The notes under the pieces were generated by a model that saw only the letters and a program-made list of their open reading frames with translations, had not been told where the DNA came from and made no database searches. Source: Bryobacterales bacterium (GTDB taxonomy: Bacteria; Acidobacteriota; Terriglobia; Bryobacterales; Bryobacteraceae). From it: DNA of 64,000 nucleotides. This document shows positions 1 to 64,000 of the stretch, one piece after another; within the stretch, counting starts at the first letter, position 1, and the number at the start of each line of letters is the position of its first letter. The position numbers and the translations under genes are program-made. The stretch is taken from positions 354,292-418,291 of the forward strand of contig CAVRLR010000001.1 of assembly GCA_963722155.1 (NCBI GenBank). Reading direction: 5' to 3'.

Positions 1-1553
1 CACGGGCGCAACGTCTCATCGAGGATGCGGCGATTCGTCGCGTTGTCATCGACAACCAGCACAAATAACCCCTGTAACAAGTTGTTTCCGGCTTCCGGCC
101 GCAACCCGGCAATGCTCTGCTCACAAGCAGGTAGCGGCAGGGAAACGTGGAATGTACTGCCCTTGCCAAGGTCACTCTCGACCCAAATGTCACCGTTCAT
201 CAATTTGACGAGCTGACTGGAAATGGTCAGGCCGAGACCGGTGCCGCCAAAGCGCCGGACCGAAGACCCATCTACTTGTGTGAACGCATCAAAGATGGTT
301 TCCCGCCTATTGGCGGGAATGCCGATTCCCGTATCCCGCACGGCAAAAGCCACGCGGTTTTCTCCCAAGTTCGTCCGCGACTTCCCGACCGATAAAACGA
401 CTTCGCCCTGCTCAGTGAACTTAATCGCGTTACCTACTAAATTGACCAGGACCTGCCGCAGACGGCCGGCATCGCCCAAGACGAAGCGCGGAACGTCCCC
501 CGCTATTTGTCCGGCTAATTCCAAACCTTTCTCGTGGGCCCGGAGCGCTAAAGATCGTAAGGCTTCTTCCACGCAAGCATGAAGGTCAAACTCGATCGCT
601 GAAACTTGCAATTTTTGAGCTTCGATTTTCGAAAAATCTAGGATGTCATTGATGACAGCCAACAGAGAATCCGCGGAAATCCTCACGGTTTCGAGGTATT
701 CTTTTTGCTCTGCCGTGAGATCCGTTCCAAGAGCCAATTCGGTCATTCCGATAACACCGTTCATCGGTGTGCGGATCTCGTGGCTCATGTTCGCCAGGAA
801 CTCGCTTTTGACTCGATTTGCTACTTCCGCCTTTTCCTTCGCCGCACTCAGCTCGGTAGTCCGCTCCTCAACGCGCTGTTCCAATTGTTCGCGGTGTCCC
901 CGCAACTCTTCTTTCGAAAGCTCCAACTCGGCCTGCCGGACCGCAATTCCCTTCATTTCCCGCATACTCCGCACACAGGAGATGATCAGAAAGAAATTTT
1001 CAAACAAAACCCACGCGGCATGCTCAACCCATCTCCAATGGCTCGCGGTCAGGATACCGAATACCGACTGCGGAAAGTAGACTCCGCGAATGAAATGATC
1101 CGCCGCGACTACAAGTGTGGCCGGAATCATGACGGTCCAATCGCGATAAAACGCGAGGAAAGCCAGCGATCCAAAGACGTGGAAATGCGTTTCAATTCTT
1201 CCGCCGCTAAGATGGATCAGCAGTGCGGACATGAGCATCTGGCCGGTGGCGATGACATATCGCGTAGAGCGGGCGCCTGCCTGGAAGAAGCCCAGGAGGA
1301 TAGGGAAAACGTTGATGGCAGCGCCGAGAACAATTGCGATCCAGACATGAAAATGAACGCGGCTTTCGGATCCCGACCAGGTACGAGGCGACACCCAGAA
1401 CGCGACAACGATGCCCGCGATCCATTGCACCAGCATTAGGACCGCAAACATACGATCGGTCTGCCGGCAGATAGAAAACCAATGGCTGCTAAACAGTTGT
1501 TGCGTGCGAACTGCTAACTTTTCGCCGGCTGGATCCGATTCACAGCTCGGCAT
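1..1553 (-). CDS. hybrid sensor histidine kinase (polytopic N-terminal sensor, HisKA, HATPase_c, start of a receiver domain); 3' end runs off the left edge
   Basis: My minus-strand translation from the ATG at 1553 gives several hydrophobic helices ([23 protein letters not shown]) and a coiled coil. It continues with the H-box [11 protein letters not shown] and ATPase boxes ([26 protein letters not shown]), then [13 protein letters not shown] at the window edge. It is absent from the ORF track because there is no stop in the window. The + ORFs at 643-1439 are its antisense shadow. Confidence 0.85.
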
Positions 1554-2285
1554 TTACAGCTCTCCTTCAGGGACTCGTGTGAGCCGGACCTGCTGAGGCT
1601 GCCCCATAGTGCGAGTCTTTGTGTCATCCAGCGGCACGACTTGCCCATTGCGCTCCGCGCGCGCGGCAGCGGTGCTCCGGAGCGAACACCCGAACACTGG
1701 AGTAGAAGAGAAACCCGCCACTCCCGATGTAACGACGCCAATCACTGTATCCCGGCCAACGTTATCACCGGAATGGCCTCTTGAGGCAGTGATTCCACCT
1801 TTGAATAGCAGGCGTCCAGTCTGGTCATAGAGAAGCGTTTCCCCGGAAGTTGCCGCGCCAAAGCGCTGTGCCTCAACCCCATCCGGATCGTCCATGACGA
1901 TGACTCCTGGAATTTGCATCGCAGTCTGACGTAGATCCGTATCCGACCAACGTGGATTGAAGCCAGATGGCCTATAAAGAAGGACTTCGGCCCGGATCTT
2001 GCCGGAACACCGGGCCACTATGACAGCCAGTTCATTGAGCGTGGCTCTAGTACATGGACAATGCGGATGTACAGCCAATACGAGTGTCGCTTTTCCCCGG
2101 GAACGGCTAAGCGCTGTTGTAGTCGGCCATGTTCGCCCCGATTGGAGCTGTATGCCAGGTGTATAAGAGTACTCAAGTAGGTGGCGCATGCCAAAGCCCA
2201 CTCCGGCAAGCCACACGACCGTGATTGTGAACAGCATCAAACGGCGAATGGATGGCCGAGCCATGAACGAACAAACATGCCTCAT
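1554..2285 (-). CDS. membrane-anchored thioredoxin-fold-like protein with a C-P-C redox-type motif
   Basis: 243-aa ORF with an N-terminal TM helix (LMLFTITVVWLAGVGF) followed by LVLAVHPHCPCTRATLNEL. Its TAA stop directly abuts the kinase ATG (minus sense GCTGTAAATG), so the two genes look co-transcribed. Confidence 0.45.
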   Translation of the reverse strand: MRHVCSFMARPSIRRLMLFTITVVWLAGVGFGMRHLLEYSYTPGIQLQSGRTWPTTTALSRSRGKATLVLAVHPHCPCTRATLNELAVIVARCSGKIRAEVLLYRPSGFNPRWSDTDLRQTAMQIPGVIVMDDPDGVEAQRFGAATSGETLLYDQTGRLLFKGGITASRGHSGDNVGRDTVIGVVTSGVAGFSSTPVFGCSLRSTAAARAERNGQVVPLDDTKTRTMGQPQQVRLTRVPEGEL

Positions 2286-2799
2286 GAATGTAATCCGATC
2301 GGACGATGTCGTTCGACCTCGAACGGCTCAAGACTCATAACGGCCCGGTCGGTCCCGAACTTTAGCGTTCCTACTGATATTTCTTGCGTTTTCAGGGACT
2401 TGGATACAAGCGATCGCTTCGATTTGCACCTTTCGATGGAAGAAAGCGGTCAGTTAAGGGCGAGTTTAGAAAGTCAGCGGCAATAGGCTACGTGATACGT
2501 GATAGCAGCCTTCCCGGGAATCGACATTCGATCGCCGCCGATCTACGCAAATCCAAAAATTCTTTCACCCCTAAGCCTCAACTACTTATGCGGGATAGTT
2601 GCCCGCGTCGGCACGCCTCATAAGCTAGCTTGCGATCGTGTATCGCCCTTGTCCTCCTAAACCGGGTCTGCCGATCGGAACCCGGCTATGTCAATACCAG
2701 TTCCGATTTCGTTTCGTAAAATGCGCCGTCTGTTCGCCTTCGCCGACCGCTCGGCTCGAGATTGACAGTGGAGCGCAATCGCGGTAACGTACACGTTTC

Positions 2800-3390
2800 A
2801 TGCCTTCCCGTGGACGCTTTCTGCAAGATAGTCTTGCACTGGGCGCGATCGCTGTATCTGAATACGGCTATTGCACCTGCACAGCAGAACGGCCGGAGGG
2901 GGACGAGCGGCGGCGCGAGATTCTGCGTAGCCATGATGCAGTGTTTCGCGAGCTGGACTATATCGCCGGGCTCATTTTCTTCTGTTACAACGACTACCGG
3001 ACGCACATCGGAGATCGCGGCACGGGCGTGTTGCGCCAAAGAGTGCACGGGGTGGTAGACGTCTGGGGTAACCATAAGCCTTCGTATGAGCTGCTGCGTG
3101 AAGAATCAAGCCCGATCGCGGAGTTGCGGATCGAAGGAGCGCCCACTGCGTTCCGCGTTACAGTGCAGACCCGGCCGCATGTGCCTGCCTATACGCTGCG
3201 CGGCTACCGTTTGCGCGGGACGTATTTTGGTTACGGGCAAATTCCGATAGAACAACAGGAAGCATCCCTCCCCGAACTCAAACCGGGCAGCGAAGCCTCG
3301 CTCGCATTGAAATTCGCCGGCGCACGGCCAGAGAAGATTCAATTCGATGTGCTGCGTCCCACGGGATTTTCCGCCTATACACGAGTATGA
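2800..3390 (+). pseudogene. C-terminal remnant of a glycoside hydrolase family 2 enzyme (beta-galactosidase/glucuronidase type)
   Basis: The 196-aa ORF begins just before a nucleophile-type motif (AIAVSEYGYC). It continues with the GH2 TIM-barrel tail (FFCYNDYRTHIGDRG...RVHGVVDVWGNHKPSYELL). The roughly 400 N-terminal residues expected for GH2 are missing, and 2286-2799 has no convincing ORF. Confidence 0.6.
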
Positions 3391-6300
3391 AAATCGTAAA
3401 GGCTTGGGCGGCGCCGGTCACGCTGCCGACCTACGAGCCACATGCGCCCGACAAGAATCCGATGTTCCTGGAGACGCGGGTCTACCAGGGCAGCAGCGGG
3501 AAGGTGTATCCCGTGCCCTTCACGGATCGCATCGCGACGCAACCGCGCGAGCGGCAGTGGCAGGCCGTGCACATTGAGAACGAGTTCCTGCAAGTGATGG
3601 TTCTGCCTGAAATCGGCGGACGCATCCACGCGGGTCTTGATAAGACCAACGGGTACGACTTTTTCTATCGTCAGCACGTCATCAAGCCGGCGCTGGTGGG
3701 GCTTGCCGGGCCGTGGATCTCGGGAGGCGTGGAGTTTAACTGGCCGCAGCACCACCGGCCGGCGACGTTTCTGCCGGTGGATTACAAGATCGAGGAACAT
3801 GCCGATGGCTCCCGAACAATTTGGTTGAGTGATCACGATCCGATGAACCGTCTGCGCGGCATGCATGGCGTCTGTCTGCATCCGGGCCGCGCTTATTTGG
3901 AAGTCAAGGTTAGGCTTTACAACCGCACGCCGTTTCACGCAGACATTTCTCTGGTGGGCGAACGCCGGCGTGCACGTGAACGACGAGTATCAGTCGTTTT
4001 TTCCGCCCGACGTGGAATTCGTGGCCGATCACGCCAGGCGCGCGATGAGCACATACCCGCTTTGTGAGGGCCGCTACTACGGCGTCGATTACGGAAGCCG
4101 TGGCTATCCGGCAAACGACCTGAGCCGGTATGTGAACATTCCCGTGCCAACCAGCTACATGGCGATCGGCTCAGCGGAAGATTTTCTCGGCGGCTACGAT
4201 CATCGAAAGCGCGCGGGAGTGGTGCACGTGGCGAATCACCACATTGCGCCCGGCAAGAAGCAATGGACATGGGGCAATGCAGAATTCGGACATACCTGGG
4301 AACGAAACCTGACGGACCATGATGGGCCGTATATCGAACTGATGGCAGGCGTCTATACCGACAATCAGCCGGACTTTTCCTTTCTCACGCCGTGGGAGAC
4401 GCGAACCTTTGAACAGTATTGGTATCCAATCCAGGAAATTGGACCGGCGCAGCAGGCGAATCGAGACGCGGCAATCAGCCTGCGGCAGCGAGGACGGGAC
4501 GATTCGAGTAGGCGTGTGCGTCACGCAGCGATTTCCGGCAGCTACGGTGACCCTCGAAAGAGACGGTAAATCGGCCGCCACGTGGACGCGAGATTTAGCC
4601 CCCGGGAATGTGCTCGTCGAAAATGTCGTTTCATCTGGAGAAGGTGTGCTCCGGTTGTTCGTAAAGACTGCCGAAGGCCGCGAATTGATCGCCTATCAGC
4701 CGCGGTCGACGGCAGACGGAGATCCACCCAAGCCAGCAACGGAACCACCGCCTCCCGAAACAATCGCGACGAACGACGAACTATATTTCACCGGGCTGCA
4801 TCTCGAACAATACCGGCACGCTACGCGCTCGCCCGAGCCCTACTGGAAGGAAGCGCTCGATCGCGATCCGGAGGATGTGCGTTCAAACAATGCTTTAGGC
4901 CTGTGGCATCTTCGTCGAGGCGAGTTTTCGCGTGCAGAACGGCATTTGCGGCGGGCGATCGCCTCTCTGACCCGTCGGAATGACAATCCCTACGATTGCG
5001 AGGCTTACTACAATCTCGGACTTACGCTTCGCTATTTGGACCGGCGGGCAGAGGCCTATGCCGCATTCTACAAAGCGACCTGGAACTACGCCTGGCGCGC
5101 GGCGAGTTTCCACGCTTTGGCGGAACTTGACGCCGAGCGTGGTCATTGGGAGCACGCGCTCGAACACGTTGAACGATGCTTGCGTACGAATGCGGACGAT
5201 CTGAATGCCCGCAATCTCGCGGTTCGGCTCCTGCGGGAACTGGGGCGACGTGCAGAAGCAGACGAAAATTTGACCGCAATATTGAAGCTCGATCCGCTCG
5301 ATCCATGGGCTGGCCATCTGGCAAACAACGCATTCACGGCCGACGATCAGACGCGGCTGGATGTGGCCTTCGATTATGCGCGCGCCGGATTTTACGAAGA
5401 TGCCACGCGGCTGCTTGAAATGGCCGAGGCGCCGATGTTGATGTACTTGCGCGCCTTTTGCGAAGCAAAGCTCGGGCGCAGCCCGCAGAAGTCACTCGCC
5501 GCGGCAGCCGAGGCTTCGCCCGACTACTGTTTTCCGAGCCGGCTCGAGGAGATGCTGGTGCTGCAGTTTGCAATCGAGGCGAATCCGCCCGACGCCCGCG
5601 CGCGCTACTACCTTGGCAATCTGCTGTACGACCGGCGTCGGCATCGCGAGGCCATTGCGCTTTGGGAGCAGTCCGCTGTGCTCGATCCCGCGTTTTCCGT
5701 GATGTGGCGCAATTTAGGAATCGGCTATTTCAATATCCTCAGGGACGCGGCCAGGGCGCAGGAGGCATTTCAGAACGCCCGCGCGGCAGATCCGGCGGAC
5801 GCGCGTCTTCTCTACGAACAAGATCAACTCGCCAAGCGGACCGGAGCACTCCCCAAAGAGAGGCTCGAGCGCTTGGAACAACATTCCCCACTTGTTGGCC
5901 AACGGGACGATTTGAGCGTCGAGATGGCGGCACTCTATAACCAAACGGGGCAACCCGGGAAAGCTCTGGAGTTATTGCAGTCGCGGCAATTTCAGCCCTG
6001 GGAAGGGGGCGAGGGATTAACAATTGCGCAGTACGTACGCGCACACTTGAACCTGGGGCGCCGCGCGGTCGCAAAAGGCGACGCCTTGGAAGCTACAAGG
6101 CAGTTCGAGGCCGCGCTGGAGAATCCAGCACAAGTCGGGGAAGCGAAACATCCGCTGGCAGATCAAAGCAACATTTACTATTGGCTGGGGATGGCGTGGC
6201 AGGCGAACCGTGAAGAAGCGAGAGCGCGCGCTTGGTGGCACGAAGCTGCGGCCGCCGAAGAGATTTCGGACATGACGTATTACAGTGCACTGGCAATGCG

Positions 6301-6625
6301 GCAACTGGGCGAAGAAGATGCGTGCACGGAATTACTGAGGAAGCTGCTGGCTCACGCGCGTGACCTATCGCGAAAACCGGCTCGGATCGACTATTTCGCC
6401 ACCTCACTGCCAACTATGTTGTTGTTCCACGAAGATCTGGATGCTCGCAAAGACATTACGGCGGTTTTCCTGGAAGCGCAGAGTCGGTTTGGCCTCGGCG
6501 ACAGAAAGCGCGCGCGTTCGTTGCTCAATAGAGTTTTGAAACTCGATCCGAATCACGCGATGGCGATGGAGCTGCGCGAGGAACTGTTGATGGCGCAGCC
6601 GGCTTCGGTCGAAGCGCGAGTCTGA
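3387..6625 (+). pseudogene. DUF5107-like N-terminal domain plus TPR protein, split over three frames by two frameshifts
   Basis: Track ORFs 3387-4067, 3865-4569 and 4409-6625 join into one protein. The first junction is ...RLYNRTPF / TQTFLWWANAGV, with the frame change near 3936. The second is ...NRDAAISL / EDGTIRVGVCVTQ, with the change near 4480-4490. The last 700 aa are TPR-like repeats. Confidence 0.7.
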
Positions 6626-6628
6626 CGG

Positions 6629-8011
6629 ATGAATACGTTCAATGCCCGTTACGCCTGGACCATCTCTCTGGCGGCGGCACTCGGCGGATTGCTGTTTGGC
6701 TACGACTGGGTGGTGATAGGCGGTGCCAAGCCGTTTTACGAGACATATTTTCGGCTGACGACGGCACGCTCGATCGGCTGGGCCAATAGCTGCGCATTGC
6801 TCGGCTGCCTTGGCGGCTCACTGATAGCCGGATGGGCGAGCGATCGTTTCGGCCGCAAGAAATTACTGCTGCTATCGGCCGTGCTGTTTGCGGTGTCCTC
6901 CGCGCTTACCGCTTTAGCCGGAAGTTTTGGCGCCTTCATCGGCTGGCGCATTACCGGCGGCGTAGCGATCGGAATCGCGTCGAATGTTTCGCCCACCTAC
7001 ATTGCGGAGGTCAGCCCGGCGCCCTGGAGGGGAAGGCTGGTGGCGCTGAACCAGCTCACGATCGTCGTGGGTATTCTGGCGGCCCAGATTGTCAACTGGC
7101 TGATCGCCGAAAAGGTCCCAATGAACGCCACAGCAGAGATGATCCGCGCATCGTGGAACGGGCAATATGGCTGGCGCTGGATGTTCGCTGCGGTAGTCGC
7201 ACCTTCGATTGTCTTTTTTCTGGCGGCTCTGTTTATTCCCGAAAGTCCGCGCTGGTTGGTAAAGAAAGCCAAATTAGCCGGGGCCAGGGCAACCCTGGCA
7301 AGAATCGGTGGCACGAAATATGCCGACGACGCCGTGGCCGAGATTCGGACCACACTCTCGGATGATGGCGGTACACAATGGGCGGATTTATTGCGTCCGG
7401 GTGTCGTGCGCGCGCTTGGCGTCGGCATCGCTCTCGCTGTGCTGCAGCAATGGAGCGGTATCAATGTCATTTTCAACTACGCGGAGGAAATTTATCGCGC
7501 GGCGGGTTATGGAGTGAGCGACGTTCTGTTCAATATTGTGATCACCGGAGCGATCAATCTGGTGTTCACGCTGGTGGCCCTGCAATTCGTCGATCGGCTG
7601 GGCCGGCGTCCGTTAATGCTGATCGGCTGTGCCGGAATCGGAATAGCTCACTTTCTGATTGGCCTGGCGTATCGTGAGGGGCTACACGGCCTGCCCGTAT
7701 TGATCTTGACGCTACTCGCCATCTCCGGCTATGCAATGTCGCTCGCGCCCGTGACGTGGGTGTTGATCTCGGAAATCTTTCCGAACAGAGTACGGGGCCG
7801 TGCGATTTCGATCTCGGTGTCCGCGTTATGGATCGCCTCCTTCGCGCTGACCTACTCGTTTCCCTCCATAGGCAAAACCCTTGGGTCTGACGGGACATTT
7901 TGGCTTTATGCTGGAATATGTCTCATAGGGTTCGGCTTCGTGTTCTGGCGGGTGCCCGAGACCAGGGGAAAGACTCTAGAGCAAATTGAACGTGAATTGA
8001 CGGCTGCTTGA
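6629..8011 (+). CDS. MFS sugar porter (sugar:H+ symporter family)
   Basis: 460 aa with 12 predicted TM segments. Sugar-porter signatures are present: DRFGRKKLLL, PESPRWL and PETRGKTLEQIE. Confidence 0.9.
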   Translation: MNTFNARYAWTISLAAALGGLLFGYDWVVIGGAKPFYETYFRLTTARSIGWANSCALLGCLGGSLIAGWASDRFGRKKLLLLSAVLFAVSSALTALAGSFGAFIGWRITGGVAIGIASNVSPTYIAEVSPAPWRGRLVALNQLTIVVGILAAQIVNWLIAEKVPMNATAEMIRASWNGQYGWRWMFAAVVAPSIVFFLAALFIPESPRWLVKKAKLAGARATLARIGGTKYADDAVAEIRTTLSDDGGTQWADLLRPGVVRALGVGIALAVLQQWSGINVIFNYAEEIYRAAGYGVSDVLFNIVITGAINLVFTLVALQFVDRLGRRPLMLIGCAGIGIAHFLIGLAYREGLHGLPVLILTLLAISGYAMSLAPVTWVLISEIFPNRVRGRAISISVSALWIASFALTYSFPSIGKTLGSDGTFWLYAGICLIGFGFVFWRVPETRGKTLEQIERELTAA

Positions 8012-8041
8012 ACGGCGGCCGGCAAGTGAGCGTCATAAGGA

Positions 8042-9223
8042 ATGACCACGATGCCTCGTCGCTTTCGGGGAGAGCCGAGTACGGCACGTGAGGTGGCGCA
8101 CGCCATTTCGCGGAGCCGCCGGGAGTTTCTGCGTGAAGCCACCGGCGCCGTGGCCGTGGGAACTCTGCTCTGCCCCTATCCGCTGAGCGCTCTGGCGCTG
8201 CCACGCGCCCGGAAAGCGATAGTCGTTACGTTCGGCGGCGGCGCCCGCGACGACGAAACGTTCGCGCCCGACGGACAGGACAACATTCCGCACATGCTCA
8301 CCGAGCTTGCGCCGCGCTCGACGTTTTTCACCCAGGTGATCAATCGCGGCATCCTAGGCCATTACGTGGCAACGGCAAGCCTGGCGACGGGAGTCTACGA
8401 GACGTTCAACAATTTCGCAAAGGTGTCGCCGGATCATCCAACCGTTTTCGAGTACTTCCGTAAGGATCTGAAGCGTCCGTCGACGGACGCCTGGGTGATC
8501 GCGCCGAGCAATGGGTTCAACCGGATTGGTGAAAGCGGATATCGCGGATACGGTCCGGGTTTCGGCGCGGGAGTGATCCTTCCGAAGCGGCTGCTGGCGG
8601 CTGCGCTCGCGGGCGGCGGTGAAGCGGATTTCAATCACCTGCTGCGCGACAATTACGAATCGTCGTCGTTCAGCCCGGTCGTGGGCGGCAACGATGTCGA
8701 ACTGAAGACACTCAGCGATATTTTTCAGCTGTCAGTTGCCGATTTTGTGGCACATGCCAAGAGCCTGGCGAGTCCGGATGAGCTTTCGGTGTACATTGCA
8801 CGCCAGCTCATGCATCGGCTTGCTCCCAGTCTCTTGTGGATCACACTACACGATATCGACGTGGCGCACTCGGGCGCGTTTTCGCTCTACCTAGACGGAA
8901 TTCGACGCTCCGACCGCTTGTGCGCGGAACTCTGGCGGACGATCCAATCCGAACCCGAGTATGCGGGCAAGACAACCATGTTCATATTGCCGGACTTCGG
9001 CCGCGACTCGGATACAAGCGCGGGCGGCAACGGCTTCCAGCATCATCGGACAGGCGATCCTACGTCGCGCACAACCTGGATGATGGCGCTGGGCGCAGGC
9101 GTGCGTGAAAACACGATCGTGGACCGGCCGATTGAATCGACTGATTTGGTGCCCACGCTCGGATCGCTCCTGGGCTTTTCGCCAAGCCTGGCTCAAGGAA
9201 AGCCGCTGCCGGAGGTGCTGTAG
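8042..9223 (+). CDS. twin-arginine-signal protein, DUF1501-like (sulfatase / alkaline-phosphatase superfamily-like)
   Basis: Tat-type N-terminus SRREFLREATGAVAVG. Family-like segments are KAIVVTFGGGARDDETF and ILPDFGRDSD...GGNGFQHHRTGD...ALGAGV, which resemble DUF1501 motifs. Confidence 0.5.
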   Translation: MTTMPRRFRGEPSTAREVAHAISRSRREFLREATGAVAVGTLLCPYPLSALALPRARKAIVVTFGGGARDDETFAPDGQDNIPHMLTELAPRSTFFTQVINRGILGHYVATASLATGVYETFNNFAKVSPDHPTVFEYFRKDLKRPSTDAWVIAPSNGFNRIGESGYRGYGPGFGAGVILPKRLLAAALAGGGEADFNHLLRDNYESSSFSPVVGGNDVELKTLSDIFQLSVADFVAHAKSLASPDELSVYIARQLMHRLAPSLLWITLHDIDVAHSGAFSLYLDGIRRSDRLCAELWRTIQSEPEYAGKTTMFILPDFGRDSDTSAGGNGFQHHRTGDPTSRTTWMMALGAGVRENTIVDRPIESTDLVPTLGSLLGFSPSLAQGKPLPEVL

Positions 9224-9228
9224 ACGCT

Positions 9229-10434
9229 ATGCTCCCGTCGCAGCTCAGCGCCGAACAGTTTCGTAGCTACCCGCTGAAAGCACGGCAGGTAGCCGTCGCG
9301 AACGTCACCCTGCTGCAGCGATTGCCGTTGAGCTTTGTTCCCTTTCTACTGAAGGAGATCGTTCTTTACGACTGGAAATTCCCAGCCGAACAATGGGAAC
9401 TGGATAAGCAGCTTTCCTATCTCGCTGACTTGTCGGACGAGCGCCGCCAGGCTGAGATGGCACGCTTCGCCAGGCTTGGCCTCACCTCTCAACTTGAGGC
9501 TTTCGATTGGTTAAATTCGCCGGCACAGTTTTTGGAGCTGCTTTCGGCGCATCTCTGGGCTACTCATCAGACGGATGAATTTCGTGAAGCTTCCGAGCAA
9601 TATGTCCACAAGTTCTACGCCACGCTCACGTGGCCGAAGCTTCCGGTGCCGCGGCTCGGAATCGTAACGGTGGGTCGCGGCGTGACGGACAACCGGTATT
9701 CGCTATTTCGCAAACTGCGGCGTAACGGAGTCTACTTCACCAATGTGAATCCTGCCAATGGCCTGGAGACACTGCTGGAAACAGTAAAACTGAGGGCAGC
9801 AAATTATCCGCAGGCGTACGGCCACTGGTCCATCCAGGGCGGAGCCAGTATGGCGGTGCCCGGGATGACAAGCGTTTCCTACGACGAGATGACACCAATA
9901 CGAAGGGCGCTCACGGAAAAGATGCGTGCCGCGTATGAATCCTCGACGTTCAACCCGGAGGTTTTGCGGACCGTGCTGGCGCGGATCGAACCTGAATCGC
10001 TGGGGATGACCGGCTCCGGACGCGATGGGACACTCGATCGGTTTCAGCTCAGCCTGCTGACAGAGGGTTCGGGAACCCAGATCTACAGCACGACTTTTGT
10101 GCAATGGGCGGCGCGCGAGGCGCTACGGCGTGCGCGGCCGTTGACATTGTTTACGCGCTACGCGCCGCGCCAAAAAGAGCGGCCAATGAACGAGTTGCTC
10201 ACAGGAGCTGGGCGAACAGTTGCAACCGACCCCGAAGGTTCGCTGATCGATGGGGACATGGGGGCCTACTATACCTGGCTGAATCAGCAACGGCTTCCGG
10301 GAGCGGAGGAGTCTCGATTTCTGGTTTGGTTCGAAGGTCAGGGGGAGGCCGTAGCCATCGGCCCACATCTCAAGCCCGGCACTGCCGACGCGGCCGCGAT
10401 CGATATGGCGGAGTTGTTGAAAGCGATCGCTTAG
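9229..10434 (+). CDS. hypothetical protein (401 aa), no recognisable domain
   Basis: Long ORF starting 5 nt after the DUF1501-like gene, with coding-like composition. I recognise no motif. Confidence 0.55.
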   Translation: MLPSQLSAEQFRSYPLKARQVAVANVTLLQRLPLSFVPFLLKEIVLYDWKFPAEQWELDKQLSYLADLSDERRQAEMARFARLGLTSQLEAFDWLNSPAQFLELLSAHLWATHQTDEFREASEQYVHKFYATLTWPKLPVPRLGIVTVGRGVTDNRYSLFRKLRRNGVYFTNVNPANGLETLLETVKLRAANYPQAYGHWSIQGGASMAVPGMTSVSYDEMTPIRRALTEKMRAAYESSTFNPEVLRTVLARIEPESLGMTGSGRDGTLDRFQLSLLTEGSGTQIYSTTFVQWAAREALRRARPLTLFTRYAPRQKERPMNELLTGAGRTVATDPEGSLIDGDMGAYYTWLNQQRLPGAEESRFLVWFEGQGEAVAIGPHLKPGTADAAAIDMAELLKAIA

Positions 10435-10446
10435 ACGCACAAGGAT

Positions 10447-11259
10447 ATGCTGGAAGGGCAAATGACGAGACTTTTAGGAAAGAATGTGCTGATCACCGGC
10501 GCGTCCTCCGGAATCGGCGAGGCAATTGCCATTCGATTCGCTCAGGAGGGCGCCAATGTTGCCATCAATTACAACAGCGGGGCGGATCGCGCCGAAGCGG
10601 TGCGAGCTAAAGTAACCCAAGAAAATAAGCAAGGTAAGTCCTTGACAGTAAAAGCGAACGTCGCCGATGAACAACAGGTCAAAGATATGTTCGCGACGGT
10701 TCTTAAACAGTTCGGGGCTTTGGACATCCTGATCAACAATTCGGGAATTCAGAAGCCCGCCGCAAGCGACGAACTGGACATGGCGGACTTTGACCGGGTG
10801 CTTGGGGTAAACCTGCGTGGTTCGTTTCTCTGCGCACGCGAAGCAATCCGTCATTTTCTTTCGCGCAAGGCGAAGGGCGTAATCGTGAACAATTCGAGCG
10901 TCCACGAAATCATTCCCAAACCCAAATACGCTCCCTATTCGATGAGCAAGGGTGGTCTGGAGAACATGACCAGGACATTGGCGCTCGAATACGCGGACAG
11001 AAATATTCGCGTGAACTCAGTCGGACCGGGCGCGATCGTCACGCCGATCAATATGGCTTGGATCAACGATCCCAAGGCCAAAGCCGAAGTGGAAGGCCAC
11101 ATTCCCATGGGCCGCGCCGGTACTGCGGAGGAGATTGCCGGGGTATTCGCATTTCTCGCCTCGGACGACGCATCCTATATCACCGGACAAACGCTCTTCG
11201 CCTGCGGCGGATTGACGCTGTATCCGGAATTTCGCGTAGCCTGGTCGTCGGGAGAATAG
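10447..11259 (+). CDS. short-chain dehydrogenase, glucose 1-dehydrogenase-like
   Basis: TGASSGIGEA cofactor motif. NNSSVHEIIPKPKYAPYSMSKGGLENMTRTLALEYADRNIRVNSVGPGAIVTPIN closely parallels Bacillus glucose 1-dehydrogenase. Confidence 0.8.
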   Translation: MLEGQMTRLLGKNVLITGASSGIGEAIAIRFAQEGANVAINYNSGADRAEAVRAKVTQENKQGKSLTVKANVADEQQVKDMFATVLKQFGALDILINNSGIQKPAASDELDMADFDRVLGVNLRGSFLCAREAIRHFLSRKAKGVIVNNSSVHEIIPKPKYAPYSMSKGGLENMTRTLALEYADRNIRVNSVGPGAIVTPINMAWINDPKAKAEVEGHIPMGRAGTAEEIAGVFAFLASDDASYITGQTLFACGGLTLYPEFRVAWSSGE

Positions 11260-11287
11260 CTCCTGGCTCCTAACTCCTGACCCCTGA

Positions 11288-13768
11288 CTACAGTGTCCGG
11301 CTGTAAAGCTGAAACGGAGCCCAGTAGTAGGGCTTGCGGTATTGCGTCTTGAGCAGTTTCAACTTGGCGCTGCGGAGGGCGGCCGGATACGATTCGCCAG
11401 AGTCGACGGCGGCGTAGAAGTAGCCCATAAAGACGGCCGTCGAACGATCGTTGACGTCCCATAGACTGGTCACAACATTGCGGGCGCCAGCCTCGAAGAA
11501 CGCCCACGCGAATCCGACGAGTCCTTCACCCGAAAGCGTGCGGGTGCCAGCGCCGCGACAGGCGGAGATCGTGACAAGATCGGCGTCCAGAGGGATCTCC
11601 GCCACGTCGCGCGCATAGAGCCTGTATCTATTCCCGCTTGGCGAGAGAATGATGGCCGAGTCGAGCGGACTTTGCTCGTTGGCGTCGGCATGGGTAACGA
11701 AATGGATCGTGGAAAAACGCCGGGGTTGTGCAGAACGATATGCTTGGGGCACAGCGGCAGCTTGTGTGAACACTGCAGTGTGCGCGGACGGGAAATAGCG
11801 GCGTACTTGTTGGATTTCGCTCGCAGCATTCGGAAGCGGTTCGAACCCGGTGCCGGTCATTATGGGATCGCCCATGAGCAGGAGTGAACGGCTGCGAGCA
11901 CTCGAAGCACGCCCTATCTGCAGGCTGCCTAGCGACGGAGCCACCGACAAAGTTACATCTTCGATCCAATAATGAGGAACGGGGCCTGGGAGCAGGAGCG
12001 TTTCGAGGTTCAAACTGTGCAGAGATCCGTCGGGAATGAACACGATCTGGCTGCCCTTGGCAATATAAGGCGCCGCAGGACTGACTAACATGTCGTAGAG
12101 CCTCCGCCCCACAGCGTTAGCGTCGGCGGCCGGATCACGTTTCTCCAGCTCGATCAGCGAACGGTAGGACTCGACCTCGCTATCTAATCGCGTTTTGCCT
12201 GGAAGGGGAACCAGGTTGAACGAATTGGGAGAAAGAATCCATAGATAGGAACGCTCCGGCGCGAGCCAATAAAAGAGGACCGTAGCGTGAGCCTCTTTGA
12301 GATCGCGTGCAATCTCGCTTAGGCTGGTCCGGCCTGTAAGGTTCTCGGTCAGCACACGGGCGCGGCTTGAGTCGGCGACCTCGAGTGCGCGCCATGGCTC
12401 ATTCCGCTTAACAAGGAGTTCGACATAAGCCTGATAGAACCGGATCAGGTGCGCGAGAAATGTAATTTTGTATTCACTGCGGACCTGGTTCGAACGATTG
12501 GCCTCAATCAACTGCAGCGCGCGCTCATAGCTGTTTGCCGCACCGTTGAAGTCGCCCTCGCCGGCATAGATCGCCGCCAGTCCGCCATAAGCCTGCCATT
12601 CGACATCGGGAACATTTTTGCCAGCGCCCAGAGCTTCCAAATAGGCTAGTCTCGCTTCCTGATAATGTCCCCGGCGGTCGGCGATCAGGGCTCGGTTGAG
12701 GTAGGCATAGGCAATCTGTTCCTTGTCGTCTTTACTGCAGGCATCGAAAGCCTGCTGGTTGTAGCGCTCGGCTTCGTCAAGAGAGCCGGCCTCTTCGAGC
12801 GCCTGGGCAATAGAGGCGGCGGCAATAGAAAACTGGGCAGGAGAATCGCGTCGGTTGACTAGAGCAAGCGCCTGGTGGAAATAGCCGAGCGCTTTGGCGT
12901 TCTCCCCTTGCACCAAATGAATATTGCCGAGTTCAAGGTAGCTGTCTTTCAAAGATGTAGCTAGCCCCGCATCCTTTTGTAAGCTGACGGCTTGTAACCG
13001 CGCTTTGAGGGCCCGTGGAAGATCGCCGAGATTGTAAAAGCAGGTCGCGATATTGCCTATGGCGTAAGAATTCAGGACGGCAGCTCCGATCTTGGTTGCG
13101 ATACGGCTCGAATCCTGGAAATACGGGATGGCATCGCCATAGTGAGCGCGAACGACAAACGTCATTCCCAGATTCAGAAGCGCAGCGCTTCTCTGATAGG
13201 CGAGGTGGTTGGCGGTTGCGATCTCGAGAGCGGCGCGGGATGCCGCCTCAGCCTTTACCCGATCTTTCAGGAATGCGCCAAGCAGTAATTCCGTATCCGC
13301 TTCCACCTCGAAATCGGCAAGGGAATGCGCTTCGCTGGCCGCGCGCCGTAGCAGTCGCTCGCCACCGGCGTAATCCTGATGCCGAAACATCACGTAGCCT
13401 TGAAGCTTTTCGTATGCAGGCAGTAAATGCGGAAAGTTTGGCGGAGGAGGAGTGGCGAGTAGTGGCCCAGCCCGTTGCGTTTCCCCGTTGTACAGAAGCA
13501 TCTCCGCAAGAAGCAATTTGAATTTCCAATGCCATTCGGAGCGGGGTTGATGTTCGAAAGCCTTATAGCCGGCGGATGCAAATCCGCGCGCGCTGGAGAA
13601 CTGGCCTTTCACCGATGCCGCGCGCGTCGATTCGAAAAGTGTTTCGGGCGGGCGCGCGCAGCTTGTGAGCAGAAGGAGACAACTAAAGATCTGAAAACTG
13701 TGGCGGCCACGTACTGCCGTTGCCCTGCGCTTCGCACGCCGACATGTCTCCGCCATAGCTGGAACCAA
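11288..13768 (-). CDS. TPR-repeat CHAT-domain protease with a lipoprotein-like signal
   Basis: 826 aa. The N-terminus is basic, followed by FQIFSCLLLLTSC. About 550 aa of TPR-like repeats come next. The C-terminal CHAT domain keeps the dyad contexts IHFVTHAD and LVTISACRGAG, and ends YYWAPFQLY. Confidence 0.9.
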   Translation of the reverse strand: MVPAMAETCRRAKRRATAVRGRHSFQIFSCLLLLTSCARPPETLFESTRAASVKGQFSSARGFASAGYKAFEHQPRSEWHWKFKLLLAEMLLYNGETQRAGPLLATPPPPNFPHLLPAYEKLQGYVMFRHQDYAGGERLLRRAASEAHSLADFEVEADTELLLGAFLKDRVKAEAASRAALEIATANHLAYQRSAALLNLGMTFVVRAHYGDAIPYFQDSSRIATKIGAAVLNSYAIGNIATCFYNLGDLPRALKARLQAVSLQKDAGLATSLKDSYLELGNIHLVQGENAKALGYFHQALALVNRRDSPAQFSIAAASIAQALEEAGSLDEAERYNQQAFDACSKDDKEQIAYAYLNRALIADRRGHYQEARLAYLEALGAGKNVPDVEWQAYGGLAAIYAGEGDFNGAANSYERALQLIEANRSNQVRSEYKITFLAHLIRFYQAYVELLVKRNEPWRALEVADSSRARVLTENLTGRTSLSEIARDLKEAHATVLFYWLAPERSYLWILSPNSFNLVPLPGKTRLDSEVESYRSLIELEKRDPAADANAVGRRLYDMLVSPAAPYIAKGSQIVFIPDGSLHSLNLETLLLPGPVPHYWIEDVTLSVAPSLGSLQIGRASSARSRSLLLMGDPIMTGTGFEPLPNAASEIQQVRRYFPSAHTAVFTQAAAVPQAYRSAQPRRFSTIHFVTHADANEQSPLDSAIILSPSGNRYRLYARDVAEIPLDADLVTISACRGAGTRTLSGEGLVGFAWAFFEAGARNVVTSLWDVNDRSTAVFMGYFYAAVDSGESYPAALRSAKLKLLKTQYRKPYYWAPFQLYSRTL

Positions 13769-14567
13769 GTTGAAAGCGTATCAGGGTTACCCGCCTGTAG
13801 TTCTCTTCGATGAAAATCTCGCCGAAATACAGTGTTCCAAGCCCTTCGATCTTCATCCGGTTCGTGCCGATAAAGTCGGTTTTATCTGGCTTTTTGCCTT
13901 GCCACTCGAGGCCTGTGACCACGGTCCCGTAAATCATTCCCTTCGAATTGGGAATCTCATTGCGGCCCGTTGGCCCGCCAGTTGGGAAAAACAAGTTCCC
14001 ATAACGCTTGCGAAAATCGCCGTCCTTTTCATAGCGCTGGACCAGCTTGGCTTTGGTTTCGTGCTGCGAAAAGACGTCTGCAACTGTATTCACTTTGAGC
14101 GGCACACCGTCCACCGAGACCTCAGTGAAAGTCGTCTCAAGTGAACGGAAGGCAATGGGATTCCGGCGATCGGAAGCGCTCTCAAGACGAACATGCAACT
14201 GCTTGACGGCGAAAACGCGGCGCCCCTTGCCCGTGTCGAGCGGCACATCAATCTTGAGGCCGTCCACGGAAGATTCGACGAACGTATGAGTGGAAAGTCC
14301 GTTTTGTCCGTGATTGCCGTTTGTAAATCCGGCCGCGCTGTGGATATCGGCGAAGTCGCCTAGCGTGCGGCTGGATGCCGACTCAAAGGAAATAATTTCG
14401 TGGAAATTTTGGCCGCTCGCCTGTACTTCCGCCAGACCACCGGTTACTGGCAGAGCTGTGGGCGCAACAGCACGGATGAACAGATCGTTGGGCCGCCGGA
14501 TGTGGGCGGCCAGCGCCACGGCGGCGCCATTAAAAATGAATCGCTTCTCTACGAGCGGATTATCCAT
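13683..14567 (-). CDS. hypothetical 294-aa protein sitting between the anti-sigma and CHAT genes
   Basis: Uninterrupted ORF. Its ATG overlaps the anti-sigma stop (ATGGATAA) and its last 86 nt overlap the CHAT ORF out of frame. It has no TM segment, no signal peptide and no motif I can name. Confidence 0.7.
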   Translation of the reverse strand: MDNPLVEKRFIFNGAAVALAAHIRRPNDLFIRAVAPTALPVTGGLAEVQASGQNFHEIISFESASSRTLGDFADIHSAAGFTNGNHGQNGLSTHTFVESSVDGLKIDVPLDTGKGRRVFAVKQLHVRLESASDRRNPIAFRSLETTFTEVSVDGVPLKVNTVADVFSQHETKAKLVQRYEKDGDFRKRYGNLFFPTGGPTGRNEIPNSKGMIYGTVVTGLEWQGKKPDKTDFIGTNRMKIEGLGTLYFGEIFIEENYRRVTLIRFQLGSSYGGDMSACEAQGNGSTWPPQFSDL

Positions 14568-15240
14568 GAGGCTCCTTGTCCTGAATCGCGAACGAAAAAC
14601 GGCTCAGTACCGTTTCGGGCTGCGAAGCGGGTCTTAAGATCATCACATAATGGCCCGGAGGAAATTGACTGGTGGGCAGGAGTACTTCTAGGGTAAATGC
14701 CGCGACTTTCCGCGGACCGGAATTCACCTGAACGACCGAGCCTTTGCCTTCAGTCTGAAAATCGCAGACATAGGAGGGATAGGCCTGCGGAGAATCCACA
14801 TCGAAGCTGAGGTTGAACATGGGTGAGCGGCGGTCAATCGCGACGACCGGCCCGCTGTCGCGAGCAGCCGAAGGAATAGGCACCGTTTCAAGAGCCTGCG
14901 GCCTCGTAAGGCCGGGTATGTAGACGAAATTCTGGTAGCCGACGACCAGCGCAAGAGCCAGCGCGGCGATTGAGGGAACGAGCGTTGCGGGCCTGAGCCA
15001 GCTTAGCCAGTTCTTGCGAGCTTGGGTGGCCGTGGACACACACTGCTCCGCAGTCTCCCTCTGCTCGTCGAGCAGCACTTGTTTGAGATTGTCAATCGCG
15101 ATCACATCCTGCCTGAGTTGGTCGGCACACGTTTGGCATTCAAAGTAATGGGCTTCGAATTCCAGTCTCTCCGTCTCGCTCATTTCATTTAGCAGGTATT
15201 TATCGACCGCTTGGGTCTGTTCTGCCAATTGGTGGTTCAT
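14560..15240 (-). CDS. anti-sigma factor (zf-HC2-like N-terminus, one TM helix, extracytoplasmic domain)
   Basis: EAHYFECQTCADQL zinc-type motif, TM segment LVPSIAALALALVVGY, and about 110 aa C-terminal to it. The gene lies 42 nt downstream of the ECF sigma gene. Confidence 0.75.
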   Translation of the reverse strand: MNHQLAEQTQAVDKYLLNEMSETERLEFEAHYFECQTCADQLRQDVIAIDNLKQVLLDEQRETAEQCVSTATQARKNWLSWLRPATLVPSIAALALALVVGYQNFVYIPGLTRPQALETVPIPSAARDSGPVVAIDRRSPMFNLSFDVDSPQAYPSYVCDFQTEGKGSVVQVNSGPRKVAAFTLEVLLPTSQFPPGHYVMILRPASQPETVLSRFSFAIQDKEPHG

Positions 15241-15282
15241 AGCGTCTGTCCATTAGTGAGAGAGCCCCACCGGACGTTTCAC

Positions 15283-15948
15283 TCAGCTTACTGCCGTCGC
15301 CATGGATTTAATGCCTGTATCTTTTTCGAGGGCGCTTCGAAACCGGGCCAGAGCGCGGTGTACGCGAACGCGCAAATAGTCGCGGTCGATACCTAACTCA
15401 TGGCAGATCTCATCTTTGTCACGGTCCTCGAGAAATACCTTTCGCAGAACGGCTCGATCGGTCTCGGAGAGCTTATCTAACACGTGCCGAATGAGCCTCT
15501 TGCGCTCCGCCGTGATGCATTCCGAATCGGCGCTGGCCGATTCATCTTCCGGTTCGGGCGCATTTTCCGGGGGTTGCTGGTAGCGGCTTCCCGCGCGAAA
15601 GAATTCCGACAGCACGTTATCGCAGACCGCATTCACGAACGCACCCAGGCGTTCCGGGTGCTCAAGACCGCCCTTGTTGCGCAGTACGTTCAGTACGCGG
15701 AGGAACGTTTCCTGGCGAGCATCGTCGACCAGATGGGAGGAGCGCAAACGACAGCGCAATTTAATGGAAAGCAGTTCACCAAAATAGCGGCTGAAATGCC
15801 GTTCCGTCTCGGCGTCCCCGTCGATCAGCCGATTTACGTAGCTTTCGTCGAATGACTGGCGCTCCAAGGTTCCTCTGACGCGATAGACACGATGGTACAA
15901 CGACGGGCTGGCCGAATTACTCGAGAAATCCTGCGTAACAGCGGACAT
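15283..15948 (-). CDS. ECF-type RNA polymerase sigma-70 family factor
   Basis: Region 2 (DDARQETFLRVL...FVNAVCDNVLSEFFR) and region 4 (LSETDRAVLRKVFLEDRDKDEICHELGIDRDYLRVRVHRALARFR). Confidence 0.9.
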   Translation of the reverse strand: MSAVTQDFSSNSASPSLYHRVYRVRGTLERQSFDESYVNRLIDGDAETERHFSRYFGELLSIKLRCRLRSSHLVDDARQETFLRVLNVLRNKGGLEHPERLGAFVNAVCDNVLSEFFRAGSRYQQPPENAPEPEDESASADSECITAERKRLIRHVLDKLSETDRAVLRKVFLEDRDKDEICHELGIDRDYLRVRVHRALARFRSALEKDTGIKSMATAVS

Positions 15949-16075
15949 GAGGCTTGATGCCGCTTGGTGAAGGCTGGCGCACCAGCGTTTCAGCCCGGCG
16001 TTGTAATTTTTTTCGACATTTCCGCCGGAATTTCTGGTCGATCAGACATTTAGCCGGACAATATGTGAGTAATAA

Positions 16076-16948
16076 GTGCAATTTGTCGTCGGGATTGTAT
16101 TCCGACTCTCGCCGGCTCCGCCCCCGCCTAGACTAAAGAATGTGGCGGACAGACCGATTGTTGCAATTACCGGCGCATCGAGTGGTATTGGTGCAGTATT
16201 CGCACGAAAGCTGGCGGCGGAACACGATCTGCTATTAATCGCTCGCCGTAAGGAGCGGCTCGAAGAACTGGCTGGGGAGCTTACAGCGGCGCACCCCACA
16301 GACATTGAAATTTTACCGGCTGACCTGGCCGAGGAGAGCGATCTCGAGAGCGTGGCGTCGCGGATTCGCGGCGAATCGCGCCTCGCCCTTTTAGTCAACA
16401 ATGCGGGTTTTGGCACCAAGGGCTTATTCTGGGAAGCTGATTTGGCCTCCCAGGAGCGTATGCACAGACTGCACGTGATGGCGACAGTGCGTTTGACACA
16501 TGCCGTACTGCGGAATATGATCGCGCGCGATTTTGGAGGAATCATCAATGTGGCTTCTGTATCCGCGTTCCTAAGGAGCCCCGGATCAGTAAGCTATGGT
16601 GCAACCAAGAGTTGGATGACGGTCTTTACGGAAGGGCTTTATCTCGAACTGAAGAACGCAAGATCGAACGTAACCGTGCAAGCACTCTGCCCGGGCTTCA
16701 CGTATTCTGAGTTCCACGACACAATGGCGGTGAGCCGCAGCCGGCTCGCCGGACCGAAATTTTGGATGAGCGCGGAGGCGGTTGTCGACGCATCGCTCGA
16801 TGGGTTGCGGCGCCGCAAATTATTTGTCATTCCCGGCTGGCGGTACCGGCTACTCACCACCGTGCTTTCCAAACTTCCGACCGCGGCGCGTCTCGGCGTC
16901 GAGGCAGCGGCAGGGCGAGCGAAACTAGCTCGACAACTACATGATTGA
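16076..16948 (+). CDS. SDR family oxidoreductase
   Basis: ITGASSGIGAVFARKLA, NNAG and the YGATKSW catalytic motif. The track start at 16076 is GTG, and an in-frame GTG at 16142 just before the Rossmann motif is an alternative start. Confidence 0.85.
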   Translation: MQFVVGIVFRLSPAPPPPRLKNVADRPIVAITGASSGIGAVFARKLAAEHDLLLIARRKERLEELAGELTAAHPTDIEILPADLAEESDLESVASRIRGESRLALLVNNAGFGTKGLFWEADLASQERMHRLHVMATVRLTHAVLRNMIARDFGGIINVASVSAFLRSPGSVSYGATKSWMTVFTEGLYLELKNARSNVTVQALCPGFTYSEFHDTMAVSRSRLAGPKFWMSAEAVVDASLDGLRRRKLFVIPGWRYRLLTTVLSKLPTAARLGVEAAAGRAKLARQLHD

Positions 16949-17438
16949 AGCCGGAGATCCTGTCAAGATGCACGTTGAGCCCTTCCTTGTCTTAGGAATT
17001 GAGGCACGTACAACCAATGCACGGGAAATGGGTGGACATGGCGCGATCGGCGCTCTGTGGGGAAGACTCATGAACGACGATTTTCTGGCGAACATTCCGC
17101 ATCGCGTAGACAACCATGTCATCGCCGTGTATAGCAACTATGAAAGTGACAAAGACGGCGAGTACAGCTACCTCCTCGGCGTACGAGTGAACTCCATCGA
17201 AAAGGTACCGGAGGAAATGGCATCGTGCCAAATCGTGACGGGTGAGTATGGGATGTTCACAGCGACCGGCGGACCGCCGGCAGAGATGATCGTCGGCATT
17301 TGGAAACAGATCTGGTCGCTCGAAGCTGGCAGAAAGTTGGAGCGGGCGTATCGGACGGATTTCGAGATCTATTCCAGCGGCACGACACCGTCCGATACGT
17401 TGGTCGACGTTTATATTGGCCTGCTACTGCAAGGCTGA
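16941..17438 (+). CDS. GyrI-like / AraC-effector-binding-fold small-molecule-binding protein
   Basis: 165 aa. FLVLGIEARTTN...VIAVYSNYESDKDGEYSYLLGV...YRTDFEIY is typical of the GyrI-like family. An alternative start is the ATG at 16968. Confidence 0.65.
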   Translation: MIEAGDPVKMHVEPFLVLGIEARTTNAREMGGHGAIGALWGRLMNDDFLANIPHRVDNHVIAVYSNYESDKDGEYSYLLGVRVNSIEKVPEEMASCQIVTGEYGMFTATGGPPAEMIVGIWKQIWSLEAGRKLERAYRTDFEIYSSGTTPSDTLVDVYIGLLLQG

Positions 17439-18224
17439 TTGCTTGGGCAGCGCGCGCACAGCGCCGGTCGAGATTCCGCCGTCCACGAGCAGGATTTGGC
17501 CGGTAATATAACGGCTCGATTCGGCGGCAAGGAATACAACCGTGGAATCGAGGTCGTCGGGTTGGCCGGGGCGCTTCATCGGAATGCGATCGCTCAAATA
17601 CTCGACCCATTCTTTGTCTTCATACATCACTTTGTTCTGCTCCGTGCGGAACCAGCCGGGAGCAAGGCAGTTCACAGTAATGCCGAACTTACCCCAATCG
17701 TCGGCTAGGCTCATGGTCAACTGGCGAATTCCGCCACGGCTCGCGGTATAAGGGGCAAGGCCCGCGTAACCGGCAACACTGGTCACCGAACCAATGTTGA
17801 TGATGCGTCCGTACCCGCGCGGCACCATACGGCGCGCTATCGCCTGGGCTACAAAAAAGCTGCCCCGCAGGTTGGTGTCGAGGATCGCGTTCCAATCGTC
17901 CCAAGTAATATCGAGAGCCGGTTTGCGGATATTCATGCCGGCATTGTTCACAAGAATATCGATCTTGCCGTAGGCCTCTTCCGCGAGAGCCGCCATACGT
18001 TCGATACTTTCAGCGCTGCGAACATCCAGTTCGAGAGGAACCGCACGGCGGCCGAGCTTTTCTATTTCCGCTTGAAACGGCAGCAGGTCATCGCGATGAC
18101 GGCTGGTGATCACCAAATCGGCCCCGGCTTTGGCAAGTGCACGGCCAAAATATTGGCCAAGGCCGCGGCTGGTTCCCGTGACGACAGCAACACGGCCGGT
18201 AAGATCGAACAGTTCGTTACTCAT
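17424..18224 (-). CDS. SDR family oxidoreductase (gluconate 5-dehydrogenase / KduD-like)
   Basis: VVTGTSRGLG, NNAG, YTASRGG, and the tail ITGQILLVDGG. Confidence 0.85.
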   Translation of the reverse strand: MSNELFDLTGRVAVVTGTSRGLGQYFGRALAKAGADLVITSRHRDDLLPFQAEIEKLGRRAVPLELDVRSAESIERMAALAEEAYGKIDILVNNAGMNIRKPALDITWDDWNAILDTNLRGSFFVAQAIARRMVPRGYGRIINIGSVTSVAGYAGLAPYTASRGGIRQLTMSLADDWGKFGITVNCLAPGWFRTEQNKVMYEDKEWVEYLSDRIPMKRPGQPDDLDSTVVFLAAESSRYITGQILLVDGGISTGAVRALPKQSALQ

Positions 18225-19267
18225 TGCGGGAGACCTGGAGCGAGCACGACCTTCATTAAGTTAGGTTCCCGTGCATGCAGCCGATCGAACCAGCTTGGTC
18301 CTTCGGCAAGTGGAGCGACGATGGTAATGAGCGGTTTCACATCCACTGCACCGCGCGACAGCATTTCAATACACTTCGGGTATTCACCGGCCGAAGCGGC
18401 AGAGCCCTGCAATCGAATCTGACGGCTGACCACCATCTGCAGCGGAATTTCAACCGATGGCGCGACGTTGCCGATCAACACAACTGTGCCGCCCTTACGC
18501 ACGCTTTCGATGGCGCTCTTGATGGTAGGAGTGCTGCCGACTGCTTCAAGCGCCACATCGACGCCGGCGCCGGAGGTCCGCTTTAGGATTTCCGCGACCG
18601 CGTCGCCAGTCTTCGCGTTCACGGTTGAAGTCGCCCCGAGTTTGGCGGCGAGCGCGAGCCGAGTATCGTCGATGTCGGTGACGATGATTTGGGCACAACG
18701 AGCTTCGCGCAACGCTTGCAGAACCAGCAGCCCAATCATGCCTGCACCCACAACGACCGCTGTGGCTCCGGGTGGAATTTCCGCGAGCGAAACGGCATGC
18801 ACGGCCACAGCGAGTGGCTCGATCATGGCGGCTTCGGCAAACGGCACGTTGGCTGGCAAAGGATGAACCACGCGAGTGGGGACCACAACATATTCGGCAA
18901 ACGCGCCGGCGCGGCGATATTCCGGCGTCGAAACTCCCAGCACTTCGCGACGCTCGCAGAGATTCATTTCGCCTTTGCGGCAATAGTCGCAGACACCGCA
19001 ATAGATTGTGGAATCGAAAGTAACACGATCTCCCTCTGCGGGGCCCGCCGACTGTGCGCCGCGCGCGGCAATAGTTCCAGCGGCTTCATGCCCCATCACA
19101 ATCGGTGGAATCCGACGACCCGATCCGCCGTCGTAACCATGCACGTCGCTGCCGCAAATGCCGCAAGCTTCTACGCGAATGAGCACATCTTCTGGCCCCG
19201 GGCGCGGCATCGGAACGTCGACCATCTCCAGCCTTCCATATTCGGAAAGCAACAAAGCTTTCATCAT
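18221..19267 (-). CDS. zinc-dependent alcohol / polyol dehydrogenase (MDR family)
   Basis: MMKALLL... CGICGSDVHGY, GHEAAG and the GAGMIGL Rossmann motif. The track ORF extends to 19312, but the ATG at 19267 or 19264 fits the family N-terminus and avoids overlapping malQ. Confidence 0.85.
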   Translation of the reverse strand: MMKALLLSEYGRLEMVDVPMPRPGPEDVLIRVEACGICGSDVHGYDGGSGRRIPPIVMGHEAAGTIAARGAQSAGPAEGDRVTFDSTIYCGVCDYCRKGEMNLCERREVLGVSTPEYRRAGAFAEYVVVPTRVVHPLPANVPFAEAAMIEPLAVAVHAVSLAEIPPGATAVVVGAGMIGLLVLQALREARCAQIIVTDIDDTRLALAAKLGATSTVNAKTGDAVAEILKRTSGAGVDVALEAVGSTPTIKSAIESVRKGGTVVLIGNVAPSVEIPLQMVVSRQIRLQGSAASAGEYPKCIEMLSRGAVDVKPLITIVAPLAEGPSWFDRLHAREPNLMKVVLAPGLPQ

Positions 19268-19289
19268 GACTGGATGGTAGCGAATCAGG

Positions 19290-21515
19290 TCACGTTGAAG
19301 CTGCGCGGCCACCCCGCCGGAGCTGGTCGCGGAACATTATGACGAAGGGCTGGGCGCCCTCCGACCGCAAGTCTTCGATGGCCACTTTCATCTTGCGCCG
19401 CCAGTTCGGATATTCGGCAGTGCTGCCGGGCAGATTTTGTTGTTCCGTTTCCTTGGTGAAATCTTCCTGATTGAGCAGCAGGATCATGGACGGCATGCGC
19501 GCCAGAAAACCGACGATGGCATTGTGTAAGTCGCCATTCAGATCGGGGACATTCTCAGCATTGCGTTCGAAAGAGTCGGGCAGGAGGTGTTCCGCATGCA
19601 GGGCGTCGAGCATGCCTTGCTTTTCGCGGCGGCGGTCCTGTATTTGGTTGCGATGGCCTTGTTCGTCCGCCAAGCCGGCGGCGCGGCGCGCTTCGATATC
19701 ACGTCCTTGCCAGAATCCTGCGAGTGTGGGCAGATCGTGTGTAGCGCTCGATACTAACGCTTGACGCGGATATTCGGCGCTGGCCCGGAAAGCACCTTCG
19801 CGGGAATGTTTTTCGAAATAGAACAGGCGGTAACTTAAAATTCCAAAGTGCGAGAGCGCATCGCGAATCTCATCGGTAACCGTTCCAAGGTCCTCGCCGA
19901 TAATGATGTTCTCGCTGCGCACGCTTTCGAGCGCTAGTATTCGCAAAAGGTCGATCGCATTGTCGCGCACATACGCGCCATCGCGGGCTTCGAGTCCGTT
20001 CGGAATCCAAAAAAGGCGGAAGAGCCGCATCACGTGATCGATGCGAAGAGCGCCGCCATAAGAGACGATTTTTCGGATGCTGGCGCGGTACAGGCGGTAC
20101 CCACTGTCGCGATGAGCACGCGTATCGGGCGGAGGAAAGCTCCAATCCTGTCCATTCGGTGAAAAATCGTCCGGCGGAGCGCCTACCCGGCAACCATTCA
20201 CGAAGAACCTTCTATGGGCCCACAGATCCGCGCCGCAACTGTCGGTAGCGACTGCCAGGTCGTGATACAAGCCGATTTCCATCCCGCAGTCTTTGGCGTG
20301 CCGCTGAACCGCGCAAAGCTGTTCGTCGATCACAAACTGGATGTATTTGAAGAATTCGACAGTGCGCCGATACTTCTGCCCGAATTCCCGCACGGCGTCC
20401 GAATCGGCGGATTGATATTGATCGGGCCAGTCACGCCAGGTCCAGCGGTTGCGGTCTTGTTTGTGCAGGAGTTCATCGAGCGCGCAATATACCGCGAACT
20501 TTTCGAGTAAATCGCCTTCGCACCTGCAATACTCCGCAAAAGCACGGGCGCGGTCAGAATCTTTGCGTCGGGTAAACTCCCGATACAGCAGCTTCAGAAA
20601 GCGGCGCTTGAGCGAAGAGACTTCTTCATATTCGACGAACTCGGCATTCCGGGCGAGTTCTATTCTTTGCTGAATGCGCGGCGATTGAAGTAAAGCTTGC
20701 GCGCAGCGCGATGACTCAAATTCGGGAATGCGCTCGATATCGAGGTAGACCAGATTTTTGTAATAAACGGAAAGCGGCAGGTAGGGACTAGTGTTATAGG
20801 GTACACGGTTATGCAGCGCGTGGAGCGGATTCAGACCAACAAAATTGAATCCCAGTTCTCCGTGCGCCCATTCAACCAGCGCTCGCAGATCGGTGAAATC
20901 GCCGCAGCCCCAATTGCGATGGGAGCGTAATCCGTAAAGCGCAACGTTGAAGCCAGCGGTTTTGCCGCCTTGCGCTAATTTGCCAGGAAGATAGGCTTTG
21001 TCTGGACAGACGATCAGATGCGTTTCACTCGTCGATCCGTCGCTGCCGGTCAATTTCAGCTGGTGGTAGCCAAGCGGGACTTCTTTAGGCAGCGGCAATT
21101 GCGACGAGTCGGTGACGCCGGCGAGACTTTCTCCGCTTTCGAGCGAAATCTGAAAGCGAATCGGGCCATTCGGGGCCGTAATCGGCACATTTCTTTCGCA
21201 TTCGCTTAATACCAGTGTTTTTGGGGAAAACGAGCTGGTACTTTCCAGAAAACGCTGTAAGCGCTGCTCATCAATTTTCTCCGCGCTTGAAATATCCCAG
21301 CCAAGGGCCGTCAAGATTCGCTTGATGGAATCGGCGGGCACCTCGTGCCGGTGATGGAAGATGTCCCAATATTCGCGGTCAATGCCGCATTCCGATGCAG
21401 CACGCGAAAGCGCGTCGTCGTAGCCAGTCGACCGTTGGAACGTAACTTGCGAGACATCCATGTACTTCGATTCTAGGTGGTGGCATAATTCGTAAACCGT
21501 GAGGAATTCGTTCAC
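19290..21515 (-). CDS. malQ: 4-alpha-glucanotransferase (amylomaltase, GH77)
   Basis: GH77 blocks are present: ALRIDHVMRLFRLFWIP, IIGEDLGTV and SATHDLPTLAGFW. The start is uncertain, and the ATG at 21461 would remove the head-on overlap with 21499-22509. Confidence 0.9.
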   Translation of the reverse strand: MNEFLTVYELCHHLESKYMDVSQVTFQRSTGYDDALSRAASECGIDREYWDIFHHRHEVPADSIKRILTALGWDISSAEKIDEQRLQRFLESTSSFSPKTLVLSECERNVPITAPNGPIRFQISLESGESLAGVTDSSQLPLPKEVPLGYHQLKLTGSDGSTSETHLIVCPDKAYLPGKLAQGGKTAGFNVALYGLRSHRNWGCGDFTDLRALVEWAHGELGFNFVGLNPLHALHNRVPYNTSPYLPLSVYYKNLVYLDIERIPEFESSRCAQALLQSPRIQQRIELARNAEFVEYEEVSSLKRRFLKLLYREFTRRKDSDRARAFAEYCRCEGDLLEKFAVYCALDELLHKQDRNRWTWRDWPDQYQSADSDAVREFGQKYRRTVEFFKYIQFVIDEQLCAVQRHAKDCGMEIGLYHDLAVATDSCGADLWAHRRFFVNGCRVGAPPDDFSPNGQDWSFPPPDTRAHRDSGYRLYRASIRKIVSYGGALRIDHVMRLFRLFWIPNGLEARDGAYVRDNAIDLLRILALESVRSENIIIGEDLGTVTDEIRDALSHFGILSYRLFYFEKHSREGAFRASAEYPRQALVSSATHDLPTLAGFWQGRDIEARRAAGLADEQGHRNQIQDRRREKQGMLDALHAEHLLPDSFERNAENVPDLNGDLHNAIVGFLARMPSMILLLNQEDFTKETEQQNLPGSTAEYPNWRRKMKVAIEDLRSEGAQPFVIMFRDQLRRGGRAAST

Positions 21516-22509
21516 ATGGGTGGCTCTGCCGGCACTGACGCTCGTGGCGTGTCACGCTTTCGATAGTCCGACAGCAGACATGGAACGCGCACAAGCACAA
21601 GTGGAACACGGCGATTACTCTACGGGCATCAAGGCGCTTTCCGATTTAATCGATAAACACCCGCGGAATAAGGCGCTGCGCGAGGCACGATTGAATGCCG
21701 CGGAGCAATGGATCAGGAACTATGGCATATCGGGCGCCGAGGGAAAGGACCTCGCCAGCGAAGCAAACGCCCAACTGTCGCCGCTCATAGCGCTGCTCGA
21801 AGCAGAATCGACCGGATTGAGCGGCGCGCCAGCAGCGACTCTCGCGGCGCACCTAGGATGGGCCCATTTTATGCGGTTCCGCATTGCGGAGGCGGATCTG
21901 CCGGGAACCGTCGAACCATATTTTCGGCAAGCATTGCGACTGAACGAGCGAGACGTATACGCAAACGCGATGCTCGGCAACTGGCTGCTTCAGAGCAAGC
22001 CGCATTCGGTGAATGAAGCCATGAGCCATTTTCAGACGGCTATTGAAACCGGCAAAGAACGCGCCTGGATCCGCGGATTTGAACTGGGCGGGTTGATGTC
22101 GAGCGGATCGGAGCCGGCCGCGCTACGGGAATTAGTAAAGCTGTGCAACGAAATGCGCAAGAACGGCGAGGCCATTGACGAAGACGAGAAACGCCGCATT
22201 TTAGGGAACTACAGCGTTGCGCTGGCGAATCGCACGGAGCTTGCAAATCTGCTCTCGGCCGTGCCGCCGGATGACAGTTGGGCGACTTATATCTGGTTGG
22301 ATGGCGGCACTGACAGCAGCGATCCCGAATGGGAGGAGCTGAAGCATACATTCATACTGGCAAACATCGATGAGCTAGCCGGGCACGAACACGAAGCGTT
22401 AGCACTGTATAAGCGCCTAGCGCAGAACCACCGGCTGATGGATTCGAGCAGCTTGGGCGCGCGCACGAAGGAGGCCATTCAGCGTTTGCAAGCACATCGC
22501 GTGGGATAA
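21499..22509 (+). CDS. putative lipoprotein, helical / TPR-like, function unknown
   Basis: GTG start. The signal has a lipobox (WVALPALTLVAC), and the mature part is helical and repeat-like. Confidence 0.55.
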   Translation: MRNSFTWVALPALTLVACHAFDSPTADMERAQAQVEHGDYSTGIKALSDLIDKHPRNKALREARLNAAEQWIRNYGISGAEGKDLASEANAQLSPLIALLEAESTGLSGAPAATLAAHLGWAHFMRFRIAEADLPGTVEPYFRQALRLNERDVYANAMLGNWLLQSKPHSVNEAMSHFQTAIETGKERAWIRGFELGGLMSSGSEPAALRELVKLCNEMRKNGEAIDEDEKRRILGNYSVALANRTELANLLSAVPPDDSWATYIWLDGGTDSSDPEWEELKHTFILANIDELAGHEHEALALYKRLAQNHRLMDSSSLGARTKEAIQRLQAHRVG

Positions 22510-22516
22510 TTGACAT

Positions 22517-23065
22517 GTGGCCGACCTGGATCGATTCGAAATAAGCCAGCCGCCGGAGTTGTTCGCGCGCGCCGATGAAGACGCTGCACAATTCGGCGAC
22601 AGCATTATCACCACGACACTCGACAGCGCGCTGAACTGGGCGCGGAAAAATTCGCTCTGGCCGATGACGTTTGGCCTGGCGTGCTGCGCGATCGAGATGA
22701 TGTCGATGATGGCGTCGCGTTACGATGCGGCACGTTTTGGCGCGGAAGTATTCCGCGGATCGCCGCGGCAGTCGGATCTGATGATTATCGCCGGCCGTGT
22801 GTCGAACAAGATGGCGCCAGTGATTCGCCAGCTTTACCGCCAGATGCCGGAGCCCAAATGGGTGATTTCGATGGGCGCTTGCGCGACATCGACCGGCGTA
22901 TTCAGCAACTACGCTTTGATTCCGGTGAACCAAGTAATTCCGGTGGATGTCTTCGTTCCGGGTTGCCCGCCGCGACCCGAGCAACTGATCTACGGGATCA
23001 TGATGCTGCAGGAAAAGATTCAGGCCGAGCGCGGCACCGTCATGAAGACACTGAACCTGGCGTAA
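22517..23065 (+). CDS. nuoB: NADH-quinone oxidoreductase subunit B
   Basis: [21 protein letters not shown] and PGCPPRPE are present, so all four N2-cluster Cys positions are intact. Confidence 0.9.
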
Positions 23066-24517
23066 TTACCGCTTTAACGGGTCTTCGACCCACGGCGGAG
23101 TGGCTTCGACGAGCGCGCCCAAAATCGGATCGAGCTTTTCGAGCGCCTGCTTCATTTCCCACGCGATCTTGCGATAGGAGAAGTGACCTTTCACGCCGCT
23201 GCGAAGGCGCGAGATGTAGTCCAGCTCGGCGAAATCCATCTTGAAGAGAAATCGGGAACGGGCCGCCAGCGGCAACAGGTATTGCGCTCCCGGTTGCGGC
23301 AGTTTGTCGATGGCGGCGCTAGCCAGGCGTAGCGCATCAGCAAAAATCTGCTCAGCGCCGCACTGCGCGACGGCGGCGGGAGTTTCATAACCAAACTTGT
23401 GCGTATACTGTTGGCGCAGTTGCTGGCAGCGGCGATGGCGATGCATATCGCGATAGGCGCCGATGTCCATGACGAAATCGAAAACATAAGGCGCACTGCG
23501 AAACTGCCGCGGCAGCTCACCACGCCGCTTGTGGCCGCCCGTTGCCAGATCCAACAGATCCTTGCGCCGCACAGACGTCCAGGAGCAGGCGTATTCGTAT
23601 AACTCGCGATAGGAGCGATCGGTAACGGGGAAAAGTAGCGTGGCACAGATGTCGGCCAGTGAGTCGTTCGGTTGTATTAGATCGACCGGCTTGGCGGGCT
23701 CATTCCCCGCGGCCGGCAGATGATCGGCGGCCCATTCCGTAAGGTTGGCGCGCAGATGACTAGCGTGCTCGTCCGGCCCGGCATGGCGAGCCAGCGTGGG
23801 CGCAATGGCTTCGACGATTTCCGGCTGCCAGCCGCACTCGGGCGGAAGAGCGCAGGCTTGGGTAAGTTCGCTCGCGATCTCACGCAGTTCTTGAAATTCC
23901 GACGCCATCAAACGGCGCACCTGTTTTTCGAGAGTGCGGATGCTGGTGACTTGTCCGACACCGGTGGGGATGCCGAAGGGCAGTAGGTAGCGGGCCACGT
24001 CGAACGCGCGTGCGGCGAGGTTGCGCCGGTAAGCATCGGGCTTCATATCGTCGGGACGAGGCAGACTCGCCTCGAGGAAAGCCTGCATACGGCGCTGCAC
24101 TTCGCGATACGCGTCTAATAGCGTTTCCGCGGACTTCGCATAAAGCGCCGCTTCGCTGATGGTGAATTCAGGCGGGACGATGGCTTCGGCCTTCGAGAAA
24201 TCCTGATAGCGCGAGCTTCGCGCCTGACCGTCCCAGAGCTGCTCGTCTTCTATTTCGGTGGCAGCGAGTTCGGATACACCTTCGAAACAGATGGTGACGT
24301 GGCCGAGATCGGCGATAGAGGCGTGGCCGTACTGGAAATAGAAGCTTTCGAGAAATTTCGCAGAATCGTGCGTACGGACCCAATCGAGCGAATCGCGGAT
24401 AGAATCAGGCGATCGGCTATAGCGCGCCAAGGCGTAGGCGAGCTTTTCCGGTGGCATTGGCGCAACAGTCAATACACGCTTGGAAAGGGAGTGCGCGAGA
24501 GGCATGGGTGCGGACAT
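23066..24517 (-). CDS. thyX: large (483-aa) two-lobed ThyX-family protein (FAD-dependent thymidylate synthase-like)
   Basis: The N-terminal half has ARYSRSP and QARSSRY. The C-terminal half has [12 protein letters not shown] (an RHR motif). The gene is divergent from dut and close to dcd. Confidence 0.7.
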
Positions 24518-24543
24518 CGAAGCCGCTATGATAGCGGATTCGC

Positions 24544-24976
24544 ATGCGAATCAGAATCAAGAAGCTTCACAGCAACGCCAGCCTTCCGGAATATGCGCAC
24601 GGACCGGCCGAAGATGCAGGCCTCGATATCCGCTGTCTGGAGAATACTGTACTTGTTCCGGGCGTGGCGCAAGCGGTGGCAACCGGCCTGGCGCTGGAGA
24701 TTCCTACCGGCTATGAGGTGCAGATCCGGCCGACGCAGCGGTCTGGCTTTGAAGCATGCCATCACCCTTCCGAATGCACCGGCGACGATCGATCCGGGCT
24801 ATCGAGGGGAACTGCGGGTGATTTTGCTGAACCTGGGCACGGCCCCTTATGAAGTGAAGGCGGGCGACCGGGTTGCGCAGATGGTGGTGGCGAAATACGA
24901 AGCAGTCGAGTGGGAAGAAGGCGATTTATCGGAATCGGTACGCGGCGCAGGCGGGTTTGGCTCTTCGGGCCGCTAA
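24544..24976 (+). pseudogene. dut: dUTP diphosphatase interrupted by a 1-nt frameshift
   Basis: Frame 1 gives [31 protein letters not shown]...YEVQIRP. Frame 2 continues [33 protein letters not shown]...GGFGSSGR. The junction is ATC CGG CCG [A] CGC AGC GGT, at position 24733. Confidence 0.8.
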
Positions 24977-24992
24977 AATCAGGTCTTTTAGA

Positions 24993-25568
24993 TCAGGGCT
25001 TAGAGACTTCGCTGGTGAGGCGGCTTGCGAGCGGCTGCGTTTGACCGGCGTACTTGTTGCCAGCCTTTTTGTAATACGGCACAGATACCGGCGAGGAGAG
25101 CTGTTCGAAGGTGAACGAGCAGATACGCATCCCGGGATAGAGCGCGACCGGCATGATGCCTAGATTGCTCAGCTCGAGCGTCGCTTTCCCACGCCAACCT
25201 GGATCGAAGAGGCCAGCTGTGCCATGCACGATGATGCCGATGCGGCCGAGGCTGGAGCGACCTTCTAGACGCCCGAGCACATCGTCATCCAGTTCGAGCG
25301 TTTCTTCGGTAATCGCGAGGGCGAACTCGCGCGGCTGGAGGATAAACGGCTCGCCCGGTTTGACCTGGATGGTGCGCATGAGGTCCTGGATGGCCCCTTT
25401 CTCGCGGACGTCGATATAAGCGTGGCGGCTGTGCTCGAAGACACTAAACTCGGCGCCGAGCCGAAAATCGACGGAGCAGCTGCCAAACTGCTCGGGAGGA
25501 AGCGGCGGAGAAACGCGAATCTTACCCTGCTCGAGGTAGCGGCGAATATCGACGTCAGAAAGAACCAT
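24993..25568 (-). CDS. dcd: dCTP deaminase
   Basis: 191 aa. MVLSDVDIRRYLEQG...VDFRLG...EGRSSLGRIGI...DPGWRG are typical Dcd blocks. Confidence 0.9.
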   Translation of the reverse strand: MVLSDVDIRRYLEQGKIRVSPPLPPEQFGSCSVDFRLGAEFSVFEHSRHAYIDVREKGAIQDLMRTIQVKPGEPFILQPREFALAITEETLELDDDVLGRLEGRSSLGRIGIIVHGTAGLFDPGWRGKATLELSNLGIMPVALYPGMRICSFTFEQLSSPVSVPYYKKAGNKYAGQTQPLASRLTSEVSKP

Positions 25569-25652
25569 GGCAGGAACGTGCGAACAGCCATCCTAGCATG
25601 CGGAAAATGTTATATTGAGTGGGTTGTGGCGCTGCTGCGGCGCGCCCGCAGT

Positions 25653-25728
25653 GGGCGGCTAGCTCAGCTGGGAGAGCACCACGTTCGCAACGTGGGGGTC
25701 GTGGGTTCGAACCCCATGCCGTCCACCA
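25653..25728 (+). tRNA. tRNA-Ala (anticodon CGC)
   Basis: 76-nt cloverleaf folded by hand: acceptor GGGCGGC / GCCGTCC with the G3:U70 alanine identity pair, anticodon loop TTCGCAA, T-loop TTCGAAC, and an encoded CCA. Confidence 0.9.
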
Positions 25729-26776
25729 AAATATCCTCTTCAGAATCAGCAGTTACAGCCAATTTTTTCGAGTTTGACAAAAATCTGACATCCCACACAT
25801 CCTGCGCCAGGCTCAAAATCCGTTCCTGACGCTGAACAGTCCATTGCGCGTAGTGTTTCCGGATGATCTCTGGAGTGCTGCCGAGGACGTTTGCAACGTC
25901 CTCCGTCGTCCAGCCCTTTTCCAGCAGCGCGGTTGCTAAAGTGTGACGGAAGCGGTGCGCATGAGCGGCTTCCACTTCGGATAGCTGAAAGACGCGCGCC
26001 AAAGTTCGCGTGACACCACGAATGAAAGCTCGGGTGGTGCCATTTCCACTCCAAAAGAGATACTTCGATTGTCCCTTTGTCCCTTTCGGTTCGGGCAATG
26101 CATCTAGGACGTCACGAAGTACCGGAGGTATGGGCAAAAAGATCGGCTTCCCGTTCTTCATTGTGTGGAGGTAAATGCGGCTGTTTCGCACGCGGTCGCG
26201 GGCGAGCGTTGCCACATCGCTAATCCGGAGTCCGGTGTAACGGAGCAAAAGCACCATGGCCCGAGATCTACTGCGCTCATACGGTCCTCTACCCAGTTGG
26301 TCACAGGCGGAGAGAATTCGCACGACTTCTTCCTGTGTGTAGGGCTCCTTCGGTTTTGTCTTCACGGTTGGAGGTTTTACTTCCTTCGCCGGATTGGAGG
26401 ACATCCACTTCCGGCTGACGCAAAAGCCAAAGAAGTTCCGTAGAATGGCCAGCTCCTTGATCCACGTCATTGCCGAAATCGGCCGTTTCGTGCGAAACAG
26501 ATCGACGGTCTCGATTTCTACATCATCAAGTCTGGTGATACTCGTAGCTTTGGCGATTCGAAGAAAGTTATCGAGCGCTCTACGGTGATTCCGTTTAGTG
26601 CCGTGGCCAACGTCTTCCTTCGAAGATTTGAATGCCTCAATGGCATCTTGGATCGATTTTGGTTCCCGATAGTCTGGCCGTTCCATGGCGGCAAGCTTTC
26701 GGTACGCTTTGTCGAGACTTCGGGTATAGAGCGACGTACGATAGCGTTTCCCTTTCAATGTCCCATCGACTCCCAA
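25664..26776 (-). CDS. tyrosine recombinase / phage-type integrase
   Basis: Catalytic contexts LLRYTGLRISD, HRFRHTLATALL and IIRKHY. The last 22 codons run antisense through tRNA-Ala. The track start is TTG, and the frame stays open a further 47 codons upstream (to 26917) encoding NCPHRKKGRQFLNCKC with no ATG or GTG. Confidence 0.85.
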   Translation of the reverse strand: MGVDGTLKGKRYRTSLYTRSLDKAYRKLAAMERPDYREPKSIQDAIEAFKSSKEDVGHGTKRNHRRALDNFLRIAKATSITRLDDVEIETVDLFRTKRPISAMTWIKELAILRNFFGFCVSRKWMSSNPAKEVKPPTVKTKPKEPYTQEEVVRILSACDQLGRGPYERSRSRAMVLLLRYTGLRISDVATLARDRVRNSRIYLHTMKNGKPIFLPIPPVLRDVLDALPEPKGTKGQSKYLFWSGNGTTRAFIRGVTRTLARVFQLSEVEAAHAHRFRHTLATALLEKGWTTEDVANVLGSTPEIIRKHYAQWTVQRQERILSLAQDVWDVRFLSNSKKLAVTADSEEDILVDGMGFEPTTPTLRTWCSPS

Positions 26777-26865
26777 ACTGCACTTGCAGTTGAGGAATTG
26801 CCGTCCCTTTTTGCGATGGGGGCAGTTGCGGGAAGTGGAGCCGAACCAGATAGAGATCGGGCAAG

Positions 26866-27171
26866 CTAACCTCGATCCCTGTTGCCCGACGCAACGATTC
26901 TTCGTTGGTATTCGCGTTCAGCAACTGAGGCTGGAATTCTCAACGTGAAGTATTCGCGCTTTCCGCTTCGCCGTTTATCGTTGCCGAGGCGCAGGACGCC
27001 GGGAGCGACTTCGAAGATACGGCGGATGGTCGATTCATCCAACCTCCAAAGCTCTGCGAGTACCTGCACCGAGTAGTGGGGTTCCAGCGAGGAGGCCGGG
27101 AGATTGGAGACTGTTTCGGATTCGGGGCGGTTCCCCGATTCTTGCCAGGTTTCGAGATATGAGTTCTTCAA
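26866..27171 (-). CDS. excisionase-like HTH DNA-binding protein
   Basis: 101 aa, immediately upstream of the integrase. YSVQVLAELWRLDESTIRRIF ... LRIPASVAEREY matches the HTH_17 / AlpA-type pattern. Confidence 0.5.
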   Translation of the reverse strand: MKNSYLETWQESGNRPESETVSNLPASSLEPHYSVQVLAELWRLDESTIRRIFEVAPGVLRLGNDKRRSGKREYFTLRIPASVAEREYQRRIVASGNRDRG

Positions 27172-27465
27172 GGTTCTCCTCGAATTCCAGGTGATTTACG
27201 TCCGTGAGGCCGCCGCTAGCCACAGACTCGCGTATTGGAAGGTCAGAGCCAGCCGGACGCTCTTCTCTCCGTTCCGAGTGCGTTCTGCGGCGGAGCTACC
27301 GTTGATTTTCGCTTGCTGCATTGTGTTTCCGCTTCCTTCTGAGAATTTGTGCTCTCACTAATAAGCGGGGTGAATTTAGCCAAAATGTTGAAGCCGTACA
27401 AATATTATTTTTCGTCTCCTTGATGTAGGATAAAAATTTAAGGCTGCGGTTATCGGAAAAATAGA

Positions 27466-27984
27466 GTGCCATTCGAACCGCTCAAGTCAAAATTAGTTGA
27501 CCGCATGGGCCGTCAGGTTGCCGAACCGGTTCAGGCAACAGTCGTGCGCGCGTTCGAACGGGCGATAACGATTCCTGACGCAAATATCGACCATCTTGTT
27601 TTGGGAGCCGCCCGCGTCGCGAGAGTCATCGCAGATGGTGGCGCCGCAAAGCCAGACGAATACGCGTTTACTGTTCTACGGCGAATCGCTTGGCAAAGTC
27701 AGCGGGACCTTCTTGAGCCTTCGCAGACCGCTTCCTTATCTGAACAAGAAGCCGAGTCGCTGGAGGATAAGGGTGTTTGCTCGTCGGCAATCCTGGCGGG
27801 AATCGAGATCCGGCAGCTCCTGGATAACCTTGACGATCGCGACGAGAAGATCGTCACCATGCGCAGTCGCGGATTCCGATACGAAGAAATCTCCGCGGAA
27901 GTAGGGATGCTGGAAGTTTCAGTACGATGCCGATATCATTTGGCAAAGAATCGGCTGCGAACGCTTGCTGGTGGCGAGCGATAA
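27466..27984 (+). CDS. divergent ECF-like sigma factor (region-4 HTH clear, region 2 weak)
   Basis: 172 aa, GTG start. LDDRDEKIVTMRSRGFRYEEISAEVGMLEVSVRCRYHLAKNRLR is a sigma region-4-type HTH. Confidence 0.45.
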   Translation: MPFEPLKSKLVDRMGRQVAEPVQATVVRAFERAITIPDANIDHLVLGAARVARVIADGGAAKPDEYAFTVLRRIAWQSQRDLLEPSQTASLSEQEAESLEDKGVCSSAILAGIEIRQLLDNLDDRDEKIVTMRSRGFRYEEISAEVGMLEVSVRCRYHLAKNRLRTLAGGER

Positions 27985-28669
27985 TGTTGCGACGGTGGCA
28001 AATGATCCGATTGACAAGCTAAGGCGAACCGCTTACCCGAACCCGGAGCGGATCGGCTGCCCAAATTCTTCGATCTTTGAGGCACTGAGACTTCGGAAGA
28101 TCGCTTTTGACGATCCCGTTTGGACGCACATCGAACACTGCTCGCCTTGCTATTGTCAGTTTTCCGAAATTCGAGAGGCGCTCTTTAAAGAAGAGCGAAA
28201 GAACGATTCCCGAAGAGCAATACGGGCCGGTTTGGTCATTGTCGTGCTTATCGCGCTTGGGGCAAGTTTCTACGTTTGGCGGCGAAGTAGAACCAACGAA
28301 GGTCAAGCGAGGATCGCCTCAAATCACGGTGAGGCGGTCGTTTTAAATTTCGAAGATGGATCTGAGCTTCGCGGGGTTCAAGGTGATTCAACTGCACGTA
28401 TCAATTCAGGTGTACAACACCTACCCCGCAACCAGCTCAACCTCACCGTATATTTGCCGCTCGGCAGTCCCGCCGGCAGTTATGATCTGGAAATCGTTGG
28501 TTCGACCGGTGACAGGATTTGGCATGCTCAGGGCCAAGCCTTTATCAAAAATGGTCTAACGTCAATTCCAGTCGAAGGCGACCTGCGCAATGTGCCGATC
28601 GGGGCTTACAAATTCCGATTCCGAAGGCCTGATGAAACTTGGCGCGAAAAAGATGTGATTGTGCGGTAG
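27965..28669 (+). CDS. anti-sigma-like membrane protein (Cys/His cluster, one TM helix, extracytoplasmic domain)
   Basis: Overlaps the sigma-like gene by 20 nt. It has CPNSS...HIEHCSPCYC and the TM helix GLVIVVLIALGASFYVW. Its outside domain shares LxVxLPxxxxPxGxYxxxI with the anti-sigma at 14560-15240. Confidence 0.45.
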   Translation: MLVASDNVATVANDPIDKLRRTAYPNPERIGCPNSSIFEALRLRKIAFDDPVWTHIEHCSPCYCQFSEIREALFKEERKNDSRRAIRAGLVIVVLIALGASFYVWRRSRTNEGQARIASNHGEAVVLNFEDGSELRGVQGDSTARINSGVQHLPRNQLNLTVYLPLGSPAGSYDLEIVGSTGDRIWHAQGQAFIKNGLTSIPVEGDLRNVPIGAYKFRFRRPDETWREKDVIVR

Positions 28670-28811
28670 ATGTCTCCGAACTACGACGTCGGAGTCTTGC
28701 CGATGTAGGTCAAATCCTTTTCTTCCAGAGATTCGTGGAGCAGCACGTCAGCGTTTCGGCGGATTAGTCCCGATAAATACTGTAGCGTCTTGTTCTTTTG
28801 TTCTGACTCTT

Positions 28812-30056
28812 TTAGCTGAAATGTGTTGCGACCTGGATCGCCGTTTCCAATTCCGGATCTCTACCTTGTTCAGCGGCATCCGGGAAAAAGCCGACGGGAA
28901 TATCTGGCTGTATTCCAATTCCCTCAATGTGCATGCCGTTCCAGGTCTGCCAGGTGGTGACGGGAATGCGGAGGCGATATCCCTCGCCGACGGTAAAGTT
29001 CGCACCACCCATCACTTCACCTGCAGTGGTCGTTCCAACGAGCGTTGCGAGATGGTTCTCCTGTGCAAATGCTGCCACCATTTCGGCTGCTGAATGCGTG
29101 TGTTCGTTGATCAGCATTACTATGCGACCGTGGAACGGACGCGGCCCGAGACCTTCGGTCTCCAGCATGACTGACCGATCTCTATGGATGAATCTGAACC
29201 GCACGAACATTGCGAGTTGCCTAAGCTTTGATTCGGGCAGTTGGCCGATTCTAGGCAGGTTTTCCGGTTTTGTGCGCTTCTGAATATGACATTTGGTCAG
29301 ACTGTAGCCGATCGGTCGGCGGTCTGCGCAGAGATAGCTCATTAAGCGCAGGGATGCCAGGCCGCCGCCAATATTACCCCGTAAATCGATAATCAGGCGG
29401 TCGCGGTCCTCGCCAGTAAGCCGACCGATGATACTGTCCAGTTCCTTTGCGAACGGCAGTCCAACCGCCCCAGGAAATGTGCTGACTTTGATCAGTGGCA
29501 CTTGCCCGTTTTCAATTCTGAAAGACAGTGCTTTGGGCTCGATCATCGGGGGGCGATCCTTTGCTGGCTTGTTGGGTACGGTCACCGTGACAGTTCTCGT
29601 CTCCGGGTCGCCTAGGTTGCCAATCGTCAGAGAGTATTCACCGCCAAAACCGAATAGGGGGCGGTCAGAGCAAGAAATGTCTGCGCCGTCTTTTGAGATG
29701 AGCACGTCGCCCGGTCTAATTCCTGCCAGCTCGGCTGGTCCGTCTTCAATCACATCCTGAAAGACCCATCGCTCACCATCCGCAGTCGCGTGCCTCCTTG
29801 TCGTTGCGCAAAGAGCATGGCGCAGTGGAATGGTTTCCGCGTCCGGCTTTAAGAAAGCCGTATGGCTAGTCTGAAGACTTGCCAAAGATGAGTGGATCGC
29901 TGCCTGAAAATCAACCGGCGATGCGGCAAGCAGCTCGGGCGCTATACGATCGAACTTCGAAAGCCATTCTGCATAGGAATCTGGTTCGACGTTCACGTGT
30001 TTCGTAGCGATAAGGGTCTTGATTGTGTTGAGGGTTTTTTGTCTGTCGGCAATCAT
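28812..30056 (-). CDS. S41 family peptidase with a PDZ-like domain
   Basis: GIRPGDVLISKDG (PDZ-like), LIIDLRGNIGGG and MLINEHTHSAAEMVAAF (S41 Ser context). The start lies 6 nt after the stop of the CHAT fragment. Confidence 0.85.
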   Translation of the reverse strand: MIADRQKTLNTIKTLIATKHVNVEPDSYAEWLSKFDRIAPELLAASPVDFQAAIHSSLASLQTSHTAFLKPDAETIPLRHALCATTRRHATADGERWVFQDVIEDGPAELAGIRPGDVLISKDGADISCSDRPLFGFGGEYSLTIGNLGDPETRTVTVTVPNKPAKDRPPMIEPKALSFRIENGQVPLIKVSTFPGAVGLPFAKELDSIIGRLTGEDRDRLIIDLRGNIGGGLASLRLMSYLCADRRPIGYSLTKCHIQKRTKPENLPRIGQLPESKLRQLAMFVRFRFIHRDRSVMLETEGLGPRPFHGRIVMLINEHTHSAAEMVAAFAQENHLATLVGTTTAGEVMGGANFTVGEGYRLRIPVTTWQTWNGMHIEGIGIQPDIPVGFFPDAAEQGRDPELETAIQVATHFS

Positions 30057-30062
30057 GATTGT

Positions 30063-30543
30063 TTAGGATCCGAGGGGAACCACATAGTTATCCGCACCTT
30101 CAAGCGTGTAGGCCGCCCACCGATAGGGAACTGCTTGGGGCCCGAATGTTTTCAACAGCTCTAACTTTGCGTTTCGAAGCGCAACACTTGCCGTCTGGCC
30201 ACCTGCGATTCCGGTGTAGAACTGGGCCATCAGAAAGCGGGAGAACGTATCATCGATCGTCCACAGCGTGCTGACTACGGTTCGCGCACCAGCCAGCAAA
30301 AAGGCTCGGGACACAGTGGCGATGCCTTCCTGTCCCTCTAGCCTGCCGACCGCAGTTTCGCATGCAGACAGCACGACAATATTGGCGCGCACAGGAAGCG
30401 TAAGTACTTCTGCCGAGTCCAGCATGCCATCTGTCCCACTCCTTTTGTCATCGAGCAGGAAAAGTGCCGCGTGGTCAGGATTCTTTGAATCGGCAAGCGC
30501 GTGAACGGCGAGATGAACAATGCTGTGCCTTTCTCGGATCGAT
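30063..30543 (-). pseudogene. C-terminal fragment of a CHAT-domain protease, cut by the IS6 element
   Basis: My minus-strand translation reads SIRERHSIVHLAVHALADS...IVVLSACETAVG...TVVSTLWTIDD...YRWAAYTLEG. The frame runs straight into the IS terminal repeat at 30544. Confidence 0.75.
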
Positions 30544-31358
30544 GGTAGTGTCGCAAAGAGCTAGGCAGGCATTGGTAAGGTAGGCCGAGTGCGAAAGAGG
30601 CGGCCACAAGTATTCCGAGGACGACACTTCCAGGACGAGGTCATCGTGCTGTGTGTGCGGTGGTATCTGCGGTATTCGCTCAGCTATCGTGATCTGGAAG
30701 AGGTGATGGGCGAACGTGGTTTGAACGTTGATCATTCCACGATCGCCCGCTGGGTCTTGCGGTATGCTCCGATCCTGAACGAACGGATCCGGCGCCATAT
30801 CCGGTATCCGAATCGGTCCTGGCGAGTCGACGAAACATACGTGCGCGTTTCCGGCAACTGGACCTATTTATATAGAGCGCTTGATTCGGAAGGCAACACC
30901 ATCGATTTCATGCTGTCGCCCTACCGAGATCGAATGGCAGCCAAGCACTTCCTGCAGCTCGCTTTATCGCGTGTCGGACACCGTCGGCCACGCGTCATCA
31001 ATGTGGATGGTCACCCGGCTTATCCTTCGGTGGTCGCGGAACTGAGGCAAGCAGGCGAACTCAGTCCCTCTTGCCGTTGCCGGCCGTCTTTGTACATGAA
31101 CAATGTCATCGAGCAAGATCATCGCTTCATCAAGAAGCGAATCGTTGCTAGCCAAGGGTTCCGTTCGGTAGAAGGCGCAGCAAACACAATCCTAGGCTAC
31201 GAGGCCATGCACATGATTCGCAAGGGACAGATCCGGTGGTTAAAGAAGGGCGATGTTGCCGGCCAGATCGATTTTGTGAATCGTGCGTTCGGCCTACCTG
31301 CATGATTTTCACAGGCCCACGCTTACTCGCATTGCTGGTGCGTATTTGCGACACTACC
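30544..31358 (+). mobile_element. IS6-family insertion sequence (815 bp)
   Basis: Perfect 14-bp terminal inverted repeats GGTAGTGTCGCAAA at 30544-30557, with the reverse complement at 31345-31358. They resemble the IS26 end GGCACTGTTGCAAA and enclose one transposase gene. Confidence 0.85.
30589..31305 (+). CDS. IS6-family DDE transposase
   Basis: 238 aa. FRGRHFQDEVIVLCVRWYLRYSLSYRDLEEVMGERGLNVDHSTIARWV...WRVDETYVRV...YLYRALD...NNVIEQDHRFIKKR is colinear with IS26 Tnp26. Confidence 0.9.
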   Translation: MRKRRPQVFRGRHFQDEVIVLCVRWYLRYSLSYRDLEEVMGERGLNVDHSTIARWVLRYAPILNERIRRHIRYPNRSWRVDETYVRVSGNWTYLYRALDSEGNTIDFMLSPYRDRMAAKHFLQLALSRVGHRRPRVINVDGHPAYPSVVAELRQAGELSPSCRCRPSLYMNNVIEQDHRFIKKRIVASQGFRSVEGAANTILGYEAMHMIRKGQIRWLKKGDVAGQIDFVNRAFGLPA

Positions 31359-31659
31359 CATCGAACGTGGCAAGAAGAAGGGTTTAATAACCGCCCGGCC
31401 CGGCGCGAAGCGATCCGTTCAGTTGTACTGGCACGAACAGCAGGCGGGAACTGATTCGGAATGATTCAGTTCGCCGCTGAGTTCAAAGGTTCGCTGGTCG
31501 AGCGGCGAACAGAAGTAATTGAAAAAAGGCATATTACGTATGTTCGCCAGCTCGCCACACCCTTTAGGGTGGCGAAGCGGCGAGCTCGTAATGCTTGATC
31601 AGCGAAGATGCGAAAGCGGGCGACCCTCTGAAGAATGTTTTTAGTAATGCTCGGCCTCT

Positions 31660-32511
31660 TCAGGGTATCGGCTTGCTGAGACGCTTCAAATACTCATTCG
31701 CGTCTGCGTTGTTCACAGTCAAATTCTTAAAGAGATACTCGAATTCGAATCGGGCACTCTGGAAGTCCTCCAGGCACTGCTCATCCGATTTTCCATGTAT
31801 TCCTGCGCTCGCGACGGCGTATAGCTTGTTAAGCGGATTGTGGCCACCGGGACGTAGATGCGGCGGCAAAATCTTCGATGCATACTCGATTTTGGTGTCC
31901 ACATGATGGCTTTCTTTTATTTCAGAAATTCTCGCCAGCTCTTCCGTTTCGAAAGCAGCCAATTTTGCGGCCTCTGCTATCAGGTCTAGCATAAGATTCA
32001 GTTTGTTTTCGATTACCCGGCGAAGATACGCGAGAGCGCCGATGCCAAATGCGTAGTTCCCGTTAATTAGAGCTTTCTTGTAAAGCGCTGCGTCTTCCTC
32101 TCCTAGTGCTTTGGAAAGTTCTGCTGGTGGTTCGATCGAAAGAGCCGGGTACTGTCCAACTTTGCAAAACTTGGAACGAAAATTGATCTTATCTTCAGTC
32201 CACAGAAGCCAGTAAACGGCGACCCGCCCTCGACAGTTTCGGCAAGTGTATCGTGCCTCGTGAAACTGGTGCGCGAAGTATTTTTCGGGTTTGTCGGTTG
32301 CCCACAGAGTTTCTTGTTGGCAGTCATCGCTAGCGCAGTACATTCTTATGACAGTGGGCAATTGCCCATAGCGTGCGTGAGTCTGCGAACCTGACGCCGT
32401 GTAGTTTACATCCGTTCCGTCGTAGACAAGATTCTTATACAGCGAACCACTCACCAACATTTGTGCGAGCGTCTCCGTAAGCTGGACGCCCGTTAGCTTC
32501 TTGGCAGCCAT
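31660..32511 (-). CDS. hypothetical protein: Cys-rich N-terminal half, DUF4145-like helical C-terminal half
   Basis: 283 aa in a visibly AT-richer stretch. It has CASDDC...CRNCRG, then YKKALINGNYAFGIGALAYLRRVIENKLN, which resembles DUF4145. Confidence 0.45.
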   Translation of the reverse strand: MAAKKLTGVQLTETLAQMLVSGSLYKNLVYDGTDVNYTASGSQTHARYGQLPTVIRMYCASDDCQQETLWATDKPEKYFAHQFHEARYTCRNCRGRVAVYWLLWTEDKINFRSKFCKVGQYPALSIEPPAELSKALGEEDAALYKKALINGNYAFGIGALAYLRRVIENKLNLMLDLIAEAAKLAAFETEELARISEIKESHHVDTKIEYASKILPPHLRPGGHNPLNKLYAVASAGIHGKSDEQCLEDFQSARFEFEYLFKNLTVNNADANEYLKRLSKPIP

Positions 32512-32951
32512 TTCGTTGGCAATTATCTCAGAGCAAACAAATGTCGGATCCTATGCCCACGTTCGTAATGCACGTCTGTGCTCGGTTAGGTAGGGGATAT
32601 TGATTCTCTGGCCCCAAAAGCTTCCTTCACCGGAGCCTAGGTCCATACGCGCAGCCGCGAAATGAGATTTTAGGATTCAATATTGTATCCAGATTCTCCC
32701 ACGCTCTTCACGTACACGCTACAGCGAGACCACGGCCAAATATTTTCGAAGAATCTTACACGCTTACCTCCCGATGCCTTCCATAGCGGCTATGGAACAG
32801 ATCCCGGCTAAACAAATAATTGACAATTTGATTCACTTCGACTGACGAGCCGCGCGGTAGCCCGCGCACTCGATTAAGCGAAGCCGGGGCAAACGAGCGG
32901 AGCCGGGCAAACCACTCCAAGTCGGCGCATTTCACGTTAAGGATTTTTGTC

Positions 32952-34067
32952 ATGTCTGACATCTCAACTCTGCACGGCGACCTGAAAAGTTTCATCAGTC
33001 GTCAAGACCAAAAACAAGCCGCAATGGAGCGTCGTTTAGACGGCCTCGATGTGCAACTTGCCGAGAAACACACCGGCAGCGCGCCTTTCAGTCTCGAAAC
33101 TAAGCTCCGAGAAAACCAAGAAATTTCGCGTCTGCTATACGATAAGAAGGGCCGCGCGATCTTGTCGCTGCCTGCATCCGCCATCGCGAGCAAGACGGCA
33201 ATCACGGCTACCGCCGCTGGGTCCATGACCTCTGGCGTAATGGCTATTGATCGTTCTTCTGGCATCATTGCTGAAGCGCGCCAAGCATTGACGCTTCGCA
33301 ACGTTCTCAGCGCGAGAGAAACCAATCTCGGCGTGGTTGACTACGTAAAAGTATCCACACCGATGGTTAATGCCAGTCCTCAAGTTGAGGCATCGGCGAT
33401 TCTCGAAAATTCGGCAACATTCACTACGGTGAGCGAGAAAGTGCGCACGCTATCAACCTTTGTGCCTTCGACTCGCCAGATTCTTGACGACCTCAGCGAA
33501 TTGTCTGGTTTCATCAATACCTCTCTCGCCTATCGCGTGGGACTCGCAGAGGAACTTGAAATTCTGTCTGGTGATGGCACCGGTGAGCATTACAATGGGC
33601 TCCTGACCCAGGCTGCTGACTTTGACACGTCGCTGCTCAGCGCCAGTACCGGATGGAGCCGGATCGATATCGTCGGCAAGGCAATCCAGCAAGTTACTAG
33701 CTCTAACGAGCTAGCGCCAACATTTGTGGTTGTTAACCACGCTGATTGGTGGTCTATGAGGCTTCAGAAAGACGGCTTTGGTAAGTTCCTGCTGGGCGAT
33801 CCTCAATCAAACGTGGCCCCATACTTATTTGGACTCAACGTCGTTCCGACCTCCAGTATTACTGAAGGAACGTTCCTGCTTGGCTCTGGCAACGCTGGTG
33901 CGGCGGAGATTCGGGATCGAAGTGAGATCCAGATTGAACTCTCGACCGAACATTCTGACTACTTTATTCGCGGGCTTGTAGCGGTTCTCGCTATCAAACG
34001 CGGTTGTCTCGTGGTCAAACGCCCGAACAGCTTTGTCACGGGTTCATTTAGTTCTAGCCCGGCCTAG
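32952..34067 (+). CDS. HK97-family phage major capsid protein
   Basis: 371 aa with a coiled-coil delta-like N-terminus. The HK97 signature LAEELEILSGDGTGEHYNGLLTQA is present. Confidence 0.85.
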   Translation: MSDISTLHGDLKSFISRQDQKQAAMERRLDGLDVQLAEKHTGSAPFSLETKLRENQEISRLLYDKKGRAILSLPASAIASKTAITATAAGSMTSGVMAIDRSSGIIAEARQALTLRNVLSARETNLGVVDYVKVSTPMVNASPQVEASAILENSATFTTVSEKVRTLSTFVPSTRQILDDLSELSGFINTSLAYRVGLAEELEILSGDGTGEHYNGLLTQAADFDTSLLSASTGWSRIDIVGKAIQQVTSSNELAPTFVVVNHADWWSMRLQKDGFGKFLLGDPQSNVAPYLFGLNVVPTSSITEGTFLLGSGNAGAAEIRDRSEIQIELSTEHSDYFIRGLVAVLAIKRGCLVVKRPNSFVTGSFSSSPA

Positions 34068-34213
34068 TTCGATATTGATCAGCGGGGTTGCCGGTAGCTT
34101 CTCCGCTGATCAGAGCAGAATGGCCGCTTATTCTTTCACGGCTGTTCTGTTCGCGGTATAGAGGGTCTGCAAGTTCCCAGGCCCTCTAGCCTAAGCCCTT
34201 AAAGAATCAATCC

Positions 34214-34507
34214 ATGGGAGATAAAGCAATGACCGGCACGATTGAATTTTGGAATCACAAAAGAGGATTCGGCTTCATCAAGCCATTGGTCGGACTCGGC
34301 AAAGACTGTGAGCAGGTGTTCGCACATTTATCAAGTTTTGTCCATAAACTAGGCGAGGATCCGCAGCCAGTACCGCAAGGCTCCGAAGTGACTTTCGAAT
34401 TAGTCCGACGCTCGGACGGGCGTTTTCAGGCAGCTCGAGTCAAGCCGGTGGTGTTGGGGGCGGAGACTGATTGCGGCGACGTTAACCGGTACGCGCGCTC
34501 TCAGTAA
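34214..34507 (+). CDS. cold-shock-domain protein
   Basis: GTIEFWNHKRGFGFIKP carries the RNP1-like motif. An alternative start is the ATG at 34229. Confidence 0.8.
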   Translation: MGDKAMTGTIEFWNHKRGFGFIKPLVGLGKDCEQVFAHLSSFVHKLGEDPQPVPQGSEVTFELVRRSDGRFQAARVKPVVLGAETDCGDVNRYARSQ

Positions 34508-34615
34508 ACCAGGGAGGGCGATGCGAGCCGTAATTAGAGAAAAATTACAGAAGGCTGCCACGCCAACACATGCTGAGGCCATCAACGTTTTGACTGGCGA
34601 CGCAGTCCTTATCTG

Positions 34616-34795
34616 ATGCCTGTAACGGCTCAGTGCTTACCTTTGGTCAGATCGCAAAAAGGCTTCAGATCTCTTTCGCATGAGCTTGTCCGACGAACGT
34701 TTCGCCGAGAGCCGGGCGTTCTGCGCATCGGTTCAACCTATCGCGTGCCCGTCAGTGTGTACGAACGCGTGATTACGCGATCCCTTGTCGCCTGA
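34616..34795 (+). pseudogene. possible frameshifted excisionase (HTH_17-type) remnant
   Basis: The 59-codon frame ends ...SHELVRRTFRREPGVLRIGSTYRVPVSVYERVI. The expected first helix (VLTFGQIAKRLQIS) lies in a different frame just upstream (34633-34675). Too short to appear in the ORF track. Confidence 0.3.
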
Positions 34796-36062
34796 GACTC
34801 TCATCATAAAGCCGCTCTGCTGTGACGTGGGTTTCCCGAATAGCGTGGCTGTAGTGCTTCTCAGTGGTGGTGATGCTGCGGTGCCCGAGCCAACGGCTTA
34901 CGACCTTAATATCGACGCCAGCATTCAGATGGCTAATGGCAAATGTGTGGCGGAACGTGTGCGGCGACGATGAATGCTCAAATTTTCCCGGCTTCTGCGC
35001 CAGCTTTAGGAGTCGGGTTACGCGATCACGCCAATTCGTGATAGCAGTCTTGAGTTCACCGTTGCAAGACCAAAACCAGTAGCTCTTACCGTCGCAGCGG
35101 CCCTTTATCTGCAACGCTCGCAGTTGCGCGACGAGACTGGATGGCACAGGAACACGTACCCACTCATTTGTCTTGATCTGGAATGCTTCAATCGCCCAGC
35201 CATCGCCACTGTGACGCTTGACGATTTGTTTCTCGTGCAGCATAGTTACATCGGAAATTCGCAGGCCGGTAAATCGCATAACGCGAGAGAACGCGGCTAG
35301 CTCCACTGAGTTGTACTGTCCAGTACGTCCGCGACCATCGTCCACTTCGGACAGCGCGGCCCAGATTCGCTTCTCCTCATCAGGCGCGAAGCCGAATTTC
35401 TTCTGAGTCGAGGTCGATGCCTTGATCTTCTCCGCATGATTCGCCTTCATCCAGCCGCGATCAACGCAGTACCGGAGAAAGTAACGCAGCCGTTCGATTT
35501 CCGCTCTACGCGTGGATGTCGCCAGCGGCACCTTCACATCTGCCAGACCCTTCTTGTTGTGGTGCGGGTTCAAATTGCGGAAGCTCTCCGTCAGTTTGGT
35601 GATCGTGTCCAAGCTGTCAAGCTGGCCGATGCGCGTAAAGCCGCGATGTTGGATGAACGGCTTTATCCTTTGGTCGAGCAGAATGGAAAATTTGCGGATC
35701 GTGGACGGCTCCACGTTGTTACCATCCGGTCCTATCGAAGCCATGAAACTTTCAATCACGTAATCGATAGTCGGATCGTCAGGCGTAACCGTAGCAGGTG
35801 GAATGGTCGAGTCCCACAGCATCCACTTGTTCGCGATGTCCTGGGCGAGCTTCCAGTCGTTTGCTCCGGTTGCTTTATTGGTGAGGTAGTCACCCCCTGG
35901 CAACGAACCCTCGACGTTTATCGTGCAATCAACCTCGGCACGATCTGCCTTTATCTGCGGAGCGTAAACACGCTGTTCCTTGGGTACCGGCGAAGGCAAG
36001 ACTGCCGATGTCGCCGGTACAGTTTGAGAGCCATCTGGCTCAATGATACAACCTGCATGCAA
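34773..36062 (-). CDS. tyrosine recombinase / phage-type integrase
   Basis: 429 aa. MRFTGLRISD, HTFRHTFAISHL and TTEKHYSH are present. The start codon lies 48 nt from the 3' end of tRNA-Sec. Confidence 0.85.
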   Translation of the reverse strand: MHAGCIIEPDGSQTVPATSAVLPSPVPKEQRVYAPQIKADRAEVDCTINVEGSLPGGDYLTNKATGANDWKLAQDIANKWMLWDSTIPPATVTPDDPTIDYVIESFMASIGPDGNNVEPSTIRKFSILLDQRIKPFIQHRGFTRIGQLDSLDTITKLTESFRNLNPHHNKKGLADVKVPLATSTRRAEIERLRYFLRYCVDRGWMKANHAEKIKASTSTQKKFGFAPDEEKRIWAALSEVDDGRGRTGQYNSVELAAFSRVMRFTGLRISDVTMLHEKQIVKRHSGDGWAIEAFQIKTNEWVRVPVPSSLVAQLRALQIKGRCDGKSYWFWSCNGELKTAITNWRDRVTRLLKLAQKPGKFEHSSSPHTFRHTFAISHLNAGVDIKVVSRWLGHRSITTTEKHYSHAIRETHVTAERLYDESLRRQGIA

Positions 36063-36110
36063 CCTGGAGCGCGGCCCAGCAGCTTATACCTGTATTGATT
36101 AGAAGATATG

Positions 36111-36208
36111 TGGCGGAAGCTAATGGGAGTCGAACCCACCCGTGACACGCAAAGGTGCCGCACTCCGGTTTTGAAGACCGGGCCCTGCACCGGCAGAGTC
36201 TAGCTTCC
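36111..36208 (-). tRNA. selC: tRNA-Sec (selenocysteine, anticodon UCA)
   Basis: 98 nt, folded by hand. It has an 8-bp acceptor stem GGAAGCTA / TAGCTTCC, discriminator G and CCA. The D stem is 6 bp (CTCTGC / GCAGGG) with a 4-nt loop. The anticodon loop is CTTCAAA, and there is a long variable arm and a 5-bp T stem. The ends match E. coli selC (GGAAG...CUUCCGCCA). Confidence 0.9.
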
Positions 36209-37237
36209 GACAGCAATTGTAGCGTCAGGAGCCGGCGTCACAGGTGCAAACAGCCGCTCGGCGATTGCATAGCGCAGCGCTTCTATCCCTTCGCCGGTCG
36301 CGCTGGATATTCGCAGAAAAGAATATCCACGCTCCGCCGCCTTCACTTCGACGGCGTGAATGCGCTCCGGCTCCTGGCAGGCGTCGACCTTGCTCGCCGC
36401 AACAATCATTGGTTTATCTATAAGATGTTCGCCGAATTGCGCCAACTCGTTGAGGATCACGTCGAAGTCTTGCGCCGGATCGCGCCCGCTGAAATCGGAC
36501 ACATCCACCAGATGCACGAGCACGCGAGTACGCTCAATGTGCCGCAAGAACTGCATTCCGAGCCCGTGCCCATCGTGCGCGCCTTCAATCAGCCCCGGCA
36601 CGTCGGCCATCACGAATGTACGATCGTCTCCCGCCTGGACTACACCGAGGTTCGGCACCAGAGTCGTGAAGGGATAATCCGCAATTTTCGGTTTCGCAGA
36701 AGAAAGGCGCGCGATGAGGGTGGATTTGCCCGCATTCGGGAAACCCACCAGGCCCACATCGGCAAGCAGCTTCAAAGTGAACCGGAGCTTTGCGAATTCG
36801 CCGGGTTTTCCTTCTTCGTGCTCAGTAGGTGCCTGATGGGTGGCGGTTGCAAAACGGGCATTCCCTTTGCCCCCTCGTCCGCCATGTGCCGCAATCCAAC
36901 GCTGTCCGGGGGCGGTGAAATCGAAGAGTAATTCGCCGCTTTCGGCATCGTGCACTTCGGTTCCCACGGGCACCGGTAATTCGACGCCTACACCATCGCG
37001 TCCCGTTCGGTTACTACCTTCGCCATGACGGCCGCGCTGCGCGCTGTGCTCCGGATTGAAGCGGAAATGCAGGAGTGTGTTGTAGTGTTCGCTTGCGACC
37101 AAGGTGACGTCGCCGCCATGACCGCCATCCCCGCCGCTTGGGCCACCGCGCGGCACGAACTTCTCGCGCCGGAAAGCCATACAGCCATTTCCGCCGTCGC
37201 CGGCCTTTACGGAGACTACGACTTCGTCAATAAACAC
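36200..37237 (-). CDS. obg: GTPase Obg/CgtA
   Basis: GTG start. [38 protein letters not shown] is followed by G1-G4 motifs ([18 protein letters not shown]). Confidence 0.9.
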
Positions 37238-37244
37238 AGAAACA

Positions 37245-37263
37245 GAGACGCCGCCGGCGCCTC
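37245..37263 (-). terminator. hairpin plus U-tract between rpmA and obg (possible attenuating terminator)
   Basis: Minus sense: GAGGCGCC-GGC-GGCGTCTC (8-bp stem with one G:U pair), followed by TGTTTCTGTGTTT. That tract runs into the obg GTG start. Confidence 0.35.
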
Positions 37264-37272
37264 ATACGGTAA

Positions 37273-37533
37273 CTAATTTTGCGCCGCGACGATGGTGACG
37301 AACTTGCCTAGCCTGCCGCGATCGCGAAACTCCACCGTCCCGGCGACGGTGGCAAACAACGTGTCGTCTTTGCCGAGGCCGACGTTCCTTCCCGGCTTGT
37401 ACCGAGTTCCACGCTGACGCACGATGATGGATCCTCCGGTCACGAATTCCCCCGAGAAGACCTTGATCCCCAGACGCTGCGAATTAGAATCGCGGCCATT
37501 CTTGGAACTGCCTAAACCCTTCTTATGTGCCAT
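37273..37533 (-). CDS. rpmA: 50S ribosomal protein L27
   Basis: [24 protein letters not shown]...IIVRQRGT. Confidence 0.95.
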
Positions 37534-37560
37534 GAAAATCCTCTATGCGGCCATGCGCCG

Positions 37561-37872
37561 CTACGCCAGAATCTCCTCGACCGACACGCGCGTATAGTTC
37601 TGGCGGTGACCGATGGTGCGCTTATATTGCTTCTTTCGCTTGAACTTGAAGACGATGACCTTGTCGCCGCGGCCGTGAGCCGAGATTTTTCCCCGTACCC
37701 GCGCCGATTTGACCGCATCGCCCAAGAGCAGTTCGTTGGTGTCGTTTGAAACGGCAAGTACCCGATCGAACTCCACCGCGGATCCGACGTCTCCGGCAAG
37801 TGTGTCGACATCAATCGTCTGCCCAGGCATCACGCGATACTGCTTACCGCCCGTTTCAATCACAGCGTACAT
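37561..37872 (-). CDS. rplU: 50S ribosomal protein L21
   Basis: MYAVIETGGKQYRV starts at the internal ATG at 37872 of track ORF 37561-38013. The upstream extension has no L21 similarity. Confidence 0.9.
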   Translation of the reverse strand: MYAVIETGGKQYRVMPGQTIDVDTLAGDVGSAVEFDRVLAVSNDTNELLLGDAVKSARVRGKISAHGRGDKVIVFKFKRKKQYKRTIGHRQNYTRVSVEEILA

Positions 37873-37963
37873 AAATTCAGCCTTAAACCCTATTGTTGGT
37901 GTACGGTTCCAGGGAAGCAGCGCGAGCGCGCTCGGACAACCGTGCTGGAATGCAACCTTACTA

Positions 37964-38557
37964 TCATACACGACGCCCCCGGGCGCGACGGTAAAGCCAG
38001 ATAACGGCCACAATTGCGATACCCACGCCCGTCGCGATCAAGGTATAACGGTGCACCAGCGCGGACGTGTTTTCCCAGCGGTCCCCGAATATGTACCCAA
38101 GCGTCAGGAAAAGCGCCACCCAAACAGCCGCGCCGGAATAAGCAAAAATCGCGAATGTAAGGTAGCGCATGTGACCCATCCCGGCCACCAGCGCCGTGAA
38201 GTGCCGGATTCCGGGAATAAAGTAGCCGATGCTGAGCGACCATGCGCCGATGCGATCGAACCAGCGGTCCACACGGTCGAGGTGTGCGGGCGTCAGCCGG
38301 ATGTATTTTCCATAGCGGTAGACTATTTTGCGCCCAAGGCTTCGTCCAAGGTAGAAACTGAGCGTAATTCCGCACAGGCTGCCTGCGAAACCTGTCAAAA
38401 AAGCTGTGGTGAAATCCAGCCGCCCATGATAAATGAGGTATCCGCAGAAAACCAGCAATGTCTCATCAGGAATCGGCAATCCCAGAATGCCCAAAAGCAG
38501 CCCCGCGAACAGGCCGACATAACCGTATTGAGACAGCCACTCAAACAGCCAATCCAT
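37964..38557 (-). CDS. DedA-family inner-membrane protein
   Basis: YGYVGLFAGLLLGILGLPIPDETLLVFCGYL and GIRHFTALVAGM are typical of DedA/SNARE-associated proteins. Confidence 0.85.
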   Translation of the reverse strand: MDWLFEWLSQYGYVGLFAGLLLGILGLPIPDETLLVFCGYLIYHGRLDFTTAFLTGFAGSLCGITLSFYLGRSLGRKIVYRYGKYIRLTPAHLDRVDRWFDRIGAWSLSIGYFIPGIRHFTALVAGMGHMRYLTFAIFAYSGAAVWVALFLTLGYIFGDRWENTSALVHRYTLIATGVGIAIVAVIWLYRRARGRRV

Positions 38558-38587
38558 TCGCGGTAGTCAGAGGATAGCAACACTTCG

Positions 38588-38902
38588 ATGCGCTACGATT
38601 CCGATATGGCGCTCTTTGATGTCTTGTGCCCGTGCTGTGGCGCGACTCTGCGGGTCGATCCGGAAACTCAGGCCGTTATTCACCATCGCGAACCGGAAAA
38701 GAAAGCGCCGATAGAGGATCTACAGGCCGCCGTTCAGAGCCTCAAAGGCGAGGCCGCTCGCCGCAACGACATCTTCGAAAAAAGTTTCACATCGCACCTG
38801 GGCGCAGAAAAGGTGCGCGAAAAGAAATTCGAAGAGTTGCTGAAACAAGCCAAAGAAGACAAGAGCGGAAAGCCTCCCAACCGACCATTCGATCTCGATT
38901 AG
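38588..38902 (+). CDS. small zinc-ribbon plus charged-helix protein, function unknown
   Basis: A CPCCGATLRVDPETQ ribbon is followed by a K/E-rich helix. The likely start is the ATG at 38606. Confidence 0.5.
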   Translation: MRYDSDMALFDVLCPCCGATLRVDPETQAVIHHREPEKKAPIEDLQAAVQSLKGEAARRNDIFEKSFTSHLGAEKVREKKFEELLKQAKEDKSGKPPNRPFDLD

Positions 38903-38907
38903 CGTCT

Positions 38908-39333
38908 TCAAAGTCCGAACTGGCGAGCGAAATCTCCCCTGGCCAGACGTTTTACGAAATCGAGATCACCGGCAAGGAAATCCAGAGAAGGCAGATTCGC
39001 GAAATCAACCCAGCAAATCTGTTCAAAGACTTGCGCATCAGGCTCACCACAAAATTCGTTTACAAGGAAAAACAGCAAATGGACGCGGCTTCCCGTCGGG
39101 TACTCGTGTTCATAGCGAGCCAGTTCGGCGCCTACCTTTGCCTCGATCCGTAATTCTTCCGCCAGTTCACGAATGAGCGCCTGCCGCGGGCTTTCACCTT
39201 GCTCGACCTTGCCGCCCGGGAACTCCCATTTGAGTGAGTGGCGGCCACCCTTGCGCCGTTGGCCGACGAGTATCCGCTTGTCGCGTAAGATGATGCCTGC
39301 CGAAACCAGCAAAGGCGTCCGTTTCTGTATCAA
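38908..39333 (-). CDS. NUDIX hydrolase (MutT-like)
   Basis: Nudix box: WEFPGGKVEQGESPRQALIRELAEELRIE. Confidence 0.8.
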   Translation of the reverse strand: MIQKRTPLLVSAGIILRDKRILVGQRRKGGRHSLKWEFPGGKVEQGESPRQALIRELAEELRIEAKVGAELARYEHEYPTGSRVHLLFFLVNEFCGEPDAQVFEQICWVDFANLPSLDFLAGDLDFVKRLARGDFARQFGL

Positions 39334-39353
39334 ATCGCTTATGGATGGTCTGC

Positions 39354-42041
39354 TTAAGAAGCCGGGGCAGCCGATGCCAGGATTTGCCGGAAGACGTAAG
39401 GCAGAATGCCGCCACTGCGGTAGTATTCGGCTTCCTGGGGTGTGTCGATGCGGGCTTTTACTGCGAATTCAATCTCCTTACCGTCCGGTTGCGTGGCAGC
39501 CACTCTAACATGGCTTTCGGCCGACGCGAGGGCCTGCCGAACGCCTGTAAGACGAAACCGCTCTTCTCCCGTCAACCCGAGTGATTCGCGATTTTGCCCT
39601 TCCAGAAATTGGAGCGGCAAGACGCCCATTTGTACCAGGTTCGAACGATGGATCCGTTCGAAGCTCTCCGCAATCACCGCACGAATTCCCAACAGGAGGG
39701 TTCCCTTGGCGGCCCAGTCGCGGGAAGATCCCGATCCGTACTCTTTGCCGGCAAGAATCAACAACGGCACGCCCTCGCCCCTATACTTTTCCGCGGCTTC
39801 GTAAATGAACATCTTCTCGCCGTCCGGCATGTGCCGGGTCCAACCGCCCTCTACTCCCGGAACCAATTGGTTCCTTAGCCGGATGTTCGCAAACGTTCCA
39901 CGAACCATCACCTCATGGTTGCCACGCCGCGCTCCATAGCTATTGAAATCCGCCGGTTTCACGCCGAGACTAACTAGATATTTGCCAGCGGGACTATCCA
40001 CCGGAATCGATCCAGCCGGCGAAATATGATCCGTGGTGACCGAATCTCCTAATACCGCCAATGCGCGCACCCCAGTAAAGTCCTGTACGAACGTCAGAGG
40101 ATCGACTAATTTATCAAAATACGGTGGCTGTTTGATGTAGGTGGAATCGTTGGTCCATTCAAACAGATCGCCGCCCGGCACTTTCAGGGAGTTCCAACTC
40201 TCGTCACCCGCAAATACTTCGGAATACTGCTTGCGGAAAAACTCCGTTCGCGCCGACGCCTTGACAACCGCCTCCACTTCCTCGGCCGTAGGCCAGATAT
40301 CGGCAAGATAGACGTTGTTGCCATCGCGATCCTTGCCAAGTGGATCCTTCGTCAAATCCGTGTCGACAGTCCCCGCGATTGAGTACGCAACGACCAGCGG
40401 AGGAGAGGCCAGGTAGTTGGAGCGCACCAAGGCGTTCACGCGGCCCTCGAAATTACGGTTCCCGCTCAACACCGCAGCCACGTTCAATTTGCCGTGTGTC
40501 ACCGCTTCGGCGACGTTTTCCGGCAACGGACCGCTATTGCCTATACAAGTAGTGCATCCGTACCCTACCAGGTGAAAGTTAAGCTTTTCCAGATAGGGCA
40601 TGAGCCCCGCGTCGCTCAGATAGTCCAAAACCACTTTCGATCCGGGAGCCAGTGAAGTCTTCACCCAGGACTTTGCCGAAAGACCCTTCTCTACGGCTTT
40701 CTTCGCAACGAGACCGGCCGCCACCATGACTGACGGGTTCGACGTATTGGTACAACTCGTAATCGCAGCGATAACTACCGCGCCATCGTGAAGTTCCTCT
40801 TTGTGGCCATTCACTCGAAGACTCGCTTTCCTTGCCGCTCCGCCAAGCGCTGCATGGAAGTTTTGCTTCACATCCGGCAAATCGATGCGGTCTTGCGGGC
40901 GTTTTGGTCCTGCGAGCGACGGCACCACCTTCGTCAAATCGAGGGAGAGTGCGTCTGAATACACTGGCTCGTCGGAATCCACCGTCAAGAACAGCCCCTG
41001 TTCCTTGGTGTAGGCCTCCACAAGGTTCACCAATTCCGGAGTGCGGTTCGTCAGGCGGAGATAGTCCAGCGTCACCGCGTCCACAGGAAAGAAGCCGATG
41101 GTCGCTCCGTATTCGGGAGCCATGTTACTTATAGTGGCGCGATCGGCCAGCGACAGCGCACTTACTCCCGGCCCAAAAAATTCCACGAACTTACCCACCA
41201 CGCCTTTCTTGCGCAGCATCTGGGTAACCGTAAGTACTAAATCGGTCGCAGTCGCCCCTTCCGGCAACTTACCACTCAGCTTGAAACCGACGACTTGGGG
41301 CAGCAGCATGGAGATCGGCTGGCCCAACATACAAGCTTCAGCTTCGATACCCCCCACGCCCCAGCCCACCACGCCCAGGCCATTGATCATTGTCGTGTGT
41401 GAATCGGTTCCCATTAAGGTATCGGGATAGGCGCGCAGAATATCGTTGTGCTTGTCGCTGAAAACGACGCTCGCGAGATATTCGAGGTTGACCTGATGCA
41501 CGATACCCGTGTCGGGGGGCACCACGCGGAAATTACTGAAGGCCTTCTGACCCCAACGCAGAAACGCATAGCGCTCCTGATTGCGGCTGAATTCGAGTAG
41601 CGCGTTTTCGTGAAATGCATTGCGAGAGCCGAAAACGTCGACTTGCACCGAATGGTCGATCACCAAATCCGCCGGTATCAGTGGATTCGCGAGCTCGGGC
41701 TTCGCGCCGACTCTCTTGAGGGCATCGCGCATGGCGGCCAAATCGACCACGCAGGGGACACCAGTGAAATCCTGCAGCAAGATCCGCGCCGGCCGGAATT
41801 GAATCTCCTGGGCCGCGGTCTTCGGATCCCACTGGGCTACATATTCAATGTCAGCAGGACTGACTGTACGACCATCTTCAAATCGGAGCAAATTTTCAAG
41901 AAGGATTTTGATGGAATAGGGGAGTCGGGACAACTTCACTCCGGCCGCCATTTTCTCAAGCGCGTCCAGCCGGAATATCTGATAGGTTGCATCGTTCACG
42001 CGCAGCTCAGCTGCCGCGCCGAACGTATTCTTAGTCGCCAT
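39354..42041 (-). CDS. acnA: aconitate hydratase A
   Basis: 895 aa. The aconitase Cys ligand contexts are present ([20 protein letters not shown]), with the swivel domain at the C-terminus. Confidence 0.95.
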
Positions 42042-42059
42042 CTGTCTCTAGTCTATTCC

Positions 42060-44072
42060 TCACATGTAGGGTGGCTGCTCAATGCCTAGTACGCCCAGGA
42101 CCGAGAGCAATTGGTCGTGCACGTATCCGGTCAGCCAGAGAAGTAGGGCGCGGCGTTCCGCGTCTTCTTCCGCAATGACCGAGTGTTCATGATAAAAATT
42201 GTTAAAACTTTGCGCAAGCTGGAAAGCGTACTTGGCGACGTGCGCAGGCTCGCCAGCTCCGATCGCCCGCTCCACCGCGCTGGCCGCTTTGGAACTGGTC
42301 AGCAGCAATTGCCACAGGTCCTCGGATTGGAATCCACGCTCGAGCGTGTCGGCGCTCAAGACCTCGAGAAACGCAGGTAGCGTACCGCCGCGTTCTTCAA
42401 ATTTCCGCAAAATGTTTCGGGCGCGAACTGCCGTGTACTGCACGTACGGCCCGGTCTCGCCCTCAAAACTGAGCGCCTCGTGCAGATCGAATGCAATGAC
42501 GGAATTGCGCGTAAACTTCAGCATGAAATAGCGTAAAGCGCCGACGGCTATCTGTTCGGCAACTCTGCGCCTTTCCTCGGGTGGCGCCTCCGGGTGGCGA
42601 TGCTCCACTTCGGCAAGCGCTGTCACGATTAGTTTATCGATCAGATCATCAGCTTTGACACCCAGGCCCTTGCGTCCGGAGACCTCGACATAGCTGCGCG
42701 TTTTGTCTTCTTCCGGGATTGCAATGCCCAGCTCCACGCAAGTGCGCGGCGTCAGCGCAACCATTTCATACGAAAAATGCACCGAGGCTTGTGCCTGTTC
42801 CGGAAAATCGAGCGCTCGCAACCCGGCAACCACGACATCCTGCAAGTATGACTGCCGTGAGTCGATTACATTGAACACCCGCGCAGCGCGGCCGAAAGCC
42901 GGCGGCGGCTCGCTACCCGGTTCATCACTCGTCACCCAAACGAGATGACCATCGTCATCGCGCGACCAGATCCGATAGTAAAAGTCCTTTCCGAGCAAGC
43001 CGAACTTCCACAGTTGATAAGCGATGTCCTTTCCGACATACGTCACGGTGCCGTTTGAGCGGACGATTACTTTGCTGTCTTCAGCCCCGTCCTCGCCCGC
43101 CGCCCCCGAATCGCGGAATGCGCTCGACGGCATCACCCAACAGCCTTTGTTCTTCCCTTGCTCCTCGAAGTAAATCGCTCCACGCTGCTTGAGAAGTTCG
43201 AACGCCGCGGCCCAAAACTGCAGATGTAGAATTTCGCTCTCGCGCGGGAGCAGATCGTAGCGAATATCAAGGCGCGACATCGTCTTCAAGTGGGCCTTAA
43301 CGATTGCATCCGCTATCAAGTGCCCCAGTTCAGCCAGTTCGCCCTTCCCTGCCTCTATCGCGTGCAATGTCTCCGCACGCCATTCGACTGCGGTCGGGTT
43401 TTCCTGGTAGTAGGCCGACATCCGCGCGTACAGATCCCAGCACTGGTAATCGAACCGCGTGCTCTGGTCCGCGACCAGCGCCCGCACTTCTGCGATGCCA
43501 TACTTTTCCAGATGATGGAAGCCGGCGACGACATCGGCGACCTGAACGCCGGTGTTGTCAATATAGTTCTGCACTTCCACCCGGCCCCCGCGCTTGCGCA
43601 GCATCCGCACGAACGTGTCACCCAAAACCGCGTTGCGTAAGTGCCCGATGTGCGCCGCCTTGTTCGGGTTGATATTGGTATGTTCAACGACGATTTTTTC
43701 CGCCTGTGCCGTGCCCGCCGTCTCCACCCCAGCCGTTCGCAGGATGGATTCCGCATACGCGCCGCGCGCCAGCCGGACGTTAATGTAGCCGTTGCCGGCG
43801 ATCTCGAGCGAAGCTACCTCAGGCATGTGCTCGATTTCACCGGCTAATTCTTCAGCAATCTGCCGCGGCGGACGCTTCAATTCGCGCGCCAGCTGGAAGG
43901 CTACTGGAATCGCTAGCTCACCAAATGAATTCTGTTTAGGCTGCTCGATTGAAACTTTTACTTTAGATTGAAATTTGCCAGTCAGTCGCTCTTGAATCCG
44001 GACGGCTATCTTCGCTGCGATCTCGTCGAACACTGCTTTCCAGTATGCCCGAGCGCTGGAAGCGATTTTCAT
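42060..44072 (-). CDS. argS: arginine--tRNA ligase
   Basis: The HIGH motif appears as NKAAHIGHLRN. An anticodon-binding C-terminal domain is present. The start is taken at the ATG at 44072 (MKIASS...), because the longer track ORF overlaps the divergent fdx gene. Confidence 0.9.
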   Translation of the reverse strand: MKIASSARAYWKAVFDEIAAKIAVRIQERLTGKFQSKVKVSIEQPKQNSFGELAIPVAFQLARELKRPPRQIAEELAGEIEHMPEVASLEIAGNGYINVRLARGAYAESILRTAGVETAGTAQAEKIVVEHTNINPNKAAHIGHLRNAVLGDTFVRMLRKRGGRVEVQNYIDNTGVQVADVVAGFHHLEKYGIAEVRALVADQSTRFDYQCWDLYARMSAYYQENPTAVEWRAETLHAIEAGKGELAELGHLIADAIVKAHLKTMSRLDIRYDLLPRESEILHLQFWAAAFELLKQRGAIYFEEQGKNKGCWVMPSSAFRDSGAAGEDGAEDSKVIVRSNGTVTYVGKDIAYQLWKFGLLGKDFYYRIWSRDDDGHLVWVTSDEPGSEPPPAFGRAARVFNVIDSRQSYLQDVVVAGLRALDFPEQAQASVHFSYEMVALTPRTCVELGIAIPEEDKTRSYVEVSGRKGLGVKADDLIDKLIVTALAEVEHRHPEAPPEERRRVAEQIAVGALRYFMLKFTRNSVIAFDLHEALSFEGETGPYVQYTAVRARNILRKFEERGGTLPAFLEVLSADTLERGFQSEDLWQLLLTSSKAASAVERAIGAGEPAHVAKYAFQLAQSFNNFYHEHSVIAEEDAERRALLLWLTGYVHDQLLSVLGVLGIEQPPYM

Positions 44073-44092
44073 TTGCCAGTCTAAAATGAGGA

Positions 44093-44453
44093 GTGCCGAA
44101 AGTAACTTTCCTGCCCGAAAACAAGACGGTGGCGTTTGAATTGGGCAAATTACCCTATGACGATCACGGTAAACGCGAATCGCTACTCGACGTCGCAATG
44201 AATTTCGGCATCCATCTGGAACACGCTTGCGGCGGCAGCTGCGCTTGCACCACATGCCACGTTCTGGTGCAAGACGGCCGGGCGAATCTCTCCGAAGCCG
44301 AAGACGATGAACTGGACCGTCTCGATATGGCCGCCGGTCTCACGCTTCGTTCCCGCCTTGGCTGTCAGGCCGTCGTCAAGGGAGATGTCACGGTGAGAAA
44401 TTCCATCCTGGAACCGCAACTACATCAGCGAAGGCGGAAAGTCGACGCTTTAA
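44093..44453 (+). CDS. fdx: ISC-type [2Fe-2S] ferredoxin (Fdx) whose C-terminus is displaced by a 1-nt indel
   Basis: Colinear with E. coli Fdx (HACGGSCACTTCH ... SRLGCQA). The expected tail IPSWNRNYISEGGKSTL-stop (compare EIPRYTINHAREH) is in the +1 frame from 44400 to 44453. The frame slips at the AAA run at 44398-44400. As given, the ORF reads through into the GH3 gene. Confidence 0.75.
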
Positions 44454-44467
44454 CTAACATAGATGTA

Positions 44468-46981
44468 ATGAAAAAGCGTAGCGCGTGGTTCCTGCCCCTG
44501 GCACTCACCGCGATCGGCTGGACGCAAACTGGGTCTTCCTCGGAAACCCCCGAGGAACGAGCCGCGGCCCTGGTGTCGCGCATGACTCTCGAGGAAAAAG
44601 TGAGCCAGATGCAGAATACGGCGCCGGCTATTTCCCGCCTCCAAATTCCTGCGTACGACTGGTGGAACGAGGCGCTGCACGGGGTGGCGCGAGCCGGCCT
44701 CGCCACCGTATTTCCCCAAGCGATCGGGCTCGCCGCGACCTGGGACACCGATCTTGAACACCGGATCGCCGACGTTATCTCGACCGAAGCCCGTGCCAAA
44801 TATAACGACGCTATTCATCACGATAATCACCGCCGCTACTACGGGCTCACTTTTTGGTCCCCCAATATCAATATCTTTCGCGATCCGCGTTGGGGCCGTG
44901 GCCAGGAGACCTATGGAGAGGACCCGTATCTCACCGCTCAGATGGCGCTCGCATTCATCCACGGTATGCAGGGGAACGATCCCCATTACTTCAAGACCAT
45001 TGCAACCTCTAAACATTTCGCGGTGCATAGCGGGCCAGAGGTTTCGCGGCACCACTTCGACGCGCGTGTCAGCCAGCAGGACTTAGACGATACCTACCTG
45101 AACGCCTTCCAGGCCACGCTTGCCGAAGGGGGAGCGTATTCCGTCATGTGTGCCTACAATCGCCTCGACGGAGCTCCGGCTTGCGCGAGCGATTTCCTAT
45201 TAGCCGATACGCTGCGAGACAAATGGAAGTTTCCAGGCTACGTAGTGAGTGATTGTGGCGCTATCGGTGACATCTACCGGGGCCATCATTATGCAGGTTC
45301 TATGGCGGAAGCAGCAGCCAAGGCCGTGCGCGCCGGTACCGATCTTGCCTGCGGCCGCGAATACAACACCCTGGTCGAGGCTGTCCAAAAAGGCTACATC
45401 CGTGAAGAGGAAATCGATCGGGCGGTACGACGCCTCTTCGTAGCGCGTTTCCGGCTCGGCATGTTCGATCCGCCGGGCCGTGTTCCGTTCTCACGGCTGG
45501 GCATGGATCAAGTCGCCTCTCCCGCGCACCAACAACTCGCCCGCGAAGCCGCCGAAAAATCTATCGTACTTCTGAAAAACGATAACCAATTGTTGCCGCT
45601 GGTCCGCGTGCCGAAAAAGATCGCCGTGGTCGGACCGGCATCCGATGATCCGGATGTCCTGCTCGGCAACTACTATGGAACACCGCGGCACCTCATCACG
45701 CCGCTAGCGGGCATCAAGAACAAATTCGGCGCCAAGGCAAATGTCCAGTGGGCTCTGGGCAGCGTCTATGCCGGATCCTCTTTAACGCTCATCCCAACGA
45801 GCGTGCATGCCGACTATTTTCAAAACACCGATTTCACAGGAAGGCCGGCCTTATCCCGCACAGAGCCCCGCGGCTACTTCATTTGGGCCATGCAGGATCC
45901 GGCAGTCGCCAAAGTTCTTCCCAATCCCAATTTCGCCTTGCGCTGGGAAGCGGCCCTCCAACCGAAAGTCGCCGGCGAGTACCAGCTTGGCCTGGCACGT
46001 CAGGAGTGCGACAGTTGTCCTGGTACGAACACTTGGCGCTTGTTCTTAGACAACAAGAAACTCGTCGATCAAACACATAACGCCGCCGGCGGTCATCGGA
46101 TAGCGAGCGCCAAGGTACATTTTGAGGCCGGGACGACATATCACATCCGTGCGGAATACTTGCAGCACGATGGCGGAGGAGGCGTCGAGCTGGTCTGGAC
46201 ACCTCCTGCCGAAGCGTTGCTGGCGGAAGCCGTGGACACCGTTAAGAATTCAGACATGGCGATCGTTTGTGTGGGTCTTAACTCACGGCTGGAAGGCGAA
46301 GAATCTCCGATTCAGATACCGGGATTCGAGCATGGCGACCGCACCGTGATCGGCCTCCCCGAACCGCAGGAAAAACTTCTGGAAGCCGTTCTGGAAACCA
46401 GTAAGCCCGTGGTTGTCGTTCTTCTGAATGGCAGCGCGCTGGCAGTGAATGTTGCCAAACAACGCGCCGCGGCAATCCTCGAAGCGTGGTATGGAGGACA
46501 GGAAGGCGGCGCCGCCATCGCACAAACCCTTGCCGGCGATAGCAATCCCGCTGGCCGCTTGCCTGTCACGTTCTACGAGTCTGTCGATCAATTGCCGGCA
46601 TTCGATGACTATGCGATGAAAGGCCGCACCTACCGCTATTTCACCGGGCGGCCGCTCTACGCTTTCGGATACGGTCTGAGCTATTCCGTTTTCCGCTACT
46701 CCGATATCCGATCGAATCCGCTGCCCGACGGACAACTTGAAATCACGGCTCGCGTCAAAAACGATTCGCGGCGCGCCGGCGACGAAGTGGCGCAACTGTA
46801 TGTCACCGTGAGCAACGCCAGGCCCGAACTGAAAGGATTCGTCCGAACGCACGTCCCCGCCAACCAGAGCAAGAGCGTGCGCTTCGTGCTGAAGGGCGCG
46901 GGACTCCCAGGCGCGGTGGTTACCGTGGGCGGTGGCCAACCTGGGGGCGAATCGGTCAGCCTCACTCTACCTAAGAGCTGA
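44468..46981 (+). CDS. secreted GH3 beta-glucosidase / beta-xylosidase with an inserted PA14 domain
   Basis: Own signal peptide MKKRSAWFLPLALTAIGW. GH3 blocks are present (WWNEALHGV, GYVVSDCGAI). A PA14-like segment follows (DYFQNTDFTG...GEYQLGL...TYHIRAEY). Confidence 0.9.
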   Translation: MKKRSAWFLPLALTAIGWTQTGSSSETPEERAAALVSRMTLEEKVSQMQNTAPAISRLQIPAYDWWNEALHGVARAGLATVFPQAIGLAATWDTDLEHRIADVISTEARAKYNDAIHHDNHRRYYGLTFWSPNINIFRDPRWGRGQETYGEDPYLTAQMALAFIHGMQGNDPHYFKTIATSKHFAVHSGPEVSRHHFDARVSQQDLDDTYLNAFQATLAEGGAYSVMCAYNRLDGAPACASDFLLADTLRDKWKFPGYVVSDCGAIGDIYRGHHYAGSMAEAAAKAVRAGTDLACGREYNTLVEAVQKGYIREEEIDRAVRRLFVARFRLGMFDPPGRVPFSRLGMDQVASPAHQQLAREAAEKSIVLLKNDNQLLPLVRVPKKIAVVGPASDDPDVLLGNYYGTPRHLITPLAGIKNKFGAKANVQWALGSVYAGSSLTLIPTSVHADYFQNTDFTGRPALSRTEPRGYFIWAMQDPAVAKVLPNPNFALRWEAALQPKVAGEYQLGLARQECDSCPGTNTWRLFLDNKKLVDQTHNAAGGHRIASAKVHFEAGTTYHIRAEYLQHDGGGGVELVWTPPAEALLAEAVDTVKNSDMAIVCVGLNSRLEGEESPIQIPGFEHGDRTVIGLPEPQEKLLEAVLETSKPVVVVLLNGSALAVNVAKQRAAAILEAWYGGQEGGAAIAQTLAGDSNPAGRLPVTFYESVDQLPAFDDYAMKGRTYRYFTGRPLYAFGYGLSYSVFRYSDIRSNPLPDGQLEITARVKNDSRRAGDEVAQLYVTVSNARPELKGFVRTHVPANQSKSVRFVLKGAGLPGAVVTVGGGQPGGESVSLTLPKS

Positions 46982-46982
46982 C

Positions 46983-47243
46983 ATGCGCCAGGAAGCCGAA
47001 TTTTTTGCTGACATCGAGCTGGATCTTATCTACGTGGCCAAGAAGCTTCGCGAAGCCATCAAGATTGAAGCCCTGCTCACCGCCGCCGACGTTGATTATT
47101 TCGTCGAGCCGGATTCCTACGTTGGCGGTCTTCTGTTCCGGCGTGAACTGACGGGTGCTTTTTTCTACGTCCTCCCGGTTGACGTCGAACGTGCGCGCCA
47201 AATCCTCCTGGGCGAGCGCTACAAACCCTATCAAATCACCTAA
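46983..47243 (+). CDS. small hypothetical protein (86 aa)
   Basis: The ATG lies 2 nt after the GH3 stop. No confident domain, possibly DUF2007-like. Confidence 0.4.
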   Translation: MRQEAEFFADIELDLIYVAKKLREAIKIEALLTAADVDYFVEPDSYVGGLLFRRELTGAFFYVLPVDVERARQILLGERYKPYQIT

Positions 47244-48205
47244 GCGGTCGTCTCGGGCTTGCACATTCGTAGCTTTTCCGCCATTTCTTCCGGAGCGGTA
47301 TCGGCCAGGAAACTCCCATACCCGGTTTCTATCGTGGCCAAGTACTTCAATTTCGTCGCGCTGCGCTGCAGCGGCAAAAATTGCACATGAAAATGGTAGG
47401 GCGCTGCGGAATCCTGTAGCGGTCCCTGCTTTACGGCCATCATGAGCGGGAGCATAAAACCATATAAGTCGTCGTATTTGCGGCGAATCATACTGATGTT
47501 CCGCGCCAAACTTTGCCTCTCTTCGGTTGTCAGGTCGAGTAGCGTACGCAAATGGCGCCGCGCATACAGCGCTACTTCGGCTGGGAATCGGGCTGCGAAC
47601 GGCACAAACGCCACAAAATGCTCGTCGCCCGAAACGACGCGGGATTTCTGCGCGATCTCTTCTTCGAGCAGGCGACAAAAAAGACACTCACCGCGGTTTA
47701 TTTCCCCGTGCAGTCGTGCCGATTCGATTTCTTTCTCCACTATCGGAGCAATAAATGGAATCGCGTAAATTTGCCCGTGTGGATGCGGCATGGTGACACC
47801 CACAGCCTCTCCACAATTTTCGAAAACGCATACCATCGCAATCTCCGGATTCGCCGCATGCTCGGCCGTGCGCTTTGTCCAAACGTCGACTATCTTGCCC
47901 CAATTCTCGAGTGTTAATCGCGATGGAGGCAGCGTGTGCTCCGGTGAATACAGCACTACATCGCACGCGCCACGCGGTCCATTTTCCCCAAGCAACCCGG
48001 GCATCGTCTCAGGGACAAAGGGATCGGCCCCCGGCGAGAATCCTGGAAAGTCATTAGGATACAAATGCACGTCGTATGTGTCCGGGACTTTCCCTGATCC
48101 TGGATCGAATGGGCACCAATTCGCCGGCATCTGCGGGCGGTTCTGCCGATCCGTTGAAAAAACGACCCACTGCCGCAGCACGGCGTTCCATCGGAGCACA
48201 TGCAT
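47240..48205 (-). CDS. galT: galactose-1-phosphate uridylyltransferase family (HIT superfamily)
   Basis: The HPHGQIYA nucleophile motif is present. The N-terminal WCPFDPGSG sits where GalT usually has CPFC. Confidence 0.75.
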   Translation of the reverse strand: MHVLRWNAVLRQWVVFSTDRQNRPQMPANWCPFDPGSGKVPDTYDVHLYPNDFPGFSPGADPFVPETMPGLLGENGPRGACDVVLYSPEHTLPPSRLTLENWGKIVDVWTKRTAEHAANPEIAMVCVFENCGEAVGVTMPHPHGQIYAIPFIAPIVEKEIESARLHGEINRGECLFCRLLEEEIAQKSRVVSGDEHFVAFVPFAARFPAEVALYARRHLRTLLDLTTEERQSLARNISMIRRKYDDLYGFMLPLMMAVKQGPLQDSAAPYHFHVQFLPLQRSATKLKYLATIETGYGSFLADTAPEEMAEKLRMCKPETTA

Positions 48206-48211
48206 CGATGC

Positions 48212-49636
48212 TTACGGATTCCCCTGTTCCACGGGAAATAGGATCGTGTTGCTGGCATTTCCGGCTTGTGTCAAAAAGAGTTGCGCGATCTTGTTGTCGC
48301 CGGACACGGGCGGTACGATCACTCGAATCTCATAGACGCCGCGCGCTTCTTCGGGCAGTTTGGCGGAAACAACCTCTGCTCGTAATCCGTTCACCCAGGC
48401 GCTCACAGCATTCAGGACGTTTCCGTCTTCATCCACCGCACCGAGTCCCGTACCCCAAGCCGTGATCACTTCCCCAGCACGCGCCGGGGTTTCCGGCGTC
48501 ACCGGCACACCGTTCGATGCAGCCGCATCGGCATGCAGCAACAAACCGGGACGAGGCTCGCTTCCACCGAACGCGTACAAACCCGGGAATGCGCCGGCGA
48601 GTTTCACCGCCACGGCGTTCGAAATGCTTACATCGCCACTGGCATGCTGCGACCGTATATATAGGCTACCGGCTGTCGCATTTCCGAAGTCGTCGGGCGT
48701 TTGAATCTGGATCTCCTCCGGGCTGACCGACAGTACTGGCACAGATTCACCGTTTAGCACAACATTCACGCGCGAAGAATCGTTCTGGCCTGTCATTCGG
48801 ATCGTGGCCAAGCCTCCCGCGGCTAACGGAGTGGGCAGCAGACTGGCTGAATTTACTACAGCGTCGCTGGTGAGCGGCGTGTCGCCGGGCGTGAAAACCA
48901 GAATCCGCCGGTCGGCGGCGTCAGCAACATACAGGTTGGTCCCGTCCGAAGCCAGCGCACCAGGACTATGCAGAGTATTGGCACCCGGCACCTCGTTCGC
49001 TACGGCAGCGCTGAAATCAAGTTGCCCCAGTACAGCATCGGCCGGCTGATCGTCAGCGACCGGCAGGTTGTTCCACACCAACACGCGATGCAGAGCCGCA
49101 TCGCCGACAAACAGACGCTTCCCATCGAATGCCACTGATGTGGGGTCGACCAAAGTATTCGCGGAAATGGAAGCGGCGCTGCCGGGTCGGCCCAACACCA
49201 CGTCCGGCTTCGGCGAACTGGAATCGCGCCAGATCAGCACACGATGCTTCGGTGGGTCAGCCAGCACAACCGTTTTGCCATAGGTGGCAGCGACAGCCAC
49301 GCCGCGCATCACGGCTTGATTCGCAATGCTCACCGGAGTAAATCCGCAAACGCTGCAGGCCGATCCCTGCCCGTCATCCAGGTCGCCCTTTGGGTCAGGA
49401 ATTTTCGCGAGGTCGAAGCCCAAGGTCTTATTGCTCGCGTCCGCTGCATAGAGGCGTCCTTTAGACACAGCAAGCGCATGCGCAACAAGACCCGCGTCGC
49501 GCGCGGAAAACGAGGGTTGCCCAATCACCGCGCGAGCCGCTTGCCCGCTTTGAAATTCCGCCGCGGATGCCGCGGATATAGATGTAACGAGTGCCGCCAG
49601 CAAGGCGGCCGATCGGCGCATCATCCTAAAGTCCAA
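48212..49636 (-). CDS. secreted beta-propeller (NHL-like) protein with a TIGR03437-like C-terminal domain
   Basis: Signal peptide AALLAALVTSISAASA. Repeated LYVAD / LFVGD-type blades. The C-terminal part reads FPGLYAF...GEVITAWGTGLG...GVYEIRVIVPP. Confidence 0.6.
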   Translation of the reverse strand: MDFRMMRRSAALLAALVTSISAASAAEFQSGQAARAVIGQPSFSARDAGLVAHALAVSKGRLYAADASNKTLGFDLAKIPDPKGDLDDGQGSACSVCGFTPVSIANQAVMRGVAVAATYGKTVVLADPPKHRVLIWRDSSSPKPDVVLGRPGSAASISANTLVDPTSVAFDGKRLFVGDAALHRVLVWNNLPVADDQPADAVLGQLDFSAAVANEVPGANTLHSPGALASDGTNLYVADAADRRILVFTPGDTPLTSDAVVNSASLLPTPLAAGGLATIRMTGQNDSSRVNVVLNGESVPVLSVSPEEIQIQTPDDFGNATAGSLYIRSQHASGDVSISNAVAVKLAGAFPGLYAFGGSEPRPGLLLHADAAASNGVPVTPETPARAGEVITAWGTGLGAVDEDGNVLNAVSAWVNGLRAEVVSAKLPEEARGVYEIRVIVPPVSGDNKIAQLFLTQAGNASNTILFPVEQGNP

Positions 49637-49644
49637 CTATTAGA

Positions 49645-50043
49645 CTACTTCTTCTTGCGTTTGTAAGTGGCGGCCACGCGCGTCGCGATGCCGCCGCGCG
49701 CCGCAAAATCGCCTTCCACCATCGCCTCCACCGGGTCGGCGGCTTTCACCACGTCCGCCAAAAAGCGATTCACAGCATTTTCTTGGAAGATACCTAGATT
49801 ACGGTACGCCAGCATATACATCTTTAGGGACTTCAGTTCCAGACAGCGTTTGAGCGGCGTGTAGACCAGGCGCAACGTGCCGTGATCTGGCAAACCGGTT
49901 TTCGGACAAACTGAAGTGAACTCTGGCATCACAATTTCGATTTCATAGCCGGGATATTGGTTCGGCCAGGTCTCTATTTCCGGAAGCTGCGCACGGACGC
50001 CCGCCTCCGCATGCTCGTCCGTATATTGCTTTGCCTTTTTCAT
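49645..50043 (-). CDS. queF: NADPH-dependent 7-cyano-7-deazaguanine reductase
   Basis: EFTSVCPKTGLPDHGTL is the QueF motif, and the 132-aa length fits the type I enzyme. Confidence 0.9.
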   Translation of the reverse strand: MKKAKQYTDEHAEAGVRAQLPEIETWPNQYPGYEIEIVMPEFTSVCPKTGLPDHGTLRLVYTPLKRCLELKSLKMYMLAYRNLGIFQENAVNRFLADVVKAADPVEAMVEGDFAARGGIATRVAATYKRKKK

Positions 50044-51293
50044 TCAGCTTGCAGCTTGCTGGAAAGCAAGCCGAGAAACAATCCGACATCCGTCACCACG
50101 CCCACGGCCTGCCCGGTCCCCCGGTCGCTCACCTTCGTCGGAACCGCTGGATTAATATCCACGCAGACAATCTTGACCCAGGCCGGCAGCATGTTCCCGA
50201 CCGCAATCGAGTGCAGCATCGAACTCAGACACAGCACCACGCCCGCATCATGTAACTGGGCCGCGTACGCATCCTGTGCCTCATTCATGTCTGTGATCAC
50301 ACCGGGTAGCGGCCCGTCGTCGCGGAGGCTCCCAGCCAACACGAACGGTATGCCCGCGCGCACACATTCATACATCACGCCTTTGCGAAGGATGCCTTTC
50401 TCAACGGCCTCTTTAATGCCGCCGGCACGATTGATAGCATTGATAGCCCGCATGTGATTACGATGGCCGTGCTGCTCTAACCGTCCGTCGGACGCACGAA
50501 CACCCAACGAAGTACCAAGTAAAGCAGCTTCGATATCGTGCACCGCGAGTGCGTTTCCTGCCAGCACTACATCGATCCAGCCATCGCGTATCAAGCGGGA
50601 AAGCGCTTCTCCCCCGCCTGTGTGCACCACCACCGGCCCAGCCACTGCGACAATCTTCTTGCCATCGCGCCGGACCTGTCGCACGATCGCAGCCGTTTGC
50701 TCCACGGCCGTCTCGACCTGGCGCTCGGAGGAAATATCATTGCTCATGAACGCGAAGGCAAAACGGTCGCGCTCTTTCGCCTCCGGCACGACGCGGATAC
50801 CCTTCATCCCAACCACGATCGAGTCCCCGGCCTTCACATCACGCAAGCGCCGGCAGCGAGCGCCATCGGCGTCGACCACAATCATCGCGTCCATTCGCTG
50901 GTTCGCCACCTCGAGCCATTGCCCGTTGTGCCGCACCAGTGTGCGCTGGTTCGTTGTGGAGTAGAAATCATCCGGCGCGCAGCGATCGCACTGCGCTGCC
51001 TTCAGCTCCGCATCGCCCGAATCCACCGCCGCGCAGCCCAGACCGAGCAGTAGCGTCATCATCTGCTCCAACTGCTTCTGCGACGGCGCCTCAATCTTCA
51101 GCCGCAATCTTGATGGTTCACTGTTGGTGCGACCGATGGAGAACTGCTCGACTTCGAAGCGGCCTCCAAATTCGACCACTGCGTCGAAGATCCGCTCCAT
51201 GATGTGAGAGTCGATGAGGTGACCCTGCGCTTCGACCACTTCCGATAGGGGCAATTCCACCGGCGTCGCCTGACGATTCATGCGCTCAGGCAT
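50040..51293 (-). CDS. TIGR00300 / LOR-SDH-like family protein (ornithine cyclodeaminase-like in some archaea)
   Basis: 417 aa. GHLIDSHIMERIFDAVVEFGGRFEV and VAVAGPVVVHTGG...VLAGNALAVHD match the family as I remember it. An alternative start is the ATG at 51281. Confidence 0.65.
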   Translation of the reverse strand: MPERMNRQATPVELPLSEVVEAQGHLIDSHIMERIFDAVVEFGGRFEVEQFSIGRTNSEPSRLRLKIEAPSQKQLEQMMTLLLGLGCAAVDSGDAELKAAQCDRCAPDDFYSTTNQRTLVRHNGQWLEVANQRMDAMIVVDADGARCRRLRDVKAGDSIVVGMKGIRVVPEAKERDRFAFAFMSNDISSERQVETAVEQTAAIVRQVRRDGKKIVAVAGPVVVHTGGGEALSRLIRDGWIDVVLAGNALAVHDIEAALLGTSLGVRASDGRLEQHGHRNHMRAINAINRAGGIKEAVEKGILRKGVMYECVRAGIPFVLAGSLRDDGPLPGVITDMNEAQDAYAAQLHDAGVVLCLSSMLHSIAVGNMLPAWVKIVCVDINPAVPTKVSDRGTGQAVGVVTDVGLFLGLLSSKLQAE

Positions 51294-52470
51294 GCGTCAA
51301 AAACACAGGCAACGTTTCCTTGTTCGTATAACTAGGCCGATATCGTTCCGTATTGAACATGTTGCCGATATCTACCTTGCGCGGGCCCAACGCCGGATCC
51401 GGAATCTTCACCATGGCAAATTTGCCTTCGTTAATAGCCGCCATGAAGCCGTGCCTGCCCGACGTGATCGCGTCGTACGCCATGGTGCCGAACGTGGTTG
51501 CAACCATGGTGTCCAGGAAATCCGGAGCGCCGCTCCGCAAGTCGTACGTCAAATCGCTCACCACGGTCTCGGCGCCTTTACGCTGAATAATCTGATCGCT
51601 AAATGCTTCCGCTACGCTGAACTTCTTACGATGTCCAAACGCATCGGGCTCGCCATACTCTTTCACCTGGTAACCCTTCCACTTCGCGCCTTCTGACAAA
51701 ATCAGCAGCGCGTAGTTGCTGGGATTATTCTTTTTGTCCGTCATGATCAGATCGATCATGCGGTCCAGATCGAACTCGTACTCGGGAATGCCGCAACGTA
51801 TCGACGTAGCGTAGGCCGTATAGAGCGCCGTGTATCCGGCGTCCCGTCCAAAGACCCGGAAAATTCCAATACGCTCGTGCGAGCCAACCGTTGTCCGCTG
51901 GCGCTGGATCGCATCCATCGCGCGCGAGATCGCCGTTGAAAACCCGATACAGTATTCCGTGTTCCGGACATCGTTGTCCATTGTTTTCGGAATGCCGATC
52001 ACATTGAAATTCTGTTTGTCGAGCACAGCGGCGTAGCTGAGCGTATCGTCTCCGCCGATCGCGACCAGGGAATCGAGTTGCAGTTTCTCCAAGTTCGACA
52101 AAACCCGCTTGGTCATGTCGTAGGTGGTCGTCGTTTCACCGTTCTTCGTCGTCTGCCCTGATGGAAAATCCGCCGGATTCACAAAAGCCGGAAGCTTTTT
52201 CATCTTCGACGGGTTCGTGCGGCTCGTATGCAGAAAAGTTCCGCCCGTCCGATCGATCCGCCGCGTATTCTCGCGCGTGAGCGGCAACACATAGCGTTTC
52301 ACGCTCTCCGGATCGTCAAAATTCAGATCCGTGAGGCCCTTCCATCCCAAGCGAATTCCAGTTACTTCGTGGTCATCCGACGTGGCCCGATATACCACGT
52401 TCTTGATCACGGCGTTTAGACCTGGGACGTCTCCGCCACCGGTCAAAATGCCGATTCGTTTGCCTGCCAT
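51286..52470 (-). CDS. phosphofructokinase with pyrophosphate-dependent signature residues
   Basis: ILTGGGDVPGLN, IGGDDTLSYA (Asp where ATP-PFKs have Gly) and PKTMDND (Lys where ATP-PFKs have Gly). Confidence 0.85.
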   Translation of the reverse strand: MAGKRIGILTGGGDVPGLNAVIKNVVYRATSDDHEVTGIRLGWKGLTDLNFDDPESVKRYVLPLTRENTRRIDRTGGTFLHTSRTNPSKMKKLPAFVNPADFPSGQTTKNGETTTTYDMTKRVLSNLEKLQLDSLVAIGGDDTLSYAAVLDKQNFNVIGIPKTMDNDVRNTEYCIGFSTAISRAMDAIQRQRTTVGSHERIGIFRVFGRDAGYTALYTAYATSIRCGIPEYEFDLDRMIDLIMTDKKNNPSNYALLILSEGAKWKGYQVKEYGEPDAFGHRKKFSVAEAFSDQIIQRKGAETVVSDLTYDLRSGAPDFLDTMVATTFGTMAYDAITSGRHGFMAAINEGKFAMVKIPDPALGPRKVDIGNMFNTERYRPSYTNKETLPVFLTHA

Positions 52471-52511
52471 GACTCTCCCGTCTCGACTATTTTAGCGAGA
52501 GAGGAATTAGC

Positions 52512-53471
52512 CTACACCCACCAGGCGGCGGCGGGTTGTTCACGAATCATGATCTGGTTAAGAAATTCGGCCGCTTTGGTAAGCCCCTCGTCCGCCGACA
52601 TCAGCGAATCCTCATGCTCGATAGAAAGCACGTAATCGTAGCCATACATCCGGAGTGTCGAAATGAATTCTTTCCACCAGCCGTATGGATGGCCGTATCC
52701 GCAAGTGCGGAAGATCCAGCCGCGGTTGCGCTCGTCGGTGTATTTCTTGGTGTCGAGGACGCCTGTCTTGGGCAGATTGTAATCGTAGATCTGTGTGTCT
52801 TTCGCATGCACGTGAAAAATCGCGTCGCCCAAAACGCGTACAGCCTTAATCGGATCGATTCCCTGCCAGAACATGTGGCTCGGGTCGTAATTGCATCCCA
52901 CGCTTGAACCTGCAATCGAGCGCAGCTTCAGCATCGTCTCCGGACTGTAAACGACGAAGCCGGGATGCATCTCAATCGCGACCTTGACTCCGTGATCCTT
53001 GGCAAATTTCCCGTGCTTCTCCCAAAAAGGAGCAACCTTTTTTTCCCACTGCCAGTCGAGCATCTCGAGATACTCGGGAGGCCAAGGACAAGTCACCCAA
53101 TTCGGATACTTCGCATTCTCTGAATCGCCGGGGCAGCCTGAAAAATCGATGACTACCGGCACGCCTAGCTTCCCAGCCAGTTCGATGGTTCGTTTGCTGG
53201 TCTCCACATAATTCTTGGCGACCGACTTGTTGGGATGGAGTGGGTTGCCATGGCAGCTCAAGGCACTAATCGAAAATCCTTGGTCGTCCAGCTTCTTTTT
53301 GAACTCTTTCAGCTCTTTCTGATTTCGCGCCATCGACAATTTACAGTGGGGATCGCCAGGATAGTTACCCGTGCCAAGCTCAACTGTCGAGATATTGAGC
53401 TTCTTCAACTTCTCCAGAACTTTCTCTAGAGGAAATTGCGACAGTAACGCAGTAAAACAGCCTACTCTCAT
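52512..53471 (-). CDS. sugar phosphate isomerase / epimerase (xylose-isomerase-like TIM barrel)
   Basis: The start is taken at the ATG at 53471 (MRVGCFTALL), which gives an ATGA overlap with the upstream gene. VAIEMHPG and LSIEHED are family-typical. Confidence 0.8.
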   Translation of the reverse strand: MRVGCFTALLSQFPLEKVLEKLKKLNISTVELGTGNYPGDPHCKLSMARNQKELKEFKKKLDDQGFSISALSCHGNPLHPNKSVAKNYVETSKRTIELAGKLGVPVVIDFSGCPGDSENAKYPNWVTCPWPPEYLEMLDWQWEKKVAPFWEKHGKFAKDHGVKVAIEMHPGFVVYSPETMLKLRSIAGSSVGCNYDPSHMFWQGIDPIKAVRVLGDAIFHVHAKDTQIYDYNLPKTGVLDTKKYTDERNRGWIFRTCGYGHPYGWWKEFISTLRMYGYDYVLSIEHEDSLMSADEGLTKAAEFLNQIMIREQPAAAWWV

Positions 53472-54025
53472 GAGCGAAAGCGTATCACAAGCCATGAGGC
53501 TGCTATCAGAAAACCAGCCGCCGCTTTGTACTCCTCGTTTCGCCAGTATCGCTTCCATGAAAATCGCGCCGGCTGCCCTTGCCATTTCGCAACGGGAAGA
53601 AAACGCCCTACCCGCTCCGCATACATCGCATACTCAGGGAAAATGGCCCGCAAGTGCTGTTCTTCGAGTTCAATCGCGGGCAGATAGACGACTAAGAAGA
53701 CGACGGCGAACAGCACGCCCAACCAGACAGAACGTGCCGCGATCACCATACCTAGCGCGGCAATCAGCGTTCCGGCATATAGCGGATTACGCATATATGC
53801 ATATGGTCCCGATATCGCAAGCTGCTCGTTCTTGGCTAAATGCCCCGCCGCCCATCCGCGTAACCACAATCCTGCAACCGCGATGGACAAACCCTCGATA
53901 AGTGACGCGCGCGTTGGTGTCGGCAGCCATGCGAACACCACGAGTAATAAAAAACCGCTCGCCACCCGGAAGCGCTGCACGAAATCGGAATATCGCTTGG
54001 GGAACAGATAATGCGGTTCGCTCAC
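53468..54025 (-). CDS. isoprenylcysteine carboxyl / phospholipid methyltransferase family membrane protein
   Basis: GPYAYMRNPLYAGTLIAALG with several TM segments. Confidence 0.75.
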   Translation of the reverse strand: MSEPHYLFPKRYSDFVQRFRVASGFLLLVVFAWLPTPTRASLIEGLSIAVAGLWLRGWAAGHLAKNEQLAISGPYAYMRNPLYAGTLIAALGMVIAARSVWLGVLFAVVFLVVYLPAIELEEQHLRAIFPEYAMYAERVGRFLPVAKWQGQPARFSWKRYWRNEEYKAAAGFLIAASWLVIRFRS

Positions 54026-54975
54026 GAAGGGCTCACCACGATCGATCGAAGAAGTTCCTCCGCCACACGCTCTGCCGGAATCTTCGCCATGCTCTCAGCC
54101 ACTTCTGCATGACGCTTGTAGGTCGTTTGCGCGTCCGGTGCACGCAGTACCGCTATGCGGCTCTTGAACGGGCCGTTCTGAACTGGATCGGTAGGACCAA
54201 ACAATGCCACTCCCGGCTTGCCCAATGCCGACGCCAGATGCAGCGGCCCGCTGTCTACTCCTACAATCCCTATCGCTCGCCGAGTCGCGTCGATCAAGCC
54301 GCTTATGGAAGATGTATGCACGCGCAAATGCGCAAAGTCTCCGAGCTCGAGTTCACACCCAGCCGGCACGTTCGTCACGAGTTCCAATCCTTGCGCGCGA
54401 AGCCGCTTTCCTAATTCTTCGTAGCGCGCTAGCGGCCACTGTTTGCCAACCCAACCAGCAAGCGGACTCGTCAATATGAAAGGTCCTGCGGGCAACGTTC
54501 CTTCGGATCGTCCGGGCGGAAGCCAGGAGTCTTCGGTCAGCAGCCTCGCACCCGCCGCCTCAGCCAACTGGAGGTTCCTCTCGACGCGATGCGGGCCTCT
54601 GGCTTCAATCTTCCTGGTGTAGAACAGAGCGGCCAACGGTTCTCGCGCCAGCGAACTCGACAGCCCGAAGTAGACTTCAGGTCTGGCCGATCGGCCTGCC
54701 AGCGCGGATTGAATCAACCCCTGGAAATCGATCGCGATCTCTGGCCGAATGGCCCGCAAGCGCCGCCACGTTTTCGCAAACGCTGCGGGGCCTTCGCGGT
54801 CGAATGGAACCAGTTCATCAATATTTGGGTTTCCCTCCAGCAGTTCCATCCATTTGCGCGCCACCACCCAAAAAATGCGTTTCTCCGGAAAGCTCTTTTT
54901 GAGACTTGCCACGGCTGGCAGCGCGTGCAAAATATCGCCCATCGCCCCAAGGCGTACGGCCAGAATCGAATTCAT
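54022..54975 (-). CDS. glycosyltransferase family 9 (LPS heptosyltransferase, WaaC-like)
   Basis: ILAVRLGAMGDILHALPAVASLK ... VGVDSGPLHLASALG. Confidence 0.8.
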   Translation of the reverse strand: MNSILAVRLGAMGDILHALPAVASLKKSFPEKRIFWVVARKWMELLEGNPNIDELVPFDREGPAAFAKTWRRLRAIRPEIAIDFQGLIQSALAGRSARPEVYFGLSSSLAREPLAALFYTRKIEARGPHRVERNLQLAEAAGARLLTEDSWLPPGRSEGTLPAGPFILTSPLAGWVGKQWPLARYEELGKRLRAQGLELVTNVPAGCELELGDFAHLRVHTSSISGLIDATRRAIGIVGVDSGPLHLASALGKPGVALFGPTDPVQNGPFKSRIAVLRAPDAQTTYKRHAEVAESMAKIPAERVAEELLRSIVVSPS

Positions 54976-55346
54976 CCCTGGCTCTGCCGATTAGATAGGC
55001 CCTGTCGCTCGAAAACGAACTTGACAAATTCCTCCGAACGGGCCGGATCCTCAAATGCTTTGGTTTGCCCGAGTGCCTGGCGCCATTCTTCGCGGCGCGC
55101 GATCGAAACGAGCCGAACTCGCCGCAAGCCGGCAATGAGCGCCGCTCGCGCCTCCGCTGTCAGTAGTGTGCCGGGTTCATCCAACACGATCGCCGCCAGT
55201 TCACTGTCGCCATTGCCCATTTCCGTCAGACGTTGCGCTGCCTCTGCCGTCAATGGGTCGAATAGTCCTGCTACCGCTCGCCATTCGCCCGAGGCCATCC
55301 GACGGCACAGCTCTTCCAATGGCACAATCTTTTCCCGCGTATCCAC
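54972..55346 (-). CDS. small cytidylyltransferase-fold-like protein lacking the HxGH motif
   Basis: 124 aa. VAGLFDPLTAEAAQRL...LAAIVLDEP aligns by eye with HldC / RfaE-II (TNGCYDILHPGHIRLL...LILALNTD; compare 61036-61527). Here HPGH is replaced by TAEA. Confidence 0.45.
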   Translation of the reverse strand: MDTREKIVPLEELCRRMASGEWRAVAGLFDPLTAEAAQRLTEMGNGDSELAAIVLDEPGTLLTAEARAALIAGLRRVRLVSIARREEWRQALGQTKAFEDPARSEEFVKFVFERQGLSNRQSQG

Positions 55347-56402
55347 TTATCTGTTGGCTCTCTCTATTCCTACCAAGTTAAGCGCGGCCTGCGCCACGCG
55401 CTCCGCAGTCACTCGCGTCATACAGCGATGATCGATCGGGCACTCGCGCAACAAGCATGGGCTGCACTCAACCGGCTCGCGTATAACACGGCTGCGCTCA
55501 CCGGTAGGACCGGTGGCTTCTTCATCCGTCGCCCCAAAGACGACCACCGTAGGCACCCCTAAAGCAGACACAATGTGCATCGGCCCCGAGTCGTTCGTCA
55601 GAAACACGTCGCAGGCCGCCGCCATCTCAATAAATTCGCCCAGCGCGGTCGAGCCGGCCAGGCTCACACACTGCACGCTGGCAGACTCGATTCGCGCGCG
55701 TACCATCTCGCAAATGTCGGTTTCCTCTAGGGACCCGAATACTGCAACGGAGGCGCCGCGGTCCCTCGCCACCTGGATCGCAGCCTCCGCAAAGCGCTCC
55801 GGCAACCAGCGCTTCGCGCCACCGTAGGCCGCGCCGGGGCTGACACCAACAATACGCCGCAAACCAAAAATTCGTTGCAAGCGTTCGCGCCCCACCGCGG
55901 CAGCCGCGGCCGCGCCGTGCAATCGAATCGCTCCATGGAGCGGATAATCGTCAATCAGCCGCGCGCGCTTCAACAATTCGAGATAGTAAAACCGTTGGTG
56001 TCGCGGCGTCTCACCGTTCAACGGCGCCGGAATGGGATGAGTCAACAGCCATCCTCTCCCGTCCCGCGCATAGCCGATTCGCACCGGGACACCGGCCCAG
56101 CGCACAAGCGCCGCCGCCTCGAACGCATTCTGCAATAGGATAGCCGCGTCGAATCGCCGTCCACGCAGCCCATTGGCAGTCCTGCGCTTCTCGCCAATTC
56201 CTGTCCAGCCGCGCGGCGCATCGTAAGGAATCAGTTCGTCGCAAAACGGTTCCCGTCCGTACAGACCCGCCACCCATGGTCGCGCCAATATCGAAATTCG
56301 GGCATCCGGATAGCGTTTCCGCAGCGCCTGCAACGCCGGTATGGACAAGACTGCGTCGCCCACCCAGTTTGTTGCGCGAACTAATATGCGCCGGTATTCC
56401 AT
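55347..56402 (-). CDS. glycosyltransferase family 9 (LPS heptosyltransferase, WaaF-like)
   Basis: ILVRATNWVGDAVLSIPALQALR ... TNDSGPMHIVSALG. Confidence 0.85.
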   Translation of the reverse strand: MEYRRILVRATNWVGDAVLSIPALQALRKRYPDARISILARPWVAGLYGREPFCDELIPYDAPRGWTGIGEKRRTANGLRGRRFDAAILLQNAFEAAALVRWAGVPVRIGYARDGRGWLLTHPIPAPLNGETPRHQRFYYLELLKRARLIDDYPLHGAIRLHGAAAAAAVGRERLQRIFGLRRIVGVSPGAAYGGAKRWLPERFAEAAIQVARDRGASVAVFGSLEETDICEMVRARIESASVQCVSLAGSTALGEFIEMAAACDVFLTNDSGPMHIVSALGVPTVVVFGATDEEATGPTGERSRVIREPVECSPCLLRECPIDHRCMTRVTAERVAQAALNLVGIERANR

Positions 56403-56481
56403 CCTTCTCTACATGAATTCTAAATTGGCGCGTTTTCTGTTATCCTATAGGTCGACAATCGACTAGAAGGAGGACGGCCAT

Positions 56482-56814
56482 TTGGATCTTCTTCAAGGCA
56501 CCCTCGACCTGCTCGTTCTACAGACTCTGGCGTCCGGCCGAGCCCATGGCCACGCCATCGCGCAGTCCATTGAACAGCGGTCGAAAGAAATTCTGCAGGT
56601 CGGGCACGGCTCTCTCTATCCGGCATTGCAGCGGCTGCTGAGGCAAGGGCTCATCGTCGCCGAAGACGGACAGTCCGACAACAACCGCAGAGCCAGATTC
56701 TACCGGCTCACGCCGAGAGGCCGACGGCAGCTTTTCCTCGAAACGTCGAAATGGCAGCAGTTCTCGACCGCCATCGGCTACATACTCGCGCCGCCGGCCG
56801 ACGAAACCAACTGA
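56482..56814 (+). CDS. PadR-family transcriptional regulator
   Basis: LDLLVLQTL...HGHAI...[16 protein letters not shown]...YRLTPRG. TTG start. Confidence 0.9.
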
Positions 56815-56827
56815 AAGGAATCTGGCT

Positions 56828-59461
56828 ATGACCTGGTGGAAACGGCGAAGCAATCGTTTGGATGATGAAATCCAAAAGCACATAGAGTTCGAGATCGAGC
56901 AAAACATTGCGGCCGGGATGTCGGCCGCTGAGGCACGCTCGGCAGCATTGAAAAAATTCGGCAATGTCTCGCTGGCTAAGGAAGAGTCGCGCGAAATCTG
57001 GGGATGGCTCTGGCTCGAGCGGCTGTGGCAGGATGGCGTCTACGGCCTGCGCGGTCTGGCGCATAATCCGAGCTTTACGGTTGTAGCCTTGCTGTCGCTC
57101 ATGCTCGGTATCGGCGCGAGCACCGCCTTGTTCAGCGTCGTGTATGGCGTTCTCATTGCACCCTATCCCTACCAGAAGCCGAACGAAATTTGGGCTCCGG
57201 CCATCGTTAGTCCTAAAGAACCATCGAACGGCTGGCGCCAGTATCCTCGCCGCGAATTTCCCGCAATTCAAAAGCTGCCGGGCGTCGCGACAGCGATGGC
57301 GACGACGTACGAACCAACCCTGCTCACCGGCGATGGCAGCCCGGAAAGTTTCTACGGCGTCCTCGTTACAGGCAATGCATTTGAATTCCTCGGAGTGAAA
57401 CCCCTGGTTGGCCGTACAATTCAGCCGTTCGATGTTCGGCCGGACGGCACGCCGGAGCCGGTAGTCGTCCTGAATTATGAGTTCTGGCAGCGCATATTCA
57501 ATGGCGACGCCGACGCCATTGGCAAAAAGTTGATATTGAACGATGTGCCGCGCACCGTAGTCGGCGTGATGCCGCCGCGCTTCGGCTGGTTCACCGACGA
57601 CTCGTTCTGGATGCCGATGAGCATGGACTTGACCGACGAAACGCCGCTGAACGTCATTGTGCGGCTACAGCCTGGCATAAGTAAAGAGGTGGTTGAGCAG
57701 CAATTGCAGGGCCTGAACTTGCGCCTGGCCGCGGAAAAACCGCAGGACTTTCCCAAAGGCGGTTTTCGAACTTCCCTACTGAACTACATGGACATCACGG
57801 TCGCCAGCGGCGCCATGAAATCGAGCTTGCATCTATTGCTGGTCGCGGTCGGATTTCTCTTGCTCATTGCTTGTGTCAACGTAGCCAATCTACAACTGGC
57901 TCGCACCACAGCCCGCGCGCGCGAAATCGCAGTGCGATTGTCGGTCGGGGCCAGCCGCCCGCGGCTCGTGCGCCAATTACTTACGGAAAGTGTTCTGCTG
58001 TCGGTATTGGGCGGAGCCCTGGGCGTCCTGTTCGCAATCGCGGCCACGCGCGCGATTGCCGCGCTGATGCCGGATTTCTACAAACCCAACGAAGCCCGCA
58101 TCACGATGAATATTTACGTCCTTTTGTTTTCGCTTGGCGTGTCGATCCTGACGGGAATCCTTTTCGGCTTGACGCCCGCGCTCCGCTGTTCCCGTCCCGA
58201 TCTGGCCGGAACTTTAAAGGATGGCGGAAGAGGCTCGGTAGGGAGCGCCGGTGGACAGAAAGTGCGTGGCTGGCTGGTGGCCGCGGAAGTGGCGCTTTCC
58301 GTCATCCTGCTTGCCGGCGCGAGCCTTGCAATCCGCAGCTTCGGGCAGTTGACGCGGATCGATCCCGGCTTTCAGCCGCAGAAAACCCTGATGGTGAACG
58401 TCCCCCTGCCGCCCAAACGCTATGCCACGCTCGAGCGTCGAAATCGGTTCGCCCGTAGCTTGCTCGAAAGCGTTAGCGTTCTACCCGGCGTCGAAGCCGC
58501 GGCTCTCGGAAACGGTGGTATGCCGTTCGGCGGCCCGCGATCGGCTTATTCGATCGATGGACAGCTCAAGAAGGAAGATGGCCGCATCGTAGTCGGCTTT
58601 ATCAGCAACGATTATCCCCGAACTCTTGGAATTCCGCTCAAACGGGGAAGGACACTCACCGCCGAGGAAGTAGCAGATGGCACCCATGTAGCGCTTATCA
58701 ATCAAACCGCCGCCAAATTATGGTCGCGCAGAGAAAATCCCTTGGGCAGACGCATTCGACTCGATCTACTGAGCAAGCCCGGAGGGTCGCAGCTTTTGAT
58801 CCCGGCTGGAAGCACACCTGACGTCACCGTTGTCGGTATTCTCGGCGATACCGCCAACGCGGGTTTGCGCGAGGCGACTCTGCCGGCGGTATACGTTCCT
58901 TACACTCTACTTGCGCCCCCAACGCGCGTGCTGGCGGTGCGAACGTTTGGTGACCCTCTGAGCGTTCTGAACGCCGTACGGCAGAAGGTAAGAGATCTCG
59001 ACAAGGACCAGCCGTTGGCACGGCCCATAACCCTGGAACAGATACTCGGGTTTCAAACGGTGCAGCCGCGTTTCAACATGGCGCTCTTCAGTTGCTTCGC
59101 GGCGCTTGGCCTGGCACTCGCCGCGATCGGAATTTACAGCGTGATTTCCTACGGTGTCGCGCAGCGCATGCACGAGATCGGCGTGCGCATGGCACTCGGC
59201 GCCAGACGCGGCGACGTCCTTGTAATAGTGCTTCGCATGGTAGCCAAAGTTGCGGCCGTTGGACTGGCTATCGGCCTTTGCGGAAGCATAGCGCTCGAGC
59301 GCGTCGTGCGATTCCAGGTGTTCGCAGCGACTTCGTTCGATTTCGCTGCGCTCGCCGGAGTAGTTCTCGTGCTTTCCGTCGTTGCCCTACTCGCCGCCTG
59401 GTTACCCGCCAGACGTGCCGCCGGACTGGATCCGGTTACGGCGCTTCGGCACGAGGCTTAG
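56828..59461 (+). CDS. duplicated FtsX-like ABC permease (ADOP type)
   Basis: 877 aa with two MacB-like periplasmic / FtsX units. NVANLQLARTTARAREIAVRLSVGASR and MHEIGVRMALGARR are present. It follows a PadR gene, as is typical for this family. Confidence 0.9.
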   Translation: MTWWKRRSNRLDDEIQKHIEFEIEQNIAAGMSAAEARSAALKKFGNVSLAKEESREIWGWLWLERLWQDGVYGLRGLAHNPSFTVVALLSLMLGIGASTALFSVVYGVLIAPYPYQKPNEIWAPAIVSPKEPSNGWRQYPRREFPAIQKLPGVATAMATTYEPTLLTGDGSPESFYGVLVTGNAFEFLGVKPLVGRTIQPFDVRPDGTPEPVVVLNYEFWQRIFNGDADAIGKKLILNDVPRTVVGVMPPRFGWFTDDSFWMPMSMDLTDETPLNVIVRLQPGISKEVVEQQLQGLNLRLAAEKPQDFPKGGFRTSLLNYMDITVASGAMKSSLHLLLVAVGFLLLIACVNVANLQLARTTARAREIAVRLSVGASRPRLVRQLLTESVLLSVLGGALGVLFAIAATRAIAALMPDFYKPNEARITMNIYVLLFSLGVSILTGILFGLTPALRCSRPDLAGTLKDGGRGSVGSAGGQKVRGWLVAAEVALSVILLAGASLAIRSFGQLTRIDPGFQPQKTLMVNVPLPPKRYATLERRNRFARSLLESVSVLPGVEAAALGNGGMPFGGPRSAYSIDGQLKKEDGRIVVGFISNDYPRTLGIPLKRGRTLTAEEVADGTHVALINQTAAKLWSRRENPLGRRIRLDLLSKPGGSQLLIPAGSTPDVTVVGILGDTANAGLREATLPAVYVPYTLLAPPTRVLAVRTFGDPLSVLNAVRQKVRDLDKDQPLARPITLEQILGFQTVQPRFNMALFSCFAALGLALAAIGIYSVISYGVAQRMHEIGVRMALGARRGDVLVIVLRMVAKVAAVGLAIGLCGSIALERVVRFQVFAATSFDFAALAGVVLVLSVVALLAAWLPARRAAGLDPVTALRHEA

Positions 59462-60891
59462 AGAGCACTCAGAAACGCTATCAAATCTTGTTTCTCCTGC
59501 GAAGAAAATCCAATATGGAAGCGAGTATTGTAGAAGTCCACCACGTCTCCGAGATTTCGCGCTGATCCGTTATGAAAGTAGGGGGCCCGGCTTGAGAGCC
59601 CGCGCAGCACGGGACCTTTGAGCCTCCCGATGTCCTTCCAAGCCCCGGTAATTAGAGCACGTCCCGGATCGGTTGTTCGAATCGTTTCAGAAGTTGTCTT
59701 GTTCTGAAGAGTAAACACCGGTAGATAACTGACGTCTAATGGGCTGTCAGTGTCTCCTACGCCGATGTTCAAAGGTACGGGTAAGGAATGATTACCAATA
59801 GCCGGTGAATCGTGGCACGTTCCGCAAGTGCCCGGTATCGATGCCAGATTCAAGTCATCGTTCAGCCCGGCCACTCGAGTGATATCGATCGCCTTCGAAT
59901 TGAAAATGGCCTCGCCTCTGGCGATGCTTTCGCGGCGCGCCCGAGCGTGTCCGAAGAAATCAAAGGGAACTCCAGCAACATGCGTCCAGCTATCGAACAA
60001 CTCGAAAATTGTTGCAGTGAAAGGAATATTTTTCGGATTTCCACCTAGCGGATCGTTGATCCCCACGAAGAAATCAGGCATGGCATGTTGGCCCAGAAAG
60101 ACCGGCCCGCCATCCACCCCTCCGTTGTTTAAGGCGCCCGCCTGGTAGTCATAGGCCTGTGCAGTGGTCAACGACATCTCAAAATCGACAATTTCCTTTT
60201 GTTGCGCAGCCGTCAATGGAATCGAGCCCTGGGCATGGCCGCTGGTAGCGTCGAGCGCTTGGTGTGCGAGATCAGCCAGCAGGTCCGAAGGATTCGTCGC
60301 GTACGTGATTTTTTGCGTCCCTGTTTGTGGGCTTGACTCGCGCGCGTCCCACATGATGGCGCTCTGAAACCGCAAGTTTGTGCTCGGAATAGGCCGCCTG
60401 TAAAGAGAGAGCGTGGAGGCGCTGTCGCATCCATACGGATTCTCCACGTTTGTCACCGTAAACTCGGCACTATTCGGTACTGCGAGTTCGATGCGAATGA
60501 GCCCTCGATCAAGCAACAGGCTGTATGCCCTACGTCTCCCGGAGAGAGTGCTGGTGTCTACGTGGTCGTTGCAGTTTGATCCATCCACCGTTCTGAAAAG
60601 CGGGTCTTTGCCGAGCGTCAGTTCGAAGCGCAGTCTCACCTCATCACTCGACAGGCTCCAGCCCTGCCCCGGCCTGTGGCAGGTCCCGCAACTTCGTCCG
60701 TTTGTGCCTAACGGTTGAAAGAACGGCCCGGACAGACTGATCGGCCCGCCGGCCGTATTATATGTCTCAAGAAAGCCCGTGGAGTTCAAAAACGGGAACA
60801 GGTTTGGCAGAGTTTCCGCAGCTGCCGGGGACTGCGACACAAGAGTTCCGGCGACAGCCAATAGCGCGACACGTTGGCGCCATTTCTTCAT
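59458..60891 (-). CDS. di-heme cytochrome c peroxidase family protein
   Basis: Two CxxCH sites (CGTCHRPGQ, CGTCHDSPA) and a signal peptide from the ATG at 60891 (MKKWRQRVALLAVAG). Confidence 0.8.
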   Translation of the reverse strand: MKKWRQRVALLAVAGTLVSQSPAAAETLPNLFPFLNSTGFLETYNTAGGPISLSGPFFQPLGTNGRSCGTCHRPGQGWSLSSDEVRLRFELTLGKDPLFRTVDGSNCNDHVDTSTLSGRRRAYSLLLDRGLIRIELAVPNSAEFTVTNVENPYGCDSASTLSLYRRPIPSTNLRFQSAIMWDARESSPQTGTQKITYATNPSDLLADLAHQALDATSGHAQGSIPLTAAQQKEIVDFEMSLTTAQAYDYQAGALNNGGVDGGPVFLGQHAMPDFFVGINDPLGGNPKNIPFTATIFELFDSWTHVAGVPFDFFGHARARRESIARGEAIFNSKAIDITRVAGLNDDLNLASIPGTCGTCHDSPAIGNHSLPVPLNIGVGDTDSPLDVSYLPVFTLQNKTTSETIRTTDPGRALITGAWKDIGRLKGPVLRGLSSRAPYFHNGSARNLGDVVDFYNTRFHIGFSSQEKQDLIAFLSAL

Positions 60892-61035
60892 GAGCGATTT
60901 CTCCTGACGACACCTGCAAGTATCGGCCAAAAAGTTACACATAAATACACTTTTTGGTTTCTCAGTACTAAAACGCAAGCCCATCCGCGGTCCTTAGGCC
61001 GCCCGGATCTAAGCGAGACCGGAACAAATCGTAAA

Positions 61036-61527
61036 ATGGAACCGGGAATGAGCAAGTTCTACACTCGCTCCGAGCTTCTCGCGCAGCGCCGGGCCTGGAA
61101 GTCGGAATCGAAGAAGGTTGTATTTACCAATGGCTGTTACGACATCCTGCATCCCGGGCACATTCGTTTGCTGGAGCGCGCACGGTCTCTCGGTGACGTT
61201 CTCATCCTCGCGCTGAATACTGACTCGAGCGTCCAGCGGCTCAAGGGCCCCACTAGACCCTTTTTTGATGAGCGCTCCAGAGCCACATTGGCTCTACTTC
61301 TGGAAGCGGTAGACGCCGTCACACTATTTGATGAAGACACGCCGCGCGAGCTCATTGCCGAGGTTTTACCTGACGTGCTCGTGAAAGGCGCGGATTGGGC
61401 ACATTTCATCGCCGGGCGCGAGGAAGTCGAAGCGGCCGGGGGCCAGGTATATGCGCTGCCTCTTGAACCCGGATATTCAACGACTGATATCGCGGAGAAG
61501 ATTCTCTCGCGGCAGCATACGGCGTGA
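61036..61527 (+). CDS. hldC: D-glycero-beta-D-manno-heptose 1-phosphate adenylyltransferase (RfaE domain II type)
   Basis: VVFTNGCYDILHPGHIRLLERARSLGDVLILALNTDSSVQRLKG. The start is either the ATG at 61036 or the one at 61048. Confidence 0.85.
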   Translation: MEPGMSKFYTRSELLAQRRAWKSESKKVVFTNGCYDILHPGHIRLLERARSLGDVLILALNTDSSVQRLKGPTRPFFDERSRATLALLLEAVDAVTLFDEDTPRELIAEVLPDVLVKGADWAHFIAGREEVEAAGGQVYALPLEPGYSTTDIAEKILSRQHTA

Positions 61528-64000
61528 CCCACCCCGCCACCCGAGAGTTTCTGCAGTCCGCCGCCAGGCAGCCCGCCTTTCAAAGTCTGCTTCAATCCCT
61601 AATCCGCTCTGAGCGTGGCCCATTTTCCGTTTCCGGCCTCGTCAACACCGCCAAAGCGCTCTACATCGTCCTGCTGTACCAGGCCACCGAGAAACCGGTC
61701 TTCGTTCTGGTCGACGGCAACAAGCAGGCCGAAACGCTGCTCGAATCCATTGAGGTCTTTTTCGGTCTACTGTTCGAAGGGCGCGATCTGCCGGCTCCTC
61801 AGCTTGTCCCCGCTCTGGATGTGCTGCCGCACCAGCGGCTGTCCCCTCACAACGAAATCGAGGAAAAGCGCGCCATCGCCTTGTGGCGGCTTTCCACGCA
61901 GCGAGTTCCCATCACCATTGCACCGGTGGCGTCCGCCCTGCTGCGTACTGAATCCGCCGAGTTCTACGGCCAACTCGCCCTCACAATGCGCACCGGCGAC
62001 GAACTTCCGCTCGAAGATTTGGTTCAACACCTCGAAAGCATCGGTTACGAGCGTCGCGAGCCGGTCGAAATGGTCGGTGAATACTCTGTTCGCGGTGGCA
62101 TCTTGGACGTCTTTCCGGCCGAGAACTCACGTCCCGCGCGCGTCGAATTCTTTGGGGATGAAGTCGAATCCATTCGCCAGTTCGATGTTGCATCGCAGCG
62201 CTCGGTGCTCAAGGTTGCAAGCGTTACACTGCTCCCTCTTGCCGAATATCCGCGTTCACGCTCTCTCCTTCGCCAACTCGCCGAAGCTGCCGACAACCTG
62301 GATCTCGAATTATCCAATCCCGGCGAGACGTTTCCGGGTTGGGAATTTTTAGTTCCGCTGGTGCGCCCCCGATCGCACAATCTTCTTTCTCTCAGCGCCG
62401 ATTCGATTGTCGTAATGGATGAACCGCTCGACATCGCCTCCGCTGCCGACCGGCTTTGGCAGCGCCTCGAAAATCCCGAGCGACCCGCACTACTCTCACC
62501 CGCCGAGAACTTTCTTGCCTGGACTCAATGGAATGACAATCTGAAAGACCGCACGACGATCAGTTTCGAAAAATTGCCGCTCACAGGTGCTGCACATTTC
62601 GATATTCCTACGAGGCCCTCGCTGACCTTTCAGGGGAATATTCCCGTCGCCCTCGCAGAAGCCCGTAATCTGATTCAAGCCGCCAACCGCATCGCGTTCT
62701 TCGCGCCTTCGACTGGCGAAATCGAGCGCCTCGCCGATGTGCTCCAGGAGTACGCCCTTCCCTACCAACTAGGTCTCGAATCCAGCACGGGCGCCCGGTC
62801 CGCGCTCACCGAGCGCGCCTATCATGCAGGCGCCCTGGCAAGCACCTTCCTGATCAAAGGCCATATCCGCCGTGGCGCTGTGCTGCTCGATTCGCAAATC
62901 GCCTTCATCGGATCGGAAGATCTCTTCGAAACTTCGGACTTAATCGCGCGTCAGCCTTCTAAATCCCAATTGGCCGCGTTCGCCGCCGATGTCGCGGACC
63001 TGAAGCCAGGCGATTTCGTGGTCCACACTACCCACGGCGTGGGACGATTTCTCGGCATCCGCGAGTTGACGCAGGGCGATCAGACAGGCGATTTCATGCT
63101 GATCGAGTACGCCGCCGAATCAAAGCTCTATGTCCCGCTCGCCCGCCTCGATCTTGTCCAGAAGTATCGCGGGGCCGGTGAAGGCGCGCCTTCGCTCGAT
63201 CGCCTCGGCGGCGTCACTTGGGAAAAGACCAAATCGCGCGTAAAGGCCAAAATGCGCGACATGGCGGATGAGTTGTTGAAGCTCTACGCCCAGCGCCGCA
63301 TGAGCAAGGGTTTTTCTTTTTCGCCGGATAGCAATTGGCAGCGCGAATTCGAAGACGCTTTCGAATATGCTCCCACCAAGGATCAGCTGAACGCCGTCGC
63401 CCGCATCAAGGCGGATATGGAGGAAGAGCAGCCGATGGATCGCCTGCTCTGCGGTGATGTTGGTTTCGGCAAGACCGAGGTGGCCATGCGTTCCGCCTTC
63501 AAAGCGCTCGGCGATGGCAAACAAGTGGCAATCCTCGCTCCCACCACCGTTCTCTCGTTTCAACATTACGAGACATTCCGCCGCCGCTTCGCCTCTTTTC
63601 CGATTCGCGTCGAGTTGGTCAGCCGTTTTCGCACCCCGAAAGAGGTGAAGGCAACACTCGAAGATCTGGCCGCCGGCAAGGTCGACATACTTATCGGGAC
63701 GCATCGCCTGCTTTCGAAAGACGTGATCTTCCACGACCTTGGCCTGCTCATTGTCGACGAAGAACAGCGTTTCGGAGTTCGCCACAAAGAGCGGCTCAAG
63801 CAACTCCGGCACAACGTGGATGTGCTCACGATGAGCGCCACTCCCATCCCCCGTACTCTGCATATGTCGCTGCTGGGCTTACGTGATATGTCGGTGATCG
63901 AGACGCCGCCGAAAGATCGTCTGTCAATCAATACGGTCGTAGCTCACTTCGACTCCAACCTCATTAAGACAGCGATTGAACAGGAGCTGGCGCGCCAGGG
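61524..64000 (+). CDS. mfd: transcription-repair coupling factor, 3' end beyond the right edge
   Basis: The GTG at 61524 overlaps the hldC stop (GTGA). Frame 0 is open to the window end. It has the UvrB-homology N-terminus, then the helicase motifs LCGDVGFGKTEVA, VDEEQRFGV and MSATPIPRT. It is absent from the ORF track because there is no stop in the window. Confidence 0.9.
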   Translation, partial: MTHPATREFLQSAARQPAFQSLLQSLIRSERGPFSVSGLVNTAKALYIVLLYQATEKPVFVLVDGNKQAETLLESIEVFFGLLFEGRDLPAPQLVPALDVLPHQRLSPHNEIEEKRAIALWRLSTQRVPITIAPVASALLRTESAEFYGQLALTMRTGDELPLEDLVQHLESIGYERREPVEMVGEYSVRGGILDVFPAENSRPARVEFFGDEVESIRQFDVASQRSVLKVASVTLLPLAEYPRSRSLLRQLAEAADNLDLELSNPGETFPGWEFLVPLVRPRSHNLLSLSADSIVVMDEPLDIASAADRLWQRLENPERPALLSPAENFLAWTQWNDNLKDRTTISFEKLPLTGAAHFDIPTRPSLTFQGNIPVALAEARNLIQAANRIAFFAPSTGEIERLADVLQEYALPYQLGLESSTGARSALTERAYHAGALASTFLIKGHIRRGAVLLDSQIAFIGSEDLFETSDLIARQPSKSQLAAFAADVADLKPGDFVVHTTHGVGRFLGIRELTQGDQTGDFMLIEYAAESKLYVPLARLDLVQKYRGAGEGAPSLDRLGGVTWEKTKSRVKAKMRDMADELLKLYAQRRMSKGFSFSPDSNWQREFEDAFEYAPTKDQLNAVARIKADMEEEQPMDRLLCGDVGFGKTEVAMRSAFKALGDGKQVAILAPTTVLSFQHYETFRRRFASFPIRVELVSRFRTPKEVKATLEDLAAGKVDILIGTHRLLSKDVIFHDLGLLIVDEEQRFGVRHKERLKQLRHNVDVLTMSATPIPRTLHMSLLGLRDMSVIETPPKDRLSINTVVAHFDSNLIKTAIEQELARQ

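Follow-up and report, generated by a model that had tools for sequence, protein, structure and literature searches.

Gene content and layout of the locus

A 64-kb stretch of DNA from a Bryobacterales bacterium (referred to here, in its entirety, as the window) carries genes for an ECF sigma factor, an anti-sigma factor, a 294-aa protein and a TPR-CHAT protein in close succession, and the question it raises is whether the protease at the end of this array gates the sigma factor at its head. An earlier note on this DNA had proposed such a protease-gated switch and likened it to the logic of type III-E CRISPR systems. The relevant features are as follows:

15967-15992, minus strand: P1, promoter-like motif TGAAACG-N16-CAC, 18 nt upstream of the sigma ATG
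15283-15948, minus strand: ECF sigma factor gene, 221 aa
15256-15281, minus strand: P2, second copy of the motif, in the sigma/anti-sigma gap, 15 nt upstream of the anti-sigma ATG
14560-15240, minus strand: anti-sigma factor gene, 226 aa, ZAS-type, single-pass
13683-14567, minus strand: gene for the 294-aa protein (DUF8256, PF26784)
11288-13768, minus strand: TPR-CHAT gene, 826 aa from the TTG at 13768 or 822 aa from the ATG at 13756

The ORF layout bore out the four minus-strand ORFs that had been described, with the coordinates of all four exactly as first noted, as well as the 42-nt gap between the sigma and anti-sigma genes and both overlaps further downstream. The anti-sigma ORF overlaps that of the 294-aa protein by 8 nt (ATGGATAA), and the latter overlaps the TPR-CHAT ORF out of frame by 74 nt (from the ATG at 13756) or 86 nt (from the TTG at 13768). 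Across related loci genes 2-4 are tightly spaced, with overlaps or gaps of -8 to ~+20 nt, and the anti-sigma, DUF8256 and CHAT genes are translationally coupled. The genes flanking the cassette encode short-chain dehydrogenases, and there is no defence island around it.

Domain matches likewise upheld the gene set. The sigma factor matched TIGR02937 with 55.4 bits (cutoff 42.9), while Sigma70_r4_2 and r4 scored above their cutoffs and region 2 was weak; its best relatives among solved structures are ECF sigma factors, and we assign it to the ECF (group 4) members of the sigma-70 family. The anti-sigma factor matched zf-HC2 with 23.2 bits (cutoff 22.2), and its candidate zinc ligands H3, H31, C35 and C38 are invariant in 36 orthologues. 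A TM segment is located at about residues 86-108 (14917-14985), with the sole strongly hydrophobic 19-mer beginning at residue 82 (KD 1.89), and a periplasmic beta domain is predicted at about residues 119-221. A single-sequence model of low confidence displays helices, then a TM helix and then 8 strands. The orthologues have in common a single TM segment and, close to the membrane, an (A/S/T)-R-(G/D) motif, and Arg127 (14860-14862) is conserved in at least 90% of the 36.

Conservation across related loci

Related loci were collected by means of the 294-aa protein, and those not cut by a contig end were treated as complete (n=35). The co-occurrence search suggested in the earlier note found the sigma, anti-sigma, 294-aa and TPR-CHAT genes together, in the same order and on the same strand, in 31 of these 35, with the 294-aa proteins of the syntenic loci showing 23-88% identity. 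The loci come from Bryobacterales, Acidobacteriaceae, Vicinamibacterales, Thermoanaerobaculia and one betaproteobacterial MAG, being mostly from soil Acidobacteriota, and the same four-gene synteny was seen on further metagenomic contigs. This pattern of gene order points to a functional unit that travels together across Acidobacteriota, and the family seems to have been conserved vertically, from one order to another.

Of all the genes, those for DUF8256 and the protease stay together most consistently. Among the 35 loci with contig sequence beyond DUF8256, 34 have a full-length CHAT gene after it and one has only a truncated CHAT ORF there; DUF8256 is an obligate partner in the cassette. In a variant locus (L044) the sigma, anti-sigma and DUF8256 genes are kept and CHAT is replaced by a 964-aa HExxH protein, suggesting that some protease partner is the retained feature. 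Three other loci (L027, L030 and L033) have DUF8256-CHAT without an adjacent sigma/anti-sigma pair, and DUF8256-CHAT therefore has some function for which no neighboring anti-sigma factor is needed.

A shared promoter motif

An ECF-type motif with the consensus TG(T/A)AACG-N16-CAC lies upstream of the sigma gene and again before the anti-sigma gene. We noted 46 strict matches to it across the loci versus 1.7 in shuffles, with the enrichment being specific to the 16-nt spacer. The P1-type copy is found upstream of the sigma gene in about 25 related loci, and 12 other loci (13 in all) have the strict motif where P2 lies, either at the sigma stop codon or overlapping it. P1 and P2 are the only two strict matches in the window, against 0.25 expected, and one-mismatch matches there (11 versus 6.8 expected) show no excess over chance; the cassette operon would thus be the sole local target of the sigma factor that reads this motif. 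Elsewhere, in different lineages, lineage-specific genes also have the motif in front of them, namely a tyrosinase-like gene and one for a secreted ~250-aa protein; the sigma factor therefore drives effector-like genes. The locus is best described, by its sequence, as a self-contained, autoregulated ECF sigma signaling cassette.

Given that CHAT lies downstream of the sigma-type promoter P2, it could equally be an output. The sigma/anti-sigma pair would then sense the cue alone, by means of the periplasmic beta domain of the anti-sigma factor and a housekeeping site-1 protease, and DUF8256 and CHAT would be the main products of the regulon, for example an envelope protease that is induced together with a partner in the cytoplasm. 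The algU-mucABCD operon offers a comparison: its protease MucD serves as an output or a negative regulator, and for this reason we treat the output model as a live rival, possible but second in our estimate. Consistent with it are the placement of P2 directly upstream of the anti-sigma, DUF8256 and CHAT genes in the 13 loci, the confinement of the motif to this operon within the window, its presence elsewhere before the tyrosinase-like and secreted-protein genes, and the three DUF8256-CHAT pairs lacking an adjacent sigma/anti-sigma pair. However, P2 does not separate input from output models, because autoregulated operons routinely include their own regulators, and the output model leaves unexplained both the co-occurrence of this anti-sigma family with CHAT in 31/35 loci and the fusion of a ZAS anti-sigma factor to TPR-CHAT in DdvA of Myxococcus.

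The TPR-CHAT protein as an exported, probable protease

The CHAT domain (PF12770, E 1.4e-56) spans residues 552-822 (11303-12115) and is preceded by a TPR region at about residues 139-432, with matches to TPR_12, TPR_1, TPR_2 and TPR_MalT. The His/Cys dyad that had been read as intact, His693 (11690-11692, in IHFVTHAD) and Cys737 (11558-11560, in ISACRGAG), is invariant in 36/36 CHAT orthologues and aligns with the catalytic H862 and C907 of DdvA. In a search of PDB sequences with the CHAT-domain profile, DdvA (8rot_B) comes first; the similarity is low (E 5e-4) and does not exceed that to Csx29. The lipoprotein-like N-terminus pointed out earlier corresponds to a signal peptide with the lipobox Cys37 (13658-13660), and in most CHAT orthologues a lipobox Cys is likewise present together with a basic n-region and a hydrophobic stretch. 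The lipoprotein signal is seen in 16/16 CHAT proteins of the gene-overlap clade, and two of the most distant loci instead have a membrane anchor or an ordinary signal peptide. Because the orthologues keep both the signal and the dyad, we read TPR-CHAT as an exported, probably active protease; a cytoplasmic or catalytically dead CHAT protein, which would have spoken against the proposed switch, is not what the sequences indicate.

DUF8256

The earlier note could name no motif in the 294-aa protein. Local Pfam and NCBIfam profile searches gave no match for it, and by precomputed Pfam assignment it is a member of PF26784 (DUF8256). The structure-prediction and Foldseek search that had been suggested yielded a confident AlphaFold model (pLDDT 92.3, pTM 0.90) of a beta-rich protein with a conserved, disordered C-terminal WPP tail, which found no structural match in PDB or BFVD (TM at most 0.24); none of the PADLOC defence-protein models matched either. 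A profile search recovered 1344 representative relatives, the best 150 of which are stand-alone proteins of mostly ~250-330 aa. No signal peptide or export signal was found in the DUF8256 proteins; its reported absence from the 294-aa protein agrees with the model, in which residues 9-23 form a confidently modeled core strand, and the rare N-terminal extensions of relatives are hydrophilic. We favor a cytoplasmic role for DUF8256, in which it may guard or chaperone the CHAT precursor, by analogy with staphostatin and staphopain, or may assist the anti-sigma/sigma complex from the cytoplasmic side.

These features bear on the suggestion that CHAT cuts the 294-aa partner, which like Csx30 would control the sigma factor. 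The constancy of the DUF8256-protease pair, with full-length CHAT following in 34/35 loci, the exchange of CHAT for an HExxH protein in one locus and the WPP tail, which is of a kind that TPR domains can bind, would all suit such type III-E-like logic. Nevertheless, we consider it very unlikely, since the protease with its conserved lipoprotein signal and the signal-less DUF8256, whose N-terminus is a core strand, appear to occupy different compartments; moreover, DUF8256 matches neither a solved structure nor a PADLOC model, and the sigma factor is already held by a canonical ZAS anti-sigma factor. Least probable of all in our view is a defence or suicide module, with DUF8256 as a gasdermin-like, protease-activated effector under ECF control, in the way that DdvS controls a CBASS-CRISPR island. 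A beta-rich, signal-less protein of ~290 aa beside a TPR-fused caspase-like protease does resemble the layout of gasdermin operons, and the long beta hairpins of DUF8256 draw weak Foldseek matches to pore-formers and beta barrels, but its TM-score against the bacterial gasdermin oligomer 8sl0 is 0.08 and no PADLOC model matched it. The export of the protease, the short-chain dehydrogenase neighbors and the apparent vertical conservation of the family also tell against this proposal.

CRISPR context and the nearby island

That the locus is free of CRISPR was confirmed: there is no CRISPR array and no cas gene or cas-like context in the window. The earlier note had also taken a nearby island with a related anti-sigma/CHAT pairing as an argument against chance adjacency, which proved weak. 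On the plus strand of this island (27466-28669), one ORF is sigma-like and another encodes a zinc-finger-like membrane protein. They face an S41 peptidase and, next to an IS element, the remnant of a truncated CHAT (30063-30425); the island contains no DUF8256, and its anti-sigma-like protein shows no similarity to that of the cassette (BLASTP E = 31).

A proposed split DdvA-like switch

The explanation that we tentatively place first, at somewhat less than an even chance, is that of a split counterpart of DdvA: CHAT, a lipoprotein in the periplasm, would be both the sensor and the site-1 protease for the anti-sigma factor. Among the grounds for this reading is the fusion of ZAS, a TM helix and a periplasmic TPR-CHAT module in DdvA, an argument of the Rosetta-stone type; the input role of CHAT leans on an analogy with a protein whose autoproteolysis is itself only proposed. 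The lipoprotein would use its TPR array to sense a cue, either a protein or a peptide, and clip the periplasmic part of the anti-sigma factor, with the loop around the nearly invariant Arg127, ~20 residues past the membrane, being a candidate cut site. A housekeeping intramembrane protease and cytoplasmic proteases would next release the sigma factor, which would fire P1 and P2, amplifying the system and resupplying the anti-sigma factor for reset. Of the original proposal, the protease-gated switch itself would fit the conserved unit, the shared promoter motif and the exported CHAT with its dyad, and among what falls away is type III-E as its closest precedent.

Some observations do not sit easily with the split-module reading. 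DUF8256 apparently resides in a compartment other than that of the protease, DUF8256-CHAT occurs without sigma/anti-sigma in L027, L030 and L033, and the Arg motif of the anti-sigma factor is retained in L044, where the partner is not CHAT.

Comparison with known systems

Regulated intramembrane proteolysis of anti-sigma factors is typified by RseA/DegS/RseP of E. coli and MucA/AlgW of Pseudomonas. As in these systems, the anti-sigma factor of the cassette crosses the membrane once and has a domain in the periplasm, where a protease would be expected to act as the trigger; a protease gene lies inside the sigma operon, as mucD does in Pseudomonas. Here, however, that gene encodes a lipid-anchored cysteine protease of clan CD, caspase-like and equipped with a TPR sensor, rather than a PDZ serine protease. 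Staphopain and staphostatin are an exported cysteine protease and a cytoplasmic beta-barrel inhibitor from one operon. DUF8256 resembles staphostatin in logic only, being signal-less, all-beta, non-enzymatic-looking and translationally coupled to an exported cysteine protease, but it has no sequence or fold similarity to it, is ~3x larger and is encoded upstream of the protease.

In ECF54, as far as it is described in the source cited, sigma factors have CHAT, subtilase or carboxypeptidase genes in their conserved neighborhood (cited in PMC8999054). The association of an ECF sigma factor with a CHAT protein is common to both, and proteolytic control was proposed there from context (PMC8999054); by that description ECF54 is without an anti-sigma factor, whereas the unit studied here always includes a ZAS anti-sigma factor and also contains DUF8256. 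The type III-E Craspase combines gRAMP/Cas7-11 with the TPR-CHAT protease Csx29, Csx30, Csx31 and the ECF sigma factor RpoE (PMC10028731). It resembles the cassette in the genetic linkage of a TPR-CHAT protease with an ECF sigma factor, whose activity is thought to be freed by proteolysis. In contrast, Csx29 is cytoplasmic and switched on by the RNA-guided gRAMP, whereas the protease here is an exported lipoprotein, the sigma factor is held by a membrane ZAS anti-sigma factor with no CRISPR array or cas gene nearby, and DUF8256 matches no solved structure or PADLOC model. The Csx29/Csx30 analogy hence holds only as loose logic.

The closest precedent is instead DdvA-DdvS (PMC11506125). DdvA of Myxococcus unites a ZAS anti-sigma factor and a periplasmic TPR-CHAT in one polypeptide, and its authors propose that CHAT clips the juxtamembrane linker prior to cleavage by RseP (PMC11506125); apart from one in a Comamonas, the fused DdvA-like proteins that they report are all from Myxococcota (PMC11506125, PMC6061681). 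Common to the cassette and the M. xanthus system are an ECF sigma factor, an anti-sigma factor with a zinc-binding N-terminal domain and one TM helix, a periplasmic TPR-CHAT module with a conserved His/Cys dyad, and an autoregulated promoter with an AAC-type -35 element. The two differ in that the anti-sigma factor (226 aa, with a small beta ectodomain) and the TPR-CHAT lipoprotein are two genes here, with a third conserved protein, DUF8256, encoded between them, and in the -10 element (CAC here versus CGT in Ddv), the lack of CBASS or CRISPR genes nearby and the host phylum (Acidobacteriota versus Myxococcota). In sum, the cassette looks like a split form of DdvA-DdvS rather than a CRISPR-type circuit.

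Layout of the four-gene cassette and its regulatory pair

The ORF list and the sequence place the following genes in the cassette:

15283-15948, minus strand, ECF sigma factor (TIGR02937)
14560-15240, minus strand, ZAS anti-sigma factor (zf-HC2)
13683-14567, minus strand, DUF8256 protein of 294 aa (PF26784)
11288-13768, minus strand, TPR-CHAT protein of 826 aa (PF12770 and TPR families)

This is exactly the layout described in the earlier note, including the coordinates, the 42-nt gap between the sigma and anti-sigma genes, the 8-nt overlap (ATGGATAA) of the anti-sigma stop with the start of the 294-aa ORF, and the out-of-frame overlap of this ORF with the TPR-CHAT gene, which amounts to 74 nt if the latter starts at the ATG at 13756 or 86 nt if it starts at the TTG at 13768. 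The labels that the note had assigned to the sigma factor, the anti-sigma factor and the TPR-CHAT protein likewise agree with the domain scans. The sigma factor matches TIGR02937 over residues 49-207 with 55.4 bits (cutoff 42.9); the Sigma70_r4_2 and r4 models exceed their cutoffs, and region 2 is recovered weakly with 13.8 bits. It possesses regions 2 and 4 only, which is the make-up of the ECF (group 4) sigma factors, and it is accompanied by a cognate anti-sigma gene and a predicted autoregulated promoter with an AAC -35 element, as is also expected of this group.

The anti-sigma factor matches zf-HC2 with 23.2 bits (cutoff 22.2), and carries the H-x3-C-x2-C zinc motif of class I ZAS proteins as H31-x3-C35-x2-C38. 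These three residues are invariant among 36 orthologues, as is H3, a candidate for the fourth zinc ligand. A single hydrophobic segment at about residues 86-108 (top Kyte-Doolittle 19-mer 1.89) is followed by a predicted periplasmic part of about 118 residues. AlphaFold, run from the single sequence, gave a poor model (pLDDT 54.7), in which helices, a TM helix, an unstructured linker and about eight beta strands succeed one another as expected. The best-conserved feature of the periplasmic part lies about 20 residues past the membrane and is the motif (A/S/T)-R-(G/D), whose arginine (Arg127 in the window protein) is conserved in 35 of the 36 sequences inspected and replaced by lysine in the other. 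We infer that Arg127 could be a candidate cleavage site.

Conservation of the cassette across Acidobacteriota

Scanning the DUF8256 alignment against one genome per species (GTDB) recovered 40 loci, 39 from Acidobacteriota (Bryobacterales, Acidobacteriaceae, Vicinamibacterales, Thermoanaerobaculia and Solibacteraceae) and one from a betaproteobacterial MAG. In tblastn comparisons of the four window proteins with these loci, all four genes were found in the same order and on the same strand in 31 of the 35 loci that are uncut by a contig end, with the identity of the DUF8256 proteins ranging from 88% down to 23%. This synteny is far beyond chance, and bears out the co-occurrence that the earlier note had proposed to search for. 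Genes 2-4 are closely coupled in most loci, through overlaps or gaps of a few nucleotides, and the same cassette was observed on further metagenomic contigs carrying distant DUF8256 members. There is no universal additional neighbour gene among the loci.

Among the exceptions, the locus L035 has no detectable sigma gene and keeps the other three genes along with the promoter motif (see below), while three closely related genomes (L027, L030 and L033) have DUF8256 and CHAT alone. In these Acidobacteriota MAGs (about 5300-10340 in each) the DUF8256 and CHAT lipoprotein genes, standing without the sigma/anti-sigma pair, come after genes for a GT-C-like membrane protein and DUF1552-family proteins; the sigma-type motif is absent upstream of the pair, and the GT-C-like protein of L030 looks unrelated. 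A further variant is seen on a metagenomic contig (L044:246-5575), where a sigma gene, a zf-HC2 anti-sigma gene and a gene for a short DUF8256 protein (229 aa) are followed by a gene for a 964-aa protein in the place of CHAT. This protein has a Cys-rich C-terminus and the metalloprotease-like motif HEFCH (HExxH); searches of Pfam, NCBIfam and PDB yielded no match for it, and from its only possible start it shows no signal peptide. The (A/S/T)-R-(G/D) motif is also present in the anti-sigma factor of this locus, where the partner gene is not CHAT.

A neighbouring island and other features of the window

The segment 25653-36208, with a GC content of 0.52-0.54 compared to about 0.57-0.59 elsewhere, is a probable integrated mobile element, with the following features:

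25653-25725, plus strand, island-bounding tRNA
36115-36208, minus strand, island-bounding tRNA-Sec
25664-26776 and 34773-36062, tyrosine integrases at the two island ends
32952-34067, phage capsid-family gene
30589-31305, IS240/IS6-type transposase
27466-27984, sigma-like ORF, with region 4 just under the Pfam cutoff
27965-28669, 234-aa membrane ORF overlapping the sigma-like ORF, with an H-x-C-x2-C-type motif
28812-30056, S41/PDZ peptidase, convergent with the sigma-like and membrane ORFs
30063-30425, truncated C-terminal remnant of a CHAT protein abutting the IS, with 37% identity over 143 aa to the CHAT protein of the cassette

The earlier note had held that the recurrence of an anti-sigma/CHAT pairing in this island argues against chance adjacency in the cassette. 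We found this to be a weak argument: the island CHAT is truncated, DUF8256 is absent from the segment 27466-30530, and the anti-sigma-like protein of the island shows no detectable similarity to the anti-sigma factor of the cassette (E = 31). The evidence that does speak against chance is the synteny across genomes. Elsewhere in the window, two adjoining plus-strand ORFs of 393 and 401 aa (8042-10434) lack Pfam matches, and the first of them has a twin-arginine-like start, SRREFLREATGAVAVGTLL.

A shared promoter-like motif and its bearing on the regulon

The regions upstream of the sigma genes, including those of about 25 loci, share a motif of the form TG(T/A)AACG, a 16-nt spacer and CAC. In its strict form it has 46 matches in 540 kb, made up of the loci together with the region of the window, as against 1.7 in shuffled sequences, and it is specific to the spacer length: the 46 matches at 16 nt drop to 9 at 17 nt, and to 0-3 at other spacings. 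The 64-kb window contains exactly two strict matches (0.25 expected), both in the cassette:

15967-15992, P1, 18 nt ahead of the sigma ATG
15256-15281, P2, within the sigma/anti-sigma gap, 15 nt ahead of the anti-sigma ATG

P2 occurs at the same position in 12 other loci, and its TGA is often the stop codon of the sigma gene. Sigma-70 promoters and terminators within the operon were not above chance, and neither was a search of the window with one mismatch for further regulon members. Our reading of these predicted promoters is that the sigma factor would autoregulate, and that anti-sigma, DUF8256 and CHAT would have a sigma-type promoter of their own. In distant lineages, the motif also lies divergently upstream of sigma beside a tyrosinase-like gene (L029, L036), or downstream of CHAT beside a gene for a secreted protein of about 250 aa without Pfam match (L024, L032). 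These Vicinamibacterales-like targets are candidate, lineage-specific regulon members:

L029:4181-5464 and L036:4276-5554, regions with the tyrosinase-family gene
L024:5866-6687 and L032:10366-11815, regions with the secreted protein of about 250 aa

Such a layout would also fit a role for CHAT and DUF8256 as outputs of the sigma factor, which is the main rival to the mechanism favored below and which we regard as somewhat unlikely. It is favored by the predicted drive of both genes from P2, by the occurrence of DUF8256-CHAT pairs without an adjoining sigma/anti-sigma pair, and by the precedent of mucD, where a sigma operon encodes a protease that is one of its outputs.

The CHAT protein as a predicted exported protease

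The CHAT domain was detected at residues 552-822 (PF12770, E 1.4e-56), with several TPR families N-terminal to it. His693 (in IHFVTHAD) and Cys737 (in ISACRGAG), the dyad whose sequence contexts the earlier note had recognized, are invariant across all 36 CHAT orthologues aligned, as expected of PF12770 members, which belong to the clan CD caspase-like peptidases. A comparison of full-length CHAT with PDB sequences was dominated by TPR proteins, and only a profile restricted to the CHAT domain was informative. Its top match was the 991-residue chain 8rot_B, at the weak e-value of 5e-4, nearly tied with Csx29, the TPR-CHAT protease of type III-E CRISPR systems (E 5.7e-4). H862 and C907 of 8rot_B align with the dyad of the window protein; H862 and C907 are the reported catalytic residues of DdvA, a Myxococcus ZAS anti-sigma factor with a TPR-CHAT region (PMC11506125).

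The N-terminus of the window protein, MAETCRRAKRRATAVRGRHSFQIFSCLLLLTSC, displays a basic n-region, a hydrophobic stretch and a lipobox cysteine, and an equivalent arrangement with the cysteine at residue 33-45 is found in most CHAT orthologues. All 16 orthologues from the clade with a CHAT start overlapping DUF8256 show the lipobox pattern, and so do most of the distant loci without this overlap, as in MKRAVAAAAVLLALAAC and MTRIAVALALVFATAC. CHAT deviates in two of the remotest loci, with a plain signal peptide in one and a membrane anchor in the other. The conservation of these features supports the extracytoplasmic location that had been suggested earlier, and we consider CHAT to be probably an exported and active protease. 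In the public gene call on one metagenome contig (L046:1730, equivalent to about 13612 in the window), CHAT is started at a GTG near residue 53, which lies 71 nt past the DUF8256 stop and avoids the overlap. A start placed after the overlap in this manner results in the loss of the lipoprotein signal peptide, and hence the database copies of CHAT from this clade may look cytoplasmic; entries annotated in this way would hide a periplasmic location.

DUF8256, the most constant partner of the protease

The 294-aa protein, for which the earlier note could name no motif, indeed has no match in our local copies of Pfam, NCBIfam or PADLOC, the local Pfam copy lacking the PF26784 model; nonetheless, it can be given a name. 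A homology search recovered 76 relatives, all of which carry the precomputed assignment PF26784 (DUF8256), as does P0001, a database protein identical to that of the window, and the window protein is a member of this family. A profile search against 1.84 billion representative proteins recovered 1344 relatives at E <= 1e-3 and 817 at E <= 1e-10. The best 150 of the 1344 stand alone, with lengths mostly of about 250-330 aa, and in them the profile match mostly begins at residue 2-10. Two homology searches directed at distant members of the family yielded few matches. A literature search on DUF8256, PF26784 and choice-of-anchor P found nothing.

AlphaFold with a 33-sequence alignment yielded a confident model (pLDDT 92.3, pTM 0.90), consisting mainly of long beta strands (12-17 residues each) and three short helices midway along the protein, and disordered past a conserved C-terminal WPP. 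The structural search that the earlier note had recommended revealed no real relative in PDB or BFVD: the best PDB match by Foldseek has a TM of 0.24, and the lone match with E < 1e-3, FadL, has a TM of 0.12. The DUF8256 profile retrieved nothing usable from PDB sequences either. The invariant or nearly invariant residues are Gly, Thr, Arg, Asp, Asn and Pro, with no obvious catalytic set. We also considered a gasdermin-like effector and rejected it, as there is no PADLOC match and the sole gasdermin chain listed, 8sl0, ranks 46 with a TM of 0.08.

In line with the earlier note, we found neither a TM segment (maximum Kyte-Doolittle value 1.12) nor a signal peptide in this protein. Its N-terminal RRF-x-F resembles a twin-arginine motif, but distant members do not conserve the second arginine (ERF, PRF, DRF), the model places residues 9-23 in a core strand (pLDDT about 95), the positions are conserved residue by residue, and the rare N-terminal extensions of relatives are Lys-rich or hydrophilic. 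Given these observations, the family is without a recognizable Tat or Sec export signal. NCBIfam NF040603 ('choice-of-anchor P') does not match the window protein at E 0.1; it matches 5 of 27 distant DUF8256 members (best E 1.5e-9) and, weakly, 2 of 33 closer ones, reaching 33.1 bits in the family protein P0220 against a curated cutoff of 27. The matched region is the N-terminal stretch of about 125 residues of the distant proteins, and also L044:1726-2415. These scores point to a remote homology of the N-terminal half of DUF8256 rather than to membership. The name of NF040603 refers to proteins with alternative surface anchors at the C-terminus, and we read it as that of a family that typically occurs on secreted or anchored proteins.

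No other gene accompanies the protease as constantly as that of DUF8256, yet the inner membrane appears to separate the two products. This bears on the second option of the earlier note, that CHAT cuts the 294-aa protein. The conserved C-terminal WPP tail beside a TPR protein, the exchange of CHAT for an HExxH protein in L044 and the remote tie to an extracytoplasmic domain family are in its favor; as it would need an export route that is not yet recognized, we rate it as very unlikely. A broader version is that DUF8256 is a protease-controlled signaling or effector protein of a new fold and the true common partner of the protease, which is CHAT nearly everywhere and an HExxH protein in one lineage. 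The anti-sigma factor and DUF8256 would then be the two targets of a caspase-like relay across the envelope. This too requires an unrecognized export or membrane route for DUF8256, or a meeting with the protease precursor in the cytoplasm, and we hold it to be improbable.

Two other roles for DUF8256 are topologically consistent. Staphostatins act for exported staphopains, and by the same logic, with no homology implied, DUF8256 might guard or chaperone the CHAT precursor in the cytoplasm. Alternatively, it might be an accessory that joins the anti-sigma/sigma complex on its cytoplasmic side.

A split switch as the favored mechanism

When adjacent genes of one lineage correspond to a single fused protein in another, this is a classical sign of joint action. 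The ZAS and TPR-CHAT parts are fused in DdvA but separate and adjacent here, which suggests that they act together and favors a split DdvA-like switch. We accordingly prefer this reading, while holding it tentatively, as one that is quite possibly correct. Under it, the CHAT lipoprotein would be the periplasmic sensor and also the site-1 protease acting on the anti-sigma ectodomain, while P1 and P2 would provide feedback on the cassette. Such an input role and the output role for CHAT and DUF8256 are not mutually exclusive. The more general proposal of the earlier note, a CRISPR-independent, protease-linked ECF switch, survives all the sequence-level tests by which that note had proposed to refute it.

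If the CHAT lipoprotein is indeed the site-1 protease, then caspase-like cysteine proteases would be added to the triggers of ECF signaling, next to serine proteases of the DegS and Prc types. With sensor, substrate and reporter promoters all defined within 4.7 kb, the cassette is a tractable test system. It also furnishes a first functional context for DUF8256, a confidently folded family without structural relatives in PDB.

Comparison with known systems

The earlier note had likened the cassette to the Csx29/Csx30 pair, in which a TPR-CHAT protease cleaves its substrate in type III-E CRISPR systems. The loose logic of this analogy stands, but its particulars do not. Csx29 is cytoplasmic and activated by RNA (PMC10028731), whereas the CHAT protein of the cassette has an export/lipidation signal, and is thus unlike the cytoplasmic TPR-CHAT of Craspase that cuts a Csx30-like protein. 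The gRAMP/Cas7-11 protein and CRISPR array of Craspase also have no counterpart here: we found no direct-repeat arrays in the 64-kb window and no cas-like domains among the window ORFs scanned. DUF8256, when compared with Csx30, is without a PADLOC match or a PDB fold match. Apart from weak matches of CHAT to BovA and a generic TPR model, the PADLOC scan was empty.

The closest characterized system is the DdvS-DdvA pair, DdvS being the ECF sigma factor controlled by DdvA. DdvA combines a ZAS domain, a TM helix and a periplasmic TPR-CHAT region in a single protein, and its authors propose that the CHAT domain, upon a signal, cuts the juxtamembrane linker, followed by RseP cleavage and release of the sigma factor (PMC11506125). 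The cassette resembles DdvA in the periplasmic placement of TPR-CHAT, as predicted from the lipobox in most orthologues. It differs in that these parts are encoded by separate genes with DUF8256 between them, with fusion seen in 0 of the 40 loci, and in that there is no adjacent CBASS/CRISPR defense island, the flanking genes coding for short-chain dehydrogenases. Hence, the cassette at most works like DdvA, and is not a member of the DdvA/DdvS type.

The ECF sigma factor, the ZAS anti-sigma factor and the CHAT protease are all parts of known kinds, and the ECF Hub group of the sigma factor may already be catalogued with this context. We found no description of a split arrangement in which the protease is a lipoprotein, of the obligate DUF8256 partner, of the two-promoter layout or of the breadth across Acidobacteriota. 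A CHAT protease and an anti-sigma factor are linked in one characterized precedent: DdvA (2024) is described as the only characterized anti-sigma factor with TPR-CHAT, and is reported to be narrowly distributed, with fused homologues only in Myxococcota and one Comamonas (PMC11506125). The cassette suggests that this principle is also represented, split over three proteins, across Acidobacteriota, a phylum that is dominant in soil but poorly studied.
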